From: Alphaproteobacteria bacterium
GTDB taxonomy: Bacteria; Pseudomonadota; Alphaproteobacteria; UBA3830
Direction: 5' to 3'
Assembly: GCA_017649895.1 (NCBI GenBank)
Contig: JAGCFW010000016.1
Span: 1-64,000, forward strand
Length of the DNA: 64,000 nucleotides
The translations under genes and the position numbers were made by a program. The notes under the pieces were generated by a model, which saw only the letters and a program-made list of their open reading frames with translations, was not told the DNA's origin and searched no databases. Positions 1-64,000 of the stretch are shown here, piece after piece; positions within the stretch are counted from its first letter, which is position 1; the number at the start of each line of letters is the position of its first letter.

Positions 1-425
1 AGTATTTTGTGGTGTAGAGGCTACTTGAGCAACTGCTGCATTAGCAGGGATACTTTCTGTAGCTGATTGCCCAACACCCTGCTGAGCTGGCGTTGACTGA
101 GAATTTGTCGCGTTATTAGTATTATTTTCTGTTCCCGTCTGACCAACACTCTGTTGTTGCGTCAAAGCCCCTTGAGAAGTCGCGTTATTAGAACTATTTC
201 CCGTTTCTATCTGAGTAGTATTTTGTGGTTGTCCCGAAACTCCCGGAGTAGTTGTTGCATCAGAATTACTTATGTCTGTTGTTTGTATAGTATTTTGTGG
301 TGTAGAGGCTACTTGAACAACTGCTGCATTAGCAGGGATACTTTCTGTAGCTGATTGCCCAACACTCTGCTGAGCTGGCGTTGGCTGAGAATTTGTCGCG
401 TTATTAGTATTATTTTCTGTTCCCG
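1..425. repeat. Direct tandem repeat with a 288-bp period. Copies at about 1-135 and 289-425 are nearly identical, and the spacer at 136-288 is only partly related.
   Basis: agtattttgtggtgtagaggctacttga[g/a]caactgctgcattagcagggatactttctgtagctgattgcccaaca... recurs at positions 1 and 289. The repeat is in-frame, coding 96 aa of the partial minus-strand gene. Confidence 0.8.
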
Positions 426-1263
426 ATTGCTGCCCAGTATTTTGTTGCGCGGAGACAATCTGGGAATCGAAAGAATCATTTTTCTCTTCCTCATCGTCTC
501 GAATTTTTCCCAATCTTCGATTCTCCGGAGTATTGGCAGATTCTAAATTTTGGAGTCCCGGATTTCCTTCAATCTGTCCCAACACTACCGGATTAAACGT
601 GTCACTCATCTCTTTTAAAATATTTTTCAAATTGTTAATTCTATTTGAAAATTTTTTCAAAGCTCCGGTAAATGCCGCGAATGTCCTCTCCTTTTCACAT
701 ATGAGTATAATTTCGCTGAGCCTTTTCATATTAACTTCGTTCAGATCATCATTTATACCAGACAACGATACCATACCATTAGACGAGCCTTTATTTTCCT
801 TCGTTTGATATTGCAATTCAGAACATATAACATCCTTCACAGTTATCAATTCACCTAAACAAGCTATAGCTCTTTCCAATTTATTAGCCACATTTTTGGC
901 GTCTTCATCTCCACTTCCTTTCAGGAATATATTAAAATTCTCCATATTGCGTTGCAAAACTCGAATATCCTCTGAAGGAACCTCATCTACAATTTTTTTC
1001 AAATCATCTGACGCAGATCTTCCTATTAGTATACCCGCAAGAAAGCTTTTGACACTTTCTGGTCCTACATTGGTCATGGCCTGTACATTCATATTTCCTA
1101 TATTATTGCGCCTATTCTGTGAATTTGAAACTGTTGATCCCTGCCAACTCGTTCTCCTTCCAATATTACTCGTGTTGTAGCGGCGGGGCAGATCCCCCCA
1201 TACCTCATCGATACAAATACTGATGCTCAGCAGTGAAATTCCTACAAAAATTGTCTTTTTCAT
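1..1263 (-). CDS. Secreted repetitive protein, partial (3' end beyond the window edge). It has an N-terminal signal peptide, then an about 200-aa non-repetitive region, then a T/Q/N/S-rich tail built from 96-aa tandem repeats.
   Basis: Hand translation of the minus strand from ATG 1263..1261 gives MKKTIFVGISLLSISICIDEVWGDLPRRYNTSNIGRRTSWQGSTV... The frame stays open to position 1. The six-frame track omits it because the stop lies outside the window. The start sits 2 nt after the TAG stop of the upstream methyltransferase gene. Confidence 0.6.
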   Translation of the reverse strand, partial: MKKTIFVGISLLSISICIDEVWGDLPRRYNTSNIGRRTSWQGSTVSNSQNRRNNIGNMNVQAMTNVGPESVKSFLAGILIGRSASDDLKKIVDEVPSEDIRVLQRNMENFNIFLKGSGDEDAKNVANKLERAIACLGELITVKDVICSELQYQTKENKGSSNGMVSLSGINDDLNEVNMKRLSEIILICEKERTFAAFTGALKKFSNRINNLKNILKEMSDTFNPVVLGQIEGNPGLQNLESANTPENRRLGKIRDDEEEKNDSFDSQIVSAQQNTGQQSGTENNTNNATNSQPTPAQQSVGQSATESIPANAAVVQVASTPQNTIQTTDISNSDATTTPGVSGQPQNTTQIETGNSSNNATSQGALTQQQSVGQTGTENNTNNATNSQSTPAQQGVGQSATESIPANAAVAQVASTPQNT

Positions 1264-1265
1264 AG

Positions 1266-2249
1266 CTATTTATCTTTCCTCATTAACACCACAAACTCTT
1301 TTTTATCGATCATCTCATCAATCGATACCTCACTTATTGATTCTGCCGAAACTACCTCATAGAACTTCAACCCGTGCTTAGCCAATAAAGTTAAGTCGCC
1401 TCGAACATCAATTGATTTGTCAACTCTATCCATATCCAAATGAGCCAATATCTTGATATTGTCCGACTCATCAATAATCTTATCGGCTCCTTTCAAAACC
1501 GCGAATGCCGCGTTTGGAACACCAATTAAAATCAAAGAAACGCCCTTGTCTTTAAGCATTTCATTCAATGTCTCACATTCCACATTAACTGTTTTGGTTA
1601 TCGCTTGATCCCCTTCTTTTCTGTCTCGGAATAATGCAACGATATCCTCTATAACACCTCGTCCTGGACGATCTGAAGCAGCTTTTTCGACCACTTCAAC
1701 AGTTTCCGCTAAATCATTTAATATTATGTTTTTGTATAAGCACTTTGCCACATTCGGATTCGCTTCGATCGCAACATACTTTCCGTTTGTCTTCAAGATC
1801 TGTCCGAGCATTATGCAGTTATATCCATAGTGAGCTCCAACTTCAGCCACAGACTCCCCTGCCATACAGAGATTCAAAGCGGCATCATCAAACAATGATG
1901 TTACGGAATCTTTATGACTCAACTCTTCTCTAACTCGCGGATCGTGTTTGTTAATCATAATAGGAAATTTATCGTCTATGGAGGTTATAATGCGATCATC
2001 TGACAGAAATATCTCTCCTTTTAACATGGGAATAAATTTGGAAAAGAATTTATTTTTTTCCGCTAAAATGGCTCCAAAAAATACAACTGCGTATAAAATT
2101 ATACAAAACAAAACAAATTTATTGTTCAGCAAGCCTCCGGCTAATGATGGACGTGTAGGGTAATTGTTTGCCTCTATCCTTGGCTCTTCTTTGACGAAAA
2201 CGCGCCGTACCGAGTAATCATTTGAGAAATTATCCAACATTTCCTCCAT
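1266..2249 (-). CDS. FkbM-family SAM-dependent methyltransferase with an N-terminal transmembrane anchor
   Basis: 327-aa ORF with a hydrophobic segment FVLFCIILYAVVFFGAILA and a methyltransferase motif-I-like VAEVGAHYGYNCIMLG. Transcribed divergently from vgrG. Confidence 0.55.
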   Translation of the reverse strand: MEEMLDNFSNDYSVRRVFVKEEPRIEANNYPTRPSLAGGLLNNKFVLFCIILYAVVFFGAILAEKNKFFSKFIPMLKGEIFLSDDRIITSIDDKFPIMINKHDPRVREELSHKDSVTSLFDDAALNLCMAGESVAEVGAHYGYNCIMLGQILKTNGKYVAIEANPNVAKCLYKNIILNDLAETVEVVEKAASDRPGRGVIEDIVALFRDRKEGDQAITKTVNVECETLNEMLKDKGVSLILIGVPNAAFAVLKGADKIIDESDNIKILAHLDMDRVDKSIDVRGDLTLLAKHGLKFYEVVSAESISEVSIDEMIDKKEFVVLMRKDK

Positions 2250-2366
2250 AAATTCCTCTGAATTATAACCAGAAGAAGGTTACAAAAAAGTAAATAATAT
2301 TGAATTTTGTTAAAATTGATTGATATTTTTAATTAATTTTATGCTATTATATCAAAGAAGGAGGAC

Positions 2367-4553
2367 GTGGTGGATTTTCTGCTATCTCAAAAAGATTTGG
2401 TTGTTGAGTTGTCCATATCCGAGCTAAAAGATGATGTAATCGTCAACAGCATCAGAGGCTCGGAAGCTATATCCGAGTTGTTTGAATTTTACGTAAATTT
2501 TTCTTCTGCAAATAGAGAGATCAACGCTGAAAAAATCCTTGGATCAAATGTTACCCTCCACTTTAAATCAGAAAAACACGAAAGATTCATTAACGGAATA
2601 ATAACCCAGTTTTCACAAGGTAGAACTTCTCTAGAAAAAGATATCTATCATACTGAATATTTTTTTACGATGCGTCCGAAATTATGGCTTCTGTCCTTGG
2701 ACAGTAACTGCCAAATATTTCAAAAAAAATCTACGATGGAAATAATAAAGAATGTACTTAATGAATACAAAATAGACGTCACAGAATCAAAGTGCGGAAA
2801 TAACAGCCGTACCTACTGCGTACAGTATAACGAAAGTTCTTTTAATTTCATTTCTCGACTCATGGAGGATGAAGGAATTTTTTATTATTTCAAACATGAA
2901 AAGAACAAGCATACCCTCATAATCAGAGATAGTATGGACACGAATCAAAAACTTAAAGAAAAAGCCGGATTCATCAAAAGTAATCAGGAAATTTGTCCTC
3001 TCGGAAAGGTTTTTAATACAAGCAAAAATACTTTTATGAATGTCGGTGGATATTCCGCGGCAGATTACAATTATGAAAATTCCAATACGAAATTATTCAA
3101 TAAGTTAAACACAAAATGGAAGGGACAAACTCTTTTCTATGAATATCCGGGAGGATTTTCTCAGGCCAAAGATGGTGAAAAACTATCGAAGCTCAGAATT
3201 CAAGAAATTGAATGCAAACACATGATGTTGCAGGGAGATTCCACCATCCCGGATTTTTCTCCAGGAACAACATTTGAGCTCGCAGACCACAATGCCAAAA
3301 GTTTCAATGATTCTTATATCCTATATAAAGTAGAACACATATTCGACCGAACAGAAAAAAATGGATTTGTTTACCGAAACAGATTTTGGGCTTTACCAAA
3401 AGGTACTGAGTTCAGACCTCCCAGAAAAACACATAAACCAAAAATCTACGGAAATCAAACAGCGGTGGTAGTCTGTCCTTCCAAACAAGAGATATATCGT
3501 GATAAATATTGCTGCATCAAGGTTCATTTTCACTGGGATCAGAAAGGAAAATCGAAGGATACGAACGACAGCTCTTGTTGGATCAGAGTCGCTCAATTAA
3601 TGGCCGGAAGTAATTGGGGAGCAGTTTATGTCCCCAGGGTCGGGCAAGAAGTTGTTGTTTCATTTTTGGAAGGAGACCCGGACAAACCCCTAGTTGTTGG
3701 ATGTGTTTACAACGATCAATTCAAGCCTCCTTATTCTGAATCCCAAGACAAAATATCCACAATGAAGACTGTAACCTTTACTGACGACAAGGGATTTAAC
3801 GAAATCCGATTTAACGATGAAAAGGAAAAGGAGGAAATTTTCATTCATGCTCAAAAAGATATGAAAACGGACATAGTCAACTCGCGAGAAACTAAAATCG
3901 AGGAAGATAACGATAAGTTAGATATCCTAAAGGGTTCTCGTTCCGTCAAATTACACGCAAAAGATAATAAGAAAAAAGCAGACTATTCGCTGGAATTGGT
4001 AAAAGGTAATCGATCAATACTGCTGCAAGAAGGAAATTCTTCTTTCGTTATAAAAAAAGGGAACAGCTCCGTCGAGCTTCAAAAAGGGAACCAAACCGTC
4101 GAGATCGATGGAGATTGTACCATTAAAATTTCAGGTAATTTAAAAATCGAAGCCGATAAAAATATTTCAATAGAAGCAGGAAAAGAAATTTCTATAAAAT
4201 CCGGAACATCAATAAAGGCAGAGGCTGAACGGAATATTACAATTAAAGCTGATGCTTCGGCAACTTTCAAAGCTACCCGAAATTTCTCTTGTGAATCCGG
4301 AGCCTCCATGAAAATTAAGTCTTCTCTTAGTACGGACTTAAAAGCTGGCGCAAGCATGAATATAAGCGCTGGTGCAAGTATGAATATAAAATCTAACACA
4401 TTCATGAATATAAAATGTACGGGAATCCTCAATGCTGAAGGTACAGGAGCGGCAAACTTAACAGGTGCCGCAGTTCAGATAAACGGAAAAGGTATGTCCA
4501 GTTTCCGCGCACCAATGTTAACCATCGGAGGAGGGATGATTTCATTTGGATAA
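2367..4553 (+). CDS. vgrG: Type VI secretion spike protein VgrG (TssI)
   Basis: 728 aa. The N-terminus is typical VgrG (RGSEAISELFEFYVNF). The C-terminus has a gp5-like beta-helix repeat (GASMNISAGASMNIKS...) with no extension domain. AAGGAGG RBS at 2357; the GTG at 2370 has better spacing than the GTG at 2367. Confidence 0.9.
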   Translation: MVDFLLSQKDLVVELSISELKDDVIVNSIRGSEAISELFEFYVNFSSANREINAEKILGSNVTLHFKSEKHERFINGIITQFSQGRTSLEKDIYHTEYFFTMRPKLWLLSLDSNCQIFQKKSTMEIIKNVLNEYKIDVTESKCGNNSRTYCVQYNESSFNFISRLMEDEGIFYYFKHEKNKHTLIIRDSMDTNQKLKEKAGFIKSNQEICPLGKVFNTSKNTFMNVGGYSAADYNYENSNTKLFNKLNTKWKGQTLFYEYPGGFSQAKDGEKLSKLRIQEIECKHMMLQGDSTIPDFSPGTTFELADHNAKSFNDSYILYKVEHIFDRTEKNGFVYRNRFWALPKGTEFRPPRKTHKPKIYGNQTAVVVCPSKQEIYRDKYCCIKVHFHWDQKGKSKDTNDSSCWIRVAQLMAGSNWGAVYVPRVGQEVVVSFLEGDPDKPLVVGCVYNDQFKPPYSESQDKISTMKTVTFTDDKGFNEIRFNDEKEKEEIFIHAQKDMKTDIVNSRETKIEEDNDKLDILKGSRSVKLHAKDNKKKADYSLELVKGNRSILLQEGNSSFVIKKGNSSVELQKGNQTVEIDGDCTIKISGNLKIEADKNISIEAGKEISIKSGTSIKAEAERNITIKADASATFKATRNFSCESGASMKIKSSLSTDLKAGASMNISAGASMNIKSNTFMNIKCTGILNAEGTGAANLTGAAVQINGKGMSSFRAPMLTIGGGMISFG

Positions 4554-5154
4554 TCTAGAAACAATCGAATCAGATAAGGTAAACGCAGAGAATGAGATCA
4601 AAACAGAAGAAGTTAGATCTCCTGATGGAAAATTAATGAGAACTTATTCGATGAAAGGCTATCAAATGCACGGTCCGATGGTTATTTACGATAATAACGA
4701 ACAAATCGCTCAGAAATTAAACTACGAAGACAATGTCCTATCAGGCCCCGCGGAATTTTATCAAGATGGAGTTCCCTTGATGTATACCCAATTTCAAAAT
4801 GGAACAATAGACGGACCTGCTACTTTATTTAATAAGGGTATAAAATCTGCTGAAACAACATTTAAAAATGGAGTAATTGAAGGCATTTTTGTTTCATTCG
4901 ACGAGGCCGGAAGAATTATTCGTGAAGCAACTTATGTCAAAGGCCAAATGGAAGGCGATTGCTACCTCTATTATCCAGACGGAGTCGTTCAGGAGAAATC
5001 GTGCTACAAAAACAATAAACTCGATGGAACCGTTACGAGATATTATCATTCGGGAGCTATACTCGAGGTTTCGAATTATGAAAACGGTCAACCTATCGGA
5101 TATACAAAAACCTACGATGAAAACGGAAATCTAATTTCGAGCAAGGAGGCATAA
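4546..5154 (+). CDS. MORN-repeat-variant protein, YwqK-antitoxin-family-like
   Basis: 202 aa with repeated G..G....Y..nG......nG.ldG...YY motifs. The start overlaps the vgrG stop (ATGGATAA). Confidence 0.6.
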   Translation: MDNLETIESDKVNAENEIKTEEVRSPDGKLMRTYSMKGYQMHGPMVIYDNNEQIAQKLNYEDNVLSGPAEFYQDGVPLMYTQFQNGTIDGPATLFNKGIKSAETTFKNGVIEGIFVSFDEAGRIIREATYVKGQMEGDCYLYYPDGVVQEKSCYKNNKLDGTVTRYYHSGAILEVSNYENGQPIGYTKTYDENGNLISSKEA

Positions 5155-5537
5155 TGGGATTTTGCTGCAGCATCGGAGCTTTACTCAGTTGTCCAATGGG
5201 ATTAACACCAACTCCGCTAACAGTTATACCAAAAAATCTCTTTGGACCAACCGGTCCGATGGCCACTTGTCTGGACTGTGTTCCATTCTTAAACATCGCT
5301 CCGTTTGGTGTTTGTAAAAGCCTTTTGAATCCATCAACTGCAGCACTTACTGCTGCAGCGTTCGGAGTACTCACTCCTGGGCCATGCATCCCTACCCCTG
5401 CGGGTCCTTGGATCCCGACAAAACCAAACATAGTTGGAATCACCGGGCCTATTTTGGCAGATAGTTCAATACTAATGTGCGCGTTTGGAGGAGTGATTAA
5501 AGTCAACATGCCTGGGCAATATACCATAACGATTTGA
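5154..5537 (+). CDS. DUF4280 PAAR-like protein (putative VgrG tip cap)
   Basis: 127 aa, Cys/Gly/Pro-rich: GALLSCPMG...APFGVCKS...TPGPCIPTPAGPWIP...SSILMCAFGGVIKVNMPGQ matches my recollection of the DUF4280 pattern. TAATG overlap with the upstream gene. Confidence 0.6.
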   Translation: MGFCCSIGALLSCPMGLTPTPLTVIPKNLFGPTGPMATCLDCVPFLNIAPFGVCKSLLNPSTAALTAAAFGVLTPGPCIPTPAGPWIPTKPNIVGITGPILADSSILMCAFGGVIKVNMPGQYTITI

Positions 5538-5538
5538 A

Positions 5539-6015
5539 ATGGAGAAAAATATGGAAGAATGTTTGTTTTGTAAAATCGTTCGAGGAGAAAGCCCCATTTA
5601 CAAAATATGGGAAGACGAAGAACATCTGGCATTTTTATCCATTTATCCAAACACCTTGGGAGCATCGGTCGTAATTCCGAAAAAACATTTCGACAGTTAC
5701 GCCTTTCATCTGCCGGACGCTGAACTCGCAAAACTCACAATAAAATCAGCAATTGTCGGAAGACTTTTGGATGCATCATTCGATGATGTAGGTCGTACCG
5801 CCATCATTTACGAAGGATTTGGAATTAATCATGTGCACGCAAAATTATTTCCATTGCACAAAACAAAAGGCGATTGGAAACCAATTCACACCGACTATAA
5901 TAAGTATTTCGATCACTATGAAGGATATGTTTCGTCCCATGAATATCACGGCCCAAATCCTGATCTCGCGAAACTCGCCGAACATATCCGAGAAGTTGGA
6001 AAAAACTTGAAATAA
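5539..6015 (+). CDS. HIT (histidine triad) family protein with a variant triad H-V-H-A-K
   Basis: 158 aa. N-terminal CLFCKIVRGE...AFLSIYP...VVIPKKH. Triad region GINHVHAKLFP, with the third His replaced by Lys. The start is 1 nt after the DUF4280 stop. Confidence 0.65.
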   Translation: MEKNMEECLFCKIVRGESPIYKIWEDEEHLAFLSIYPNTLGASVVIPKKHFDSYAFHLPDAELAKLTIKSAIVGRLLDASFDDVGRTAIIYEGFGINHVHAKLFPLHKTKGDWKPIHTDYNKYFDHYEGYVSSHEYHGPNPDLAKLAEHIREVGKNLK

Positions 6016-6091
6016 ACTTACTTAAAAAATTTGCGAATATTCAAAATTTCTTGAGCTAACTTTGAATATTCACTTTTTCACAGAAATTATG

Positions 6092-6122
6092 TACAGAAAA
6101 AGCCGCCCGAAAAAGGACGGCT
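6092..6122 (-). terminator. Rho-independent terminator candidate for rpsR
   Basis: Hairpin AGCCGCCC-GAAAAAG-GACGGCT at 6101-6122. A T-run follows on the minus strand (rc of acagaaaaa). There is no T-run on the plus side. Confidence 0.45.
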
Positions 6123-6144
6123 CACTAAATCTAAAACGTTTTTG

Positions 6145-6396
6145 TTAGTCAGAAACGTAAGGCAACAAAGCCAAATATCTCGCTCTTTTGACGGCAAGCG
6201 CCAAGGCTCTCTGCTTTCTGGAAGACACCATAGAAATTCTGCAAGGCATAATCTTCCCTCTTTCAGAAATGAATTTCTGCAGCGTACGCGGATCTTTATA
6301 GTCGATCTTCATTACACCACTTTCAAAAGGACACTTCTTCCTTTTGTAATTTAGATTACTCTTCTTCCACCCCTTATCCTTTTTCTCTTCTCTCAT
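6145..6396 (-). CDS. rpsR: 30S ribosomal protein S18
   Basis: 83 aa: CPF...[24 protein letters not shown]...[19 protein letters not shown]. Confidence 0.9.
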
Positions 6397-6400
6397 GATT

Positions 6401-6832
6401 TTACTCCTCTGTCTCAGCTTTTTCTTCGCTGTTTTCTTCTTTGATCATATCGATTTTGCTGTTGGCTGCTCGATATCCGACATCCTTCGTTCCAAGATCG
6501 TCTCCATAAGTTTTAGCCTGAGAAATCAAATTTTCTTTATCTTCGAAAGCATCAACTTTTACGATTAAGTGACGAATAATGTCCTCATTAATCTTCATAC
6601 TACGATTCAACTCGGCAACGATCGCTCCGGTTGCTTTCATTTGAATGATATAATAATGTCCCTTGTGATTTTTCTTGATAGGATATGCTAACTTTCTCAG
6701 CCCACAATACTCGCTACGAACAACCGTTCCGCCGTTCTGAGAAATATACAAACCAAGCCCTACTCCCAACGCTTCAATTTGCTGTTGAGAGAGATCCTGA
6801 CGACCTATAAAAATGTTTTCATATAATGTCAT
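6401..6832 (-). CDS. rpsF: 30S ribosomal protein S6
   Basis: MTLYENIFI...[21 protein letters not shown] resembles S6, with an acidic C-terminal tail. The track ORF extends to 6913, but the internal Met at 6832 fits the S6 N-terminus. Confidence 0.85.
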
Positions 6833-7076
6833 ATTCTTACCACTAATAAACGGGAAAGCACCGTACTCTCCACTGCCACGGTTACTTATACATCTTTTGA
6901 AAAATGATATCAATTAAAAAATACCAAAAATCCGAAAAACTTTTATAAATCATATAGATAGGACTGAATTTTTAGTTTTACTCAATATTTAAATACGTAA
7001 ATTCAGGACAGACTACATCAAAACTTGTAAAAAATTACTGTGTGTTGTACTATTCCGTTGAATTTATGGAGATTTT

Positions 7077-7295
7077 ATGGCTAAAGAAGATTTGATCGAG
7101 TTTACAGGAGAGGTCATCGAGGTGTTGCCTAACGTCATGTTCAGAGTCCGACTAGAGAACGGGCATGTTATATTGGCTCATACTTCCGGAAGAATGAAAA
7201 AAAACAGAATTCGTGTTTTGGTCGGGGATAAAGTAAACGTCGAGATGACAACATATGATTTCACCAAAGGTCGCATAACTTTCAGATCAAAATAA
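7077..7295 (+). CDS. infA: Translation initiation factor IF-1
   Basis: 72 aa: [53 protein letters not shown]. Confidence 0.9.
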
Positions 7296-7350
7296 ACAAT
7301 ATCTTAACTATTTGTTGGCATAATCAAAATAACTATAGAAGGAATATGAT

Positions 7351-7848
7351 ATGTCAATAACGTTGGGTAAGAGGTCTTTTGAAGCCGCCAGCAAGTATAT
7401 GTTGAGAGGATTTACGGTGTCGTATAATTCTCTGTCGATGTCTGGTACACTGAGAAATATGGGATTAGTTAATTGTGCCGATTGGTGTCTCCAAAAGTCG
7501 GAGACTTATCGTTCGGGAGCTATGAAAATTTTCCATCACTTGGAGAGCAGAGGTATCAAGTTCAAATTGGCGCCGATTCCCGTTTCTCGACAAGATTGGA
7601 GAGCACCTCTTCATATTTTTGAGGAAGTATATCGTCAAGAACAGGAACTATCCGATTTGATATCCGTTGTCTACGAATCTGCGATTGCCGATAAGGATTA
7701 CATAATGCAACAATTCGCAATGGATTTCTTTGATGATCACCTAAAATCTGAATCGAAGGCGCTGAATCTGCTGAACAGACTTCGTAAAATGCAATCGTCC
7801 GATCTCGGAGTGTTTGAATTTGACGCAGAATTGAGGTCAATTCTGTAA
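7351..7848 (+). CDS. Ferritin-like protein (Ftn family)
   Basis: 165 aa. The C-terminal half aligns by eye to bacterial ferritin (LHIFEEVYRQEQELSDLISVVYESAIADKDYIMQQFAMDFF versus the ferritin consensus). The N-terminal ferroxidase ligands look substituted. Confidence 0.5.
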   Translation: MSITLGKRSFEAASKYMLRGFTVSYNSLSMSGTLRNMGLVNCADWCLQKSETYRSGAMKIFHHLESRGIKFKLAPIPVSRQDWRAPLHIFEEVYRQEQELSDLISVVYESAIADKDYIMQQFAMDFFDDHLKSESKALNLLNRLRKMQSSDLGVFEFDAELRSIL

Positions 7849-7877
7849 AAAGCCCAAAGAAAAAAGTCCGACATCTA

Positions 7878-8630
7878 TTATAAGGATTTACTTAGTAGCG
7901 CCCTTCTCTGCGCGTATGCTCTAGCCCTCTCCAAATCTTCATAAGTATCAATGCTTATCGGAGAATCTTTGTCTATAACCGTAATTCCTATAGTCATACC
8001 ATTCTCCAATGCCCGCAGTTGCTCAAGCTTTTCCGTTTTCTCAAGCAAACTTTGTTGAAGATTAACAAACCGCGTCAATGACTCTGCACGAAAACAATAA
8101 ATTCCCACATGATTATAATAAGGACCATCGTAAGGAACCGCAGATCTGCTGAAATAGAGTGCTTTTCCACTATTAGAACCCGTGAACGAAATAACTGGTT
8201 TTACCGTGCTGGAACATTTGTAAGATTCATCCTTAATCGGAGTAGCAAGAGTAGAAATATCGCAACTCGATCCTTTCACGATCTCCGCCGCCTTTTCAAT
8301 AAATTCGGCATCTACAAAAGGAAGATCTCCCTGGACATTAATTATGTAATTGTACCTTTTCTCACTATCAAATTTTTGCCATGCCTCAAAAACCCGATCT
8401 GTACCGGACGGAAGCTCGGGATCTGTCAGAACAGCTGTTCCACCCACACTTTCGATAACATCTCTAACCTTTGGATCATCACACGCAACGATAACATCAC
8501 CAACCTGCGACGATACCGCACACTCGTACGCCCGAACAATTAAAGGCTTACCGTTTATATCAGCCAAAACCTTTCCCGGCAGTCGAGTCGACGAAATACG
8601 AGCCGGTATGACCACCAAAGTATCCATCAT
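7878..8630 (-). CDS. kdsB: 3-deoxy-manno-octulosonate cytidylyltransferase (CMP-KDO synthetase)
   Basis: MMDTLVVIPARISSTRLPGKVLADINGKPLIVR... The track ORF starts 11 codons upstream at 8663. Confidence 0.85.
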   Translation of the reverse strand: MMDTLVVIPARISSTRLPGKVLADINGKPLIVRAYECAVSSQVGDVIVACDDPKVRDVIESVGGTAVLTDPELPSGTDRVFEAWQKFDSEKRYNYIINVQGDLPFVDAEFIEKAAEIVKGSSCDISTLATPIKDESYKCSSTVKPVISFTGSNSGKALYFSRSAVPYDGPYYNHVGIYCFRAESLTRFVNLQQSLLEKTEKLEQLRALENGMTIGITVIDKDSPISIDTYEDLERARAYAQRRALLSKSL

Positions 8631-8668
8631 TCCTCCTAAATTTTCACTCAAAACATCGACCAAGTTAC

Positions 8669-8755
8669 TGGTGCGGTCGAGAAGACTTGAACTTCCACGA
8701 AATAATTTTCATAGCGACCTCAACGCTACGCGTCTACCAGTTCCGCCACGACCGC
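8669..8755 (-). tRNA. tRNA-Leu (anticodon GAG), class II with a long variable arm
   Basis: The reverse complement folds as a cloverleaf. Acceptor GCGGTCG/CGACCGC plus ACCA. 3-bp D stem. Anticodon arm TAGCG-TTGAGGT-CGCTA. Variable-arm hairpin GAAAATTATTTC. T-loop TTCAAGT. Confidence 0.8.
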
Positions 8756-8836
8756 ACAACCAATGTCTTTATAGTCCAATACAGAAACTTTTTCAAGAAT
8801 AATCGGACCAAAAACCAGTGCGTTGCCTACAGTTTA

Positions 8837-9256
8837 TTAAATCTCGCTACCCGTTGAACCTTCATCAGAATCTTCGGACTCAACAGCTAAGTCCGCATCT
8901 CCTTCAATTTCACTATCGCTAACGACATGCACACCTTCTTTCTCGATGGCCTTCACAGACAAACCTTCATACGGATTATAGGTATCCTCTTCAACCATTT
9001 CGTCCAGATCTTCTTCTTCCTCATCCGAAGGCAAAAACGAACGAAAACTGTTAATTGCAGCTTCTTTCAGATCATCGACAGAAACTGTACGAGCGGCAAT
9101 CTCCCTCAAAGCAATCACAGGCTTTTTCTCATCGTCAGCATCAACAGTAATCGTATCTCCTGCCAATATCTGACGCGTCCTTTGCGCCGCGAGTACCACC
9201 AAGTCAAAACGATTTTTTACAACCTTTTCACAATCTTCAACAGTTATACGAGCCAT
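8837..9256 (-). CDS. rpoZ: DNA-directed RNA polymerase subunit omega
   Basis: MARITVEDCEKVVKNRFDLVVLAAQRTRQI..., with an acidic C-terminal tail. Confidence 0.85.
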   Translation of the reverse strand: MARITVEDCEKVVKNRFDLVVLAAQRTRQILAGDTITVDADDEKKPVIALREIAARTVSVDDLKEAAINSFRSFLPSDEEEEDLDEMVEEDTYNPYEGLSVKAIEKEGVHVVSDSEIEGDADLAVESEDSDEGSTGSEI

Positions 9257-9320
9257 AAACTTCCCCCAGCCACTAACAAGTGTATAATGTTAGTATATAT
9301 ACCTCAAAATTTCAATATTT

Positions 9321-10292
9321 TTATTTTGATGTGAAAGAATCTATCATTCCTATAATAACCGGTCCTAACATAACTATGAATAGGCACGGCATAATGAAAA
9401 ACATCATAGGTAAAGTCAATAATGTCGGAGCTTGAGCAGCTTTCCCTTCGGCTTCCAGCATTCTCTTTTCTCTCGCTTCGATAGCTAACTCCTTCAAAGA
9501 GGTCGATAATGACGAACCATACTCAATAGCTTGACTTAATGTTTTCGAAATAGTCTTTATCTCAAGACAGTCTGTCCTGTTTTCCAGATTTGTAAAAACT
9601 TGTCTGTGATCCGGAATCATCTCCAGCTCAATAGATGTCAAACTGAGTTCATCTGCCAAAACAGGATTAGATGTCCTCATTTCTCGAGCAATTCTTCTGA
9701 TAGACTTCGTCAAATCCAATCCGGATTCCGTGCAAATAACCAATAAATCAACCAAATCAGGAACCCCTTTATCGATGGCTTCTTTTCGTTGATTGGCTAT
9801 CATTTCATAATTCAAATCCGTCAATTTATGTCCACCTACTATTCCCCCTAATATTCCTAATAAACTAGTCAAATAGAAGGGAATGTCAAAATTATTTGTA
9901 CCCAACAAAAGCACTATCATGAGAAAAATTGCAAGACCGGAAGTAAATTTAGCTGTCATAAATTCTTCCATTGCACTATCATGTCTCATACCGGCTTTTA
10001 TGAGCAATGACTTCATGTTATCTATCAATTCCGGATTTTTTTCCCCTATTAAGTTAAATAACTTGTTTTCTCCGAACATTGGTCCTTTTTTACTCAAACC
10101 AATATTTTCATCCTCTCCGCCTTCCAAATCATTTTCAACTTCTGAAGCCTGTATTCCCACTTTTTTTATTCTTCTTGCAAGCCTCATGCCACTTATCATT
10201 TTGTGAACCCATATATCAACATATGGCTTTATCCACATATAAACGCAAAGAGTAACAAACAAAGTAATTATATTTAAAAACGACTCTTGCAT
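9321..10292 (-). CDS. tadC: Flp pilus assembly inner-membrane protein TadC (GspF-like)
   Basis: 323-aa polytopic membrane protein of the T2SS-F family, immediately downstream of tadB. Confidence 0.8.
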   Translation of the reverse strand: MQESFLNIITLFVTLCVYMWIKPYVDIWVHKMISGMRLARRIKKVGIQASEVENDLEGGEDENIGLSKKGPMFGENKLFNLIGEKNPELIDNMKSLLIKAGMRHDSAMEEFMTAKFTSGLAIFLMIVLLLGTNNFDIPFYLTSLLGILGGIVGGHKLTDLNYEMIANQRKEAIDKGVPDLVDLLVICTESGLDLTKSIRRIAREMRTSNPVLADELSLTSIELEMIPDHRQVFTNLENRTDCLEIKTISKTLSQAIEYGSSLSTSLKELAIEAREKRMLEAEGKAAQAPTLLTLPMMFFIMPCLFIVMLGPVIIGMIDSFTSK

Positions 10293-10293
10293 A

Positions 10294-11304
10294 TCACACC
10301 TTTATTTTCGTTGCCTTTAACATAAAAAAAGTTCCCATAGAAAATAAGACTATCATTATTTTGAGAAGCGTCTGACCAGATCCTGTATCAGTAAACGTTT
10401 TTAGATGGGCAGGATTTAACAAGGCCATAATCCCAGCGAAGATAAACGGCAAAACACTAAGAACTATAGCTGACATTCTGGCTTCGGCGGACATTGCCTT
10501 CAGTTTCAATCCAAGCTCAAGCCTTTTTCTCACAATACTACTGAGATTTGTTAAAATTTCTCCCAACATACCTCCGTTTTCCATCTGAAGAACCAGCGCC
10601 ACGACCAAAAACCTAAATTCTTCTAAATCAATTCTATCTGCAGCCTCTTGCAAAACTTTTTCCGGCTCAATCCCCAAATCAAGCTTTTGGCTAATTGTCT
10701 CATATTCACTGGCTATTGGATCTTTAGATTCCACACTAACCAATTTCATAATACGTCCGATGTTTAATCCAGCCTTTACTCCTCGAATCATCATATCAAT
10801 TGCATCAGGAAATAATTTAAGGAACTCTGCCTTTCTACTTTCCGCTCGAGACTTTAGATAGGTATATACCAAATAGGCTCCAACACTCATACCAATAGGA
10901 ATACCTGTCAGCGCATTCAAAAATTTGAAATACAGAATAATCACTGACATCGCAACCCCTCCTAAAAAGCAATAAATCACGAATTGACCAACGGACATAT
11001 CCGTAATACCAGCTTTTTTCATTATGTTTTTTATTTTATTTATGAAATTTTGAGTTTTGTCACTGTTTTCATCCGTTCCCTGAAAACCACTCTCTACAAA
11101 TGTAGAAATTTTGGCTGCCCCCCCTTCTAAAAGCACATCTTGCTGTTTAGATAGCATTTTTAAGCGTCTTTTTATCCTGGCCCCGGAAGTTTCTTCTTCC
11201 TCCTCTCCTTTTTTCACAGATGGCTTGGACATCAACATATAAACCGTGTAGGTACAAAAAAAAGCACAAAAGAAAAGAAATATAGAATCAATAAATGTCG
11301 TCAT
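10294..11304 (-). CDS. tadB: Flp pilus assembly inner-membrane protein TadB (GspF-like)
   Basis: 336-aa membrane protein, 1 nt from tadC. Confidence 0.8.
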   Translation of the reverse strand: MTTFIDSIFLFFCAFFCTYTVYMLMSKPSVKKGEEEEETSGARIKRRLKMLSKQQDVLLEGGAAKISTFVESGFQGTDENSDKTQNFINKIKNIMKKAGITDMSVGQFVIYCFLGGVAMSVIILYFKFLNALTGIPIGMSVGAYLVYTYLKSRAESRKAEFLKLFPDAIDMMIRGVKAGLNIGRIMKLVSVESKDPIASEYETISQKLDLGIEPEKVLQEAADRIDLEEFRFLVVALVLQMENGGMLGEILTNLSSIVRKRLELGLKLKAMSAEARMSAIVLSVLPFIFAGIMALLNPAHLKTFTDTGSGQTLLKIMIVLFSMGTFFMLKATKIKV

Positions 11305-12634
11305 TATCTATCTCTCCTCCATTTTTTTCAATTGCCGTTCTCATTATGTTCAATAACTCTTTATCAAGACCATATGTTATGGCTTTATCCAGAAAAGCCG
11401 GTTGCTCCACTCTTGCCTCGAATCGACCAATCACCTTATGATCTTCCGATTCTCCTATCGGAACAAACTTGAACAAATGTTGATATTGAATATCCCCTCT
11501 TTCACTGATACCTGTCACTTCAACTATCTCAGTAATTTTCCTGGTACCGTCATGGAGTCGCTCTGTCTGGACAATCATGTTAATAGCACCTGCTATCTGC
11601 GCTCTCACTATCTCGCTAGGCAAATCAAATCCAGACATTGCGACCATGTTTTCTAAACGAATAAAAGCTTCTCTCGCTCTGTTTGCGTGAATTGTTGACA
11701 TAGATCCATCATGCCCCGTGTTCATAGCTTGTAACATGTCGATACATTCTTCACCTCGAACCTCTCCGATAACAATTCGGTCTGGTCTCATACGAAGTGC
11801 GTTCTTAACCAAATCACGAATGGTTACTTCACCTTTTCCTTCAATGTTAGGAGGACGACTTTCCAAACGAACTACATGTGGCTGCTGCAACTTCAACTCA
11901 GCTGCGTCTTCACACGTTACAATACGCTCACGAGGATCAATAAGTTGTGATAATGCGTTCAACATTGTCGTTTTTCCAGAACCCGTACCGCCTGAAACAA
12001 TAATGTTTAATCCACAGGTCGCAGCTATTTGCAAAACTCGAACCATTTCCTCCGTCAAACTGCCATGTGATGCTAAATTATGCAAATCCATCGCTTTCTT
12101 AGAAAACTTACGAATTGAAATAGACGTACCGTCCAAAGCGATCGGAGGAACAACAATGTTAACACGACTTCCATCAGGGAGACGAGCATCACAGAGAGGG
12201 CTGGAAGTATCGACACGACGACCGACTCTGTGGGCAATTCGTTGAGCAATTTGCATAAGGTGAGCATCGTCTCGGAATTTTACCGGTACCAATTGCATAA
12301 CACCTGATTTTTCAACATATATTTGAAAAGGTCCGTTAACAACAATATCAGAAATTGCCTCATCGTCTATTAAAAGCTCCAGTGGACCAAGTCCGATCAT
12401 ATCGTCGACCAACTCTCTAGCAATACTTATCTGTTCTCGCTTGGTAATCTGTGCTCGCCGTTCTTGCGCAAAATCGAAAACGAAGTTTTCAATCTCCGTT
12501 CTCAATTCTTGCGGGGTTAATTTAAAAGCCGTCGCCAAGTTAATTCGATTTAACATTGTATCATGGGCTTCTTTACGAAAGACTGTAAGTAAAGGAGATT
12601 CTTCCGTTATCGTATCTCTTATTTCATCAGCCAT
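11288..12634 (-). CDS. cpaF: Flp pilus assembly ATPase CpaF/TadA
   Basis: 448 aa. Walker A SGGTGSGKTT, with secretion-ATPase Asp/His boxes. Confidence 0.9.
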   Translation of the reverse strand: MADEIRDTITEESPLLTVFRKEAHDTMLNRINLATAFKLTPQELRTEIENFVFDFAQERRAQITKREQISIARELVDDMIGLGPLELLIDDEAISDIVVNGPFQIYVEKSGVMQLVPVKFRDDAHLMQIAQRIAHRVGRRVDTSSPLCDARLPDGSRVNIVVPPIALDGTSISIRKFSKKAMDLHNLASHGSLTEEMVRVLQIAATCGLNIIVSGGTGSGKTTMLNALSQLIDPRERIVTCEDAAELKLQQPHVVRLESRPPNIEGKGEVTIRDLVKNALRMRPDRIVIGEVRGEECIDMLQAMNTGHDGSMSTIHANRAREAFIRLENMVAMSGFDLPSEIVRAQIAGAINMIVQTERLHDGTRKITEIVEVTGISERGDIQYQHLFKFVPIGESEDHKVIGRFEARVEQPAFLDKAITYGLDKELLNIMRTAIEKNGGEIDNDDIY

Positions 12635-12647
12635 TTAAACTCTCCCC

Positions 12648-13886
12648 TTACTTTTTCATAAATTTACCGATTGTATTAAAAATTTCATTTTTAACTTTAT
12701 CGAAGGTTAAGCCCTCTCTTTCCGAAATCGCTCGAACGATAGCTTGGTTCTCATTCTTACCGAGAACGTCATCGGTAACTGCATCCAAAATCTCCGTCAA
12801 TGGTCCATCCGAAACCACCAAAGGTTGTCCTATATTCGCAGCCGCAAGAGTTATAGTCTCGTCCAAAGGCATAACGTAATCTATTTTTCTGCTTATCACC
12901 TCTTCAAACGACTCTTTTGCAATAGCTCCAGCGCTTGAAAGTCCGTTTTTATTATCAATTATTATAATTTTTTTATTACTGTGCTTGATTAACAAAAATT
13001 CCAACAATCTCGCTGCATTTTGAGCAGATGCCATAGTCATCTCAACCATAATTATAAAGCAGTCGGCTTTTTTCATGGAAATCTTATTTATCTCATTTTG
13101 ATCTCGCTGAGCATCAACTAAAATATAGTTAAATTGTTTCTTTAATATCGTCATCAAAGTTTCAAAGGCATCTATATCCACTTGTACTCCTCTGACCAGG
13201 TCACACAATCCACCCAAATAGTACAATCGTTGCGTACATTTTCTTAAAATTGTCTCGGTAAAGTAATCATCTATCTTATCCGGTGACTCCAAAATATCCA
13301 GATAAGCATTTTCTGTCTTTACATCCAAAAGCAAATTCGCTGTTCCGTACAAAAAATCTAAATCCATAATTAAAGTACGCTTAAATCGTCTGTTTGCAAG
13401 CAACCATCCTACATTTGCAACAACAGTTGTCGCTCCAGCTCCGCCAGTCGCACTCATCACATGGATCAATTTTCCTTCTTTCTGAACTTCATTTTTTACC
13501 CCAGTTGCTTGCTCTATTGCCCTTCGTAACAGGATATTTCCCAGAGGCTTAACTATATAATCGACAACACCGGCCTCCTTCAAATCCCGAAACAATCCAA
13601 CCTCATCCCTCGAACCAATCACAATGATTGAAATATTAGGAGCACTAAATTCCTTTATCTTTTCGATATCTCCCAGAGGAAGTTCCGAGTTTGAAACATC
13701 AACAATTAATACTTTTGGACTCCTGTTCTCTTTTAAAAACTCCAGAGCGTCTGCAACACTTCCCATCTTAGCTTCAGCATAGGCTATATTCATTTCTTTT
13801 ATGACATTCCATATAACCTGCTCTGAAACCGGATCATTCACAAAAGCCATCAGGTTGTGAGGTAATTCGGATATACTCTTCGCCAT
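12648..13886 (-). CDS. cpaE: Flp pilus assembly protein CpaE (ParA/MinD-like ATPase with an N-terminal receiver-like domain)
   Basis: 412 aa. P-loop SATGGAGATTVVANVG. Confidence 0.8.
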   Translation of the reverse strand: MAKSISELPHNLMAFVNDPVSEQVIWNVIKEMNIAYAEAKMGSVADALEFLKENRSPKVLIVDVSNSELPLGDIEKIKEFSAPNISIIVIGSRDEVGLFRDLKEAGVVDYIVKPLGNILLRRAIEQATGVKNEVQKEGKLIHVMSATGGAGATTVVANVGWLLANRRFKRTLIMDLDFLYGTANLLLDVKTENAYLDILESPDKIDDYFTETILRKCTQRLYYLGGLCDLVRGVQVDIDAFETLMTILKKQFNYILVDAQRDQNEINKISMKKADCFIIMVEMTMASAQNAARLLEFLLIKHSNKKIIIIDNKNGLSSAGAIAKESFEEVISRKIDYVMPLDETITLAAANIGQPLVVSDGPLTEILDAVTDDVLGKNENQAIVRAISEREGLTFDKVKNEIFNTIGKFMKK

Positions 13887-13900
13887 AATAATTCTCCCTT

Positions 13901-14584
13901 TTAATTAGATGACCTCGATGATTTACTTGAGGAGTTACTAACAGAAGAAGACGAACTTCCTCCGCTACTCGATCCCATTTCACCCATCGCGCTAATTGCG
14001 CTTTCAGTCTTTTGTCCCTTATATTTTCTCGGAGATATCAAATCCGCACTATTGGATACCATCTCTTCCATATTGTAATTCGTAGCCCGTCCATAATGTG
14101 GCAATGACTTGTCCGTGTCACAGTCACCGATATAATCACTCCACAGACTAATATCTGTTCTTTGAAGATCATATTTCAAGATATCAACCCTGATTCCTTT
14201 TTTGGCATCTTTGTATATACAAACCCCGGAATCCACGATTCGACTTTCCAAGAAGCCGGCTCTAATCATTTTCGACTTCACCTGATCTGAAACAGCTTTT
14301 TTCTGCGCAGTTAAAACAGGAGAATTTGAAACTATCATAAATCCGACATTTTCAATTCCTTCCCCCTTTGAATCTTTCAACAATTTTTCCAATCTTTCTT
14401 GGTCGCTTACAGAGAGTTGAAAATTGTTGTCTACGCCAAAAAAGTGAGTAATTCTATTTTCTGTTATATTGATTTTCACTTCTTCAAAACCACCAAATGA
14501 CCCAGACTTACTCTCACTGCTGCACCCGGTTAATATCAAACAACATACTGTCAAACCTAAAAAATACTTCATAACTACCTCCAT
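13901..14584 (-). CDS. cpaD: Pilus assembly lipoprotein, CpaD-like
   Basis: Lipobox LTGC in MKYFLGLTVCCLILTGCSS. The position between cpaC and cpaE is as in Caulobacter. The true start is probably MKYF, 4 codons in. Confidence 0.5.
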   Translation of the reverse strand: MEVVMKYFLGLTVCCLILTGCSSESKSGSFGGFEEVKINITENRITHFFGVDNNFQLSVSDQERLEKLLKDSKGEGIENVGFMIVSNSPVLTAQKKAVSDQVKSKMIRAGFLESRIVDSGVCIYKDAKKGIRVDILKYDLQRTDISLWSDYIGDCDTDKSLPHYGRATNYNMEEMVSNSADLISPRKYKGQKTESAISAMGEMGSSSGGSSSSSVSNSSSKSSRSSN

Positions 14585-16126
14585 TTATTTCAATGAAAAT
14601 CCTGCACTGTCCGCCTCTTGCCCAAATCGGTGAAATCTTCTCTTGGTAATCGACTTCAAGGGAGATAACATTTTCGGAATCATATCCGTTGGGACTTTTA
14701 ATCGAGAAGAAGACGGTTTCACTATGTAAGGGGTAACGATAATCACCAATTCTCGTTCTGTCGACTCTATGTGAGAACTCTTAAACAAAGAACCTATTAA
14801 TGGAATTTCTGCAAAAAACGGAGTCTCTGTAGAGTTGGTGGTAGCCTGTTTTTGTAACAAACCAGCCAAAACTATGCTTTGACCACTTCCCAGTTCTATC
14901 ACGGTTTCCACATTCTTTGTCGCCAATGCAGGAGCACTATTCTGATCTTTCCGAGGTTCGAGAGAACTAACCTCTGTTTTCACTTTTATGTTGATTCTAT
15001 CTTCTGAAAGAACCACTGGCGTAAACTCGAGAGCTGTTCCCCAATCTTTAAACTCTGTTGTTTTATTCGATCCAGTATCTCCCTGATTGACTGTATACCC
15101 GAATTGTCCTCCAGATTTAAATGTCGCGGATTTTCCAGACAATGCTACTAAGTTAGGTTCCGCCAAAATTGTACCAAACTCTTCTTGAGCTACGGCATCA
15201 ATCAAAGCAGATAGATTATTTACACCAGCTGCAACAACCCATCTTCCTCCTTTTATTTCTGCAGTAAGAACATCATCAATAACATCTGTTGTTACATTAG
15301 TTGAATATTTTGGAAAACCCTTCGTGTCAACCCCCGCAGCCATACCGATTAATCCTGAACTTCCGCCGCCAGATGATGATAAGGTTCTCCAATCAATCCC
15401 CAAGGATTTTGTTATATTTCGAGTAACCTCTGCTATTTTCACCTTCAACAATACCTGGGTAGCTGTCTCTATTGTAAGCTTGTTTATGATTTTGCCACGA
15501 TCAACAAACCTGCCAACAATATCCAGTACATCTTGAGCCATTTCCGGAGACGCAACATTACCTTTTAAAATCAAGTTGCTATCAATAGAAATTAAATCAA
15601 TTTCCAAATCAGGAAAAATCTTTGCAATAGATTTTTTGATATCTCCCAAAGGATATGTAACCTTTATAAGGTAGTCACAAAGGGTCTTCCCTTCTTCATC
15701 GCGAATAATTAAAGGGGTTTTCCCTACACCCAATCCACTGAAATACAAAGATTTCTTATTCAACAGACTGACATCCACCACATCCGGATTTGGAATAAAG
15801 ACCTCATCCATCTCCTTATCAAATTTAAGGAAGTGAATAGAGTGTATATCTATTTCCTTTTCCATTTTTTGGGCTCTTTTCGCATCGTTTTTTGCTTCTT
15901 CATTTTTTCGATTATTGATATTACGAACAAACGCGTCATTCATTATTCCATTGTTTGCATTTTTGCTCTTAGATTTTCCATTAACTCTCACTTCAGCATC
16001 GTCATAAGATCCTTCATCGACAGACCTTAAATCCTGAAACCGATTTGCATCCCTATCAGCAAAAACGCTTGAAATATTCATCAATCCTAAAAAAGCGAAA
16101 CATATAACACTTAATTTCTTTTTCAT
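14585..16126 (-). CDS. cpaC: Flp pilus secretin CpaC/RcpA
   Basis: 513 aa with a signal peptide and a C-terminal secretin domain. Confidence 0.85.
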   Translation of the reverse strand: MKKKLSVICFAFLGLMNISSVFADRDANRFQDLRSVDEGSYDDAEVRVNGKSKSKNANNGIMNDAFVRNINNRKNEEAKNDAKRAQKMEKEIDIHSIHFLKFDKEMDEVFIPNPDVVDVSLLNKKSLYFSGLGVGKTPLIIRDEEGKTLCDYLIKVTYPLGDIKKSIAKIFPDLEIDLISIDSNLILKGNVASPEMAQDVLDIVGRFVDRGKIINKLTIETATQVLLKVKIAEVTRNITKSLGIDWRTLSSSGGGSSGLIGMAAGVDTKGFPKYSTNVTTDVIDDVLTAEIKGGRWVVAAGVNNLSALIDAVAQEEFGTILAEPNLVALSGKSATFKSGGQFGYTVNQGDTGSNKTTEFKDWGTALEFTPVVLSEDRINIKVKTEVSSLEPRKDQNSAPALATKNVETVIELGSGQSIVLAGLLQKQATTNSTETPFFAEIPLIGSLFKSSHIESTERELVIIVTPYIVKPSSSRLKVPTDMIPKMLSPLKSITKRRFHRFGQEADSAGFSLK

Positions 16127-16152
16127 ATCACTTCTCCTACACTCTCTTCTAA

Positions 16153-17448
16153 CTACTTACCTTCCTTCGCAGAATCATCCTCATTATTACCGATTTTCTT
16201 ATCATCCTTTTGAAATTGCACTTCATCAGAGGTCAATTTTCGGTATATTTTCACTGAATCCTCTTTTTTCTTGTCTTTTGATTTGTTAGATTCTGAAACA
16301 ATACGCCCAGATACAACCTCATATTTACTGGAATCTTCTGATGAGGAGTCCCTTTCTTTTCCTTTTGGCATAGTCTGCGCGCCAAAATTACTCATATTAT
16401 GCAAAAGTGCTGATATATTGCTTTCTTCCTCTTGGCGTTTTCTAACGGACTCTTTTAACATTTCAGCAGACGAAGTTTTACCTATTTCCCAAAGTCCTTT
16501 AATTAAGATACTATCGTCAGCATTTGAGGAATTATCCTCGTTTAGTGAATCCTTATTTTCGGAATCTTCTTCAACAAAATCTTCCTCAATTTTTTCGTCC
16601 TTACCTCTAATAATAATCGTAATACCGTTGTTGCCAGCCTGCTTTAACATATCATTGACATGTCTTCCCTTGACTTCCAAAGTGATATTCCGAGGAGTTG
16701 ACGATCCCCCTATACCAAAAATTCCTTTATTATCACCTTTATCAGCACGGGGCTGCTTGGTAACTCCATCTATCGCAAGAATTCTCAATGCTTTATAGTT
16801 ATAGGTTCTTTGTACCCCTCCTTCGAGCGAATTTATTATTACATCCACGTAATCTCCCTGAGTAATCATACTGCTAGAAATCGGTGTCCTTTGATCAACC
16901 TGGAAAGTAACAGCTCTGTATCCTTTCTTTATAGTACTCTCTTCTGCCTCTTTCTTTTTTTCAAGTTCAGCTTGCTTTGCTTTTTCCGCTTCTTCTGCTT
17001 CCTTCTTTCTTCTCGCAATCTCCACTGGATCATCTCTTGTTAACATACTTAAGGTTAAAGGAATTCCTGCAGGTATCTCATTTTTCGCCCACATGCTTAG
17101 TGCGTTAGCATAATCATCTTTGTTATTCAACGGATTTCCTTTACTATCCTGGGCAATAAAATACGGCTGAACGGCATTGGATGGCCAAGATTTCCAGCTC
17201 AGTTTAGATTGCAAAATTCTTTCATCTTTTTTAATTTCGCTACTCGTTACCAATACCTGTATTTCTTTTATCTTCTTTTGCTCAGATTTAATCATCAAAG
17301 GGATATCAGGCAATGATAACTCTTTCTTGAGTGGCTGCTGCTTTATGATCGTGCTTCCGGAAGGAATCATCCATCGAATTATTCCCGTAACCACCAAAGC
17401 TACCGCCGACGCTATAACAACAGGAACTATGTCTCTTTTATTACCCAT
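16153..17448 (-). CDS. cpaB: Flp pilus assembly protein CpaB with a long charged C-terminal extension
   Basis: 431 aa. N-terminal TM plus SAF/CpaB core, then about 150 aa of D/E/K/S-rich low complexity. Confidence 0.8.
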   Translation of the reverse strand: MGNKRDIVPVVIASAVALVVTGIIRWMIPSGSTIIKQQPLKKELSLPDIPLMIKSEQKKIKEIQVLVTSSEIKKDERILQSKLSWKSWPSNAVQPYFIAQDSKGNPLNNKDDYANALSMWAKNEIPAGIPLTLSMLTRDDPVEIARRKKEAEEAEKAKQAELEKKKEAEESTIKKGYRAVTFQVDQRTPISSSMITQGDYVDVIINSLEGGVQRTYNYKALRILAIDGVTKQPRADKGDNKGIFGIGGSSTPRNITLEVKGRHVNDMLKQAGNNGITIIIRGKDEKIEEDFVEEDSENKDSLNEDNSSNADDSILIKGLWEIGKTSSAEMLKESVRKRQEEESNISALLHNMSNFGAQTMPKGKERDSSSEDSSKYEVVSGRIVSESNKSKDKKKEDSVKIYRKLTSDEVQFQKDDKKIGNNEDDSAKEGK

Positions 17449-17452
17449 ATCA

Positions 17453-18016
17453 TCACCTAAACATCACATCAAAAATCACAAAAAATCCTCCGCAAGATAA
17501 CGCCACACCATAAGGCACTTCCTGCTTTAATATATCGGTACTACCAACCTCAAGCTTTACCGATTTGGCTTTTATCTTATACAATGAAAGTAAAGCAATT
17601 CTTAAAAACCGAATTTTTTTCTTCTTCATTGCTGAAAATATGATAAATAACCTTTTTCTAAACATCGCTAACTGCTTTCCACAGAATATATAGATTAATG
17701 CAAGTACCAAGCCTCCAATAGCAGTCCCCCAGATAAATTCAAACATACTATTTTCTGCAAACAACATAAGAGGTACCAGAAGCTTTACATCGCCTCCACC
17801 GATAAGATTGAACTGATTTAAAATAAAACAAATCGCGAAAGTAATACAGGTAATACCGAATGCTTCCGCAAAATTCTGCCCAGAAACGCCAAAAATATAC
17901 GATACCACGTACAAAAGGAGCAAAAATAAGACGTATTCATTTTCGATTCTAAAAAACATAAAATCATTCAACGCAATAACTATCAAAACCACTGCAAAAC
18001 AAAACCAAATAAACAA
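17453..18016 (-). CDS. cpaA: Prepilin peptidase CpaA/TadV (A24 family)
   Basis: 187-aa membrane protein with GGGDVKLLVPLMLF. TTG start. Confidence 0.8.
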   Translation of the reverse strand: MFIWFCFAVVLIVIALNDFMFFRIENEYVLFLLLLYVVSYIFGVSGQNFAEAFGITCITFAICFILNQFNLIGGGDVKLLVPLMLFAENSMFEFIWGTAIGGLVLALIYIFCGKQLAMFRKRLFIIFSAMKKKKIRFLRIALLSLYKIKAKSVKLEVGSTDILKQEVPYGVALSCGGFFVIFDVMFR

Positions 18017-18147
18017 GTTTCAACTCCTTATCGTCCCCAGCATAAATGGTTTACGTAAAAATAAAGTTAATTTCTGATTGAAACTTTTTATAATTTGAAT
18101 TTTTTTTTATAAATTTTATAATGGTCCTGTAGGATGAGGGAAATGCG

Positions 18148-18888
18148 ATGTCGGTAGATTTTGAAATAAATAATTCTGTTGCAATTTTAACATTAAATAA
18201 TCCGAAAAAATTAAACGCACTTAGCACAAATTTTGTCGAAGAAATCTATGATTATCTTTCCGATGTTGAGAAAAAAGCTAACGTTTTGGTGATATTCGGC
18301 ACGGAGAAAGCGTTTGCCGCGGGTGTTGATATCAATGAGATAGACTCTCTGACGTTTGAGCAAGCTTTGCTAAATGAATTTATCGACTACAAATGGGAAC
18401 GCATTCTAAATGTAAAAATTCCTGTAATTTCTGGGGTAGAAAAATATGCTCTCGGCGGAGGGTTTGAGCTGGCTCTCGCTTCTGACATTATAATAGCGAA
18501 CGAAAACGCAAAATTCGGATTTCCTGAAGTAAATCTGGGACTTATGCCGGGATTAGGTGGCACTCAGCTCCTTACGAGGATTGTTGGATCAAAAAAAGCA
18601 AGCGAACTAATTATGAGCGGAGATTTTATTGACGCACAAGAAGCTTTGCGTCTCAACATTGTTTCCAAGGTATTGCCTTCTTCTGCGGATTTAAAACAAG
18701 AAACTTTAAATCTTGCGAAGAAAATTGCTGAAAAATCTCCAACCAGCTTACGTCTCATAAAGGAAGCAATACAACTTTCTCAAAATACAGGTTGCACTCA
18801 GGGTATAAAGACCGAGAGAAATTTATTTCGCTCACTGTTTTCAACATCTTACAAAGAAAAACTAACAAAAGAGTTCTTAAAAAAATAA
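18148..18888 (+). CDS. Enoyl-CoA hydratase/isomerase (crotonase) family protein
   Basis: 246 aa. AFAAGVDI... and GGGFELALASDIIIA oxyanion-hole motifs. Confidence 0.8.
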   Translation: MSVDFEINNSVAILTLNNPKKLNALSTNFVEEIYDYLSDVEKKANVLVIFGTEKAFAAGVDINEIDSLTFEQALLNEFIDYKWERILNVKIPVISGVEKYALGGGFELALASDIIIANENAKFGFPEVNLGLMPGLGGTQLLTRIVGSKKASELIMSGDFIDAQEALRLNIVSKVLPSSADLKQETLNLAKKIAEKSPTSLRLIKEAIQLSQNTGCTQGIKTERNLFRSLFSTSYKEKLTKEFLKK

Positions 18889-18916
18889 CAATTCTATAGA
18901 GCTCCGATATTACAAA

Positions 18917-20152
18917 TTAGCCTTTTCCCTCCGAAACATCCTTATACGCCGGAAGTTTAACGAAAGCTAATACAAGAATCGCAAACAATACGGAAATCAG
19001 CGACGCCATTATGCCGCACCTATAATCCGCTGCACCATATGCGAGATTTGACCCCTTTGACCAATCTAATACATATCCGAATGCCCAAATTAAAATAGTA
19101 CATCCCAACATGATAATAGTATTAACAACGCCGGTTATTGTCGCTCCAAGCCTTTTTTCTCCCAGAGACAGAGCAACTGGGAAAGCCAAAAACTGGCACA
19201 TAGCCAAAGCTCCAATGATAAACAAAATCACGCATAACGACGTGAATGAAAGTTTTACGAATCCTACTAAACCCAATAACACAGCAACGCCGATCGCTTC
19301 ACCCAACATAGCTTTTTTAAAACTGTTGAATATTTTAGACAGATATGCACTCAAAGGTCCCCCAAATATCATTCCGGTATACGCAAAACCGATCGCGAAG
19401 GCGGCTTCTTCTCTAGATATTTCGTGAACACAGGTCATGAACGAAACTCCCCAAGCGTCACAAAAAGACGAACACGCTCCCCAGGTCGCCATAGAAAAAA
19501 CACTTATTCCGATATAACGACGATCGAAAACTATGGCCTTGATGTCATGCAAAATCGAACCCGAGACGGTTTCAACATTCGTGATAATCAAATCCTTCTC
19601 TTCGATTACCCAAAATCCTATCAACGAAATCAAAACGCCCAAAACTCCGAAACACATTACTACATTCATCCATGAAAAATCGGCAGCCAAGCGGGCCATT
19701 AACGGATTGCATATTATCGGTCCGACTCCTCCTACCGAAACTGCCAATCCTGAAATAAATGCAACCTTTTCCCGAGGGAAATAGTCATTCGCGACTTTCA
19801 TAACCATAACTAACGCAAAAGACGAACTAACTCCGAGAAACACTTGAATAACAGAAGCCCAAACAAAATTTGATGAACTAACGAAAGCAATGAGCCCCAG
19901 AGAAAATAAGAAAAAAGATGACACTGCGATTTTCTTAATACTAACTCTGTCCGTAATCAAACCGACAGGAATTTGCATTACTGTATACGCCAGACAAGAG
20001 AGACTAACCAAAAACCCGATTTGTGACGTATTTACCCCAAAATAATTCTGCAGATCACCGTTCAATACGTTTGGAATGGACGTGCGCAAACCATATTGAT
20101 ACGCAAAAAACAAAACACAAAACACTAGCAAGAAGATATATTTTCTTTTCAT
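18917..20152 (-). CDS. MFS transporter
   Basis: 411 aa, about 12 predicted TM helices. GLITDRV motif. Confidence 0.7.
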   Translation of the reverse strand: MKRKYIFLLVFCVLFFAYQYGLRTSIPNVLNGDLQNYFGVNTSQIGFLVSLSCLAYTVMQIPVGLITDRVSIKKIAVSSFFLFSLGLIAFVSSSNFVWASVIQVFLGVSSSFALVMVMKVANDYFPREKVAFISGLAVSVGGVGPIICNPLMARLAADFSWMNVVMCFGVLGVLISLIGFWVIEEKDLIITNVETVSGSILHDIKAIVFDRRYIGISVFSMATWGACSSFCDAWGVSFMTCVHEISREEAAFAIGFAYTGMIFGGPLSAYLSKIFNSFKKAMLGEAIGVAVLLGLVGFVKLSFTSLCVILFIIGALAMCQFLAFPVALSLGEKRLGATITGVVNTIIMLGCTILIWAFGYVLDWSKGSNLAYGAADYRCGIMASLISVLFAILVLAFVKLPAYKDVSEGKG

Positions 20153-20175
20153 AACTCACTCCCTTCTGCATTGTA

Positions 20176-21012
20176 CTAAAATTTTGCTTTATTAAACAAC
20201 CCGAAAAAATTCTTGCTGGTTTGATTTGAGACTTGTTCGACAGAAATATCTTTTAATTCCGCAATCTTTTCAGCGACATGAACCACAAAAGCCGGCTCAT
20301 TCAGCTTTCCTCGAAATGGAACTGGAGCCAAAAAAGGAGAATCCGTCTCGATTAGAATTCTATCCAGCGGCAAAATATCGCGAACGGTTTCCTGAAAAAC
20401 TGTATTCTTTTTGAAAGTCAAAGTTCCGCCTATTCCAAAACCAAAAGATGTATTGAGAAGTTTTTCCGCGAATTTTTTTTCCCCCGAAAAACAATGAATC
20501 ACGCCTGTCACCCTGGGATGGGCTTCCAGAATTTCCATCGTATCCGCCCAAGCATCGCGAGAATGAACAGACACTGGCAAATTGAATTCCTCTGCCAATT
20601 CTAGTTGAAGGGAAAAAATCTTTTTCTGTTGCTCCACATCCTTGCTGACATAATAATCCAGACCGATTTCCCCAATGGCGACAGTCTTATCCAAACTGCA
20701 ACACCGTCGAAAAACCTCCCGCATTTCGTCGAAAGAAAATTTCTCGCAATGTTCTTTCGCATATTCGGGATGTATTCCGATTGATCTGAACACATTCGAA
20801 AATTTATCAGAAATCTCAGTAAGCTTGTCCACATCCGAAAGATGAGTTCCAATATTGAGCATGTACTTCACATCCGCTTGAAAAGCTCTGTCTACCAAGA
20901 GATCAACATTGTAATATTCCAAAGTCTTTCCGGCCAAGCGAGGCTTCAAAAACTCCTCAAATCCTGAAAGATCCAAATGGCAATGCGAATCAACGAATAT
21001 CACTGAAGTCAC
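20176..21012 (-). CDS. tatD: TatD-family metal-dependent DNase/hydrolase
   Basis: 278 aa. VDSHCHLD start motif. 4-nt overlap with metG. Confidence 0.85.
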   Translation of the reverse strand: MTSVIFVDSHCHLDLSGFEEFLKPRLAGKTLEYYNVDLLVDRAFQADVKYMLNIGTHLSDVDKLTEISDKFSNVFRSIGIHPEYAKEHCEKFSFDEMREVFRRCCSLDKTVAIGEIGLDYYVSKDVEQQKKIFSLQLELAEEFNLPVSVHSRDAWADTMEILEAHPRVTGVIHCFSGEKKFAEKLLNTSFGFGIGGTLTFKKNTVFQETVRDILPLDRILIETDSPFLAPVPFRGKLNEPAFVVHVAEKIAELKDISVEQVSNQTSKNFFGLFNKAKF

Positions 21013-22493
21013 TCACTCTTTAAGAAAAGCGGAACAGGTTTCGAAAAACGTTGAGACGAGAACTTATCTTCAATTTCAGCAAAAGAGGTCCCTTCGATAT
21101 TGATAAAATCAAAAATTTTGCGAGCAGTGTCCGGCATAAAAGAAGCAATTCCGAAAGCAATCGATTTGATGGCTTCACATAACGCGGTCAACACCCTGTA
21201 TAACTTCGGATCATTCTGTTTCGCCAACTCCCAAGGCTTCTGATCATTGACAAATTTGTTGGATTCTGCGACCAATTCCCAAATCGTAGATAATGCATTA
21301 CTCAAGTCTTGATTATCCATCAACGGACGTAATTTGCTGATCAATTTTCGGGAGTGATCAAACAAAACTTTCTCATCGTCCGAAAAATTATAATCCGGAA
21401 TCATATGCCCACCCAACTTTTGAATGAAAGCCAAAACTCTCTGCACCAAATTTCCCAAATCATTGGCCAGATCGTAAGAAATTCTCTTTTTGATAGCTTC
21501 AACGGAAAAATCACCATCTTCACCAAAACGAACTTCTCTCATCATAAAATAACGAACACAATCAAGTCCGTATTTTTCTACAATTTCGAAAGGATTCACG
21601 ACATTTCCGATGGATTTTGACATCTTTTGCCCTTCACTGGTCCACCATCCATGAGCAAAAATTCTCTTCGGCAAAGGAAGTCCTGCCGCCATCAAAAATG
21701 CAGGCCAATATACCGCATGAAAGCGCAAAATTTCCTTTCCCACAACATGTATACACTCTCTAAAATAAGATTCCGCTCTTTCCATATCGTCTGGAAAACC
21801 GAGCGACGTAAGATAGTTGGTCAGGGCGTCTATCCAAACATACATCACGTGATTTTCAGCATTCGGAACAGGAATTCCCCAGCTAAATTTACTACGGGAA
21901 ATACAAAGATCTTTAAGCCCGCTCCGCACAAAACTGATAATTTCGTTCCGTCGGCTCTGCGGCAAAATAAAATCAGGATGTGATTCGTAATAATCCAGCA
22001 ATCTATCCTGATACGCCGATAGCTTGAAGAAATAAGATTCCTCCTCCATCCATTCAACTTTCCCTCCGCTGGGAGCAATACCATTTACAATTTCGCTGTC
22101 ATTTACGAACATTTCATCCCGCGGATCGTACCAACCCTTGTAAGAGCTCTTGTAAATGTCTTTCTCGATCATGGTCCACAATTTTTGACTGGCCTTTATA
22201 TGGCGATCTTCGGTGGTACGAATAAAATCATCATAACTGATCTTCATCAACGATGACATATCACGAAATCTTTGAGACATCACATCGCTAAACGCCTGAA
22301 CTTCCATCTGAGCTTTTTCCGCAGAACGAGCTACTTTAATCCCATGCTCATCGGTACCTGTCGAAAAATGAACTTCGTACCCGTCTAACCTCTTAAATCG
22401 AGCCAAAATATCTGCAGCAGTGCTTGCATAGGCATGTCCGATATGAGGTTCTCCGTTGATATAGTAGATCGGTGTGGTTACACAAAATTTCAT
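21009..22493 (-). CDS. metG: Methionine--tRNA ligase (short form)
   Basis: HIGHAYAS and KMSKS motifs. 494 aa, without a C-terminal EMAP domain. Confidence 0.9.
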   Translation of the reverse strand: MKFCVTTPIYYINGEPHIGHAYASTAADILARFKRLDGYEVHFSTGTDEHGIKVARSAEKAQMEVQAFSDVMSQRFRDMSSLMKISYDDFIRTTEDRHIKASQKLWTMIEKDIYKSSYKGWYDPRDEMFVNDSEIVNGIAPSGGKVEWMEEESYFFKLSAYQDRLLDYYESHPDFILPQSRRNEIISFVRSGLKDLCISRSKFSWGIPVPNAENHVMYVWIDALTNYLTSLGFPDDMERAESYFRECIHVVGKEILRFHAVYWPAFLMAAGLPLPKRIFAHGWWTSEGQKMSKSIGNVVNPFEIVEKYGLDCVRYFMMREVRFGEDGDFSVEAIKKRISYDLANDLGNLVQRVLAFIQKLGGHMIPDYNFSDDEKVLFDHSRKLISKLRPLMDNQDLSNALSTIWELVAESNKFVNDQKPWELAKQNDPKLYRVLTALCEAIKSIAFGIASFMPDTARKIFDFINIEGTSFAEIEDKFSSQRFSKPVPLFLKSE

Positions 22494-22615
22494 CCTTACC
22501 CCCTAAACCTGAAAGGAACTATCCCTTATTACCATATCCGTAACAAAAACTGAATGGACTCCGAAAAAATTATTCGAAAACGACAAATGCGAAAATATAT
22601 CTCCGGAAGCAGAAC

Positions 22616-23674
22616 TCACTTTATCATGGTCGCTTGGATTATTTCATCGGATGTGTCTATCTTGTTGTCCTTAAGCATCAGGGACACAAAATTAAACACA
22701 TTTCGAGCAAATAATTGACTGGAATCATAAGCTACACGCGCTGCAATATCTGTATACCCGATGATAGTAACACCGTTTATGACAACCTTTTTGTTTTTTT
22801 CTGAAATCTCGCAATTGCCACCGGTCTCGGTTGCCATATCCACAATCACCGATCCGGGCATCATGCTGTTAACCATCTCTTTCGTAATCAACCTCGGCGC
22901 AGGCTTCCCTTGAATTTGCGCCGTAGAAATCACGATATCTGATGTCTTCAAGGCTTCAGCCAATTTTTCAGCTTGCTTCTTTTTGTAATCCTCGGACATC
23001 TCACGAGCATAACCGCCAACAGTTTCTCCATTTTCGTCAGAATCAACATCGACAAAGGTTGCTCCGAGGCTTTCCACTTGCTCTTTCGCCGCTCTTCTGA
23101 CATCAAAAGCTCGGACACGCGCCCCCATACGTTTTGCCGTCGCGATAGCCTGAAGTCCAGCAACTCCAGCACCTATAATAAGTACTTTCGCCGGACGAAT
23201 CGTTCCCGCCGCCGTCATCATTAATGGAATGACTCGACAATACTCAGACATTGCTTCGATAACAGCGCGATATCCTGCGATGTTTGCTTGAGATGAAAGT
23301 ATGTCCATCGACTGCGCACGAGTAATTCTCGGAATCTTTTCTAACGCACACGGATTAATCCCATTCAAATGCAATTTCTTCAAAACTTCTGCATTTTGAA
23401 ACGGTGACAGCATAGCAATTAAATAGCTGCCCTTACTCAGATCCATATTTTCCGACAAAACAGGGCGAACACACAGATACAGTGAAACATCCTTAATTAC
23501 TCCATCACTAATTGTTGCGCCAGCAGCTTCATATTCTGAGTCAGAGAACCCTGCAGACTCCCCTACTCCTTTCGGCAACTCAACTTCGAAACCCAACTTA
23601 ACGTATTTTGCGGTGATTTCTGGAGTAATCGCGACTCTTTTTTCGTTCGGATTAATTATAGTACTGAGTTTCAT
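22616..23674 (-). CDS. pntAA: NAD(P) transhydrogenase subunit alpha part 1 (AlaDH-like dI domain)
   Basis: 352 aa. GAGVAGLQAIATAKRMGA NAD-binding fold. No pntAB/pntB adjacent. Confidence 0.8.
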   Translation of the reverse strand: MKLSTIINPNEKRVAITPEITAKYVKLGFEVELPKGVGESAGFSDSEYEAAGATISDGVIKDVSLYLCVRPVLSENMDLSKGSYLIAMLSPFQNAEVLKKLHLNGINPCALEKIPRITRAQSMDILSSQANIAGYRAVIEAMSEYCRVIPLMMTAAGTIRPAKVLIIGAGVAGLQAIATAKRMGARVRAFDVRRAAKEQVESLGATFVDVDSDENGETVGGYAREMSEDYKKKQAEKLAEALKTSDIVISTAQIQGKPAPRLITKEMVNSMMPGSVIVDMATETGGNCEISEKNKKVVINGVTIIGYTDIAARVAYDSSQLFARNVFNFVSLMLKDNKIDTSDEIIQATMIK

Positions 23675-24383
23675 CTTTATCTCCCTTTAACAGCCCTTGT
23701 ACGAGATACTCTCTGGACATGGGCAATTCCCTACTGCTTATACCACAAAAATAAATTTTTAAAAAATGCTGAGTTATCTTCAAAGCCATCAAAATATCCT
23801 CACTCGACGGCTCTTCCTCCGCATCTAATAAGAATTTCGGTAATACAAACAGCTTGTCTTTGTATTTTTCACCGACTTCCTTTATCACTGCTTTTCCTGT
23901 CCGAGGTGATACATAGAACAATCCGTCTTTTTTTCCCGTAACAGCACATTGAGACAAACTCAACCCTACTCCGACCTCGGACAAAAACATTTTCTCGAAA
24001 AGAACGTAATTCAAAAGCCAATCTTTATGGACTAACTCAAGTAAAAATCGCTTCACGGAATCAAACAATTTTCCGTGAGGAGCTCTGTCGGGCAATCCGT
24101 TGCTACATAAAGTACAAACGCTGTCTATGGCAAGAATTTCCAATGGATTTTCGAAAACAAACGAAAATGGCGAAAATACTGTCTCGATTTTAAAAGTCCC
24201 GAGCTGATCTGCATTGCGACCTTTCCACGTAACATCGCTTATATCTCCGACATGGATAACGGATCTAGTTCCTCTCACCAATCCCGAGGTTTTTCCCATG
24301 CTTCGATTGAAAACACTAATCAGCCGACAATTCTCGCTAAAAGGTTTGGAAGATAAAATAATGCTTTGCTCTTGCCATTGCAT
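23652..24383 (-). CDS. recO: DNA repair protein RecO
   Basis: 243 aa. MQWQEQSIILSSKPFSENCRLISVF... fits the RecO N-terminal OB fold. Immediately upstream of era, as is common. Confidence 0.8.
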   Translation of the reverse strand: MQWQEQSIILSSKPFSENCRLISVFNRSMGKTSGLVRGTRSVIHVGDISDVTWKGRNADQLGTFKIETVFSPFSFVFENPLEILAIDSVCTLCSNGLPDRAPHGKLFDSVKRFLLELVHKDWLLNYVLFEKMFLSEVGVGLSLSQCAVTGKKDGLFYVSPRTGKAVIKEVGEKYKDKLFVLPKFLLDAEEEPSSEDILMALKITQHFLKIYFCGISSRELPMSREYLVQGLLKGDKDETQYYN

Positions 24384-24386
24384 TCT

Positions 24387-25271
24387 CTATTTTTCCACAA
24401 CAACATTCAAAAACAAATGAACTTCTCGCCCGAACAATTCAGATAATTCAAGGCGTGCCGCAGAACCAATGGCTCGAATTTTTCCGCCCTTATGCCCAAG
24501 CAGAATTATTTTATGAGCCTTGTTCTTTACGAAAATATTCTGGGCAATCTTAATTGATCCGTCAGACTCATTGCGATAATTCTCCGTAACTACCCGACAT
24601 CTGTAAGGAATTTCCTGATGGACTCGATGATAAAGATGTTCTCGCGTGATTTCCGAAGTAAATTTTTCAAAAGACGAATCAGTGATTTCATCCTCCGGGA
24701 ACAACCACTCTCCTTCTGGAACAACTTTCGCCAAATATTTTTCAATATCTTCAACTCCGTCGCCGCTCAAACTCGAGACCATGAAAACATTCTCAAAATC
24801 ACGAATCTTGGAAAATTCACTCGCGATTTCCAAAAGCTTTTCTTTCATAATCAAATCGACTTTGTTCAAGACCAACGAAACTTTCTTTTTCTTATCAATT
24901 TTCTGAAGCAAAGCTGCACTTTTTTCAAAATTCCGTTTGTGAGCATCCACTACGAACAATACATTGTCGGTTTCGCGGAAAGCATCCCAAGCCGTTTTTT
25001 CGAGGACATTCGACCTCTGATCCGCAGTCTTATGATCTGAAATAAAACCAGGGGTATCTATTAAGATTACCTGACTGTTTCCGCTGATCGCAATTCCCAA
25101 AATTCGACTCAGCGTGGTCTGAACTTTTCTCGAAACAATCGAAACTTTCTGTCCAACTAATTTGTTTATCAATGTAGATTTTCCAGCGTTGGTTTCCCCC
25201 AAAACCGCAACAAAACCACATCTTTTCTGATTAACCTTAACCGAATTATCAAAATTTTTTTTAACAGACAT
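24387..25271 (-). CDS. era: GTPase Era
   Basis: GETNAGKSTL G1 motif, DTPG, NKVD, and a KH domain at the C-terminus. Confidence 0.9.
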   Translation of the reverse strand: MSVKKNFDNSVKVNQKRCGFVAVLGETNAGKSTLINKLVGQKVSIVSRKVQTTLSRILGIAISGNSQVILIDTPGFISDHKTADQRSNVLEKTAWDAFRETDNVLFVVDAHKRNFEKSAALLQKIDKKKKVSLVLNKVDLIMKEKLLEIASEFSKIRDFENVFMVSSLSGDGVEDIEKYLAKVVPEGEWLFPEDEITDSSFEKFTSEITREHLYHRVHQEIPYRCRVVTENYRNESDGSIKIAQNIFVKNKAHKIILLGHKGGKIRAIGSAARLELSELFGREVHLFLNVVVEK

Positions 25272-25287
25272 TATATCTCTCAGAAGT

Positions 25288-25962
25288 CTATTTACTTAAT
25301 TTTTCTATCAACTTTTTGGCCGCATCATGTTCAGCATTTTTCTTTGAATTCCCGAAACCTGACGCCACTTCTCCGCAAGCCGAAACTTCGATCTCGAAAA
25401 CCGGATCGTGAGCCTCGCCACTCATTTTTACCAAACGATAAAACGGCAATTCTTCCGATCTACTTTGAACTATTTCCTGCAATCTGGTTTTAGAATCCTT
25501 TTTCTTATAAATGACTTTGTCCAAATCGTCACCCCACAAACGAGTTACAACTTCTCTCGCTTCAGGAAATCCCGAATCCAAAAACACCGACCCCAAAACC
25601 GCTTCCATCATATCGGCAATCGATGACGAATTCTTATTTTTCGAAACAAAAAGATCTTTTGGATAAGAAAAACATTCAATCAATCTTGTTTTTTTTGCAA
25701 GATCTATCAAAAAATCCGTCCCGGCGAGAACTGACATCCTAACCGCCAGGTCTCCCTCGCTCTCTTTCTTAAACTTAGAGAAAATCAAATAAGCCAAAGA
25801 TAATCCTAAAACCCGATCGCCCAAAAACTCCAATCTCTCAAAATGTTTCGCAAAATCTCTATCAAACTTATTGGCTCCCGGATGCACTATCGCAACGGAA
25901 ATATTCTCTTTATTTTTAAATTCGTAGCCGATAATTTTTTCTAATTCTGATAATTTTTCCAT
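25288..25962 (-). CDS. rnc: Ribonuclease III
   Basis: ERLEFLGDRVL signature and a dsRBD at the C-terminus. Confidence 0.9.
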   Translation of the reverse strand: MEKLSELEKIIGYEFKNKENISVAIVHPGANKFDRDFAKHFERLEFLGDRVLGLSLAYLIFSKFKKESEGDLAVRMSVLAGTDFLIDLAKKTRLIECFSYPKDLFVSKNKNSSSIADMMEAVLGSVFLDSGFPEAREVVTRLWGDDLDKVIYKKKDSKTRLQEIVQSRSEELPFYRLVKMSGEAHDPVFEIEVSACGEVASGFGNSKKNAEHDAAKKLIEKLSK

Positions 25963-25969
25963 TAATCTA

Positions 25970-26809
25970 TCAATCTATACTCTTCAGAAGACGATCGTAC
26001 CTGATATTTTGAAACCATCTCCAAAATTCCCAAAGTTTCACACCTTTATCAATCGAATATACTTTAAAAATCGCTCGTCCCATAAGGTTTTCCTCGGGAA
26101 TGAAGCCCAATCCGCATCTGGAGTCTTTAGAGATATCCCTGTTATCTCCCATAACGAAGTAATGCCCCTCAGGAACAGTAACTTCTCTGAAATTGTTTGC
26201 TTTTGAGAATCTCATCTCCTCGATATATCCAACTGTATGCACCGGCGCATCAGACAACGGCAACTTCTCATCATATCTCTGAATTATGTAAGTCTTTCCC
26301 TCCGGATAATCGTAATAATTCACCTCTTCCTTATACTTAAGCTCAGCCTTAACTCCGTTAACTGAAATCACTCCGTTCTCGACACTAACTCTGTCGCCCG
26401 GAAGGGCTATAACCCTTTTTATAAGATTCAAATCATCATTTGCGGGATTAAGCATATCATGAGGATGCTTAAAAACAATAACATCGCCACGTTTCACATT
26501 ATTTCTGAAAAAAAGTCGTCCCGAAAATAGATTCGGACTGAACCAAATACTATGCTTACTGATTCCGTAAGCAAATTTCTCGACGAAAGGCATATCACCG
26601 ATCAGCAAAGTCGGAACCATTGAGCATGACGGTACAATATACCAATCGTAAACGAAAAACCTGAACAACAAAAAAATTACGGTAAACCAAGCGCAAAATT
26701 TCAGATCAGATTTAAACTTCTCCCTTTTTTCTTCCGGAGTCATTTCCTTTTTTTGGGAAAAAGCCTTTCCCAAATAAGCCCTTATATCAGAAAAATCTAT
26801 TTCAATCAT
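25970..26809 (-). CDS. lepB: Signal peptidase I
   Basis: SCSMVPTL (Ser box) and GDNRDISKDSR motifs. Confidence 0.9.
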   Translation of the reverse strand: MIEIDFSDIRAYLGKAFSQKKEMTPEEKREKFKSDLKFCAWFTVIFLLFRFFVYDWYIVPSCSMVPTLLIGDMPFVEKFAYGISKHSIWFSPNLFSGRLFFRNNVKRGDVIVFKHPHDMLNPANDDLNLIKRVIALPGDRVSVENGVISVNGVKAELKYKEEVNYYDYPEGKTYIIQRYDEKLPLSDAPVHTVGYIEEMRFSKANNFREVTVPEGHYFVMGDNRDISKDSRCGLGFIPEENLMGRAIFKVYSIDKGVKLWEFWRWFQNIRYDRLLKSID

Positions 26810-27227
26810 CTTTTTGAGTTTTTTCCATCTTTTCGTGACGTTCCTGAGCTTGAATACTCAGCGTCGCAGTAGGCCTTGCCTCCAATCTTCTCAAATCGAT
26901 AGGCTCGCCTGTATCCTCACAATATCCGTAAGTCCCATCTTTTATTTTCGCCAAAGCATCGTCTATCTTAGAGATCAACTTTCTCGCTCTCTCCTTAGAC
27001 CTCAGCTCATAGCCTAAAGTGGTTTCGGTAGATGCTCGATCAGCAATATCCGTGCAAATTTCCTTTTCTTCTTTCAAGGACTGCAAAGCCAAATCACTTT
27101 CATGAAGAAGCTCATCCTTCCAATTTTCAAGCTTTCGCCTGAAATATTCGCGCTGAAAGTCATTCATAAACTCTTCAGAAGCGCTCGGAACATAGCCCTC
27201 CGGCAATTCACAAATCTTACTACTCAT
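26802..27227 (-). CDS. dksA: RNA polymerase-binding factor DksA (Cys4 zinc finger not conserved)
   Basis: 141 aa. Coiled-coil with acidic tip ...DIADRASTETTLG... The C-terminus GYCEDTGEPIDLRRLEARPTATLSIQAQ retains only 1 of the 4 Cys. Confidence 0.8.
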   Translation of the reverse strand: MSSKICELPEGYVPSASEEFMNDFQREYFRRKLENWKDELLHESDLALQSLKEEKEICTDIADRASTETTLGYELRSKERARKLISKIDDALAKIKDGTYGYCEDTGEPIDLRRLEARPTATLSIQAQERHEKMEKTQKDD

Positions 27228-27256
27228 AACACCTACCCCTTTTCGTTTTTTGATTT

Positions 27257-27613
27257 TTACGACAAAACAGCTTTCACTTTGTTTACGATTTCTTTGAAAG
27301 CGGCCTTATCATTAATCGCCAACTCAGACAGAACCTTTCTGTCGATAGCAATATTGGCCTTCGACAACCCGCAGATAAACTGAGAATACTTCAAACCGTG
27401 CTCTCTTACCGCAGCGTTAATTCTTACTATCCAAAGTCTGCGAAAATCTCTTTTTTTAGCACGCCTGTCCCTGTAGGCATACTGCATAGATTTCTCTAAT
27501 CTCTCGATAGCTGAACGAAAACAATTCTTGGAACGCCCGACGAATCCTTTGGAAAGATTTATAACCTTTCTGTGTCTGGCGTGTGCGGTTAAACCTCTTT
27601 TAACTCGTGACAT
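27257..27613 (-). CDS. rplT: 50S ribosomal protein L20
   Basis: [17 protein letters not shown]... Confidence 0.9.
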
Positions 27614-27624
27614 ATTCTATCTCC

Positions 27625-27849
27625 TTACTTGTACGGCATATACTTAACAACGCTCTTCGCATCGCTTTCACTCAGAACCATGGTTCCTCGCGTTTGTCTT
27701 TTCATCTTTTGAGATTTGTTCTTCATAAGATGGCGCCTGTAAGCAGGCTGAGACGTCACATGACCATTTGCTGTAAAAGAAAACCTTTTCTTCGCAGCAC
27801 TTTTTGTTTTCAATTTGGGCACTTTATCCTCCAATTCTAACAAAATCAA
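27625..27849 (-). CDS. rpmI: 50S ribosomal protein L35
   Basis: [14 protein letters not shown]... Confidence 0.9.
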
Positions 27850-28117
27850 ACCAGGTATACCCTAAACACCCGATCTGACACCACATGGCAGCTGAATACA
27901 CAACTACCTTTTCATTTTATAGCAAATTATAAAGTAAATTTAAATAAGAATAGTTATATTCCGACGGTACATTTTTAACAAATCCGTTGTTTAAAGGAAA
28001 CGCAACAATTAACAAAAAATACACCTCATCATTAGTTCAACGTATTTAAAAGGTCAAATATCTTGAAGGCGAAAGAGTATCGCAATTTACACAATATCTC
28101 TTACGCCTTCATTTAAA

Positions 28118-29524
28118 TTAATCTCTTTTTTTCTCCACGACATTGGCTATAGTTTGAGCTATTTTTTTGCCCGCATCAGTTGAAGAAAAGGCATCCAATA
28201 AACTAGATACATTAAAACCGGTTGAAGGACTGAATGTATTAGCTGCTTTGGACACGCCGCCAGTAACTGTTTCGGAAGTTGCATAAATTTTAACCTCAGC
28301 ATTTCCCAGGTTCTTAGCTTGTTCAATACCAACTTGCATCAGAGCTTCAACACGCTTTGTGTTTATCATAAACTCCTGATACTCTGGATTGCTTTGAACC
28401 TTATCAAAAAGCTCTATATCTCCCGCAACTTTTGCTTTTTCATCAAGCTCTTTGGACGCAGCTTGTGCTCTACCTTTTGCTTCAATTCCCTGAGCTTCAT
28501 TTTTGGCGGCCTTAAGATCGGCATCAGCTTTAAGTTCCACTTCAGCTTTTCTTGCTTCAGCTTCAAGAACTTTAACTTTCTTTTCACCTTCACTCTTGGC
28601 TACGTTAGCTTTCGCATTCAGTTCAACAACATTTTTGTCCCCTTCAGCTTTAACAATACTGGCCTGCTTTTGTATTTCGGCCGCTTGCACTTCTTGAACT
28701 CTCCTTACCGCCATTTCTTTTTCGGTAGTAATCTTAGCCTGTTCTTGAACCATTTGTTTGGACTGCTCTTCGGCAATACCAACTTCTTGCGAAACTTCAG
28801 CCTTTCTTAACCCAACTGCTTTATTAGCTTCTTGTTGTTTCAATTCCACCTCTTTTTGGGCCAGAATCTCTGCTTCATTGGCTTTTCTAGCATTTTCAGC
28901 GACAGTTTGTCTGCTTTCCATCTCTATTTGAGATTTCTTCTTTGCCATGATATTCACGATTACATTGGAGCCATGAGAATCTCTTATATCCATCAACTCT
29001 ATATTTTTAACAGCGGAAACTCCCCATTCAATGAGCTGATCCGTAACTTCTTTTGTGAACATTTCACCATATTTATTACGCTCTCCCATTATTGTGTTGA
29101 GGTCTTCCTTAGCAAGGATAGAACGGGCAGCCCCCTGCACGATGCCTAACAGTTGCTTTTCAAGTTCTTTTTGACTCGATACACGTTGGGACGCAACTAT
29201 CGGACTGCTTATTCTGAAAAACGATTTAACATCTATAACAAACGGCAAACGATCTTTGTCATATGCTTCATAGTCGGGAATATCCAAATCAAATACATTT
29301 ATTCCGAACTTCGTAACAGAAACACCTAATAAAGGAACCCAAGCAGGAAATTCATAATAAATATTACCTTCATTATTTTCAGTGGCGCCGTAGCAATGAG
29401 TCTGCGAACCGGAGCGAACCACATGAACTTCATTCGTAGGAACTATTCTACGTAAAGACAAAACAATCACAAATATCGAAACAAATACGGCAATTATAGT
29501 GCAAGCTATTATCCAATTAATCAT
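28118..29524 (-). CDS. SPFH/band-7 (flotillin/YqiK-like) membrane protein with a long coiled-coil
   Basis: 468 aa. N-terminal TM plus SPFH core, then an about 250-aa E/K/A/Q-rich heptad region. Confidence 0.8.
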   Translation of the reverse strand: MINWIIACTIIAVFVSIFVIVLSLRRIVPTNEVHVVRSGSQTHCYGATENNEGNIYYEFPAWVPLLGVSVTKFGINVFDLDIPDYEAYDKDRLPFVIDVKSFFRISSPIVASQRVSSQKELEKQLLGIVQGAARSILAKEDLNTIMGERNKYGEMFTKEVTDQLIEWGVSAVKNIELMDIRDSHGSNVIVNIMAKKKSQIEMESRQTVAENARKANEAEILAQKEVELKQQEANKAVGLRKAEVSQEVGIAEEQSKQMVQEQAKITTEKEMAVRRVQEVQAAEIQKQASIVKAEGDKNVVELNAKANVAKSEGEKKVKVLEAEARKAEVELKADADLKAAKNEAQGIEAKGRAQAASKELDEKAKVAGDIELFDKVQSNPEYQEFMINTKRVEALMQVGIEQAKNLGNAEVKIYATSETVTGGVSKAANTFSPSTGFNVSSLLDAFSSTDAGKKIAQTIANVVEKKRD

Positions 29525-29625
29525 GATTTCACCCTCCCCTCTGAATCAAAATCTAGACAATTCTATTGCAAAAAATTATACAAATCAATTAAATTTGACA
29601 AATTTTATAATGCGATCAATAGAAA

Positions 29626-31128
29626 TCAAACTATTCTTCGATACCCTAAGGATTCTGCCACGTGATTTTCTGCGATTGAATCCTCTGCTGACATATCCGC
29701 TAAGGTCCGAGCTAATTTTATCACTCGATAAAATCCGCGAGCCGAAATTTTTGCCTTATCCACAAAAGAGTACAGCAAATTGCGTCCTTTGTCCGATAAA
29801 TATTTTTCCAGATCTGTTCCTTCGATTTCAGAATTGGTTTTGTTTCCGCCGTAACGCCGATATTGAATTTCTCGAGCCTGGATAACTCGCTGCCTTATGA
29901 CGTCACTGGTTTCCAATTGACTCTTATCCTGATAAAAATCCTGAACCCTCACTTCCGGCACATCTATATAGATGTCAATACGATCAAGCAACGGGCCTGA
30001 AATTTTCCGCAAATACTCACTTCCGCACCTTGGAGCACGCGAACATTCTTTCCCTTCCACACCCAGATACCCACAACGACACGGATTCATTGCCGCGATC
30101 AACTGAATTTTCGCAGGATAGGTTACATGATTATTGGCTCGTGCGATGGTAATTTCTCCTGATTCCAACGGCTGCCGCAGAGATTCTAAAGCCGAACGGG
30201 AAAATTCCGGAAGTTCATCCAAAAACAGAACTCCATTGTGAGCTAAAGAAATTTCCCCCGGACGAGCATTGTTTCCGCCTCCGACTATCGCTACAAGTGA
30301 AGCCGAATGGTGAGGTGCGCGAAAAGGTCTCCGTAGAATTAGACCGTTTCCATCCATCTTTCCGGCTAAACTGTAAATAGTCGTAACTTTCAAAGATTCC
30401 TCAGCAGTCATCGGAGGTAAAATGCCGATAATTCTCGAAGCCATCATGGACTTTCCCACTCCCGGAGGCCCCAGCATGAGAAGATTGTGACCTCCAACTG
30501 CGGCAACTTCCATCGCTCTTTTAGCAAGAAATTGTCCCTTTATCTCGCTGAAACACCCGCATTTCGAAACCGTCATGGTATCGACTTTATCTCGATTCGG
30601 AACAATTTTCGGTAAAAATTGAATACCCTTAAAATGATTTACTAAATCCAGCAAACTTCCCGGCGCAAAAACCAAACCATCATTAACCCAAGCAGCCTCT
30701 TGAGCACAATCTTTCGGACAAACTAACACTCGATCCGTTTTCTTCGCATGAACAGATGCCGGAAGCACGCCCACAACTCGTGAAATAGCTCCTGTAAGAG
30801 ACAACTCTCCCATAGCAATTACGTTAGAAACGTCCTCTTGAGAAACAATTCCCATTGCCGCAAGCAAGGCCAAAGCAATAGGTAAATCGTAATGACTTCC
30901 TTCCTTTTGGACATCGGCGGGAGCCAAGTTTACAGTTATTCTTTTCGGAGGGAAAGATATTCCCATTGCAAACAAACTGGCGCGTATCCTTTCTCGAGAT
31001 TCTGCAACCGCCTTATCCGGAAGACCCACGATATTAAACGAAGGCAACCCATTGAGAATTTGGACCTGCACGTCAATTTCAGCTACCGATACTCCGAAAA
31101 ATGCAACTGTTTTTACGCTGGCGTGCAA
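29626..31128 (-). CDS. yifB: Mg-chelatase-like AAA+ ATPase YifB/ComM
   Basis: 500 aa. Lon-like N-terminal domain, Walker A GPPGVGKSM, and a C-terminal Mg-chelatase domain. Confidence 0.85.
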   Translation of the reverse strand: MHASVKTVAFFGVSVAEIDVQVQILNGLPSFNIVGLPDKAVAESRERIRASLFAMGISFPPKRITVNLAPADVQKEGSHYDLPIALALLAAMGIVSQEDVSNVIAMGELSLTGAISRVVGVLPASVHAKKTDRVLVCPKDCAQEAAWVNDGLVFAPGSLLDLVNHFKGIQFLPKIVPNRDKVDTMTVSKCGCFSEIKGQFLAKRAMEVAAVGGHNLLMLGPPGVGKSMMASRIIGILPPMTAEESLKVTTIYSLAGKMDGNGLILRRPFRAPHHSASLVAIVGGGNNARPGEISLAHNGVLFLDELPEFSRSALESLRQPLESGEITIARANNHVTYPAKIQLIAAMNPCRCGYLGVEGKECSRAPRCGSEYLRKISGPLLDRIDIYIDVPEVRVQDFYQDKSQLETSDVIRQRVIQAREIQYRRYGGNKTNSEIEGTDLEKYLSDKGRNLLYSFVDKAKISARGFYRVIKLARTLADMSAEDSIAENHVAESLGYRRIV

Positions 31129-31133
31129 GGTTA

Positions 31134-31793
31134 CTATTCCTCCGCTTCAGGTTTCGCTATTTTTATGTAGGATACGACCTTTTTCACTCCGGAAGTACTG
31201 CGAGCGATATTCAAAACGACGTCCCTTTCATATGCAGACATCGCCGTTCCACACATGTAAACCACTCCATTGACCGTAGTGGTATCATAGTTCAAGGATG
31301 CCACATTTCCGTTACTCTTCATACTCGCCTCGATACGAGTAGTAATTCCCGCATCAGCAGCAAAAGTCCCGATTTTAGCTTGAGGCTCTACCTTAGTTTC
31401 GTAATAAACATCCTTAACCTGAACCTTGTCAATGATATCTTTAACTCTTTCACACTGAGACTCATCATCGAAGCTTCCGATTACAACGACTATCCCATGT
31501 TTGACCGCTAACTCGATCCTATCGTACAATTCTTTGTCTTTGTTCAGCAAAGTCAGGCGGATCTTTTCCTTCAAATAGGTGTCTGAAATTTGCCCAGTAA
31601 TTCCTTCCTTATCACGAACCGTGACAGTACCTGCAACAACTGTACCACCAACCAACCAACTCACCGGATCGCAAGCTGTTAACAAAAAAGCTGATCCGAT
31701 CAGTGAAAAATTCACTAACTTTCGCATAAAACCTCCTCTAGCTCCTGCGGAATTGTAACATCTTACAATCACTGTTCCAACAGAATTTTGCAT
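31134..31793 (-). CDS. BON-domain lipoprotein (OsmY-like, two BON domains)
   Basis: Lipobox LLTAC. Two repeats of the BON-like pattern. 14 nt downstream of tssA on the same strand. Confidence 0.7.
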   Translation of the reverse strand: MQNSVGTVIVRCYNSAGARGGFMRKLVNFSLIGSAFLLTACDPVSWLVGGTVVAGTVTVRDKEGITGQISDTYLKEKIRLTLLNKDKELYDRIELAVKHGIVVVIGSFDDESQCERVKDIIDKVQVKDVYYETKVEPQAKIGTFAADAGITTRIEASMKSNGNVASLNYDTTTVNGVVYMCGTAMSAYERDVVLNIARSTSGVKKVVSYIKIAKPEAEE

Positions 31794-31807
31794 AACAAAT
31801 CAACTAA

Positions 31808-32878
31808 CTACTTCTTTTGTTCGGTCTCTTTTTTGTAAAAAATACTGTATAGTTCAGAAATAGTATTTAAAACCGGAACACCGCTTCGCATGTTCAACTC
31901 AAGCAATTCCTGAAAACTTTTCTTACCGATCATGACTGCAACCTTGAGCAAAGTGGATGAAGGACTTTGCGGCTGCTTCTTTTCCAAGAATGAAGCAATT
32001 TCGGAGAGAGCATCATAAGCTTGACCGATTGTTGGCTCTCTATTTTGATTTTTGTTATCATCTTCTAGTATCATTTCGTCATCGGTGTTATTGGACGGAG
32101 GAGCCTGTTTCTCAACTTTCCCCTTTTGCGCCGCCTGAGCCTGTTGCTTTTCTTTCAGTTCAATATTTTTCAAAGTAATTCGTTTAATATCTTCCAAATA
32201 CTCTGTCAATTGATGAAAACTCGGCGCATCTTGACCGCATTTTTCATCAAGAAAAGCTCTCAGTTCCTTCAAAAGATTAATCGATTTCTCTACTTGATCT
32301 GCAATACCTCTGAAGGTCTCGAGAGCAGTAACGGCTACTTGCTTACTGATCATCTTGAGGGAAATTCCATTGGTGTTTTTGATCTGCAGATTTCTACGCG
32401 CTTCCATCCAGTCAGACAAAGAATAAATCAGGGAATCTTCCGTACTGGTAAGCGGAATCAAAACTATTCTTTCAGAAATTTTATCCGATAAGAAAAAAAA
32501 CGGAGCTAATCGATAATCGTAGCTGTGATTTTCCCAGTCTATAGCCGGATAAATTTCATCCCAAAATTTTTCACTGAGGCCTTTAACTAACTTTAATCCG
32601 TCGATAAATCCCTCGAATTGCCGCTCGATAATCCAAGACTCCATCAGCCACATAGCTATTTGTAAATCTTTCGTTTTAGTTTTAAGAAGTTCACAACCAA
32701 GTTTGTTAAGCTGAGTCCAATCCGCGCGTTTCGGCTCAGTCTGCCAAACCCCCTGAGATAAACGAATATCGTCTTCCCGACGCAGCTCTTTCAGCTCATC
32801 ATAGACATGATCGTAGCACAGATATTCGCCACAATTACTTTTTGATGATATCGGTTTTAATAAGCTCTCTATATCCAT
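31808..32878 (-). CDS. tssA: Type VI secretion protein TssA (ImpA N-terminal domain)
   Basis: 356 aa. N-terminal LLKPIS...CGEYLCYDHVYDELKELRREDD is a typical ImpA_N. Confidence 0.75.
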   Translation of the reverse strand: MDIESLLKPISSKSNCGEYLCYDHVYDELKELRREDDIRLSQGVWQTEPKRADWTQLNKLGCELLKTKTKDLQIAMWLMESWIIERQFEGFIDGLKLVKGLSEKFWDEIYPAIDWENHSYDYRLAPFFFLSDKISERIVLIPLTSTEDSLIYSLSDWMEARRNLQIKNTNGISLKMISKQVAVTALETFRGIADQVEKSINLLKELRAFLDEKCGQDAPSFHQLTEYLEDIKRITLKNIELKEKQQAQAAQKGKVEKQAPPSNNTDDEMILEDDNKNQNREPTIGQAYDALSEIASFLEKKQPQSPSSTLLKVAVMIGKKSFQELLELNMRSGVPVLNTISELYSIFYKKETEQKK

Positions 32879-32944
32879 AACTCCCGAACCTCACTTTATT
32901 CAATCAATCTTATTTACTTTTGCTCTATCCATTTTTACTCAATT

Positions 32945-35900
32945 TTATTCATCAAACGATACATCAACATCTAAAGGAGCTGCCTCCGATGGTTTATTAT
33001 CCTTATTATCGGATGAAGACTGTTCTTTTTCTTCTGACGACTTGGTACCATACAAGCTTGGGCAACTCTTCGGAAATAAAGGCCATGCTATCGGCGTTAA
33101 CTTCTCTCCATCCCTTACCATAGGAGTAACTTTATAAACCATTTTTGCATCTCCTACTTCAGCCCCATCTTTCTGAGAGACAACAGGAACGTTAAATTGC
33201 AGTACAACACCGTTTGAATATTCAACACCTTTGCTGACTTTATGAGCTTCAATCATGCGGAATAAAGCCCACGTCCCGGTATACTTAAAGGCAGCAAAAT
33301 TGCTATTGATACTGAGATTTCCCTCAGCCTTGTCTTCATTCGGTTTTTCGTTCGCTGAAGCTACCCATCCGAAACCGACCGTTACAGCATTACCATAAAA
33401 AAACACTCCGTTATTATTGTCCGAAACAGGCATATTATTAATAGAAAACGTTCTGTCTATTACGGCAGATGTCAATGCTTCCATATTCGGAAAAGGTCGT
33501 AACAATACGTTAAAGCACATCGGACAAGTATTCGGGTCAGAACTCTTGGACTGAGCAACACATGCTTTCAAGAACGGCAGTATTTTATTAGTGTTTTCAA
33601 AGAAATCAAATACCTGAGAATTGACCTGTTTTGTCTCTTTATTTCTTTTCAAAACATTTATCGAAGTAGCATCTATCACCTCGTAAGCTTTAACAAATTC
33701 TTCAAGATCTTTAATCTCAGCGTCTTCATCAGAATCTCCGAACGGGAATTTTTTAGCCAACTTTTTGTTGAATATGTTGTAAACTTTATTGTAGGTCGAT
33801 GCTACTCTGTCGTATTGCACTGTGTCGGCACGATTTATGAGAGATTTTGCCACAACCGAACGCTTAGACAAGAAATAGTCTGAATCATTTTGCGAAATAT
33901 CCTTAATTTCTCCCTGAGTATCGAAATTATCCAAAGATACCTTGGAAAGATTTTCACTGATGAAGCTCTCCAGTGCCGCGATCGAATTACCAGGTTTGTT
34001 GTTTTCGTAGTCATCGACACTGGTAATAATTTCCCGCCATTTGTTAATCAACTTCTTGTTGCGAATTTTTTCAAAAATATTAGGAATGGTCAGCAAATCC
34101 ACAATCGGACTGGCTAAATCCTTCGCTAAAAACTTTATCCTTTCAAACTGAGCACTCAAATATTGTTTGATATTAGCTTGGCTGCTCATTTTCATAAATT
34201 GAGGATTTCCGTTGCCATCCCAGTCATCGAATAAAGCAGAACTGGTGGAATACGGTTTTTCTGTATTGAATAAGGCATCAATCTTCTCCAGTAACCCCAA
34301 ATACTGGGAAATTATAAGATCGGAAAAACCAAAATCCTGTAAATTTTCCTCCGAAATAATTTCGTCCAAAATTTTTATTATTTTCGGAAGAGATACTGAA
34401 ACATTGCGAATATTCAATGCCTGTTTTTTATAAGAATTTTCGAATAGGGCCCTTGAATTACCCAACGGCATATCCTCTAAAATTTGAGCATTTCCGATCA
34501 TTGCTTTAATGGTTGGATAAAAACACTTTTTCGCGACCGTTTTGTAGATATCAAAATATTCCGCCCTCATTCCCTCAGGAACTGTTTCAGAAAATTCGTT
34601 GTATTTATCGATCAAATTGCAAAGCTCTTTTAAACGCTTAACATCCCAGATCAGCATTTTGTCCGTCGGAAGTTCTCGCGAAAAATGCCCCAAAGGAACT
34701 ACACAAATGAAAGGAAGATCCAACAGGGATTTCAACTCTCCTTTCACCTGCATAAACCCTTCCGATGGATTTTGGTTATTTAAAATCTTCCCTGAAAGAT
34801 TGGATTTGTACGCCCCTAATGCATCCTTATAACTATTAAATGAAACATCTGCAAAATGCATCAGATCTCTCAAACAGTCAGGACTGACCGTTCCCGTAGA
34901 CTCTAAGTTATTCAAAATTTTTTGATATTCAGGAGTTGGACAAAAAGCATTTTCTCTGATCCACGAAAAATTTTTGTTTTTGAAAATATCTTCTACCAAC
35001 TCCACCTTATTGTAGAGCTTCGCCAAATCCTGAACACTGTAATTAACCTTCGAATTTTGTCCCGCCTCATGCAAACGATCGATATCACTCGCGACATTCT
35101 GAAGGACTTTTTCCACGGTCGTATCCAAAGCGTCTTTTATAAAATTATCGAAGATATTTTTCAAACTGTTTTCGATATTTGTTTGGAAATCCTCCAAATT
35201 AAATTTCGGTGGCATGATCTGCTTATTCGGAACATGTGTTCTCATTTCATCAGTAATTTCAAATTTATCCTTGAAAAGAGACTCTGTTACGCTTATGACA
35301 TTGTTGCTGTCCTCCAAATTTCGTATAGAGTTATATTCGGAACTGATTTTTTTCAAATTCTTAATTTTTTCAGCAAATTCTGATAGCTCCTTGAAGCTCT
35401 CAAAATTCAGCACATCGAAAATGTCTTTCTGACTATTGAGACTTTTTTTCGAAGACTTGCGCGACCCCAGTAAAATATTTTTAGTGTTGAAGTTTAAGTC
35501 GATATACATAGCTTTTACCACAACAGAATCAAAAACCAATTCCGTTGTCGATCTGACGGAACTTCCTATTCCGAAAAACCAAGACTGAGGCACAAAAATC
35601 GAGAAGAAATCCCCCATTCTTGTCACCGGCATATTTTGCAGCAAAGCAGATGCCTGACTGTTAATCAGGGATTGATCTTCCGCATTTTTCAAAGTGTCTT
35701 CCAGATATTTTATCCGAAGCAAATTTTTCTTCACAGTACACATTGTCTGATAGCAACTCCGAACATTGGTTCTGATGTTGCCGTTCCCCCAAATCCATCC
35801 TACTGAGAAAAACAGTGCCGACCCGGCAAATATCAGCTTGTTGCGATATTCTTTTTTAGTAATACCCCCCGTATCTTTCAAAATAGGATACGCAATGTTG

Positions 35901-37153
35901 TGCTCCTTAAAAATCTTGTCCTTGAAAAGATCCTGTACGAAATACAAGTCATCCGTATGCAAATAATTCGAACTGGCGTCAATATCTACACCGGGCATTA
36001 GGGCTGATACTTGTACAACTCCCCCCGAAGAAATCGCTACTTCCTTTTGACGTCCGACAAAATAAACCCCTCTTAAAATCATACCGTCCATAGGATTGTG
36101 GGTACGGAACATCGTAAGCAAATATTCCGACAACATCGGTTTAATTTTTTCAAAATATGCTTCGAATAGCATCGCTTTTTCGAGATTTTCATCTATATTT
36201 CTCTTACGAGCGAAATAGAATCCCGCTTTTCGGATTCCATCGGCTATGGTGCTGAAAATTTCATTAATCCAATTCGGAGAAAACGCCATGTCCAATGAAT
36301 AAGGGCACGACCATCCGAAAATTTGCTGCTTTGTATTTTCTTTCAACAAATGAACAAACTCTTGAAATCCGAAAATCTGGTCTGCCTTGGTCACTATAAA
36401 ATATATCGGAAGCTTGAAATTGATATCGTGCTGAAATTGAAATATCCTGTCGAACATTTCACGGGCGTGCTTTTCAACGTTTACAGCTCCTGAAATAAAG
36501 AAATCTGCGGGAACTGTAACAATAATTCCATCAAGCGGACGACGTGGTCTTATGAAAACAAATAATTCACTGATAAAGGTCCAAAATTTGGATTTATCCA
36601 CCGCCGGATCTATATTCGGAAACTCAAAAATAGCCCCTTCCTTAAACAATTTCCACAAAGAATTTTTCTCTGATTTCTCGGACATCAAGTGCTCAAAATT
36701 TAAATTGTCCAATAAAGTCGTTTTCCCGCTTCCTTTAGGACCTATAATCATAAAACAAGGAAGTTTGTACCTCCATCTCAGGTCGTATGTACTGCTTCGT
36801 ATGGCTTCTAAAACTTTGAAAAACATTTTTGTTATGGGACCGATTTTCAAAATACCCAAAAGACTGAGAATCTCACCTAACCTTCCCGAAATCGTAGGTA
36901 TTTCCTCGCAGCTTCCATCTTTGATTGCTGTTTCAATTTTAGGCTTTTCTTCTTGTTTTTTCTTTAAATCATCTCTTTTCAGCGGAGTGATCACCTTAGG
37001 CTTAGGTTGAGAATTTATGTACATTACGCACATAACAAAAAAAATCAGTACCAAAATAATCGAAAACAAAATCAATCCTAAGGAAACCGCAGGTACCATC
37101 TCTTTGGGAATTGCAGGTAAACTGTCAGACAAAAAATTCTTAAATCCATCCAT
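32945..37153 (-). CDS. tssM: Type VI secretion membrane-complex protein TssM (IcmF)
   Basis: 1402 aa. N-terminal TM helices, Walker A GPKGSGKTT, a long periplasmic IcmF-related region, and an acidic C-terminal tail. Confidence 0.9.
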   Translation of the reverse strand: MDGFKNFLSDSLPAIPKEMVPAVSLGLILFSIILVLIFFVMCVMYINSQPKPKVITPLKRDDLKKKQEEKPKIETAIKDGSCEEIPTISGRLGEILSLLGILKIGPITKMFFKVLEAIRSSTYDLRWRYKLPCFMIIGPKGSGKTTLLDNLNFEHLMSEKSEKNSLWKLFKEGAIFEFPNIDPAVDKSKFWTFISELFVFIRPRRPLDGIIVTVPADFFISGAVNVEKHAREMFDRIFQFQHDINFKLPIYFIVTKADQIFGFQEFVHLLKENTKQQIFGWSCPYSLDMAFSPNWINEIFSTIADGIRKAGFYFARKRNIDENLEKAMLFEAYFEKIKPMLSEYLLTMFRTHNPMDGMILRGVYFVGRQKEVAISSGGVVQVSALMPGVDIDASSNYLHTDDLYFVQDLFKDKIFKEHNIAYPILKDTGGITKKEYRNKLIFAGSALFFSVGWIWGNGNIRTNVRSCYQTMCTVKKNLLRIKYLEDTLKNAEDQSLINSQASALLQNMPVTRMGDFFSIFVPQSWFFGIGSSVRSTTELVFDSVVVKAMYIDLNFNTKNILLGSRKSSKKSLNSQKDIFDVLNFESFKELSEFAEKIKNLKKISSEYNSIRNLEDSNNVISVTESLFKDKFEITDEMRTHVPNKQIMPPKFNLEDFQTNIENSLKNIFDNFIKDALDTTVEKVLQNVASDIDRLHEAGQNSKVNYSVQDLAKLYNKVELVEDIFKNKNFSWIRENAFCPTPEYQKILNNLESTGTVSPDCLRDLMHFADVSFNSYKDALGAYKSNLSGKILNNQNPSEGFMQVKGELKSLLDLPFICVVPLGHFSRELPTDKMLIWDVKRLKELCNLIDKYNEFSETVPEGMRAEYFDIYKTVAKKCFYPTIKAMIGNAQILEDMPLGNSRALFENSYKKQALNIRNVSVSLPKIIKILDEIISEENLQDFGFSDLIISQYLGLLEKIDALFNTEKPYSTSSALFDDWDGNGNPQFMKMSSQANIKQYLSAQFERIKFLAKDLASPIVDLLTIPNIFEKIRNKKLINKWREIITSVDDYENNKPGNSIAALESFISENLSKVSLDNFDTQGEIKDISQNDSDYFLSKRSVVAKSLINRADTVQYDRVASTYNKVYNIFNKKLAKKFPFGDSDEDAEIKDLEEFVKAYEVIDATSINVLKRNKETKQVNSQVFDFFENTNKILPFLKACVAQSKSSDPNTCPMCFNVLLRPFPNMEALTSAVIDRTFSINNMPVSDNNNGVFFYGNAVTVGFGWVASANEKPNEDKAEGNLSINSNFAAFKYTGTWALFRMIEAHKVSKGVEYSNGVVLQFNVPVVSQKDGAEVGDAKMVYKVTPMVRDGEKLTPIAWPLFPKSCPSLYGTKSSEEKEQSSSDNKDNKPSEAAPLDVDVSFDE

Positions 37154-37155
37154 AT

Positions 37156-37908
37156 TTACGCTCTCAACACTATAGCTGATATCTCGTGTAAAATTTCATA
37201 TAAGTCTCGTGTCTCGATCAGCCAAACAACAGAACTTATTACCAAAAACATAAAAACAAAGAAGGCATAAACGTAATTAATAACAGAAACGTCCGGCAGA
37301 AATTGTCTATTAATTGTCGGCAATGTATAAGTGTACTCTTTACCGAACATTCTGTGACTCACCATATCGATAGATTTGTCGTACTTTTCAACAAAATTGA
37401 AAAGATTTCTCCTGAAAACGTTTATCGGCTTATCTTTATCCGTATCATCTCTGAATTTACCTCTGAATCCCAACGAAAGCACCTTCATGTAAATTTCCGC
37501 GATCAATAGGCTTTCGACATCATTTTTCTCAATCAATTTTTCGATATTATTGAAGATTTTTTCTCCGGCTATTTGGGTCCCAAAAAAATGTTTTTCAAGC
37601 ATGTTATCTTCCCAGAATTTTTTTCCGTCCCAAGAAATATTCAAAAAGATTTCATCGGCCAAAGAAACCATGATATAAACCACTTCCCTTACTTGCTGCT
37701 CAAAAGTAATACTCTTCTGACGCTCAAGAATTCCTTTTACTTTCGATACCAAATTTTTGTAAATTACTTTCGGATCGAGATTCTCCGTTTTTTGGATAAT
37801 CTGAGTCTTGTATTTAAAAATTTCCGAGCAGAAATCGCCAAAAATTAAGCCCAGGTCTGTAATTTTACTATCTCTCTGCATAAAGAATAATCTCCTCCGG
37901 AACGACAT
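37156..37908 (-). CDS. tssL: Type VI secretion protein TssL (DotU)
   Basis: 250 aa. Cytoplasmic DotU-like domain with a single C-terminal TM anchor (FFVFMFLVISSVVWLI). Confidence 0.8.
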   Translation of the reverse strand: MSFRRRLFFMQRDSKITDLGLIFGDFCSEIFKYKTQIIQKTENLDPKVIYKNLVSKVKGILERQKSITFEQQVREVVYIMVSLADEIFLNISWDGKKFWEDNMLEKHFFGTQIAGEKIFNNIEKLIEKNDVESLLIAEIYMKVLSLGFRGKFRDDTDKDKPINVFRRNLFNFVEKYDKSIDMVSHRMFGKEYTYTLPTINRQFLPDVSVINYVYAFFVFMFLVISSVVWLIETRDLYEILHEISAIVLRA

Positions 37909-39160
37909 CCAAATTACTGCTTATCAGACATAATTGTTCGTTACTCTTAATGTATGTGGTTTTAGTTTTTACCGCGATAATGGTCACACCATTAGGCTGA
38001 GTAATATATTCTCCTCTTTCCAAAATCCTTCGTTCCGCCCCCAAAATTCGACGATCTTTTATCAAGGGCATCATCGATTCACTGGCGATTTGAAGCCCCT
38101 TAATCCAATTTATAACATCGCTGTCAGTTGCCGAAAACGGCTTGCGAATACCGATAGCAATTTCATCCTTCTCAAGTAAATGCGGATTCATCATTAATCT
38201 AAATTCATCCTGAACTTTATCGAACAAAAGAACATCATACTTCTGTTTCAAGTGAGAAATTATTCCATGAATATAGTCATGCAGCTGAGAAAAACAGCCA
38301 TATAAATCTTCATGTTTATAAGCAGGCAGTCTCGGAATTAGCTGTGCCGGATTCATCGACATCACAAACGCTGCTGTCTGAGACAAAGCTTTGAACAATT
38401 CGAACGGATGCACGCCTTCCACCTCAAGAACCGTCTCCAAAGGAATTGCCGCCTGTATTAATAATCGAAGATTCGCAAAAGATTCTTCCGTTTGATTTCG
38501 AGCAAAATTTTCTTTGCGATCTGCAAAATATGAGATCTTGTCTCGAATGAGTCGCACAAGAGAGGAGCACATTTCAATAATCTTCGAATGCTTATCCAAA
38601 GATAAGAATGGAGCGATAAATTTCGTCTCAGAGATGCCTCCGTCAACTGATTTTCCCACCTCAAACACAGGAAAACTTTGATATCTGGCATCCACTTGAT
38701 CTTCCTGCATTAATTTCAGATTTGGTTTTAAAACAGGTACTGTAATCGGCTCTTTTCCCGTATTTTCGTCCTTTACGTCAGCAATTTCCGAGGAATAATA
38801 GCGAGCAAAATTTCCTTCCAGCATATTTTCACCACTACGTCGGGACGGTGTAGCCAAATAAATTTTCGTAGAGGCAGAATTGACCTCGAAATAATCCCCC
38901 AGATTTAATTCCAACGGATCATCGCGCGTCGCATCAAAATCGAAAAACAATCCATCTCGGAAAAAGCCTTTCGCTTTCAATACTCGAACTAATCCCGAAG
39001 ACAAACATGAGGTATCTATTTTAAGATCGAATACACCGTATCCAAAAGGAAAAACCGCCGCCGACGTATACCCGATCACCTGCTGAAAATACCCTGTCGT
39101 TAATTGAAAATGCTGTGGAGAAATTAACATTCCTTCATGCCACTGAACCAAAGATTCCAT
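37868..39160 (-). CDS. tssK: Type VI secretion baseplate protein TssK
   Basis: 430 aa. N-terminus MESLVQWHEGMLISPQHFQ matches the TssK signature. The 3' end overlaps the tssL start. Confidence 0.85.
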   Translation of the reverse strand: MESLVQWHEGMLISPQHFQLTTGYFQQVIGYTSAAVFPFGYGVFDLKIDTSCLSSGLVRVLKAKGFFRDGLFFDFDATRDDPLELNLGDYFEVNSASTKIYLATPSRRSGENMLEGNFARYYSSEIADVKDENTGKEPITVPVLKPNLKLMQEDQVDARYQSFPVFEVGKSVDGGISETKFIAPFLSLDKHSKIIEMCSSLVRLIRDKISYFADRKENFARNQTEESFANLRLLIQAAIPLETVLEVEGVHPFELFKALSQTAAFVMSMNPAQLIPRLPAYKHEDLYGCFSQLHDYIHGIISHLKQKYDVLLFDKVQDEFRLMMNPHLLEKDEIAIGIRKPFSATDSDVINWIKGLQIASESMMPLIKDRRILGAERRILERGEYITQPNGVTIIAVKTKTTYIKSNEQLCLISSNLDVVPEEIILYAER

Positions 39161-39352
39161 TTACTCTCCTACATAAACTCCCAAGGATTAAGCTAAATTA
39201 ATATTGGTTAATTAATGGTTAAATTTATTGAAAATTATTAATTAATTTATAGAAGCCACAAAATTTTATAAAGAATCTCTCACAATTCGTTCATTAACCA
39301 ATAATTAATACATTATTGATATTCTGTTTTACTAAGAGATTGGAGGAATGTC

Positions 39353-39949
39353 GTGAAGAAGATAATTTTTGGACTGTCCATTTGCGTGACACTATCGGGT
39401 TTTGGATCCAATGTCAATATGAACCAATCCGAAAAGGTCGCAACATTATTAGATACTGAATCTGATACTAAAGTACCTACATTTGTAGAACAAACCAACA
39501 AGATTGTACCTTCATCGAATTTTGAATCAAGCTCTAAGACAGATGTGTTCCTTAATGAAATAAAAGAACTTATTTTCTGGCTTACTAAAATAAGAAATTT
39601 GTTGTTAAATGAAAGATTGCAGGTAAACGCTAACCAAGAGGCAAAATCATATTTAAATGATCCGACTTTCATGAAATTTAAGCAAAATCTAATAAACTTT
39701 AATAAAGTCATGCAGAGTACCAAAGCTCATCGTAACACGATTTTTGGAAAAGGAGATGAGATATTCAGTGATAGCAATAATCAATTTTTCAGCTCCGAAA
39801 GCATACCTTCCGATTTGAAGAACTTGTACTCCAACGTTCTTAATGCTTGGGAAAAAATAAGATACGGAACAAATCCCAACGAAGAGTTAGACGATTTCAG
39901 GGAAAAGATTAAGTCACTGCATCAATATGTTCAAAATCAAAACACCTGA
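39353..39949 (+). CDS. Hypothetical secreted protein (Sec signal peptide, no lipobox Cys)
   Basis: 198 aa. GTG start with GGAGGA RBS. MKKIIFGLSICVTLSGFG signal peptide. Divergent from tssK. Confidence 0.5.
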   Translation: MKKIIFGLSICVTLSGFGSNVNMNQSEKVATLLDTESDTKVPTFVEQTNKIVPSSNFESSSKTDVFLNEIKELIFWLTKIRNLLLNERLQVNANQEAKSYLNDPTFMKFKQNLINFNKVMQSTKAHRNTIFGKGDEIFSDSNNQFFSSESIPSDLKNLYSNVLNAWEKIRYGTNPNEELDDFREKIKSLHQYVQNQNT

Positions 39950-40011
39950 CCAGTTTGATAAAACTCGGCTTCAAAAATTCTCAAGAACTTAACAACGAAA
40001 GAATAACTTTG

Positions 40012-40938
40012 TTACAAATCTTTCAGCAAATCCAAAGATTCCAGAGAGTTAATGTTCACCAGTCGCATACTCGGGGAAATTCTTTTCACCAGTCCAGTTA
40101 AAACCTTTCCTGCTCCAACTTCGATGCATTGAGAAACTCCCTGCGCTTCGGCATATCTAATTGACTCGACCCATCTAACTCTGCCCGTGATTTGTTTTAA
40201 CAAAAGCTCTTTGAAATTCTCCGTTTCCGCTTGCGCCGTAACATTCGCAATAATCGGTTTCGATGGAGATTTGAACTCGACATCAGATAACACTTCTTCC
40301 AAAATTTTTACTGCCGGCTTCATTAGTTCACTGTGAAACGGACCGCTGACAGGAAGAATTACCGCCCTCTTTGCACCACGGATCTGAGAGATTTCCGTCG
40401 CTTTTTTTACGGCTTCTTCATGACCACTGACAACGATTTGTCCGACGGAATTATCATTCGCAATTTGCACCTTGGACGTCTCAGAACACGACTCCTTCAC
40501 GATTTCCTCGACTTGATCTAGGCTTAATCCCAAAATCGCTGCCATCGCTCCACCTGTAGGACAAGCTTCGGACATCGCTTTTCCTCTGGTTCGTAAAATT
40601 CTCGCCGTATCTCTCAACGAAAGCGCCCCCGCCGCGCACAGCGCCGTGTACTCTCCCAAAGAATGTCCCGCGAAATATTTTACTTTTTCAGAAAGATCGA
40701 ATCCGAATTCTTTTCTCATCACCTCGACGAACGCCATACTAACCGTCATCAACGCCGGCTGGGTATTTTCTGTCTTTTTTAAATCCTCTTCAGTTCCTTC
40801 GAAAATCAACTTCGATAAATTAAAAGAAATCGCGTCGTCAACTTCGTGGAAAACATTTCTTGCCGAAGAAAAACTGTCGTAGACATCTTTTCCCATTCCA
40901 ATTTTTTGAGAACCTTGTCCTGGAAATATAAAAATCAT
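40012..40938 (-). CDS. fabD: Malonyl-CoA:ACP transacylase
   Basis: GQGSQ and GHSLGEY motifs. Confidence 0.9.
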   Translation of the reverse strand: MIFIFPGQGSQKIGMGKDVYDSFSSARNVFHEVDDAISFNLSKLIFEGTEEDLKKTENTQPALMTVSMAFVEVMRKEFGFDLSEKVKYFAGHSLGEYTALCAAGALSLRDTARILRTRGKAMSEACPTGGAMAAILGLSLDQVEEIVKESCSETSKVQIANDNSVGQIVVSGHEEAVKKATEISQIRGAKRAVILPVSGPFHSELMKPAVKILEEVLSDVEFKSPSKPIIANVTAQAETENFKELLLKQITGRVRWVESIRYAEAQGVSQCIEVGAGKVLTGLVKRISPSMRLVNINSLESLDLLKDL

Positions 40939-40954
40939 TTCTTTTCCCTTTCAA

Positions 40955-41419
40955 TTACTTATTATACGGATGATTGTCCATTATCTTCTCAATGCGGTAA
41001 ATTTGCTCAACCAAAATCAATCGCGCCAACATGTGAGGCAGAGTGATTTTTCCTAGCGAAACTACACGATTACTCTGTTTTTTTACCGAAGAATGCAATC
41101 CGTCCGCCCCACCGATAAAAAACACAAAAGACGAATACCCCTCATTGGTTTTCTGCTCTATAAATTTTGCGAATTCATGACTTGTCAGAAGATCGCCCGT
41201 TTCGTCCATCGAAATCAAATACGAATTCTTCGGAACATCGGACAAAAGCAACTCTGCTTCAGCTTGCTTTACGAAATCTTCGGATGCGTTTTGTGATCTT
41301 TTGAATTCCAGCTCGTTTATCTTTATCTGATTATGAATCCGATTCTTGTAATCTTCGATCAGCTCAAATGTCGGAGATTTCTTCAATTTTCCAATTGCGT
41401 TTATTTGAAATTTAATCAT
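40955..41419 (-). CDS. rlmH: 23S rRNA (pseudouridine1915-N3)-methyltransferase RlmH
   Basis: 154-aa SPOUT fold. MIKFQINAIGKLKK... Confidence 0.85.
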   Translation of the reverse strand: MIKFQINAIGKLKKSPTFELIEDYKNRIHNQIKINELEFKRSQNASEDFVKQAEAELLLSDVPKNSYLISMDETGDLLTSHEFAKFIEQKTNEGYSSFVFFIGGADGLHSSVKKQSNRVVSLGKITLPHMLARLILVEQIYRIEKIMDNHPYNK

Positions 41420-42537
41420 TCTGCGTCAATCGATCGAGAACTAATTCCGCAAATTGCTTTACCTTGCTCATCGAACAAATAACAACGGTCACATCCGAAA
41501 AACAGACGAGCTCTTTCGCCGACTTGTTCCAGCACTGTTTTCTTTGATTTAGACATGATCTGGTAGCCGTCCTTGAGACATACATGGACGAATCCCTCAC
41601 CTCCCAAATTCTCAGCAAGGATGACCTCTCCCTCTAAACAGTTTCCGGAAACTTTCGCATTTTCGGCGACGACATCCAGATCTTCTGGGCGAACTCCCAT
41701 TAAGTACTTGGAACCCTTATTCAAATCTAATTTCTTATCGACAGAAACAACCTCTCCCGTCGCCAATTTAAAGTTGGACAAACTACCCTTACGTCCCTCA
41801 AAGGTCACCGGGAAAATATTCATCTTACTGGAACCTATAAACTGCGCAACAAATGCGTTTACCGGAGAATTATAAATCTCCAACGGAGAACCTTCCTGTT
41901 CGACAATACCGTCATGCATCACAACAATCTTATCAGCCAAAGTCATCGCTTCGGATTGATCATGAGTAACATAAACCATCGTAGTTTTCAGTTGAGCCTT
42001 CAACTTTGCAAGCTCATATCTCATTTGGCATCGCAAAGAATAATCCAAATTTGAAAGAGGTTCATCGAACAAGAAAGCGTAAGGATTACGAACGATCGCA
42101 CGGCCTATTGCAACTCTTTGCCTTTGCCCTCCAGAAAGCTCTTTCGGCTTGCGCTGCAAAAGATGATCGATCTTTAAAATTTTCGCGGCTTCCTCCACTC
42201 TTCTCCGAATTTCATCTTTCCTCAACTTGCGAACTTGGAGAGCAAAAGACATATTTTCGAAAACCGTCATATGCGGATAAAGAGCGTATGATTGAAAAAC
42301 CATTGCAATTCCGCGACTTGCTGGAGGAACGTCATTTACCAATCGATCGCCGATATATATCTCCCCCGAGTCTGCATCTTCTAAACCGCAGATCAACCGC
42401 AAAATCGTAGACTTTCCGCACCCGGAAGGACCAACCAACACCGTACATTGTCCATCTTCGATAGTTAAATCCACATTCCTTATTATGGGACTATCCTTGA
42501 AAGACTTATTTATTCCCCGTAATTCTATAGATGCCAT
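41416..42537 (-). CDS. ABC transporter ATP-binding protein (MalK/UgpC/PotA-like, with a C-terminal TOBE domain)
   Basis: GPSGCGKST, LSGGQRQRVAIGRA, LFDEPLSNLD. No permease or binding-protein genes adjacent. Confidence 0.8.
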   Translation of the reverse strand: MASIELRGINKSFKDSPIIRNVDLTIEDGQCTVLVGPSGCGKSTILRLICGLEDADSGEIYIGDRLVNDVPPASRGIAMVFQSYALYPHMTVFENMSFALQVRKLRKDEIRRRVEEAAKILKIDHLLQRKPKELSGGQRQRVAIGRAIVRNPYAFLFDEPLSNLDYSLRCQMRYELAKLKAQLKTTMVYVTHDQSEAMTLADKIVVMHDGIVEQEGSPLEIYNSPVNAFVAQFIGSSKMNIFPVTFEGRKGSLSNFKLATGEVVSVDKKLDLNKGSKYLMGVRPEDLDVVAENAKVSGNCLEGEVILAENLGGEGFVHVCLKDGYQIMSKSKKTVLEQVGERARLFFGCDRCYLFDEQGKAICGISSRSIDAE

Positions 42538-42549
42538 GTTCGTTCTTTT

Positions 42550-45204
42550 CTATTTCTCTTCAATTTTACTGTTCTCGATCAATCTAACTGCAGATACGAC
42601 TTTCTCGTCCTTACCAACCTTAAAGAAAATCACTCCCTGAGTAGCTCGACCTGTGATTCTCACACCTGAAACCGGACAACGAATCAACTTTCCGCCGTCA
42701 GTTATCAACATTACGTCGTCTTCTTCGTTCACCGGGAATACCGCGATGACTTTTCCATTCTTTGAACTCATATCCAGGTTTTTCACCCCTTGAGCTCCTC
42801 GACTCATGGTTCTGTATTCGAAAGACGAGGTCCTTTTCGCATACCCTTTTTCAGTTACGGTCATCAGGATTTGCTCCAGCTCTTTCATCTCTTCATATTT
42901 CGCCGGAGGATCCATTTTTTGCTCTAAATCAAGCTCCTCACCCGTACGCCTCAACCAATTGGAGTAGCGAACATATTCTTCCCTTTCCTCAACGGTAGAA
43001 GTTCCATTGTTCAGAACCGCCATAGAAATAACCTCGTCATCGCCAATCAACTTAATCGCACGAACTCCGACGGAATTTCTGCTGGAAAATACCCGTAGAG
43101 AATCTACCGGGAATCTGACACTCTTTCCAAGTTTGGTGGAAATCAAAATATCCATTCCCGCTTTGCAAAGAGAAACCGCGATCAATCTCTCATTTTCAAG
43201 CTTCATTGCGATCTTTCCCTTGGAATTGATATTCGCAAAAACGCTCAAATTATTCCGCCTAATCGTTCCTCGTGAAGTCGCCAACACGACATCGTAATCA
43301 TCCCAAGTCGACGGATCATCCGGCAAAGCCAGAGCCGTGGCTAAAGATTCATCCGCCTTGGTCGGGAATAAATTCACGAGAGCCTTTCCTTTCGACTGCG
43401 GAGTTCCCAAAGGCAATTTGTAAACCTTCATCTGATAAACCATACCAGTCGTCGAGAAAAATAACACCGGAGTATGGGTATTCGCAACAAAGACATCCTG
43501 GACGAAATCTTCATCCTTAGTTGTCATACCAGTCTTCCCCTTACCTCCTCGATTCTGCGCGCGGTAGGTATTCAAAGGAACTCTCTTTATGTATCCACTG
43601 TGACTGATGGTTACAACCATGTCCTCTTTCTGAATGAAATCTTCATCATCAAGATCAACACTGTTTTCCTCAATGGTAGTCAGTCGCGGAGTCGCAAACT
43701 CATTGCGAACTTCAATCAACTCAGTCCGAACTATCTCCATAACTCTCGCACGCGAAGCCAAGATGCTCAAAAGATCCTTAATTCGATCGGAAAGTTGATT
43801 CAATTCATCGGAAATCTTCGTTCTCTCCAATCCCGTCAATCTGTGCAACTTCAAATCCAAAATCGCCTGAGCTTGAACTTCTGTAAGTCGACATTTTCCA
43901 TTGGAATAAATACTGTTTGGATCATCAACCAATTTAATCAACGGCTCGATTTCTGCAGCATCCCAATCCTTACTCATCAAAGTCACCTTTGCCGAACTCG
44001 GATCTTCACTGGCTTTGATAATACGAATTACCTCATCGATATTTGCAACGGCAATCGCCAATCCGATCAATACGTGGGCTCTGTCCCTGGTCTTCCCTAG
44101 ATTGAAGCGTGTCCTGCGAACAACAACCTCCGTCCTGAACTCAACGAAAGCCTGCAAAATTTCGATCAAACCCATCAATTTCGGACGACCATTATGCAAC
44201 GCAAGCATGTTAATTCCGAAGGACGACTGCATCGGAGTAGCTCTGTAGAGCTGGTTCAACACAACATCGGCATTAACATCTCTCTTCAGCTCGATAACAA
44301 CTCGCACTCCGTCCTTATCCGATTCATCTCTTATGTCAGAAATTCCTTCTATAACCTTTTCATTCACCAAAGATGCGATTTTTTCTATCATCTTCGCCTT
44401 ATTAACCTGATAAGGTATCTCGGTAGCGACTATCGCCTCACGATCTTTGCGAATCTTTTCTATATGCGTCTTTGCTCGAATAGTAATAGAACCCCGTCCA
44501 GTCTTAAATCCGGAAACAATTCCTCCCTTCCCGAGAATAATACCTCCCGTTGGAAAATCTGGTCCCGGCAACACCGCCATTATTTCTTCCAATGTCGCTT
44601 CCGGATTATCGATCAACAGCACACAAGCATCTATAACCTCCCCCAGGTTATGAGACGGAACATTGGTCGCCATACCTACGGCAATACCGCTGGCTCCGTT
44701 CACCAAAAAGTTCGGGAATCTGGCCGGCAACAAAACAGGCTCTTTCTCCAATCCGTCATAGTTCGGTTGAAAATCGACCGTATCCAAATACAAATCTTCT
44801 GTCAGTTTGTGAGCAACTTTAGTTAATCGAGCCTCTGTATAACGACTTGCCGCAGCAGAGTCACCATCCATCGACCCGAAGTTACCTTGACCATTTACAA
44901 GGGGAACTCTCATTGAAAACGGCTGTGCCATGCGAACCATGGTTTCATATATCGCCGAATCTCCATGAGGATGGTATTTACCCATAACATCACCGACAAT
45001 ACGGGCTGATTTGCGAAACGGCTTGTTATAATCATTCCCGCACTCTGTCATACTGAAAACAATACGACGGTGCACAGGTTTTAAACCATCTCTCACATCA
45101 GGCAACGCACGTGCAACGATAACGCTCATGGCATAATCCAGATAGGAGCGTTTCATCTCCTCATCAAGACTGACCGGAACAATGTCCTCGTTTTCCACAC
45201 TCAA
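42550..45204 (-). CDS. gyrA: DNA gyrase subunit A
   Basis: 884 aa. N-terminal ...[15 protein letters not shown]..., an active-site Tyr region, and C-terminal beta-pinwheel repeats. Confidence 0.95.
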
Positions 45205-45234
45205 AAGAACTCTCCCAAATACAACAAAAACTGA

Positions 45235-45672
45235 TTAAAACGGAATATCGTCATCTATTCCCGCCGGTGATTGATCTGAACTCATGTCCGAAGGAATATC
45301 TGCAGCGTCGTCACTGCCGCCTCTGGAATCCAGCAACGCTAGCTCACCCTTAAAGCGAGGAATTATTATCTCCGTAGTGAATCGCTCGATTCCGTCCTTA
45401 TCTTGCCATCTCCTGGTCTGAAGCTGCCCCTCAACGTAAATCTTAGATCCTTTTCTCAAATATTTTTCGCAAACTTCAGCCAAATTCGGATTGAAAACGA
45501 CAACCCTATGCCATTCCGTACGATCTTTTCTTTCTCCCGTAGTTCTATCTTTCCAAGATTCCGTCGTAGCGATGGAAAAACTCACTATTTTGCTACCGTC
45601 CTGACCTGATCTGACTTCCGGATCCCTTCCCAAGTTCCCCAATAAAGTCACCTTATTGATACTTCCAGCCAT
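45235..45672 (-). CDS. ssb: Single-stranded DNA-binding protein
   Basis: MAGSINKVTLLGNLGRDPEVR... with a C-terminal DDDIPF tail. The track ORF start at 45831 would overlap tRNA-Val, so the internal ATG at 45672 is preferred. Confidence 0.85.
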   Translation of the reverse strand: MAGSINKVTLLGNLGRDPEVRSGQDGSKIVSFSIATTESWKDRTTGERKDRTEWHRVVVFNPNLAEVCEKYLRKGSKIYVEGQLQTRRWQDKDGIERFTTEIIIPRFKGELALLDSRGGSDDAADIPSDMSSDQSPAGIDDDIPF

Positions 45673-45781
45673 GAAACACCCATCTACATAAACTCTGAAT
45701 ATTATATGGATGATATCTAAAAATTTCAACCTTCCCTTAACCTTTTGTAAACTATTTCGCAGTACTGTTAAAAATTTACTA

Positions 45782-45810
45782 TTGCTAAAAAATTTTAAAG
45801 GGTGTATAAG
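45782..45810 (+). promoter_or_regulatory. Sigma70-like promoter candidate for tRNA-Val/accBC
   Basis: TTGCTA-17 nt-TATAAG, about 13 nt upstream of the tRNA 5' end. Confidence 0.35.
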
Positions 45811-45823
45811 ATTCCCAGAGTTT

Positions 45824-45898
45824 GGGCACATAGCTCAGAGGTAGAGCACTACGTTGACATCGTAGTGGTCGTAGGTTCGATCCCTGCTGTGCCCACCA
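45824..45898 (+). tRNA. tRNA-Val (anticodon GAC)
   Basis: GGGCACATAGCTCAGAGGTAGAGCACTACGTTGACATCGTAGTGGTCGTAGGTTCGATCCCTGCTGTGCCCACCA. Clean cloverleaf, anticodon loop TTGACAT, CCA encoded. Confidence 0.85.
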
Positions 45899-45934
45899 TT
45901 AGTTTTTTTGGCAACACCAAGGAAAGGGTTTAAG

Positions 45935-46411
45935 TTGGCTCCTCAAGTAAAGATAGATACAGAAGCTGTTCGCGCTCTTGCAGAGCTTCTGAGGGAAACT
46001 GATCTGACGGAAATTGAATATCAGGAAAATTCGACAAGGATAAAAGTTTTGAGAACTGTTCAGCAAGCGGTCATTCCGGTTGCGGCGGCTCAGGCTCCGG
46101 CGCAGAATGTTGCGACCGGAACTGCGGAACCAAATTCATCCGCAGGAGAATCAGGAAAAGACGATTGGTCCAATCATCCGGGGGTGGTTGAAGCACAGAT
46201 GGTCGGAACGGTTTATCTGGCTCCGGGACCTTCTGCTGATCCTTTCATTACCTTAGGAAGCAAAGTCGAGGAAGGTCAGACTTTGTTCATTATAGAGGCA
46301 ATGAAAGTGATGAATATGATAAAAGCCCCGAAATCGGGAACTGTTAAACATATTTTTGTAAAGGACGCCCAGCCTGTAGAATACGGTGATCCTATAATTG
46401 TAATTGAGTAG
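45935..46411 (+). CDS. accB: Biotin carboxyl carrier protein of acetyl-CoA carboxylase
   Basis: Biotinyl-lysine motif EAMKVMN. The track start at 45908 (TTG) lies 10 nt after the tRNA. The TTG at 45935, preceded by AAGGAAAGGG, looks more likely. Confidence 0.85.
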   Translation: MAPQVKIDTEAVRALAELLRETDLTEIEYQENSTRIKVLRTVQQAVIPVAAAQAPAQNVATGTAEPNSSAGESGKDDWSNHPGVVEAQMVGTVYLAPGPSADPFITLGSKVEEGQTLFIIEAMKVMNMIKAPKSGTVKHIFVKDAQPVEYGDPIIVIE

Positions 46412-46429
46412 TTAAGTAGTCGTAGTTGA

Positions 46430-47785
46430 TTGTCCATGATAAAGAAGATACTGATTGCCAACAGAGGTGAGATCGCTCTTAGGATTTTACGAGCGTGCAA
46501 GGATCTGGGAATTAAGACAGTAGCAGTGCACTCCACTGCAGATGCGGATGCGATGCATGTGAGATTGGCAGACGAAAGTGTTTGTATCGGCCCTGCTTCT
46601 CCAAGAGAAAGCTATCTGAATATTCCCGCAATTATTTCTGCTGCTTGCATCACCGGAGCAGATGCGGTTCACCCGGGTTTCGGATTTTTAAGCGAAAACC
46701 CGACTTTTGCTCACATGGTGGAAGAACATGGTTTGATTTTTATCGGACCTAAAGCTGATCACATCGTTATGATGGGCGACAAAATTATGGCAAAAAAGAC
46801 GGTTTCTCGTCTTGGCTTGCCGACAGTTCCAGGATCAGATGGTGCTCTAACTAAGTTGGATAAAGCAATCAAGCTCGCCGATGACATGGGATATCCTGTT
46901 CTGATAAAAGCTGCTGGCGGTGGCGGCGGAAGAGGAATGAAGGTCGCAAGATCAAGTGAAGAATTCGTCGAAGCCTACGAAACAGCACGAAGAGAAGCTG
47001 GGATTTCTTTTGGTAATGACGTGGTGTATCTGGAGAAATATCTGGAAAATCCGAAACACATTGAGTTCCAAGTCATTGCTGATCAATACGGGAACGCTGT
47101 TCATTTGGGAGAGCGTGATTGCTCGATGCAAAGACGCAACCAAAAAGTTTGGGAAGAAGCACCGAGTATGGTATTGTCTTCGGAATTCCGAAATGAGTTC
47201 GGCAGAAAAATTGCGAAAGCCATATCCGAGATGGGATATGTTGGCGTCGGCACATTAGAATTTCTGTATGAAAACGGTCAACTGTATTTTATTGAGATGA
47301 ACACCCGTATTCAGGTCGAACACCCTATAACCGAGATGATTACCGGAATCGACATCGTACGCGAGCAAATATTGATCGCGGATGGCCAAAAGTTATCTTT
47401 TACACAGGACGATGTGACGTTCACGGGCCATGCGATTGAATGTAGAATCAATGCGGAGAATCCGGATACCTATATCCCGTCCGCAGGAACAGTGGCAAAA
47501 TATCATTGTCCGGGAGGTCCTGGAGTAAGAGTCGACAGTTTCATATACGAGGGGTACAAGATTCCACCGTATTATGACAGCTTAATCGCAAAGTTGATTA
47601 TCCATGGAAAAGATCGTCAGCAATGTTTGGCGAGATTGCGCAGAGCTTTAAATGAATATGTTATCAGTGGAATTGACACCTTGATTCCCTTGCATTTACG
47701 TCTTGCAAATGATCCGCGCGTCATTGACGGAAACTTCAATATACATTTTTTGGAGAGCTTTTCTGAGGGGCTAAAACTGGAATAA
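46430..47785 (+). CDS. accC: Acetyl-CoA carboxylase biotin carboxylase subunit
   Basis: 451 aa. [16 protein letters not shown]-grasp motifs, [14 protein letters not shown]. Confidence 0.95.
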
Positions 47786-48119
47786 TTTTATTATTTTTCA
47801 ATTTGTTATATTTGTAGTATTTTATTGGCTTTTTATGATATATATCAGAAAAAGTTATGACATTTGTTTACAGTTATCCATTAATCATATATACTGCCTT
47901 TAGTGGTTGTTTGGACCATATAGGTTTTTGTTCTGCGAAAGTTGAACTGATTTGTTTTCGCAGATTTGATTGGACGGAATGTTTAAAAGGGTGTTATGCC
48001 TGTTTTGGAGTTAAAAATTTTCAGGATATTGTTTCGATCGGGCGAAGCTGCGCGGGCTGTACCGAAGGCAGGCGACTCGCGTTACAATCAAAGACTTTTG
48101 AATATTCCTACTCAGAGTT

Positions 48120-50432
48120 ATGGAGAAGAATATGTCAAAAGATATGCTCATAGATTCGGCGCATGCTGAAGAGATCCGAATTGCGGTTGTTGATGACGGA
48201 AAGTTAGACAAATTCGATTTTGAGACTCGCTCGAAAGTCAGAGTCAAGGGAAATATATATCTGGCAAAAGTCATCCGTGTGGAGCCTTCGTTGCAAGCAG
48301 CTTTTATCGATTATGGAGGAAATCGCCACGGGTTCCTGAGTTTCAGCGAAATTCATTACGATTATTTTCAAATTCCGGTAAGCGACCGTCAGGAATTGGA
48401 AGCTCACTTACAAAATGCCATTGCCGCTTATGTTGAGGAAACGGGAAAAACAGCCGAAGAAATGGATGCCCGAGAAATTTCAAGGCTTCGTTACCAATTT
48501 TATCGACGCTACAAAATCCAAGAAGTCATCAAAAAACGGCAAATAATGCTCGTTCAGGTTACAAAAGAAGAAAGGGGAAACAAGGGAGCAGCCCTTACCA
48601 CTTATATATCTCTGGCCGGAAGGTATTGTGTTCTTATGCCAAATACATCGAAAGGCAGCGGGGTTTCCAGAAAGATTACAAATCGAAGTGACCGCGAAAA
48701 ATTAAAGAAGATAGTTTCGGAGCTACACATTGATAATGGAAGCACTGTCATTCGTACTGCAGGCATAGGACACACAAAAACCGAAATAAAAAAGGATTTC
48801 GCTTATCTGAAAAATATTTGGGATGAAATTCGCGAGACGACACTTAAATCTTCTGCTCCGTGTTTGATTCACGAGGAAGCGGGCGTTATCAAGAGATCCT
48901 TGCGAGATATGTACTCAAAAGAAATCGATTCTGTTGTGGTAGAGGGAGAAGCCGGCTATAAAACCGCAAAAAGTTTCATGAAGAAACTAATGCCTAGCCA
49001 TTCCAGAAAAGTTAAATTATACAACGACAAGAATGTCCCTTTGTTCAGCAAATATAAGCTAAACGAACAAATAAATCAGATTTATTCAACGAGGGTCGAT
49101 TTGCCTTCGGGAGGATATTTGGTCATCAATAACACCGAAGCCCTAATTTCCATCGATGTTAACTCCGGAAGATCCACCAGAGAAAGAAATATTGCAGGAA
49201 CTGCATTGAAAACCAATCTGGAAGCAGCACATGAGATCGCCCGTCAATGCCGTTTGAGAGATCTTGCTGGATTAATCGTCGTTGATTTTATCGATATGGA
49301 AGAAAAAAGAAACAATATCCAGGTAGAAAGATGCATGCGTGAGTCTTTGAAAAGCGATAAAGCGAAGATTCAGGTGGGAAACATAAGCAATTTCGGATTG
49401 TTGGAATTTTCACGCCAAAGGTTACGTTCCAGTATTGCCGATGCCAACATGATCGTGTGCCCTCACTGCCGAGGAACGGGTTTCATGTGGTCAGAAGAAT
49501 CCATGGCGATTCAGGTACTGAGAAAAATCGAAGAGGCTTGCATCGCTTCAGAGTTCAAGGAGATTATCGTCACCCTCTCCCCTATTATTGCTCTGTATAT
49601 ATTGAATAACAAGCGATCTTTTATTTCTGCAATAGAATCTCGAGGAAGTTTGAAAATTACTTTCAACACCGATCATCGTATCGCAACAAATGACTTCAAA
49701 ATCGAGCAGATTTTCAAGCCTCAGCCGATAATTTTTGATGATGACGAGAGTACCGAAGCAGAGGAGAAAAAAGGGTCGACTGAGAAAACTTTTAGCAAAA
49801 AATTGTCTGGAAAAAAATCAGAAATCAAGAAAGATGATTCATCAGAAGTTTCTGAGGGAAAATCTGCTCAAAAGAGAAGAAGCAACAAATCCCGCTCAAA
49901 CGAGAAAAAGACGGAGCAAGAAACTGATTCAGGGAATACTACTGAGCAAGAATCATCGGATAAATCTGCACCAACCACCCGTAAAATAGCTAAACGTTCC
50001 AATATTAAGGACAGGAAAAGGTTTCGCAAAACGGATGTCAGCGCATCAACAGAAAAGTCAGAAAAAATTGCTGAATCTAGTGAAAAATCAAACAAGAGAG
50101 CTAAGCGAGCCGAAAAGCCAGCAAAAAAGACAAAAGCAAATACAGAAAAAGAATCAGCCAAAACTGCGGAATCGAGAGAGCTTTCTGAGGATAATTCACA
50201 GAAACAAACTTCTACTCCGGAAATTCCTGAGTTAAAAGAAGGAAAGGTTGATTTTCAGGCCCCAATAGAAGTAACTGAGTATCAACAGGAAATTGTTTCC
50301 AGGGTTATGCAAACCTATCAAAAGAAAGAGTTGAAAAATTCCAGCATTTCTCCCAATTCCAGCAAAAAAAAGAGTGGTTGGTGGCAGAAATTGTTGAAGA
50401 AGCCGCAAAATAAGCCATTGGAGAACTCATGA
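48120..50432 (+). CDS. rne: Ribonuclease E/G family endoribonuclease (catalytic N-terminal domain plus a basic low-complexity tail)
   Basis: 770 aa. S1 domain at the N-terminus, DNase-I-like region, Zn-link CPHCRGTG, and a K/E/S-rich C-terminus. Preceded by a 334-nt leader. Confidence 0.85.
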   Translation: MEKNMSKDMLIDSAHAEEIRIAVVDDGKLDKFDFETRSKVRVKGNIYLAKVIRVEPSLQAAFIDYGGNRHGFLSFSEIHYDYFQIPVSDRQELEAHLQNAIAAYVEETGKTAEEMDAREISRLRYQFYRRYKIQEVIKKRQIMLVQVTKEERGNKGAALTTYISLAGRYCVLMPNTSKGSGVSRKITNRSDREKLKKIVSELHIDNGSTVIRTAGIGHTKTEIKKDFAYLKNIWDEIRETTLKSSAPCLIHEEAGVIKRSLRDMYSKEIDSVVVEGEAGYKTAKSFMKKLMPSHSRKVKLYNDKNVPLFSKYKLNEQINQIYSTRVDLPSGGYLVINNTEALISIDVNSGRSTRERNIAGTALKTNLEAAHEIARQCRLRDLAGLIVVDFIDMEEKRNNIQVERCMRESLKSDKAKIQVGNISNFGLLEFSRQRLRSSIADANMIVCPHCRGTGFMWSEESMAIQVLRKIEEACIASEFKEIIVTLSPIIALYILNNKRSFISAIESRGSLKITFNTDHRIATNDFKIEQIFKPQPIIFDDDESTEAEEKKGSTEKTFSKKLSGKKSEIKKDDSSEVSEGKSAQKRRSNKSRSNEKKTEQETDSGNTTEQESSDKSAPTTRKIAKRSNIKDRKRFRKTDVSASTEKSEKIAESSEKSNKRAKRAEKPAKKTKANTEKESAKTAESRELSEDNSQKQTSTPEIPELKEGKVDFQAPIEVTEYQQEIVSRVMQTYQKKELKNSSISPNSSKKKSGWWQKLLKKPQNKPLENS

Positions 50433-51757
50433 GCGTAAAAGTCAGGTTTGCTCCCTCCCCTACGGGTTTACTGCACGTCGGAAATATTCGAATCGCGATT
50501 TTGAATTATTTGTTCGTCAAAAATCGAGGTGGTAAGTTTGTACTACGTATCGACGATACTGACAAAGAACGCTCTACCATCGAATCCGAAAATTTAATTT
50601 TGGAAGATTTGAAATGGCTCGGATTTAAGTGGGACGAATTTTATAAACAATCTAATCATTTTCCGAAATACAACGAGGCGCTGGAGTATTTGAAATCCAT
50701 CGGCAGAGTCTATCCTTGCTACGAAACGAAGGACGAGCTTTCCTTAAAAAGAAAAATTCAATCTTCGCAAGGAATACCACCTGTCTACGATCGATCGTCT
50801 CTGCAATTATCTGACGAGGAAAAGGCTGATCTCGAAAAAAAAGGCGTCCGCAAATATTGGCGCTTTAAACTCAACGATGCCCAAATCATAGAGTGGAACG
50901 ACTTGGTTCACGGGAAAATTTCCATACCTTTAAACAGTGTCAGTGATCCTATCATTATCAAGCCAGACGGATCCTATGTTTATACGTTTGCTTCTGTTGT
51001 CGATGATATCAATATCGGAATTACTCATATCATTCGTGGAGATGATCACATTACAAATACCGCGGCGCAAATCGACATGTTTCGAGCTATTTCGGGAAAG
51101 TCACCAGAATTTGCTCATGTTCCACTATTATCTTCGATAGACGGACAAGATGTATCAAAAAGAACGAGTTCGTCTTTAAGCATGGTGAATCTGCGTAATG
51201 CCGGGATGGAACCGCAGGCAATCATTAACGTACTGTCGTCGCTGGGAACTTCAAACAACGTCGATCACAAAAATTCGCTTGAAGATTTAATCAAGAATTT
51301 TTCTTTTGAAAAAATGAGTTTATCTTCTCCGAAATTCAATGTCAGGGACGTGGAACTTCTAACGAAAAAAATTATCTCGGAAAAATCTTTTAATGAGGTA
51401 AAATCTGAAGCCTCCGAACAGATCTCTGAGGATTTTTGGGAGACAGTAAAAGGAAATATTAATACTTTAAAAGAAGTTGATTTTTGGTACGAAATTTTCT
51501 ATAAGGATATACTTGCCTGCTCCGAAAAAATGGATCAAGGTTATTTGCGTCAGATGCTAGAAAGTCTTTCGCCTGAAGTTGATTTCGATACGTGGATTTT
51601 GCGACTGAAAAAGATTTCCGGGAGAAAGGGACGGGATTTATTTCACCCGATCCGAATGGTTTTGACAAATTTAGAAAAAGGTCCGGAATTGAGAAAGATT
51701 TTCGAGCTATTGGGATATGAAAAAGTAAAGAACAGAATAGAGAAAAATATACAATGA
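50429..51757 (+). CDS. gltX: Glutamate--tRNA ligase
   Basis: RFAPSPTGLLHVGNIR (HIGH-class), 442 aa. 4-nt overlaps with rne and cysS. Confidence 0.9.
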   Translation: MSVKVRFAPSPTGLLHVGNIRIAILNYLFVKNRGGKFVLRIDDTDKERSTIESENLILEDLKWLGFKWDEFYKQSNHFPKYNEALEYLKSIGRVYPCYETKDELSLKRKIQSSQGIPPVYDRSSLQLSDEEKADLEKKGVRKYWRFKLNDAQIIEWNDLVHGKISIPLNSVSDPIIIKPDGSYVYTFASVVDDINIGITHIIRGDDHITNTAAQIDMFRAISGKSPEFAHVPLLSSIDGQDVSKRTSSSLSMVNLRNAGMEPQAIINVLSSLGTSNNVDHKNSLEDLIKNFSFEKMSLSSPKFNVRDVELLTKKIISEKSFNEVKSEASEQISEDFWETVKGNINTLKEVDFWYEIFYKDILACSEKMDQGYLRQMLESLSPEVDFDTWILRLKKISGRKGRDLFHPIRMVLTNLEKGPELRKIFELLGYEKVKNRIEKNIQ

Positions 51758-53118
51758 CTTCGTTACATTTATACAATTCTCTGACCAACAAGTTGGAGAA
51801 ATTTGAACCTATTGATCCCAACAATGTCCGCATGTATGCCTGCGGTCCGACGGTTTATTCCAGTCCGCACATTGGAAATGCCAGACCTCTTGTTGTATTT
51901 GACGTATTGTTTCGCCTTCTCAAAAAGATTTACGGAGATGTTACTTACGTCCGAAATCTTACTGACGTCGACGACAAAATTAACAAACGCGCTTTTGAAA
52001 GAAATGTTTCGATCAAAGAATTGACCGACGAAGTCATTGCTGAATTTCACAAGAGTACAAATCAGCTTAATGTACTCCCTCCGACTCATGAGCCACGCGC
52101 AACTTTTCATATAAAAGAAATGTTGGATATCATAGACTTGCTCATAAAAAACGAATTTGCCTATGTCGTAGAAGGTCATGTTTTGTTCCGCGTTAAAAAA
52201 CTGGGTAATTATGGACAGCTCTCCAAGAGAAGCGTGGAAGACATGATTCCGGGAAGTCGCGTGGAGGTTGCCCCTTACAAAGAAGATCCGCTCGACTTCG
52301 TCTTATGGAAACCTTCAAAAGAAAATGAACCAAGTTGGGACAGTCCTTTCGGAAAAGGCCGTCCGGGATGGCACATAGAGTGCTCAGCGATGAGTTCAAA
52401 ATATTTGGGAAGACAATTTGATATCCACGCGGGCGGTCAGGATTTGATTTTCCCACATCACGAAAACGAAATCGCTCAAAATTTCGGAGCTTTCGGCTGC
52501 CTCATGGCGAATTACTGGGTTCACAACGGTCTTTTGTTAGTTGACAACCAAAAGATGTCCAAATCCATCGGAAATATTATTTCCCTCGATGAAATTCTTC
52601 AGAAACTCGACGGGGAAATCATTCGTTACGTGCTGCTGTCCAGTCATTACCAGAAAACCTTAAACTGGACGGACCAAATCGTGAATCAGGCGAAATTGGC
52701 GCTTGACAGATTTTACGGAGCTCTGAGTTCTGCAACAAAAATTTCGGATGATGTCGATTTCGAAAGCAAAGTTACCGCCGCACTTTGCAACAACCTGAAT
52801 ACTCCTCTTGCACTGCAGCGGCTGATGGAAATTACCGATCAGATTTACAAAACGGATGATCAACAGGAGAAGAATCGCTTGTGCTCGATCCTGAAGAAAG
52901 AGGCGGAAATTTTGGGATTGCTGATGCGCGAAAATTGGTTCCAGAAGAATGCAAAATTATCCGAAGAAGAAATTGCAAGGTTATTGGACGAAAGAACAAA
53001 AGCAAAATCTGAAAGAAATTTCCAGAGAGCTGATGAAATTCGCAATTATCTTCTTGAAAACAAGATAAAAATCGAAGACACCAAGGACGGTCCTATTTGG
53101 AAGGTAATTTTGGATTAG
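51754..53118 (+). CDS. cysS: Cysteine--tRNA ligase
   Basis: CGPTVYSSPHIGNAR, KMSKSIGN, Zn ligand Cys. Confidence 0.9.
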   Translation: MTSLHLYNSLTNKLEKFEPIDPNNVRMYACGPTVYSSPHIGNARPLVVFDVLFRLLKKIYGDVTYVRNLTDVDDKINKRAFERNVSIKELTDEVIAEFHKSTNQLNVLPPTHEPRATFHIKEMLDIIDLLIKNEFAYVVEGHVLFRVKKLGNYGQLSKRSVEDMIPGSRVEVAPYKEDPLDFVLWKPSKENEPSWDSPFGKGRPGWHIECSAMSSKYLGRQFDIHAGGQDLIFPHHENEIAQNFGAFGCLMANYWVHNGLLLVDNQKMSKSIGNIISLDEILQKLDGEIIRYVLLSSHYQKTLNWTDQIVNQAKLALDRFYGALSSATKISDDVDFESKVTAALCNNLNTPLALQRLMEITDQIYKTDDQQEKNRLCSILKKEAEILGLLMRENWFQKNAKLSEEEIARLLDERTKAKSERNFQRADEIRNYLLENKIKIEDTKDGPIWKVILD

Positions 53119-53737
53119 ACCATTCGTGGTTTTTAAAATCTCCAAAATTTTTCAATTTGTTAACCTTTTGTTAATAAATTGTTACTACTATGGAATAAGA
53201 TAAAGTGCTTTTAATTTGATTTTTTGCAAGGTTTAGAAAAAATTAATTTATAGAGGCATATTGAAATTTAAGTTGATGTTTTGGAATTACTTTAAATTCC
53301 GATAGTGGCTCTAAAAAAAAGGTTTTGTCTGTTATTTTGATAGTTAGTGTGATGTTGTGATAGAAAGAAAAAGGTCAAACTGATTCGATGAAGACATTCA
53401 TCCGGAATAATAGCTGATTGATTCTTTCGCTGATTATGGCAGTATGTTTGTAATGACGCGAATAGTAAAGTGGGATTTCTTGCGATTGAACGCACCAGGC
53501 GCAGATATTTGCCGTTATTATTCGAAGTTACATACATTTTATGCACAACCTATCGCCGAATAACTGTTCAAAACCTTTTTTATTGGGGTCAGGAAACAAG
53601 AATTCCCGAAAAAGTAGCAATAAAAAAGCTGCCCCCTGCCGTCTCATCTTCGGCAATCATATTGATTCCATTGCTCCCATATAATACTATCAGCATGTTT
53701 TGTTGTTACTTTTTATATTCGCGAAGGAAATAAGCTT

Positions 53738-55252
53738 ATGGGTTTCTGGAAAATTTCAGGTGATCAAAATGGCACTTGGAATAAGTTTAATTTATTCATT
53801 CTTATTTATATTGCTGTCTTTTCGCTGATTCCAATACTTACGCGCAACGTAATTCCTTTCGATATGGTTGAGAATTTATACTGGGGAAAAGAGTGGCAGC
53901 TCGGCTATGAAAAGCACCCTCCTCTTTTTGCTTGGATTTCTCAAGCATTTTTCAAACTTTCTTTTTCAATTCCGGAATCTCTTTACATTCTAACGCAACT
54001 AAATCTCTTGCTCGGATTGGTTTTCGTTTTTAAAATTTCTCAATTTATCTATAACGACCGAATCAAATCATACGCCTCGGTTTTTATATTCATGTCCTCT
54101 GCTGCGGCAATTCTGGGAAACGAAAAATTTAATGCCACAACGATTTTATTTTCGCTCTTGCCGGCAACTTTTTATTATTTTTTGAAAATGATGAAGTTCG
54201 GTCGAAAAAGAGATGCCGTTTTGCTGGGAACTTTCGCTGCGTTGTCTTTCATCGGAAAGTACATTGCTCTTTTGTTTTTCGGATGCATGGGACTTTTTTT
54301 ACTATTCAATTCCAACTGTAGAAAAATTCTCAGAACACCTCTTCCCTATATTTCTATAGCCGTATTTTTGGTTGGGATTTCCTGGCACGTATATTGGATT
54401 TACTCCAACGATTTTGTAACAATTCGCTACGCGCTTGAAAAATCGGCTTTGGCCAAAAAATCGCCTATGTTTGCTCTAAAATTCCTATTAATGATGTGCT
54501 TTTTCTTTATTACTTCTTTTATCGCCGCATGTTTTGCTTTCAGATCTAATAAGTCTTCGATCGAAAAAAAATTCAAACTATCTGAAATGTTTCGCGATGT
54601 AAATTTTGTATGCAGAAAGAACGAAAATTATTCAACGGAGGAACTATTTGTAATCACAATGACACTCGCGCCGTCAGCCATTTTGTTTTTGTCCGCCCTC
54701 TTTACCGGAATGCGTATAGGAAGTTTCTGGGGAGCTTGCATGATGACCATGATCGGAATTTACCTGGTCATTATCAACAGAAAGCTTCCGAATATTGCGT
54801 CGCTTTTTAAATTTACGAAATGGATATCTTGTTTTTTCGCCGTAATTTTAATCCTAAAATTGGGATTGGTACGTCAGATTTTACGCGACTCTCATCCGTC
54901 ATATGCAATAGATTACAAAACGGTCAGTCGGCAAATTGAGCAGGACTACAGTCGTGTATTCCCTAACAAAAAAATCGAAAATATCATTTCGGACAAGAAC
55001 ACGACACCGTTACATCTCTATCTGAAAGATTCTCCATGTTTTTACAACCCAAAAATCCACAGAACTCAGAAACTTTTTACTGAAAAAGGAAACAATTTAG
55101 CCAATCGCATCGCGACATTTATCTATAAAGATTACGCTGAGGTAGAAAATTTCAGGAAATTTTATGATTCCGACATAATTTTTGAAAAAGATATCGGTAT
55201 TTGCGGGAGCTGGAAACTGCACTACGCCTTTTTCAAAAATCAATATAAATGA
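53738..55252 (+). CDS. Glycosyltransferase family 39 (ArnT/PMT-like) integral membrane protein
   Basis: 504 aa, at least 10 TM helices. N-terminal periplasmic-loop motif DMVENLYWGKEWQLGYEKHPPLFAWI. Confidence 0.6.
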   Translation: MGFWKISGDQNGTWNKFNLFILIYIAVFSLIPILTRNVIPFDMVENLYWGKEWQLGYEKHPPLFAWISQAFFKLSFSIPESLYILTQLNLLLGLVFVFKISQFIYNDRIKSYASVFIFMSSAAAILGNEKFNATTILFSLLPATFYYFLKMMKFGRKRDAVLLGTFAALSFIGKYIALLFFGCMGLFLLFNSNCRKILRTPLPYISIAVFLVGISWHVYWIYSNDFVTIRYALEKSALAKKSPMFALKFLLMMCFFFITSFIAACFAFRSNKSSIEKKFKLSEMFRDVNFVCRKNENYSTEELFVITMTLAPSAILFLSALFTGMRIGSFWGACMMTMIGIYLVIINRKLPNIASLFKFTKWISCFFAVILILKLGLVRQILRDSHPSYAIDYKTVSRQIEQDYSRVFPNKKIENIISDKNTTPLHLYLKDSPCFYNPKIHRTQKLFTEKGNNLANRIATFIYKDYAEVENFRKFYDSDIIFEKDIGICGSWKLHYAFFKNQYK

Positions 55253-55379
55253 ATATCCGAATTTTCGCATTGAAAGTCGACCGAATTTGCGTTCAGCTCT
55301 TGTAATTTTTTTCCTAATAACGATTAAAAAATCTGCGTTTATAAGTTATATTTGAATCTGTATAAAGGAATTAAATCCG

Positions 55380-56603
55380 ATGAAAAAGATTTTGGTGATT
55401 TTGTCCGTTGTTGCTGTGTTTAACGCGGATTTTGCGGAAGGAAAGAAGAAGATCTATTCGAGAAAATCTTCATCGAAAAAAACAGCGATTCTATCTGCAA
55501 AGAAAAAAGTTGGATTACCCGATGCCAAGCAAGCGGTTCTCATCGATTTTGATACCGGAGAAATTTTGTATAATAAAAATTCTCAGGAGAGATGTTCTCC
55601 ATCGTCCATGACAAAATTGATGACACTGTACATTTTGTTCTCTGCGATAAAAAGCGGTCGCTTAGCAATGGACGACGAACTTTTGGTAAGTGAAGAAGCC
55701 CAAAGCATGGAAGGTTCCCGCAGCTTTTTCAAAGCCGGAACTTATGCCAAGTTAGAAGATCTAATAAGAAGCATAATAGTGCATTCCGGAAACGATGCTT
55801 GTGTCATCGTCGCAGAAGCTCTTTCGGGAGACTCTTCCATATTCGCTGACGAAATGAATCGAAAAGCGGAAGAATTTGAGTTGAAAAACACTCATTTCAC
55901 AAATCCCACGGGACTACCAGATGAAGAGCATTACTCCACCGCTTATGATTTGGCGATCATAGCCCAACGTCTGATAAAAGATTTTCCGGAATATTATTCC
56001 TATTTTTCTGAAAAAACATTCACCATTAACGGAATCACTCAACCAAACCGCAACACCCTTTTGGGGAACTCCATGGGAGTTGATGGACTAAAAACAGGAC
56101 ATACAAACGCCGGAGGATACGGCCTTATCGCCTCTACCACTCGAAATGATAAGCGGTTAATTGCTGTCGTAAACGGATGTTCCGGTACGAAATCACGAAA
56201 TTTGGCAGCAAATGGCTTGTTGGCTCTTGGTTATCGCGAATTTGCAAATTTCAGAACCATAAAGGCAGGAACTCCGATCACAAAATTAAAAGTCTGGCTG
56301 GGAGATAGGAACGAAATTGATGTTTGCGCTCACGAAGACATCAATATAATGATTCCTAGAAAACTCCAAAATAAATTCAAAGTGGAAGCAAAGATGAAGG
56401 AACCAATTGAAGCTCCAGTAGCGCTCGGATCAAAAGTCGGAGAGCTCTCTTATCGCTATGAAAACTTTGTCTCAAAAAAATATGATCTGTTCGCCTGCCA
56501 AGAAGTGAAACGGGCGGGATTTTTCGAAAGAGCAAGGTCTGCAGTAAGTTATTTATTGTTCGGAACATCCGATAGCCAGCAAGGACTAAAAACTCAGCAA
56601 TGA
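55380..56603 (+). CDS. dacA: D-alanyl-D-alanine carboxypeptidase (PBP5/6 class)
   Basis: Signal peptide. SMTK (SxxK), HSGND (SxN), KTGHT (KTG) motifs. Confidence 0.85.
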   Translation: MKKILVILSVVAVFNADFAEGKKKIYSRKSSSKKTAILSAKKKVGLPDAKQAVLIDFDTGEILYNKNSQERCSPSSMTKLMTLYILFSAIKSGRLAMDDELLVSEEAQSMEGSRSFFKAGTYAKLEDLIRSIIVHSGNDACVIVAEALSGDSSIFADEMNRKAEEFELKNTHFTNPTGLPDEEHYSTAYDLAIIAQRLIKDFPEYYSYFSEKTFTINGITQPNRNTLLGNSMGVDGLKTGHTNAGGYGLIASTTRNDKRLIAVVNGCSGTKSRNLAANGLLALGYREFANFRTIKAGTPITKLKVWLGDRNEIDVCAHEDINIMIPRKLQNKFKVEAKMKEPIEAPVALGSKVGELSYRYENFVSKKYDLFACQEVKRAGFFERARSAVSYLLFGTSDSQQGLKTQQ

Positions 56604-57232
56604 AAAAAGGATTTTTTATCAGCTTCGAAGGCGGAGAAGGCACAGGGAAATCAACTCAGGTAAGACTGCTGGCTAACAAGCTGGCCGAACAAGGAAATTT
56701 GGTTCACATCACGCGGGAACCGGGAGGAACGGAACTTTCTGAAAAAATTCGCGACATTCTGAAAACAACTTCAAATATCGATTCAATAACAGAAATGCTG
56801 ATGATGTTCGCCGCCCGTCGAGAGCATTTCATAAAATCCATTTGCCCGTTACTTGACCAGGGATATATAGTACTTTGCGATAGATTTTACGATTCCTCTC
56901 TGGTTTATCAGGGAATATTAAAAAACGTTTCGATCGAAAAAATAATGCAGTTAAAGGAAATGACCCTCGGGAATTTCGAACCTGATTTTACGATTATCTT
57001 GGATATTCCTTCAAGCGTAGCGAAAAAAAGAATTCAGGGTCGCCAATTGTATTGGGACGACTACGACATGATGTCCGAGAGTGAATATAATATCATTCGG
57101 AACGGATTCAGAAAAATCGCAGAAGTGTTCCCTTTTCGCTGCAAGCTAATCGACGCATCCGGGGATGAAAGAAAAGTATTTTTCAAGGTACAAAAAGCTG
57201 TGGAAAAATTCATGTCGGAAACAAGACGGTAA
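56600..57232 (+). CDS. tmk: Thymidylate kinase
   Basis: FISFEGGEGTGKSTQ P-loop. 4-nt overlap with dacA. Confidence 0.85.
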   Translation: MKKGFFISFEGGEGTGKSTQVRLLANKLAEQGNLVHITREPGGTELSEKIRDILKTTSNIDSITEMLMMFAARREHFIKSICPLLDQGYIVLCDRFYDSSLVYQGILKNVSIEKIMQLKEMTLGNFEPDFTIILDIPSSVAKKRIQGRQLYWDDYDMMSESEYNIIRNGFRKIAEVFPFRCKLIDASGDERKVFFKVQKAVEKFMSETRR

Positions 57233-57273
57233 ATATTTCAGTTAACTAAACACGAAAACTTATCGCAACAAAT

Positions 57274-59598
57274 CTAAAGAGAAACCTTGCCTGACTTTTT
57301 CAGAATTTCAGTGGCCTTTGGCAGATCTATCGAAAAAATATCTTCCGTTTTCGGTATAGACACATATTTGCCTTTGAAAAACACATATGGCCCGTAGCGA
57401 CCGATGCCGACCTTTACTTCTTCCGTTCCGATTGTTCCAATTGATTTCGGAAGGCTCAGCAAAAACAGAGCCATGTTCAAATCGACATTGTTTGCTTCCA
57501 CTGTCTTTGGAACAGGTGCTCTTAGAGGCTTCTCTTTTTTCTTACCTTTCTCTTCCGTTTTATTTTGATTTTTCTTTTCGAGATAGAGACCATACGGACC
57601 TTTCTTCAACAAGATTTCTGCATTGTCCGTCGGATCATTCCCCAAAAATTTCGGAAACTCGCTGGCCGCAACCATGGCATTGTCATCCTGATTCATCGGA
57701 GAAGAATCCAATTTTCTCACATAATTGCACTCGGGGTACCGAGAACAACCAATGAACGAACCGAATCGTCCTATTTTCAGACTGAGTTCCCCCTCCTTAC
57801 ACTCCGGACAGTGTCTTGAAACCTTTCCGTCGGACATAAAAAGGAACTTTTCCATGGATTCGTTCAGCTTATCAATAACATCGGAAATCTTTACATCCTT
57901 CATATTGGCAATCGCCGCAGAAAAATCCTTCCAAAAACCATTCAGAACGTCGAGCTTTGAACGACTATTGTTTGAAACATCATCCAAAAATTGCTCTAAA
58001 TCCGCGGTAAATCCGTATTCCAAGTAGTGACTGAAGAAACTCATCAAAAATGAGGTAACCAGACGCCCTCGAATTTCAGGAACGAAAAACTTTTTCACTA
58101 ATTTTACATAACCCCTGTCCTGAAGAACCTGCAAAATCGTAGCATACGTTGAAGGGCGACCGATTCCCAACTCCTCCAGTTTCTTTACAAGACTTGCTTC
58201 AGAAAATCTCGGAGGCGGCGTCGTAAAATGTTGCAGTGCCTCAATTTTCTTGGTCGGGGTATTATCTCCTTCCTTCAACGGGGGCAACAGCCCTTCTTCA
58301 CTTTCATCTTGATCGTCTTTTCCTTCTACATAAACCTTCAAAAATCCTTCAAAAACAACCGTATTTCCGTTTGCTCTGAAAATATTTTTATTCTGGTCGC
58401 TCAGATCTACCTGCACTTTGTTGAATTCGGCTGAAGACATCTGACAGGCAACAGCTCTCTTCCAAATCAAGGTGTATAATTTCAGCTGATCGTTGGAAAG
58501 CTTACCTTCGAGAGTATCGGGAATAACACTTGCATCGACAGGACGAATCGCCTCGTGAGCCTCCTGAGCATTTTTCACCTTTGTGTTATAAACTCGAGGT
58601 TTCGACGGCACAAAGTCCTTCCCGTATTTTTCTTCAATAACCTGTCGAATTTTATTAACCGCGTCCGTCGACAAATTTATACTGTCGGTTCTCATGTAGG
58701 TTATCAGCGCTTTAGTTTCCCCACCGATATCGACACCTTCATACAAGTTTTGCGCCAACTGCATGGTTTTCTTGGCACTGAATCCCAATTTTCGAGAGGC
58801 CTCTTGCTGCAAAGTCGAAGTAATAAATGCCGGAGCTGGATTGCGCTTCACGATTTTCGACTCAACCTTAGTTACCAAAAAATCATTCACCAACTCATCT
58901 TTTATCGCCTGCGCTTCCTGCTCATTTTTTATGGAAAACTTATCCAGCTTTTTCCCTTTGTGATGGGTTAAATGGGCTGAAAAGACTTTTTTATCAGGAG
59001 CCGCAAACTTACCCTCGATCGTCCAGTATTCTTTTTTCTCAAAAGACTCTATTTCGATTTCTCGATCCACAATTATGCGTAGCGCAACTGATTGAACCCT
59101 ACCAGCAGATTTACTTCCCGGAAGCTTGCGCCACAAAATCGGAGAAAGATTGAAACCAACCAAATAATCCAAAGCTCGACGCGCAAGATAAGCATCAACC
59201 AAGGAACTATCAATGTCTCGCGGATTTTCTATCGCCGCTTTTATCGCACTTTTCGTAATCTCGTGAAATGCTATGCGCTTGAACGGAACTTTTAACTTCT
59301 TTGCCTCCTGCAGCACCTCTTTTATGTGCCAAGAAATAGCTTCCCCTTCCCTATCAGGGTCAGTCGCGAGCAATAATTCATCACAGTTTTTGAGTTGTTT
59401 TACGATGTCTTGAACACACTTCTTGCCTCGCGCACTCATTTCCCAAACCATTGAGAAATTATTATCCGGCTGAACGCTTCCGTCTTTCGCTAATAAATCA
59501 CGGATATGACCATAACTGGCCATAACCTTAAAATCCGACCCCAAATATTTGTTGATCGTTTTAGCCTTTGCCGGAGACTCCACTATTACAAGACGCAT
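57274..59598 (-). CDS. topA: DNA topoisomerase I
   Basis: 774 aa. TOPRIM MRLVIVESPAKAKTI, an active-site Tyr region, and C-terminal Zn-ribbon Cys pairs (CPECKEG...CSRYPEC). Confidence 0.9.
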   Translation of the reverse strand: MRLVIVESPAKAKTINKYLGSDFKVMASYGHIRDLLAKDGSVQPDNNFSMVWEMSARGKKCVQDIVKQLKNCDELLLATDPDREGEAISWHIKEVLQEAKKLKVPFKRIAFHEITKSAIKAAIENPRDIDSSLVDAYLARRALDYLVGFNLSPILWRKLPGSKSAGRVQSVALRIIVDREIEIESFEKKEYWTIEGKFAAPDKKVFSAHLTHHKGKKLDKFSIKNEQEAQAIKDELVNDFLVTKVESKIVKRNPAPAFITSTLQQEASRKLGFSAKKTMQLAQNLYEGVDIGGETKALITYMRTDSINLSTDAVNKIRQVIEEKYGKDFVPSKPRVYNTKVKNAQEAHEAIRPVDASVIPDTLEGKLSNDQLKLYTLIWKRAVACQMSSAEFNKVQVDLSDQNKNIFRANGNTVVFEGFLKVYVEGKDDQDESEEGLLPPLKEGDNTPTKKIEALQHFTTPPPRFSEASLVKKLEELGIGRPSTYATILQVLQDRGYVKLVKKFFVPEIRGRLVTSFLMSFFSHYLEYGFTADLEQFLDDVSNNSRSKLDVLNGFWKDFSAAIANMKDVKISDVIDKLNESMEKFLFMSDGKVSRHCPECKEGELSLKIGRFGSFIGCSRYPECNYVRKLDSSPMNQDDNAMVAASEFPKFLGNDPTDNAEILLKKGPYGLYLEKKNQNKTEEKGKKKEKPLRAPVPKTVEANNVDLNMALFLLSLPKSIGTIGTEEVKVGIGRYGPYVFFKGKYVSIPKTEDIFSIDLPKATEILKKSGKVSL

Positions 59599-59607
59599 AT
59601 CAACCCT

Positions 59608-60699
59608 TTAACCATTTATCAAACTTATTCTCTGTCCGCTAAGCCTAACGATTTTATTTTCTATTTCCAACTCCATTAAAATCGGTAACACATTCTGAAG
59701 AGACACCCCAAGCGTAGAAACCAACTCATCGATAGTTATAGGAGTAAAACTCAACAAATTCAATATCTTTTCATGAATTTCTTCGGGTTCGGATTCAAAC
59801 GAGACGGTTGCACTATCAAAAAGCAGTTCCTCCTGAAGAGCTTTACGCGGGAAAATATGATCCAAAATATCCTGAGAGGACAACGTTAAAATCGCTCCTT
59901 GTTTCAACAAATTATTTCCCCCCTCACTTTTTATGTCCAGAGGAAATCCGGGAACTACAAAAATGTCTCTGTTATACTCCAAAGCACATTTCGCCGTTAT
60001 CAAAGAACCCGATTGCTTTGCCGCTTCAATTATCACCGTTCCTGAAGACAAACCTGCGATAATTCGATTTCTTTTCGGAAACAAATGCCCTTGTGGCGCG
60101 GTTCCCAGAGGCATCTCCGCAAAAATAATTCCGTTCTCTTTTATGGATTCGTACAATTTTTTGTTTTCCGGAGGATATATAACATCCACGCCCGATGCCA
60201 AAACAGATATTGTTCCCGTTGCAATACTTGCCTTATGAGCTTCGGAATCTATGCCTCGCGCCATTCCCGAAACAATGGCAACGTCGTTGCGTCCTAAATC
60301 TTCGGCAATCTGTCGGCAAAGCTTATTTGCCATTATCGAAGAATTTCTCGCTCCGACAATTGAAATCAAATTTCTTTTGTTGAATTCCTCTAACTTCTCC
60401 CTTCTTCCCAAAAAAGTCAGAACCGGAGGAGCATCAACCACCTCGCGCAACAAAGGTGGATACAATTCATCTTCAAAAAAAACGAACTCCGCGCCCAACT
60501 TTTTCGTATTTTCAATCTCTTTTTCAATGACAGAATCTTCGCAAATCTTATATTTCCGCGAGTAATCTTTTAGCATCTCCAGAGATTCTACGGCACTGGA
60601 ATATTTTTTAATCAATCGCCAAAATAAACGGACACCTATCGACTCACTTCGAGTTAATTTTAAACGAGCAAGTTTTTCTTCATCCGAAAGTATTTCCAA
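59608..60699 (-). CDS. dprA: DNA processing protein DprA (Smf)
   Basis: 363 aa. Rossmann-like core IVSGMARGIDSEAHKASIATG. Confidence 0.85.
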   Translation of the reverse strand: MEILSDEEKLARLKLTRSESIGVRLFWRLIKKYSSAVESLEMLKDYSRKYKICEDSVIEKEIENTKKLGAEFVFFEDELYPPLLREVVDAPPVLTFLGRREKLEEFNKRNLISIVGARNSSIMANKLCRQIAEDLGRNDVAIVSGMARGIDSEAHKASIATGTISVLASGVDVIYPPENKKLYESIKENGIIFAEMPLGTAPQGHLFPKRNRIIAGLSSGTVIIEAAKQSGSLITAKCALEYNRDIFVVPGFPLDIKSEGGNNLLKQGAILTLSSQDILDHIFPRKALQEELLFDSATVSFESEPEEIHEKILNLLSFTPITIDELVSTLGVSLQNVLPILMELEIENKIVRLSGQRISLING

Positions 60700-60708
60700 A
60701 CGATACCT

Positions 60709-61287
60709 CTATATTTTCTTTTCCTGATTATTGCGCAACCTTATCAAATTATCCTTATGTTTGATAAATATCAAAATTACCAAAAATATCAAAGCGCCCA
60801 TCGTAAATATATCGTTTTGGACGTACCTGTACAGCAGCAAACTACTGGAAACAGCAATCAAACATGAGACGGAAGAAATCCTGCACGCCAGAAAAATAGC
60901 CCCCCAAATTAATCCAGCACCTAAAAGTACAAACCAACTGATGGAACCAACTGTTCCCAAGAAGGTCGCAACTCCCTTTCCTCCTTTAAATTTCAACCAA
61001 ATAGGGAACATATGCCCAATGGTCGGAGCAACAAGGATCAGCAAATTGCAAACCAGATCTCCTGAGTCGAAAAAATAACAAGGGATAAATGCTTTCGAAA
61101 AGTCGCAAACCAGAGTCATCGCGCCCAGCAATTTTCCCTGTGTTCTCAAAACATTCGTACTTCCGATATTTCCCGAGCCTTTCTCGCGAAGCCCTCCCGA
61201 TCCGAATAATTCCGAAAAAATCAATCCAAACGGAATAGATCCGAGCAGATACGCGAACAAAGGATACAAATATTGCTGCATCGACAT
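60709..61287 (-). CDS. plsY: Glycerol-3-phosphate acyltransferase PlsY
   Basis: 192-aa membrane protein. GSGNIGSTNVLR motif. Confidence 0.85.
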   Translation of the reverse strand: MSMQQYLYPLFAYLLGSIPFGLIFSELFGSGGLREKGSGNIGSTNVLRTQGKLLGAMTLVCDFSKAFIPCYFFDSGDLVCNLLILVAPTIGHMFPIWLKFKGGKGVATFLGTVGSISWFVLLGAGLIWGAIFLACRISSVSCLIAVSSSLLLYRYVQNDIFTMGALIFLVILIFIKHKDNLIRLRNNQEKKI

Positions 61288-62003
61288 TAGTTATTACTCC
61301 CTTTCTGCCTTAAAATTTCATACAGAGAAACTGTTGCTGCCTGAGCTGCGTTTAAAGTCGTAAACTCTCCGACACTCGGTAACTGAACAAGAAAATCGCA
61401 ATTCTCTCTGGTCAAACGACGCATTCCCTGCCCTTCACTACCAATTATCAACACAAATTTGCCAGATAAATCCATTTGTCCGATTTTTTTATCGCCTCGT
61501 TCATCCAATCCGAGACACCAATACCCTAATTTTTTCAGAAATTTAAGCGATTGAACTAAATTCTTCACCTTTATCAATGGAACAGTTTCAAGAGCCCCAG
61601 AAGCCACTTTCGCCATCACCGCTGTAACCTCCGGTGCATGAGCCTCCGGAAGCACAACAGCTTTTGCTCCGAATACGGCAGAAGCCCGCAATATGCTTCC
61701 GACATTTTGCGGATCCGTAACTTGGTCCAAAAATACTATCGGACGATCATCGTCAGGCAAATCTTCTAAAAAGACCTCTTCCTGCGGCAGAACTTGCGCT
61801 GCACACCCCTGATGAATAACATCTTTCCCAAATAAGGATGAAAAGTAATTCTTATCAACAACATCAACTTTTATGGAACAATCTGTAAAAAAATCCCGAT
61901 TCTGCGGAAGCACAACTACCCTAAAAACATGCCTCGCCTTATTCAGCACCGCCGCTCGCACAGCATGCTTTCCGTAAATCCAAATTCTGTTATCCTTCGC
62001 CAT
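61287..62003 (-). CDS. rlmB: TrmH/SpoU-family 23S rRNA 2'-O-methyltransferase (RlmB-like)
   Basis: 238 aa. SPOUT motifs LDQVTDPQNVGSILRSA and LIIGSEGQGM. 1-nt overlap with plsY. Confidence 0.8.
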   Translation of the reverse strand: MAKDNRIWIYGKHAVRAAVLNKARHVFRVVVLPQNRDFFTDCSIKVDVVDKNYFSSLFGKDVIHQGCAAQVLPQEEVFLEDLPDDDRPIVFLDQVTDPQNVGSILRASAVFGAKAVVLPEAHAPEVTAVMAKVASGALETVPLIKVKNLVQSLKFLKKLGYWCLGLDERGDKKIGQMDLSGKFVLIIGSEGQGMRRLTRENCDFLVQLPSVGEFTTLNAAQAATVSLYEILRQKGSNN

Positions 62004-62087
62004 TACTTAAACACAACATTCGTTTGAGTCAGGCTACCGCATTTTTCTTTTATTTTAAAGAAAAAAGTACGACAATAATTGGTCTTA

Positions 62088-64000
62088 TCATTTCCAATTC
62101 GATATTACCGAATCGTTCGAAACATTCGAGGACTCTTCTACACCAATCTCGCCTTTGATAAATGGTAGAGAATTAATATCTTCCTGCGAAATCGACTCTA
62201 TTTTCTTATCCGAAAAAATCTTATGCAAAAAAGTTTCAACAACTCCCGTCGCCAGTTTTTCATCTATCAGATTCTTGAAAATAACAACGGAGAAATTAGA
62301 TTCGTCGACATCAGGTACTTTACTCAAAAATGCCTTAATGGACTCAGAACGTTCAAAACTGCCTAAAATGATTGTCGGCTTTAAATTTTCACCATAATCA
62401 AAAGCACTAACCAAACTTATATCATCTTCGCTCGGATCAATTGCAATAAATCCTGCAAAACTTGCCTGATTTTTCAAAAAAAGCCGCATAGCCGGAATTA
62501 TACTGTGGTTTTCCGCAAATAAAATAATGTTCCCGTATTTTGCCAGCCTGCTTTTTACCGCCCAATTAATCGCTTCTTTGATATCCGCAACAGCTTTGTT
62601 AACCGACTCATTGACGATGCGTTCCGACTTCTCTAACTCATCGGAAGACAATTCTTCTCTGTTGTTCTTTTCGCCGTCATTCTCTTCATCATCATCGCTC
62701 TCATCTTCGTGCGATTCACTTCTTTGTTCGATATTTGAATTTATTATCTCTCGAAGAGCTTTTGCAAAATCTTCTTCCGATTTTCTGTAATTCAAACAAA
62801 GTACATTAAATCCTCGATTAGCTAAAATTTGAACTGTCGGCATATACCTCCAATCATATTGTTCTAAAGAATTTGTCATAACAATCAGCGGAGAATTAGT
62901 CGTACTTTTAACGCCTCGCACAAAGAACACATGCACATATCCCTTGCTAAGGTAATGGCTCGACATAGATCTCAAATCAAATTTATTGTCATTGTAATCC
63001 TTTACGGTATATGCTCTATTGTTTGGGTTTGTCGGAACAAGTGTAAAATTGCGATTTACCGTATTATAAGTGAAAAACTGATCCCCAAGCTTGTCACTCA
63101 TTACACAAATAAGCCAAATCTTCCCATCCGATGAGGTATTGACTCGATACCAAGAAGCATAATTAAACTTGTTACCTATCACATTAAGATGCATTTTTAT
63201 GTTACTATCCCAAGTAAAATGATTATATTTCTTGGCACTTACACTAATGAAAGAAGGCACACCGTTCTGATCCAAATTAATCCTGACCCGAGAAAGGCTT
63301 GAAACATTCCTTAAACTATACATTTTATGCGTTTCTACATTTGATTCATCCCCTTGCGATATTTTTTTTCTATCAATTACAAGAGTATTCCCTGTCTTCT
63401 CTAATGTAGCTGTGTACCAATTATTATTGTTATCTACCGAAGTATTCCCTGTCTTCTTTAATGTAGCTGTGTACCAATTATTTTTGTTATCTACCGAAAA
63501 ATATTTCTCTGAATCAGGATCATGAATCTGACCTACCGGCATTAAGTTATTGGAATCTTCAGAGTCTTTCAAATCTTCAGAATTAGGCAATTCATCTTCT
63601 TCGCTTTCAACGAAATCGTCACTGCTCAAATCAATAGCACTACCTCTTCTTTTTATTGGCTTATTTACAGCCAAATTTTGATTTGCGTAAACATTCGTTA
63701 AACCGTTTTCATTTTTTATTGTAAGAACCGGATTCAAATTATTATTAAATAAAGATTGAGTCGGTCTCGATAAATGTTTCTCTTTCTTACATAAGAATTT
63801 TTTCGTTTTTTTATCGTTCCTTATACTGTATAAGGTGTATTCTTCTCCATCATAACACTCAGCCATACATAATGAATTATTCTTAAAAAAACGAACCGAT
63901 CTCAAATTACTCGGCAAATTCAATAATCGAGCCGTAGTAGTAGAATATTTAGCCTTGACATTAAGAATATTTTTTTTGTTGTAATAGGTATATACAATAT
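62088..64000 (-). CDS. Large hypothetical protein, partial (5' end beyond the window). N-terminal region with acidic linkers and a 19-aa tandem repeat, then a C-terminal alpha/beta-hydrolase-like region.
   Basis: The track ORF 62088..63923 begins at an internal TTG. The same frame stays open upstream to position 64000 (...IVYTYYNKKNILNVKAKYSTTTAR-L...). No recognisable catalytic motif. Confidence 0.6.
   Translation of the reverse strand, partial: IVYTYYNKKNILNVKAKYSTTTARLLNLPSNLRSVRFFKNNSLCMAECYDGEEYTLYSIRNDKKTKKFLCKKEKHLSRPTQSLFNNNLNPVLTIKNENGLTNVYANQNLAVNKPIKRRGSAIDLSSDDFVESEEDELPNSEDLKDSEDSNNLMPVGQIHDPDSEKYFSVDNKNNWYTATLKKTGNTSVDNNNNWYTATLEKTGNTLVIDRKKISQGDESNVETHKMYSLRNVSSLSRVRINLDQNGVPSFISVSAKKYNHFTWDSNIKMHLNVIGNKFNYASWYRVNTSSDGKIWLICVMSDKLGDQFFTYNTVNRNFTLVPTNPNNRAYTVKDYNDNKFDLRSMSSHYLSKGYVHVFFVRGVKSTTNSPLIVMTNSLEQYDWRYMPTVQILANRGFNVLCLNYRKSEEDFAKALREIINSNIEQRSESHEDESDDDEENDGEKNNREELSSDELEKSERIVNESVNKAVADIKEAINWAVKSRLAKYGNIILFAENHSIIPAMRLFLKNQASFAGFIAIDPSEDDISLVSAFDYGENLKPTIILGSFERSESIKAFLSKVPDVDESNFSVVIFKNLIDEKLATGVVETFLHKIFSDKKIESISQEDINSLPFIKGEIGVEESSNVSNDSVISNWK
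63391..63504. repeat. Two tandem copies of a 57-bp unit inside the large orphan gene
   Basis: ccctgtcttct[c/t]taatgtagctgtgtaccaattatt...gttatctaccgaa occurs at 63391 and 63448. It encodes the repeated peptide NNWYTATL[K/E]KTGNT. Confidence 0.6.

What the first reader, a model, noticed from the sequence alone, without database searches (positions are those of the whole stretch)
31134..39949. Orphan tssK-tssL-tssM-tssA block about 25 kb from the spike operon, with no sheath, tube, ClpV or TssJ genes in the window
Only the membrane-complex genes (tssL, tssM), a baseplate gene (tssK) and tssA are present. They are in one orientation, they overlap or abut, and housekeeping genes flank them (fabD on one side, yifB and rpmI/rplT on the other). 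The vgrG operon lies about 25 kb away, and tssB/C, hcp, tssE/F/G, clpV and tssJ are not in these 64 kb. Either the T6SS is scattered across the chromosome or it is a degraded or minimal system. Scattering is unusual, since most T6SS are single 20-30 kb islands. Such a system in what looks like a reduced, host-associated genome would be noteworthy.
Basis: partly seen in the sequence, partly recalled or inferred. Interest (0 to 1): 0.6.

Follow-up and report, generated by a model that had tools for sequence, protein, structure and literature searches.

The report
Scattered T6SS module, Holosporales-type symbiont
This is an intact four-gene piece (tssK-tssL-tssM-tssA) of a type VI secretion system whose other genes sit elsewhere in the genome of an uncultured rumen bacterium related to protist endosymbionts, a scattered layout already published for that bacterial group.

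Summary
On the minus strand, tssK (37868-39160), tssL (37156-37881), tssM (32945-37153) and tssA (31808-32878) form one tight block between fabD and yifB. A vgrG/MORN/PAAR-like operon lies at 2367-5537. No sheath, tube, TssE/F/G, ClpV or TssJ-like gene is in the 64 kb or just outside it.

The block is not an orphan remnant. All four ORFs are full length. Their dN/dS is 0.01-0.12, the same range as the neighbouring housekeeping genes. The nearest genomes are ruminant-gut MAGs related to MAGs labelled Holosporaceae.

The MAG that carries the window's exact TssK and TssA (MBO7454610/MBO7454607) also carries a sheath gene (MBO7454481). That gene sits at a separate priA-linked locus.

Free-living relatives (Cupriavidus, Rhodoferax, Acidobacteria) hold the same modules in one island, so the symbiont layout is best read as a fragmented island.

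Midha et al. 2021 already described this layout for Holosporales: [tssK-tssL-tssM-tssA], [tssB-tssC-hcp], [tssG-tssF] and [ywqK-vgrG] at separate loci. The finding is therefore a new member of a known kind, of low interest in itself.

Side observations outside the finding:
- The sheath genes tssB and tssC are fused in this gut clade.
- No TssJ is recognisable.
- A fast-evolving secreted protein lies next to tssK.

The parts
37868..39160 (-). tssK, baseplate subunit, 430 aa; first gene of the block, with an AGGAG-type ribosome-binding site upstream
   Evidence: TIGR03353 gives 232 bits against a cut-off of 100, and Pfam T6SS_VasE gives 5e-49. The exact protein is MBO7454610.1. dN/dS is 0.03-0.04 against RUG11675 and RUG10665. 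The ribosome-binding site was read.
37156..37881 (-). tssL (DotU family, short form without a peptidoglycan-binding extension), 241 aa; the ORF could also start at 37908; overlaps tssK by 14 nt
   Evidence: Pfam DotU gives 1.6e-25, and TIGR03349 gives 91.5 bits against 89.95. Gene calls on four independent contigs use the 241-aa start. dN/dS is 0.01-0.04.
32945..37153 (-). tssM (IcmF-like), 1402 aa; one N-terminal hydrophobic segment, a cytoplasmic NTPase domain with an intact Walker A motif (GPKGSGKT), a second hydrophobic segment near residues 440-457, then a periplasmic part of about 940 aa that matches no curated model
   Evidence: Pfam IcmF-related_N covers residues 191-423 at 1.5e-36. 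TIGR03348 gives 152 bits, below its cut-off of 388. The protein aligns end to end (residues 102-1365) with the 1391-aa TssM of the complete Cupriavidus island, E = 5e-34. The sequence was read. dN/dS is 0.05. No PDB sequence match was found.
31808..32878 (-). tssA (short, ImpA_N type), 356 aa; last gene of the T6SS block
   Evidence: TIGR03363 gives 231 bits against 161, and ImpA_N gives 1e-31. It matches the chain deposited as TssA in PDB 6HS5 at 3e-29. The exact protein is MBO7454607.1. dN/dS is 0.10-0.12.
31134..31727 (-). DolP/OsmY-like outer-membrane lipoprotein with two BON domains (lipobox LTAC); probably a housekeeping gene paired with yifB, not a T6SS component
   Evidence: Pfam BON gives 8e-20. 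NF008247 (DolP) gives 80 bits, below its cut-off. The lipobox was read. The gene abuts yifB wherever it occurs. It follows tssA only in the subclade with 55% or more TssK identity, and in L016 it lies 1.8 kb from tssA.
39353..39949 (+). divergently transcribed 198-aa secreted or lipoprotein-like protein (signal peptide, invariant Cys11); fast-evolving and restricted to the rumen clade; not TssJ-like
   Evidence: There is only a weak LPAM_1 hit. Homologues occur only in the six closest MAGs. dN/dS is 0.33-0.40. hhalign probability against the TssJ-like family of free-living relatives is 0.75%. A single-sequence AF2 model is all-helical but of low confidence, pLDDT 47.
39161..39352 (.). AT-rich 192-bp divergent intergenic region; presumed promoter region for the tssKLMA operon and for the 198-aa gene
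   Evidence: The sequence was read. The consensus promoter scan found no more sites than chance across the scanned region (29400-40100) and none in this intergenic stretch, so the promoter role is inferred from position only.
2367..4553 (+). vgrG (TssI) spike, 728 aa; part of the same system at a separate locus
   Evidence: Phage_GPD, Phage_base_V and Gp5_trimer_C hits. TIGR03361 gives 517 bits against 186.
4546..5537 (+). MORN_2 (YwqK-family) gene at 4546-5154 and DUF4280 PAAR-like gene at 5154-5537, immediately downstream of vgrG
   Evidence: for both domains. The same vgrG-MORN-DUF4280 order lies between clpV and tssK in the Rhodoferax island. In the Cupriavidus island the same-sized ORFs lie in the same positions, but vgrG, MORN and DUF4280 were labelled there by position only.

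Best explanation
The block is the membrane-complex and baseplate-docking operon of a functional but physically dispersed type VI secretion system. The host is an uncultured ruminant-gut alphaproteobacterium of the Holosporales-type symbiont lineage.

Proposed parts:
- TssL and TssM form the envelope-spanning complex. TssM keeps its Walker A NTPase motif and a long periplasmic domain.
- TssK docks the TssE/F/G-VgrG baseplate onto that complex.
- TssA primes and caps polymerisation of the tube and sheath.

The other parts are encoded at other loci as separate modules that keep their internal order. The spike module is in this window (vgrG-MORN-PAAR-like, 2367-5537). A sheath module lies next to priA: a fused tssB-tssC followed by two Hcp-like ORFs. 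By analogy with related published genomes, tssF-tssG and tssE lie elsewhere again.

The layout is best read as an ancestral single island that broke at module boundaries during symbiont genome rearrangement. The island type is tssB-C-hcp-E-F-G-clpV-vgrG-MORN-DUF4280-...-tssJ-like-tssK-L-M-A, and it is still intact in free-living Cupriavidus. Rhodoferax keeps at least the clpV-to-tssA part. Acidobacteria hold the same modules in one island in a different order (tssJ-like, tssK, L, M, A, then tssB, C, hcp, E, F).

Shown here: gene identities, synteny, intactness, purifying selection, and a sheath gene in the same MAG.

Inferred, not shown: co-transcription of the four genes, assembly into a working machine, and delivery of effectors into a protist host, presumably a rumen ciliate.
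For: Gene identities come from curated models and a PDB TssA match.

Selection and intactness: all four ORFs are full length, with dN/dS 0.01-0.12 at dS 0.14-0.37 against the two closest MAGs. gyrA, ABC, fabD and yifB give 0.02-0.09.

Synteny: the K-L-M-A order is conserved in all 67 genome loci found, from 23% to 98% TssK identity. The block is isolated among housekeeping genes in every Holosporaceae-type MAG.

Sheath gene in the same genome:
- The window's exact TssK and TssA are MBO7454610.1 and MBO7454607.1.
- A fused TssBC, MBO7454481.1, falls in the same accession block.
- Five further MAGs show the same TssK/TssBC pairing of accession numbers.
- The TssBC locus is always priA-tssBC-(~200 aa)-(~185 aa)-pntB, on contigs from the same study series as the window.
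- In MBO7454481.1, residues 1-185 are TssB and residues 187-687 are a full TssC.

Single-island relatives: Cupriavidus pMTS1 carries tssB, C, hcp, E, F, G and clpV (all Pfam-confirmed), then ORFs in the vgrG, MORN and DUF4280 positions, a TssJ-like lipoprotein, then tssK, L, M (1391 aa) and A. Rhodoferax has clpV-vgrG-MORN-DUF4280 ... tssK-L-M-A.

Literature: Midha et al. 2021 (PMC8163844) report the conserved four-locus arrangement in three Holosporales families. They list CPBP_00934-937 as tssK-L-M-A (tssM 4272 nt) and report transcription of the T6SS genes. The review PMC11909080 adds that the T6SS is conserved in almost all Holosporineae genomes.
Against: - TssE, TssF and TssG were not located for this organism. 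Their presence rests on published relatives.
- No ClpV and no recognisable TssJ were found. Midha's gene table lists no ClpV either. The machine may therefore be non-standard or depend on substitutes.
- The two ORFs after tssBC are only weakly Hcp-like (hhalign probability 9.7%, E = 0.0033).
- The same-MAG link rests on adjacent NCBI accession numbers, not on reading the assembly.
- MAG bins can be contaminated.
- Some related MAGs show a split or truncated tssM or tssA (L012, L017, L033), so loss may occur in some lineages.
- No expression or functional data exist for this organism.
Confidence: 0.85

Rival explanations
1. The block is a decaying remnant of a T6SS that the reduced genome is losing. 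The four genes are no longer part of a working machine.
For: - No sheath, tube, baseplate-wedge, ClpV or TssJ genes lie nearby.
- TssM fails the TIGR03348 equivalog cut-off.
- Some related MAGs carry a split or truncated tssM or tssA (L012, L017, L033).
Against: - All four ORFs are full length, and their lengths are conserved across the clade.
- dN/dS is 0.01-0.12, indistinguishable from the flanking housekeeping genes.
- The long TssM form is a trait of the whole subtype, including complete islands in free-living bacteria.
- An intact sheath gene is present in the same MAG.
- The T6SS is retained even in the smallest Holosporineae genomes (PMC11909080).
Confidence: 0.05
2. The block is a duplicate or auxiliary copy, and a complete canonical T6SS island with its own tssKLMA exists elsewhere in the genome.
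For: The whole genome could not be read here. Many bacteria carry several T6SS loci (general knowledge).
Against: - The sheath genes of this lineage are themselves an isolated fragment between priA and pntB, not part of an island.
- Each of six MAGs contributes one TssK and one TssBC to the respective protein clusters.
- Published complete Holosporales genomes have only the dispersed set (PMC8163844).
Confidence: 0.04
3. The IcmF-like and DotU-like genes belong to a Dot/Icm-type IVB secretion system, or to another non-T6SS apparatus, rather than to a T6SS.
For: IcmF and DotU homologues also occur in type IVB systems. NF038228 (IcmH/DotU IVB) gives a weak hit of 29.8 bits.
Against: - That hit is below its cut-off of 50.
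- The two genes are bracketed by TssK and TssA, which are specific to T6SS and score above their equivalog cut-offs.
- No other dot/icm genes are in the window.
- VgrG, a PAAR-like gene and a sheath gene are present in the genome.
Confidence: 0.01
4. The apparent isolation of the block is an artefact of metagenome assembly or binning, for example a chimeric contig.
For: All sequences of this lineage come from metagenomes.
Against: - The identical order fabD / 198-aa gene / tssK-L-M-A / BON / yifB is found on contigs from four samples and different assemblers. It is also found in several separately assembled MAGs at 82-98% TssK identity.
- Contigs reach 256 kb.
Confidence: 0.01

Closest known systems
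Dispersed T6SS of Holosporales endosymbionts, e.g. Candidatus Bodocaedibacter vickermanii (Midha et al. 2021, PMC8163844)
   Same: - The same isolated four-gene block in the same order.
- TssM of similar unusual length (4272 nt there, 4209 nt here).
- vgrG with a YwqK/MORN gene and a DUF4280 gene at other loci.
- The sheath module at yet another locus.
- No clpV in the published gene table.
- A host-associated small genome.
   Different: - The Bodocaedibacter table lists a 'T6SS membrane lipoprotein' gene (CPBP_00933) next to tssK. Here that position holds an unrelated-looking, divergently transcribed, fast-evolving helical protein.
- There tssB and tssC are separate genes. In this gut clade they are fused.
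- Here the MORN gene is downstream of vgrG; the paper reports the YwqK gene upstream of one vgrG.
- TssK of the ~30%-identity MAGs that carry a same-strand upstream signal-peptide ORF (L057, L058, L060) shares only about 30% identity with the window protein. Whether these are Paracaedibacter-like lineages is my inference.
Single-island T6SS of the same subtype in free-living bacteria: Cupriavidus sp. P-10 plasmid pMTS1 (NZ_AP025172.1), Rhodoferax saidenbachensis, Acidobacteria such as Edaphobacter
   Same: - The same tssK-tssL-tssM(long, 1350-1390 aa)-tssA order.
- The same vgrG-MORN-DUF4280 module. It was confirmed by Pfam in Rhodoferax; in Cupriavidus it is assigned by position only.
- TssM aligns end to end with the window's TssM.

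   Different: - All modules are contiguous in one island that also carries clpV and a TssJ-like lipoprotein just upstream of tssK (sub-threshold to TIGR03352, E = 0.002-0.006).
- Protein identity to the window is only 17-30%.
- Cupriavidus TssM lacks the Walker A motif that the window protein keeps.
Canonical T6SS(i) membrane complex TssJ-TssL-TssM with TssK and TssA, as solved for enteroaggregative E. coli and Burkholderia cenocepacia
   Same: The component families are the same: DotU-like TssL, IcmF-like TssM, TssK, and ImpA_N TssA. TssA matches the chain deposited as TssA in PDB 6HS5 at 3e-29; its attribution to B. cenocepacia is my own recollection.
   Different: - No TssJ partner is recognisable.
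- The TssM periplasmic region matches no Pfam or PDB sequence and is about 250 aa longer.
- The genes are not in an island.
- T6SSs without TssJ (Agrobacterium, Acinetobacter) or without ClpV (Campylobacter, Francisella) are known; this point is from my own knowledge and was not tested here.

Membership tests
Type VI secretion system, proteobacterial type (T6SS-i) | TssK baseplate subunit recognised by the equivalog model | tested here: met
   TIGR03353 gives 232 bits against a cut-off of 100. Pfam PF05936 gives 5e-49.
Type VI secretion system, proteobacterial type (T6SS-i) | TssL (DotU family) inner-membrane subunit | tested here: met
   TIGR03349 gives 91.5 bits against 89.95, and PF09850 gives 1.6e-25. 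The specific 'TssL short form' model NF038239 stays below its cut-off, 56 against 180.
Type VI secretion system, proteobacterial type (T6SS-i) | TssM (IcmF-like) recognised over its full length | tested here: inconclusive
   - The TIGR03348 equivalog cut-off is not met (152 against 388).
- Only the N-terminal PF14331 domain is found.
- No PDB sequence hit is found, even with a profile.
- Position, length and an end-to-end alignment to the TssM of complete islands support orthology.
Type VI secretion system, proteobacterial type (T6SS-i) | TssA with an ImpA_N domain | tested here: met
   TIGR03363 gives 231 bits against 161. PDB 6HS5 TssA matches at 3e-29.
Type VI secretion system, proteobacterial type (T6SS-i) | Contractile sheath TssB and TssC encoded in the same genome | tested here: met
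   The fused TssBC MBO7454481.1 (PF05591 + PF05943 + PF18945) lies in the same accession block as the window's TssK and TssA, MBO7454610 and MBO7454607. The link is inferred from accession numbering, not from reading the assembly.
Type VI secretion system, proteobacterial type (T6SS-i) | Hcp tube protein | tested here: inconclusive
   Two paralogous ORFs follow tssBC. They have no Pfam or NCBIfam hit. hhalign against canonical Hcp gives probability 9.7%, E = 0.0033, collinear over 136 columns. Midha et al. call the Bodocaedibacter ORF in the same position (directly after tssC) 'Hcp1-like'.
Type VI secretion system, proteobacterial type (T6SS-i) | Baseplate wedge TssE, TssF and TssG | not testable with these tools
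   They are absent from the window and from all fetched loci of the clade. The rest of the genome could not be read. Related published genomes have them at separate loci.
Type VI secretion system, proteobacterial type (T6SS-i) | TssJ outer-membrane lipoprotein | tested here: not met
   - No PF12790 or TIGR03352 hit is found in the window.
- The TssJ-like profile from free-living relatives finds nothing.
- The adjacent 198-aa protein is unrelated.
- A copy elsewhere in the genome cannot be excluded.
Type VI secretion system, proteobacterial type (T6SS-i) | ClpV sheath-recycling ATPase | not testable with these tools
   It is not in the window or its flanks. It is not listed in the published Bodocaedibacter T6SS gene table. 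Whole-genome data are needed.
Type VI secretion system, proteobacterial type (T6SS-i) | VgrG spike and a PAAR-type tip | tested here: met
   VgrG: TIGR03361 gives 517 bits against 186. PAAR-like tip: DUF4280 at 2.7e-22.
Holosporales dispersed T6SS layout (Midha et al. 2021) | [tssK-tssL-tssM-tssA] as an isolated, order-conserved block among housekeeping genes | tested here: met
Holosporales dispersed T6SS layout (Midha et al. 2021) | Separate [vgrG + YwqK/MORN] locus and separate [tssB-tssC-hcp] locus | tested here: met
   The vgrG-MORN-DUF4280 locus is at 2367-5537. The priA-linked tssBC + Hcp-like locus is present in the same MAG and population. Two variants are seen: tssB and tssC are fused, and the MORN gene is downstream of vgrG.
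Holosporales dispersed T6SS layout (Midha et al. 2021) | Separate [tssG-tssF] locus | not tested
   No seed sequence from this lineage could be obtained.
Holosporales dispersed T6SS layout (Midha et al. 2021) | Organism belongs to the Holosporales | tested here: inconclusive
   The closest genomes are ruminant MAGs labelled only Alphaproteobacteria or proteobacterium. The nearest family-labelled relative is 'Holosporaceae bacterium UBA3830' (86% TssK, 95% GyrA identity), and dozens of MAGs labelled Holosporaceae follow at 51-62%. No phylogeny was built.
Dot/Icm type IVB secretion system | IcmH/DotU and IcmF accompanied by other dot/icm genes | tested here: not met
   NF038228 gives 29.8 bits against a cut-off of 50. 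No other dot/icm genes are in the window.

The most novel reading that the evidence does not exclude
The gut-associated Holosporaceae clade, in ruminants and termites, may run a naturally streamlined T6SS. The conserved TssK-L-M-A module would work without a TssJ lipoprotein and without ClpV. The sheath would be built from a single fused TssB-TssC polypeptide around divergent, duplicated Hcp-like tube proteins. In the rumen subclade, a fast-evolving secreted or lipoprotein-like gene sits where TssJ sits in free-living relatives, and it may be a lineage-specific envelope or host-interaction partner. The fusion itself is directly observed in more than 100 protein clusters. The genome-wide absence of TssJ and ClpV, and function of the system, are not shown.
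Probability: 0.3. Interest if true: 0.5.

Novelty: new member of a known kind. Interest (0 to 1): 0.2.

Why it matters
In itself it matters little. It extends a published Holosporales trait, a dispersed but conserved T6SS, to an uncharacterised ruminant-gut lineage that NCBI labels only as Alphaproteobacteria.

Two practical points follow:
- Island-based T6SS detectors will call these genomes 'incomplete'. A recent rumen-ciliate symbiont survey reports no complete T6SS from direct homology searches of its candidate symbiont genomes, which are not this lineage. That is only an illustration; no cause was established there.
- The comparison with intact islands in Cupriavidus and Rhodoferax shows where the ancestral island broke, namely at module boundaries.

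The side observations could interest T6SS structural biologists, but they lie outside the finding. They are the fused TssB-TssC sheath, the lack of a recognisable TssJ, and possibly the lack of ClpV.

Tried and rejected
1. **The plus-strand 198-aa ORF next to tssK as TssJ: rejected.**
 - It has no TssJ model hit.
 - hhalign probability against the TssJ-like family is 0.75%.
 - Its predicted structure is all-helical, though the single-sequence AF2 model has pLDDT of only 47.
 - It is found only in the six closest MAGs.

2. **The BON lipoprotein downstream of tssA as part of the system: judged unlikely.** It always abuts yifB, and it adjoins tssA only in one subclade.

3. **TssM against solved structures: no hit.** Neither the single sequence nor a 15-sequence profile matched any PDB chain.

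4. **The TssJ-like family of free-living relatives against PDB: no hit**. It gives only sub-threshold TIGR03352 matches.

5. **Promoter and terminator scans: no more sites than chance**.

6. **Finding TssE, TssF, TssG and ClpV of this lineage: not achieved.**
 - Probes from the Cupriavidus island hit no Holosporaceae locus.
 - A generic query would return only Burkholderiales in the best 120 hits, so the third large protein search was not spent.

7. **Extending the window:**
 - 10 kb to the left there are an Omp85 protein, TamB and a GST.
 - 7 kb to the right there are a partner-switching module, RNase T, Dus, an HTH_8 regulator gene and an NtrY-like sensor kinase gene.
 - No T6SS genes lie on either side. 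One look-up failed because the ORF start differed.

8. **The plasmid hit used as reference carried no annotation**. Its genes were identified by Pfam instead.

9. **The rumen-ciliate symbiont preprint does not cover this lineage**.

Full report
**What is in the sequence**

The region 31134-39949 holds six ORFs. Curated models identify four of them on the minus strand as T6SS components.
- tssK, 37868-39160: TIGR03353, 232 bits against a cut-off of 100.
- tssL/DotU, 37156-37908 as an ORF: TIGR03349, 91.5 bits against 89.95. Gene callers on four independent contigs start it at 37881.
- tssM, 32945-37153, 1402 aa: Pfam IcmF-related_N at 1.5e-36. TIGR03348 gives only 152 bits against 388.
- tssA, 31808-32878: TIGR03363, 231 bits against 161.

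tssK and tssL overlap by 14 nt. The tssL-tssM gap is 2 nt and the tssM-tssA gap is 66 nt. tssK has an AGGAG-type ribosome-binding site and a 192-bp AT-rich region upstream.

- One is a DolP/OsmY-like lipoprotein with two BON domains and a classical LTAC lipobox. Its real start is near 31727.
- The other is a plus-strand 198-aa protein with a signal peptide (39353-39949).

- On one side: fabD, a SPOUT methyltransferase, an ABC ATPase, gyrA and ssb.
- On the other: yifB, an SPFH protein, rpmI, rplT and dksA.

**The rest of the window**

- vgrG (2367-4553, +) is followed by a MORN_2 (YwqK-type) gene, a DUF4280 PAAR-like gene and a small gene with a weak HIT match.
- A complete-looking Tad/Flp pilus locus occupies 9321-18016.
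- Everything else is housekeeping.

I probed the window with tblastn and hmmsearch. The probes were the lineage's own fused TssBC and Hcp-like profile, a canonical Hcp profile, a TssJ-like profile built from free-living relatives, and TssE, TssF, TssG and ClpV from a related complete island. Only the known VgrG, MORN, TssK, TssL and TssM matched.

Look-ups of genes near the ends of the window reached 10 kb further left and 7 kb further right.
- Left: an Omp85 protein, TamB and a GST.
- Right: a partner-switching module, RNase T, Dus, an HTH_8 regulator gene and an NtrY-like sensor kinase gene.
- Neither extension holds a T6SS gene.

**Which organism**

The exact TssK occurs only on metagenome contigs. 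Its homologues at 51-62% identity are mostly named 'Holosporaceae bacterium'.

A scan of one genome per GTDB species found 67 loci.
- The closest are rumen MAGs RUG11675 and RUG10665, at 98% TssK identity.
- Next come RGIG8297, RUG13554 and 'Holosporaceae bacterium UBA3830', at 86-87%.
- Dozens of termite-gut and ruminant-gut Holosporaceae MAGs follow at 51-62%.

The window thus comes from an uncultured ruminant-gut lineage affiliated, by database labels, with the Holosporales. That order consists of obligate symbionts, mostly of protists. I built no phylogeny.

**Is the block degraded?**

No. All four ORFs are full length, and their lengths are conserved across the clade.

Nei-Gojobori dN/dS against the two closest MAGs, at dS 0.14-0.37:

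| Gene | dN/dS |
|---|---|
| tssK | 0.03-0.04 |
| tssL | 0.01-0.04 |
| tssM | 0.05 |
| tssA | 0.10-0.12 |
| gyrA, ABC, fabD, yifB (flanking) | 0.02-0.09 |
| plus-strand 198-aa gene | 0.33-0.40 |

The unusual TssM is a property of the whole subtype, not a sign of decay. It is 1402 aa long, and its periplasmic part matches no Pfam model or PDB sequence. It aligns end to end (residues 102-1365) with the 1391-aa TssM of a complete island in Cupriavidus. A 15-sequence alignment has invariant residues through to the C-terminus. The window protein keeps a Walker A motif, GPKGSGKT. TssA matches the chain deposited as TssA in PDB 6HS5 at 3e-29.

**Where are the other genes?**

Two termite-gut relatives had a sheath gene within 10 kb of tssK. 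I used that gene as a seed. The search returned more than 100 clusters of a fused TssB-TssC protein of 645-760 aa carrying PF05591, PF05943 and PF18945.

Nine of those clusters form the rumen clade. One contains MBO7454481.1. The window's exact TssK and TssA are MBO7454610.1 and MBO7454607.1. TssA and TssK are three accession numbers apart, which fits A-M-L-K being contiguous, and the sheath protein lies 126 accessions away. I take this to mean the same MAG submission.

Five further MAGs show the same pairing:
- MBO7537257 / MBO7537422
- MBO7641634 / MBO7642107
- MBO6056266 / MBO6055563
- MCR4623872 / MCR4624026
- MCR4555380 / MCR4555980

In MBO7454481.1, residues 1-185 are TssB and residues 187-687 are a complete TssC.

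The sheath locus is always priA-tssBC-(~200 aa)-(~185 aa)-pntB. It is itself an isolated fragment among housekeeping genes, on contigs from the same study series as the window. The two small ORFs after tssBC are paralogues and only weakly Hcp-like (hhalign probability 9.7%, E = 0.0033, collinear over 136 columns).

I could not locate TssE, TssF, TssG or ClpV for this lineage.

**Comparative anatomy**

The K-L-M-A order is conserved in all 67 loci, from 23% to 98% TssK identity. In every Holosporaceae-type MAG the block stands alone among housekeeping genes, and the neighbours differ between subclades.

In free-living bacteria the same modules are contiguous.
- Cupriavidus sp. P-10 plasmid pMTS1 carries tssB, tssC, hcp, tssE, tssF, tssG and clpV, all Pfam-confirmed. 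ORFs in the vgrG, MORN and DUF4280 positions follow, labelled there by position only. Then come four metabolic or transport genes, a 170-aa lipoprotein, and tssK, tssL, tssM and tssA.
- Rhodoferax has clpV-vgrG-MORN-DUF4280 ... lipoprotein-tssK-L-M-A.
- Acidobacteria have lipoprotein-tssK-L-M-A followed by tssB-C-hcp-E-F.

That lipoprotein has a textbook lipobox. It gives sub-threshold, near-full-length matches to TIGR03352 TssJ (E = 0.002-0.006).

The two T6SS loci of the window are therefore two modules of one ancestral island type. The symbiont layout is most simply explained by fragmentation at module boundaries. The direction of change is inferred from the breadth of the single-island state, not proven.

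**TssJ**

The window has no recognisable TssJ.
- The 198-aa gene beside tssK is on the opposite strand.
- It occurs only in the six closest MAGs.
- It has a variable middle region and an invariant Cys11 in an atypical lipobox-like context.
- It shows no profile similarity to the TssJ-like family (probability 0.75%).
- It is predicted to be all-helical, at low confidence (pLDDT 47).

More distant MAGs at about 30% TssK identity (L057, L058, L060) have a same-strand signal-peptide ORF upstream of tssK. It probably corresponds to the 'T6SS membrane lipoprotein' CPBP_00933 that Midha et al. list next to tssK in Bodocaedibacter.

The BON lipoprotein follows tssA only in the subclade with 55% or more TssK identity. 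It always abuts yifB, and in L016 it lies 1.8 kb from tssA. I treat it as flanking housekeeping.

**Literature**

Midha et al. [quoted passage not shown]
- They list CPBP_00934-937 as tssK-L-M-A, with tssM at 4272 nt.
- tssB, tssC and hcp are 48 genes away, tssF/G and tssE are elsewhere, and no clpV is listed.
- RNA-seq showed low-level transcription of these genes.

The 2025 Holosporales review (PMC11909080) says the T6SS is conserved in almost all genomes, including the smallest. It calls the system 'probably non-standard' because some components appear to be missing. PMC9992710 calls these systems 'reduced but potentially functional'.

**Mechanism**

Roles below come from established knowledge of T6SS components, not from tests on this organism.
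- TssL and TssM form the envelope-spanning membrane complex.
- TssK links the TssE/F/G-VgrG baseplate to the cytoplasmic faces of TssL and TssM.
- TssA primes and caps tube and sheath growth.

Here these four are probably one operon. The spike (VgrG with a PAAR-like tip), the fused sheath with its Hcp-like proteins, and the wedge genes are supplied in trans from other loci. Contraction would deliver effectors, presumably into a protist host. Co-transcription, assembly, the target, and the way the complex reaches the outer membrane without TssJ are all inferred or open.

**Verdict**

| Item | Judgement |
|---|---|
| Observation | Confirmed |
| 'Scattered' | Supported |
| 'Degraded' | Not supported for the four window genes |
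| 'Unusual and noteworthy' | Largely pre-empted by published work |
| Novelty | New member of a known kind: a ruminant-gut lineage not yet described in this respect |
| Interest | About 0.2 |

The more interesting material lies outside the finding: the natural TssB-TssC fusion, for which I found no report, the apparent lack of TssJ and ClpV, and the fast-evolving envelope protein next to tssK.

Noticed in passing
L097:10001-12049 (+); L023:5435-7501 (-); protein P0244 = MBO7454481.1: The sheath subunits TssB and TssC are fused into one ORF of 645-760 aa (PF05591 + PF05943 + PF18945). This is seen in roughly 105 of the best 120 protein clusters, all from gut-associated Holosporaceae-type MAGs of termites and ruminants. 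More distant Holosporales such as Candidatus Finniella have a separate TssC of about 485 aa. No part is lost in the fusion: residues 1-185 are TssB and residues 187-687 are TssC. A literature search found no report of such a fusion.
   Followed up: partly
L097:12102-12707 and L097:12896-13450 (+); also L023:4759-5364 (-): One or two paralogous ORFs of 165-208 aa always follow tssBC. They have no Pfam or NCBIfam hit. They resemble canonical Hcp only weakly, though collinearly (hhalign probability 9.7%, E = 0.0033). They are candidate divergent, duplicated tube proteins.
   Followed up: partly
window 39353-39949 (+): A 198-aa signal-peptide protein with an invariant Cys11 and a variable middle region, restricted to the six closest MAGs. 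It evolves much faster than its neighbours (dN/dS 0.33-0.40 against 0.01-0.12). It is a candidate host-interaction or envelope protein, transcribed divergently from tssK.
   Followed up: partly
window 9321-18016 (-): A Tad/Flp pilus locus. In order of increasing coordinate it holds two TadB/C-like T2SSF genes, the TadA ATPase, a CpaE-like ATPase with a receiver domain, CpaD, the secretin, RcpC/CpaB and a prepilin peptidase. It lies between the vgrG operon and the tssKLMA block.
   Followed up: no
window 5539-6015 (+): The fourth gene of the vgrG operon (154-158 aa) has only a weak HIT-domain match, and the precomputed annotation lists no Pfam hit for it. By position it could be a cargo, adaptor or immunity gene.
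   Followed up: no
L104:10985-14800 versus L105:10987-13674 (just left of window position 1266): A strain-variable spot lies next to the FkbM-type methyltransferase. One contig has an 895-aa ORF with no domain hit. Another has a second 327-aa ORF plus an rve-family transposase.
   Followed up: no
L017:15915-17047; L033:12185-15061; L012:12008-16048: Some related MAGs show a split tssA or a truncated tssM. These may be real pseudogenisation in those lineages or assembly errors. The window copies are intact.
   Followed up: no
L076:19386-19898; L064:9397-9903 and 12 further loci (alignment A2): Free-living relatives of this T6SS subtype carry a conserved lipoprotein of about 160 aa directly upstream of tssK. 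It has a textbook lipobox, escapes Pfam entirely, and scores only sub-threshold against TIGR03352 TssJ (E = 0.002-0.006). It is probably an unrecognised, divergent TssJ family.
   Followed up: partly
window 1-64000: GC skew is strongly negative from about 8 to 46 kb and from 58 to 64 kb, and positive from 46 to 54 kb. It tracks the coding strand: minus-strand genes in the first two stretches and plus-strand genes in the third. I did not test whether the switch near 46 kb has anything to do with replication.
   Followed up: no
window 32945-37153 (-) versus L076:22118-26293: The symbiont TssM keeps a canonical Walker A motif (GPKGSGKT, residues ~138-145). The TssM of the complete Cupriavidus island has lost it at the aligned position.
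   Followed up: no
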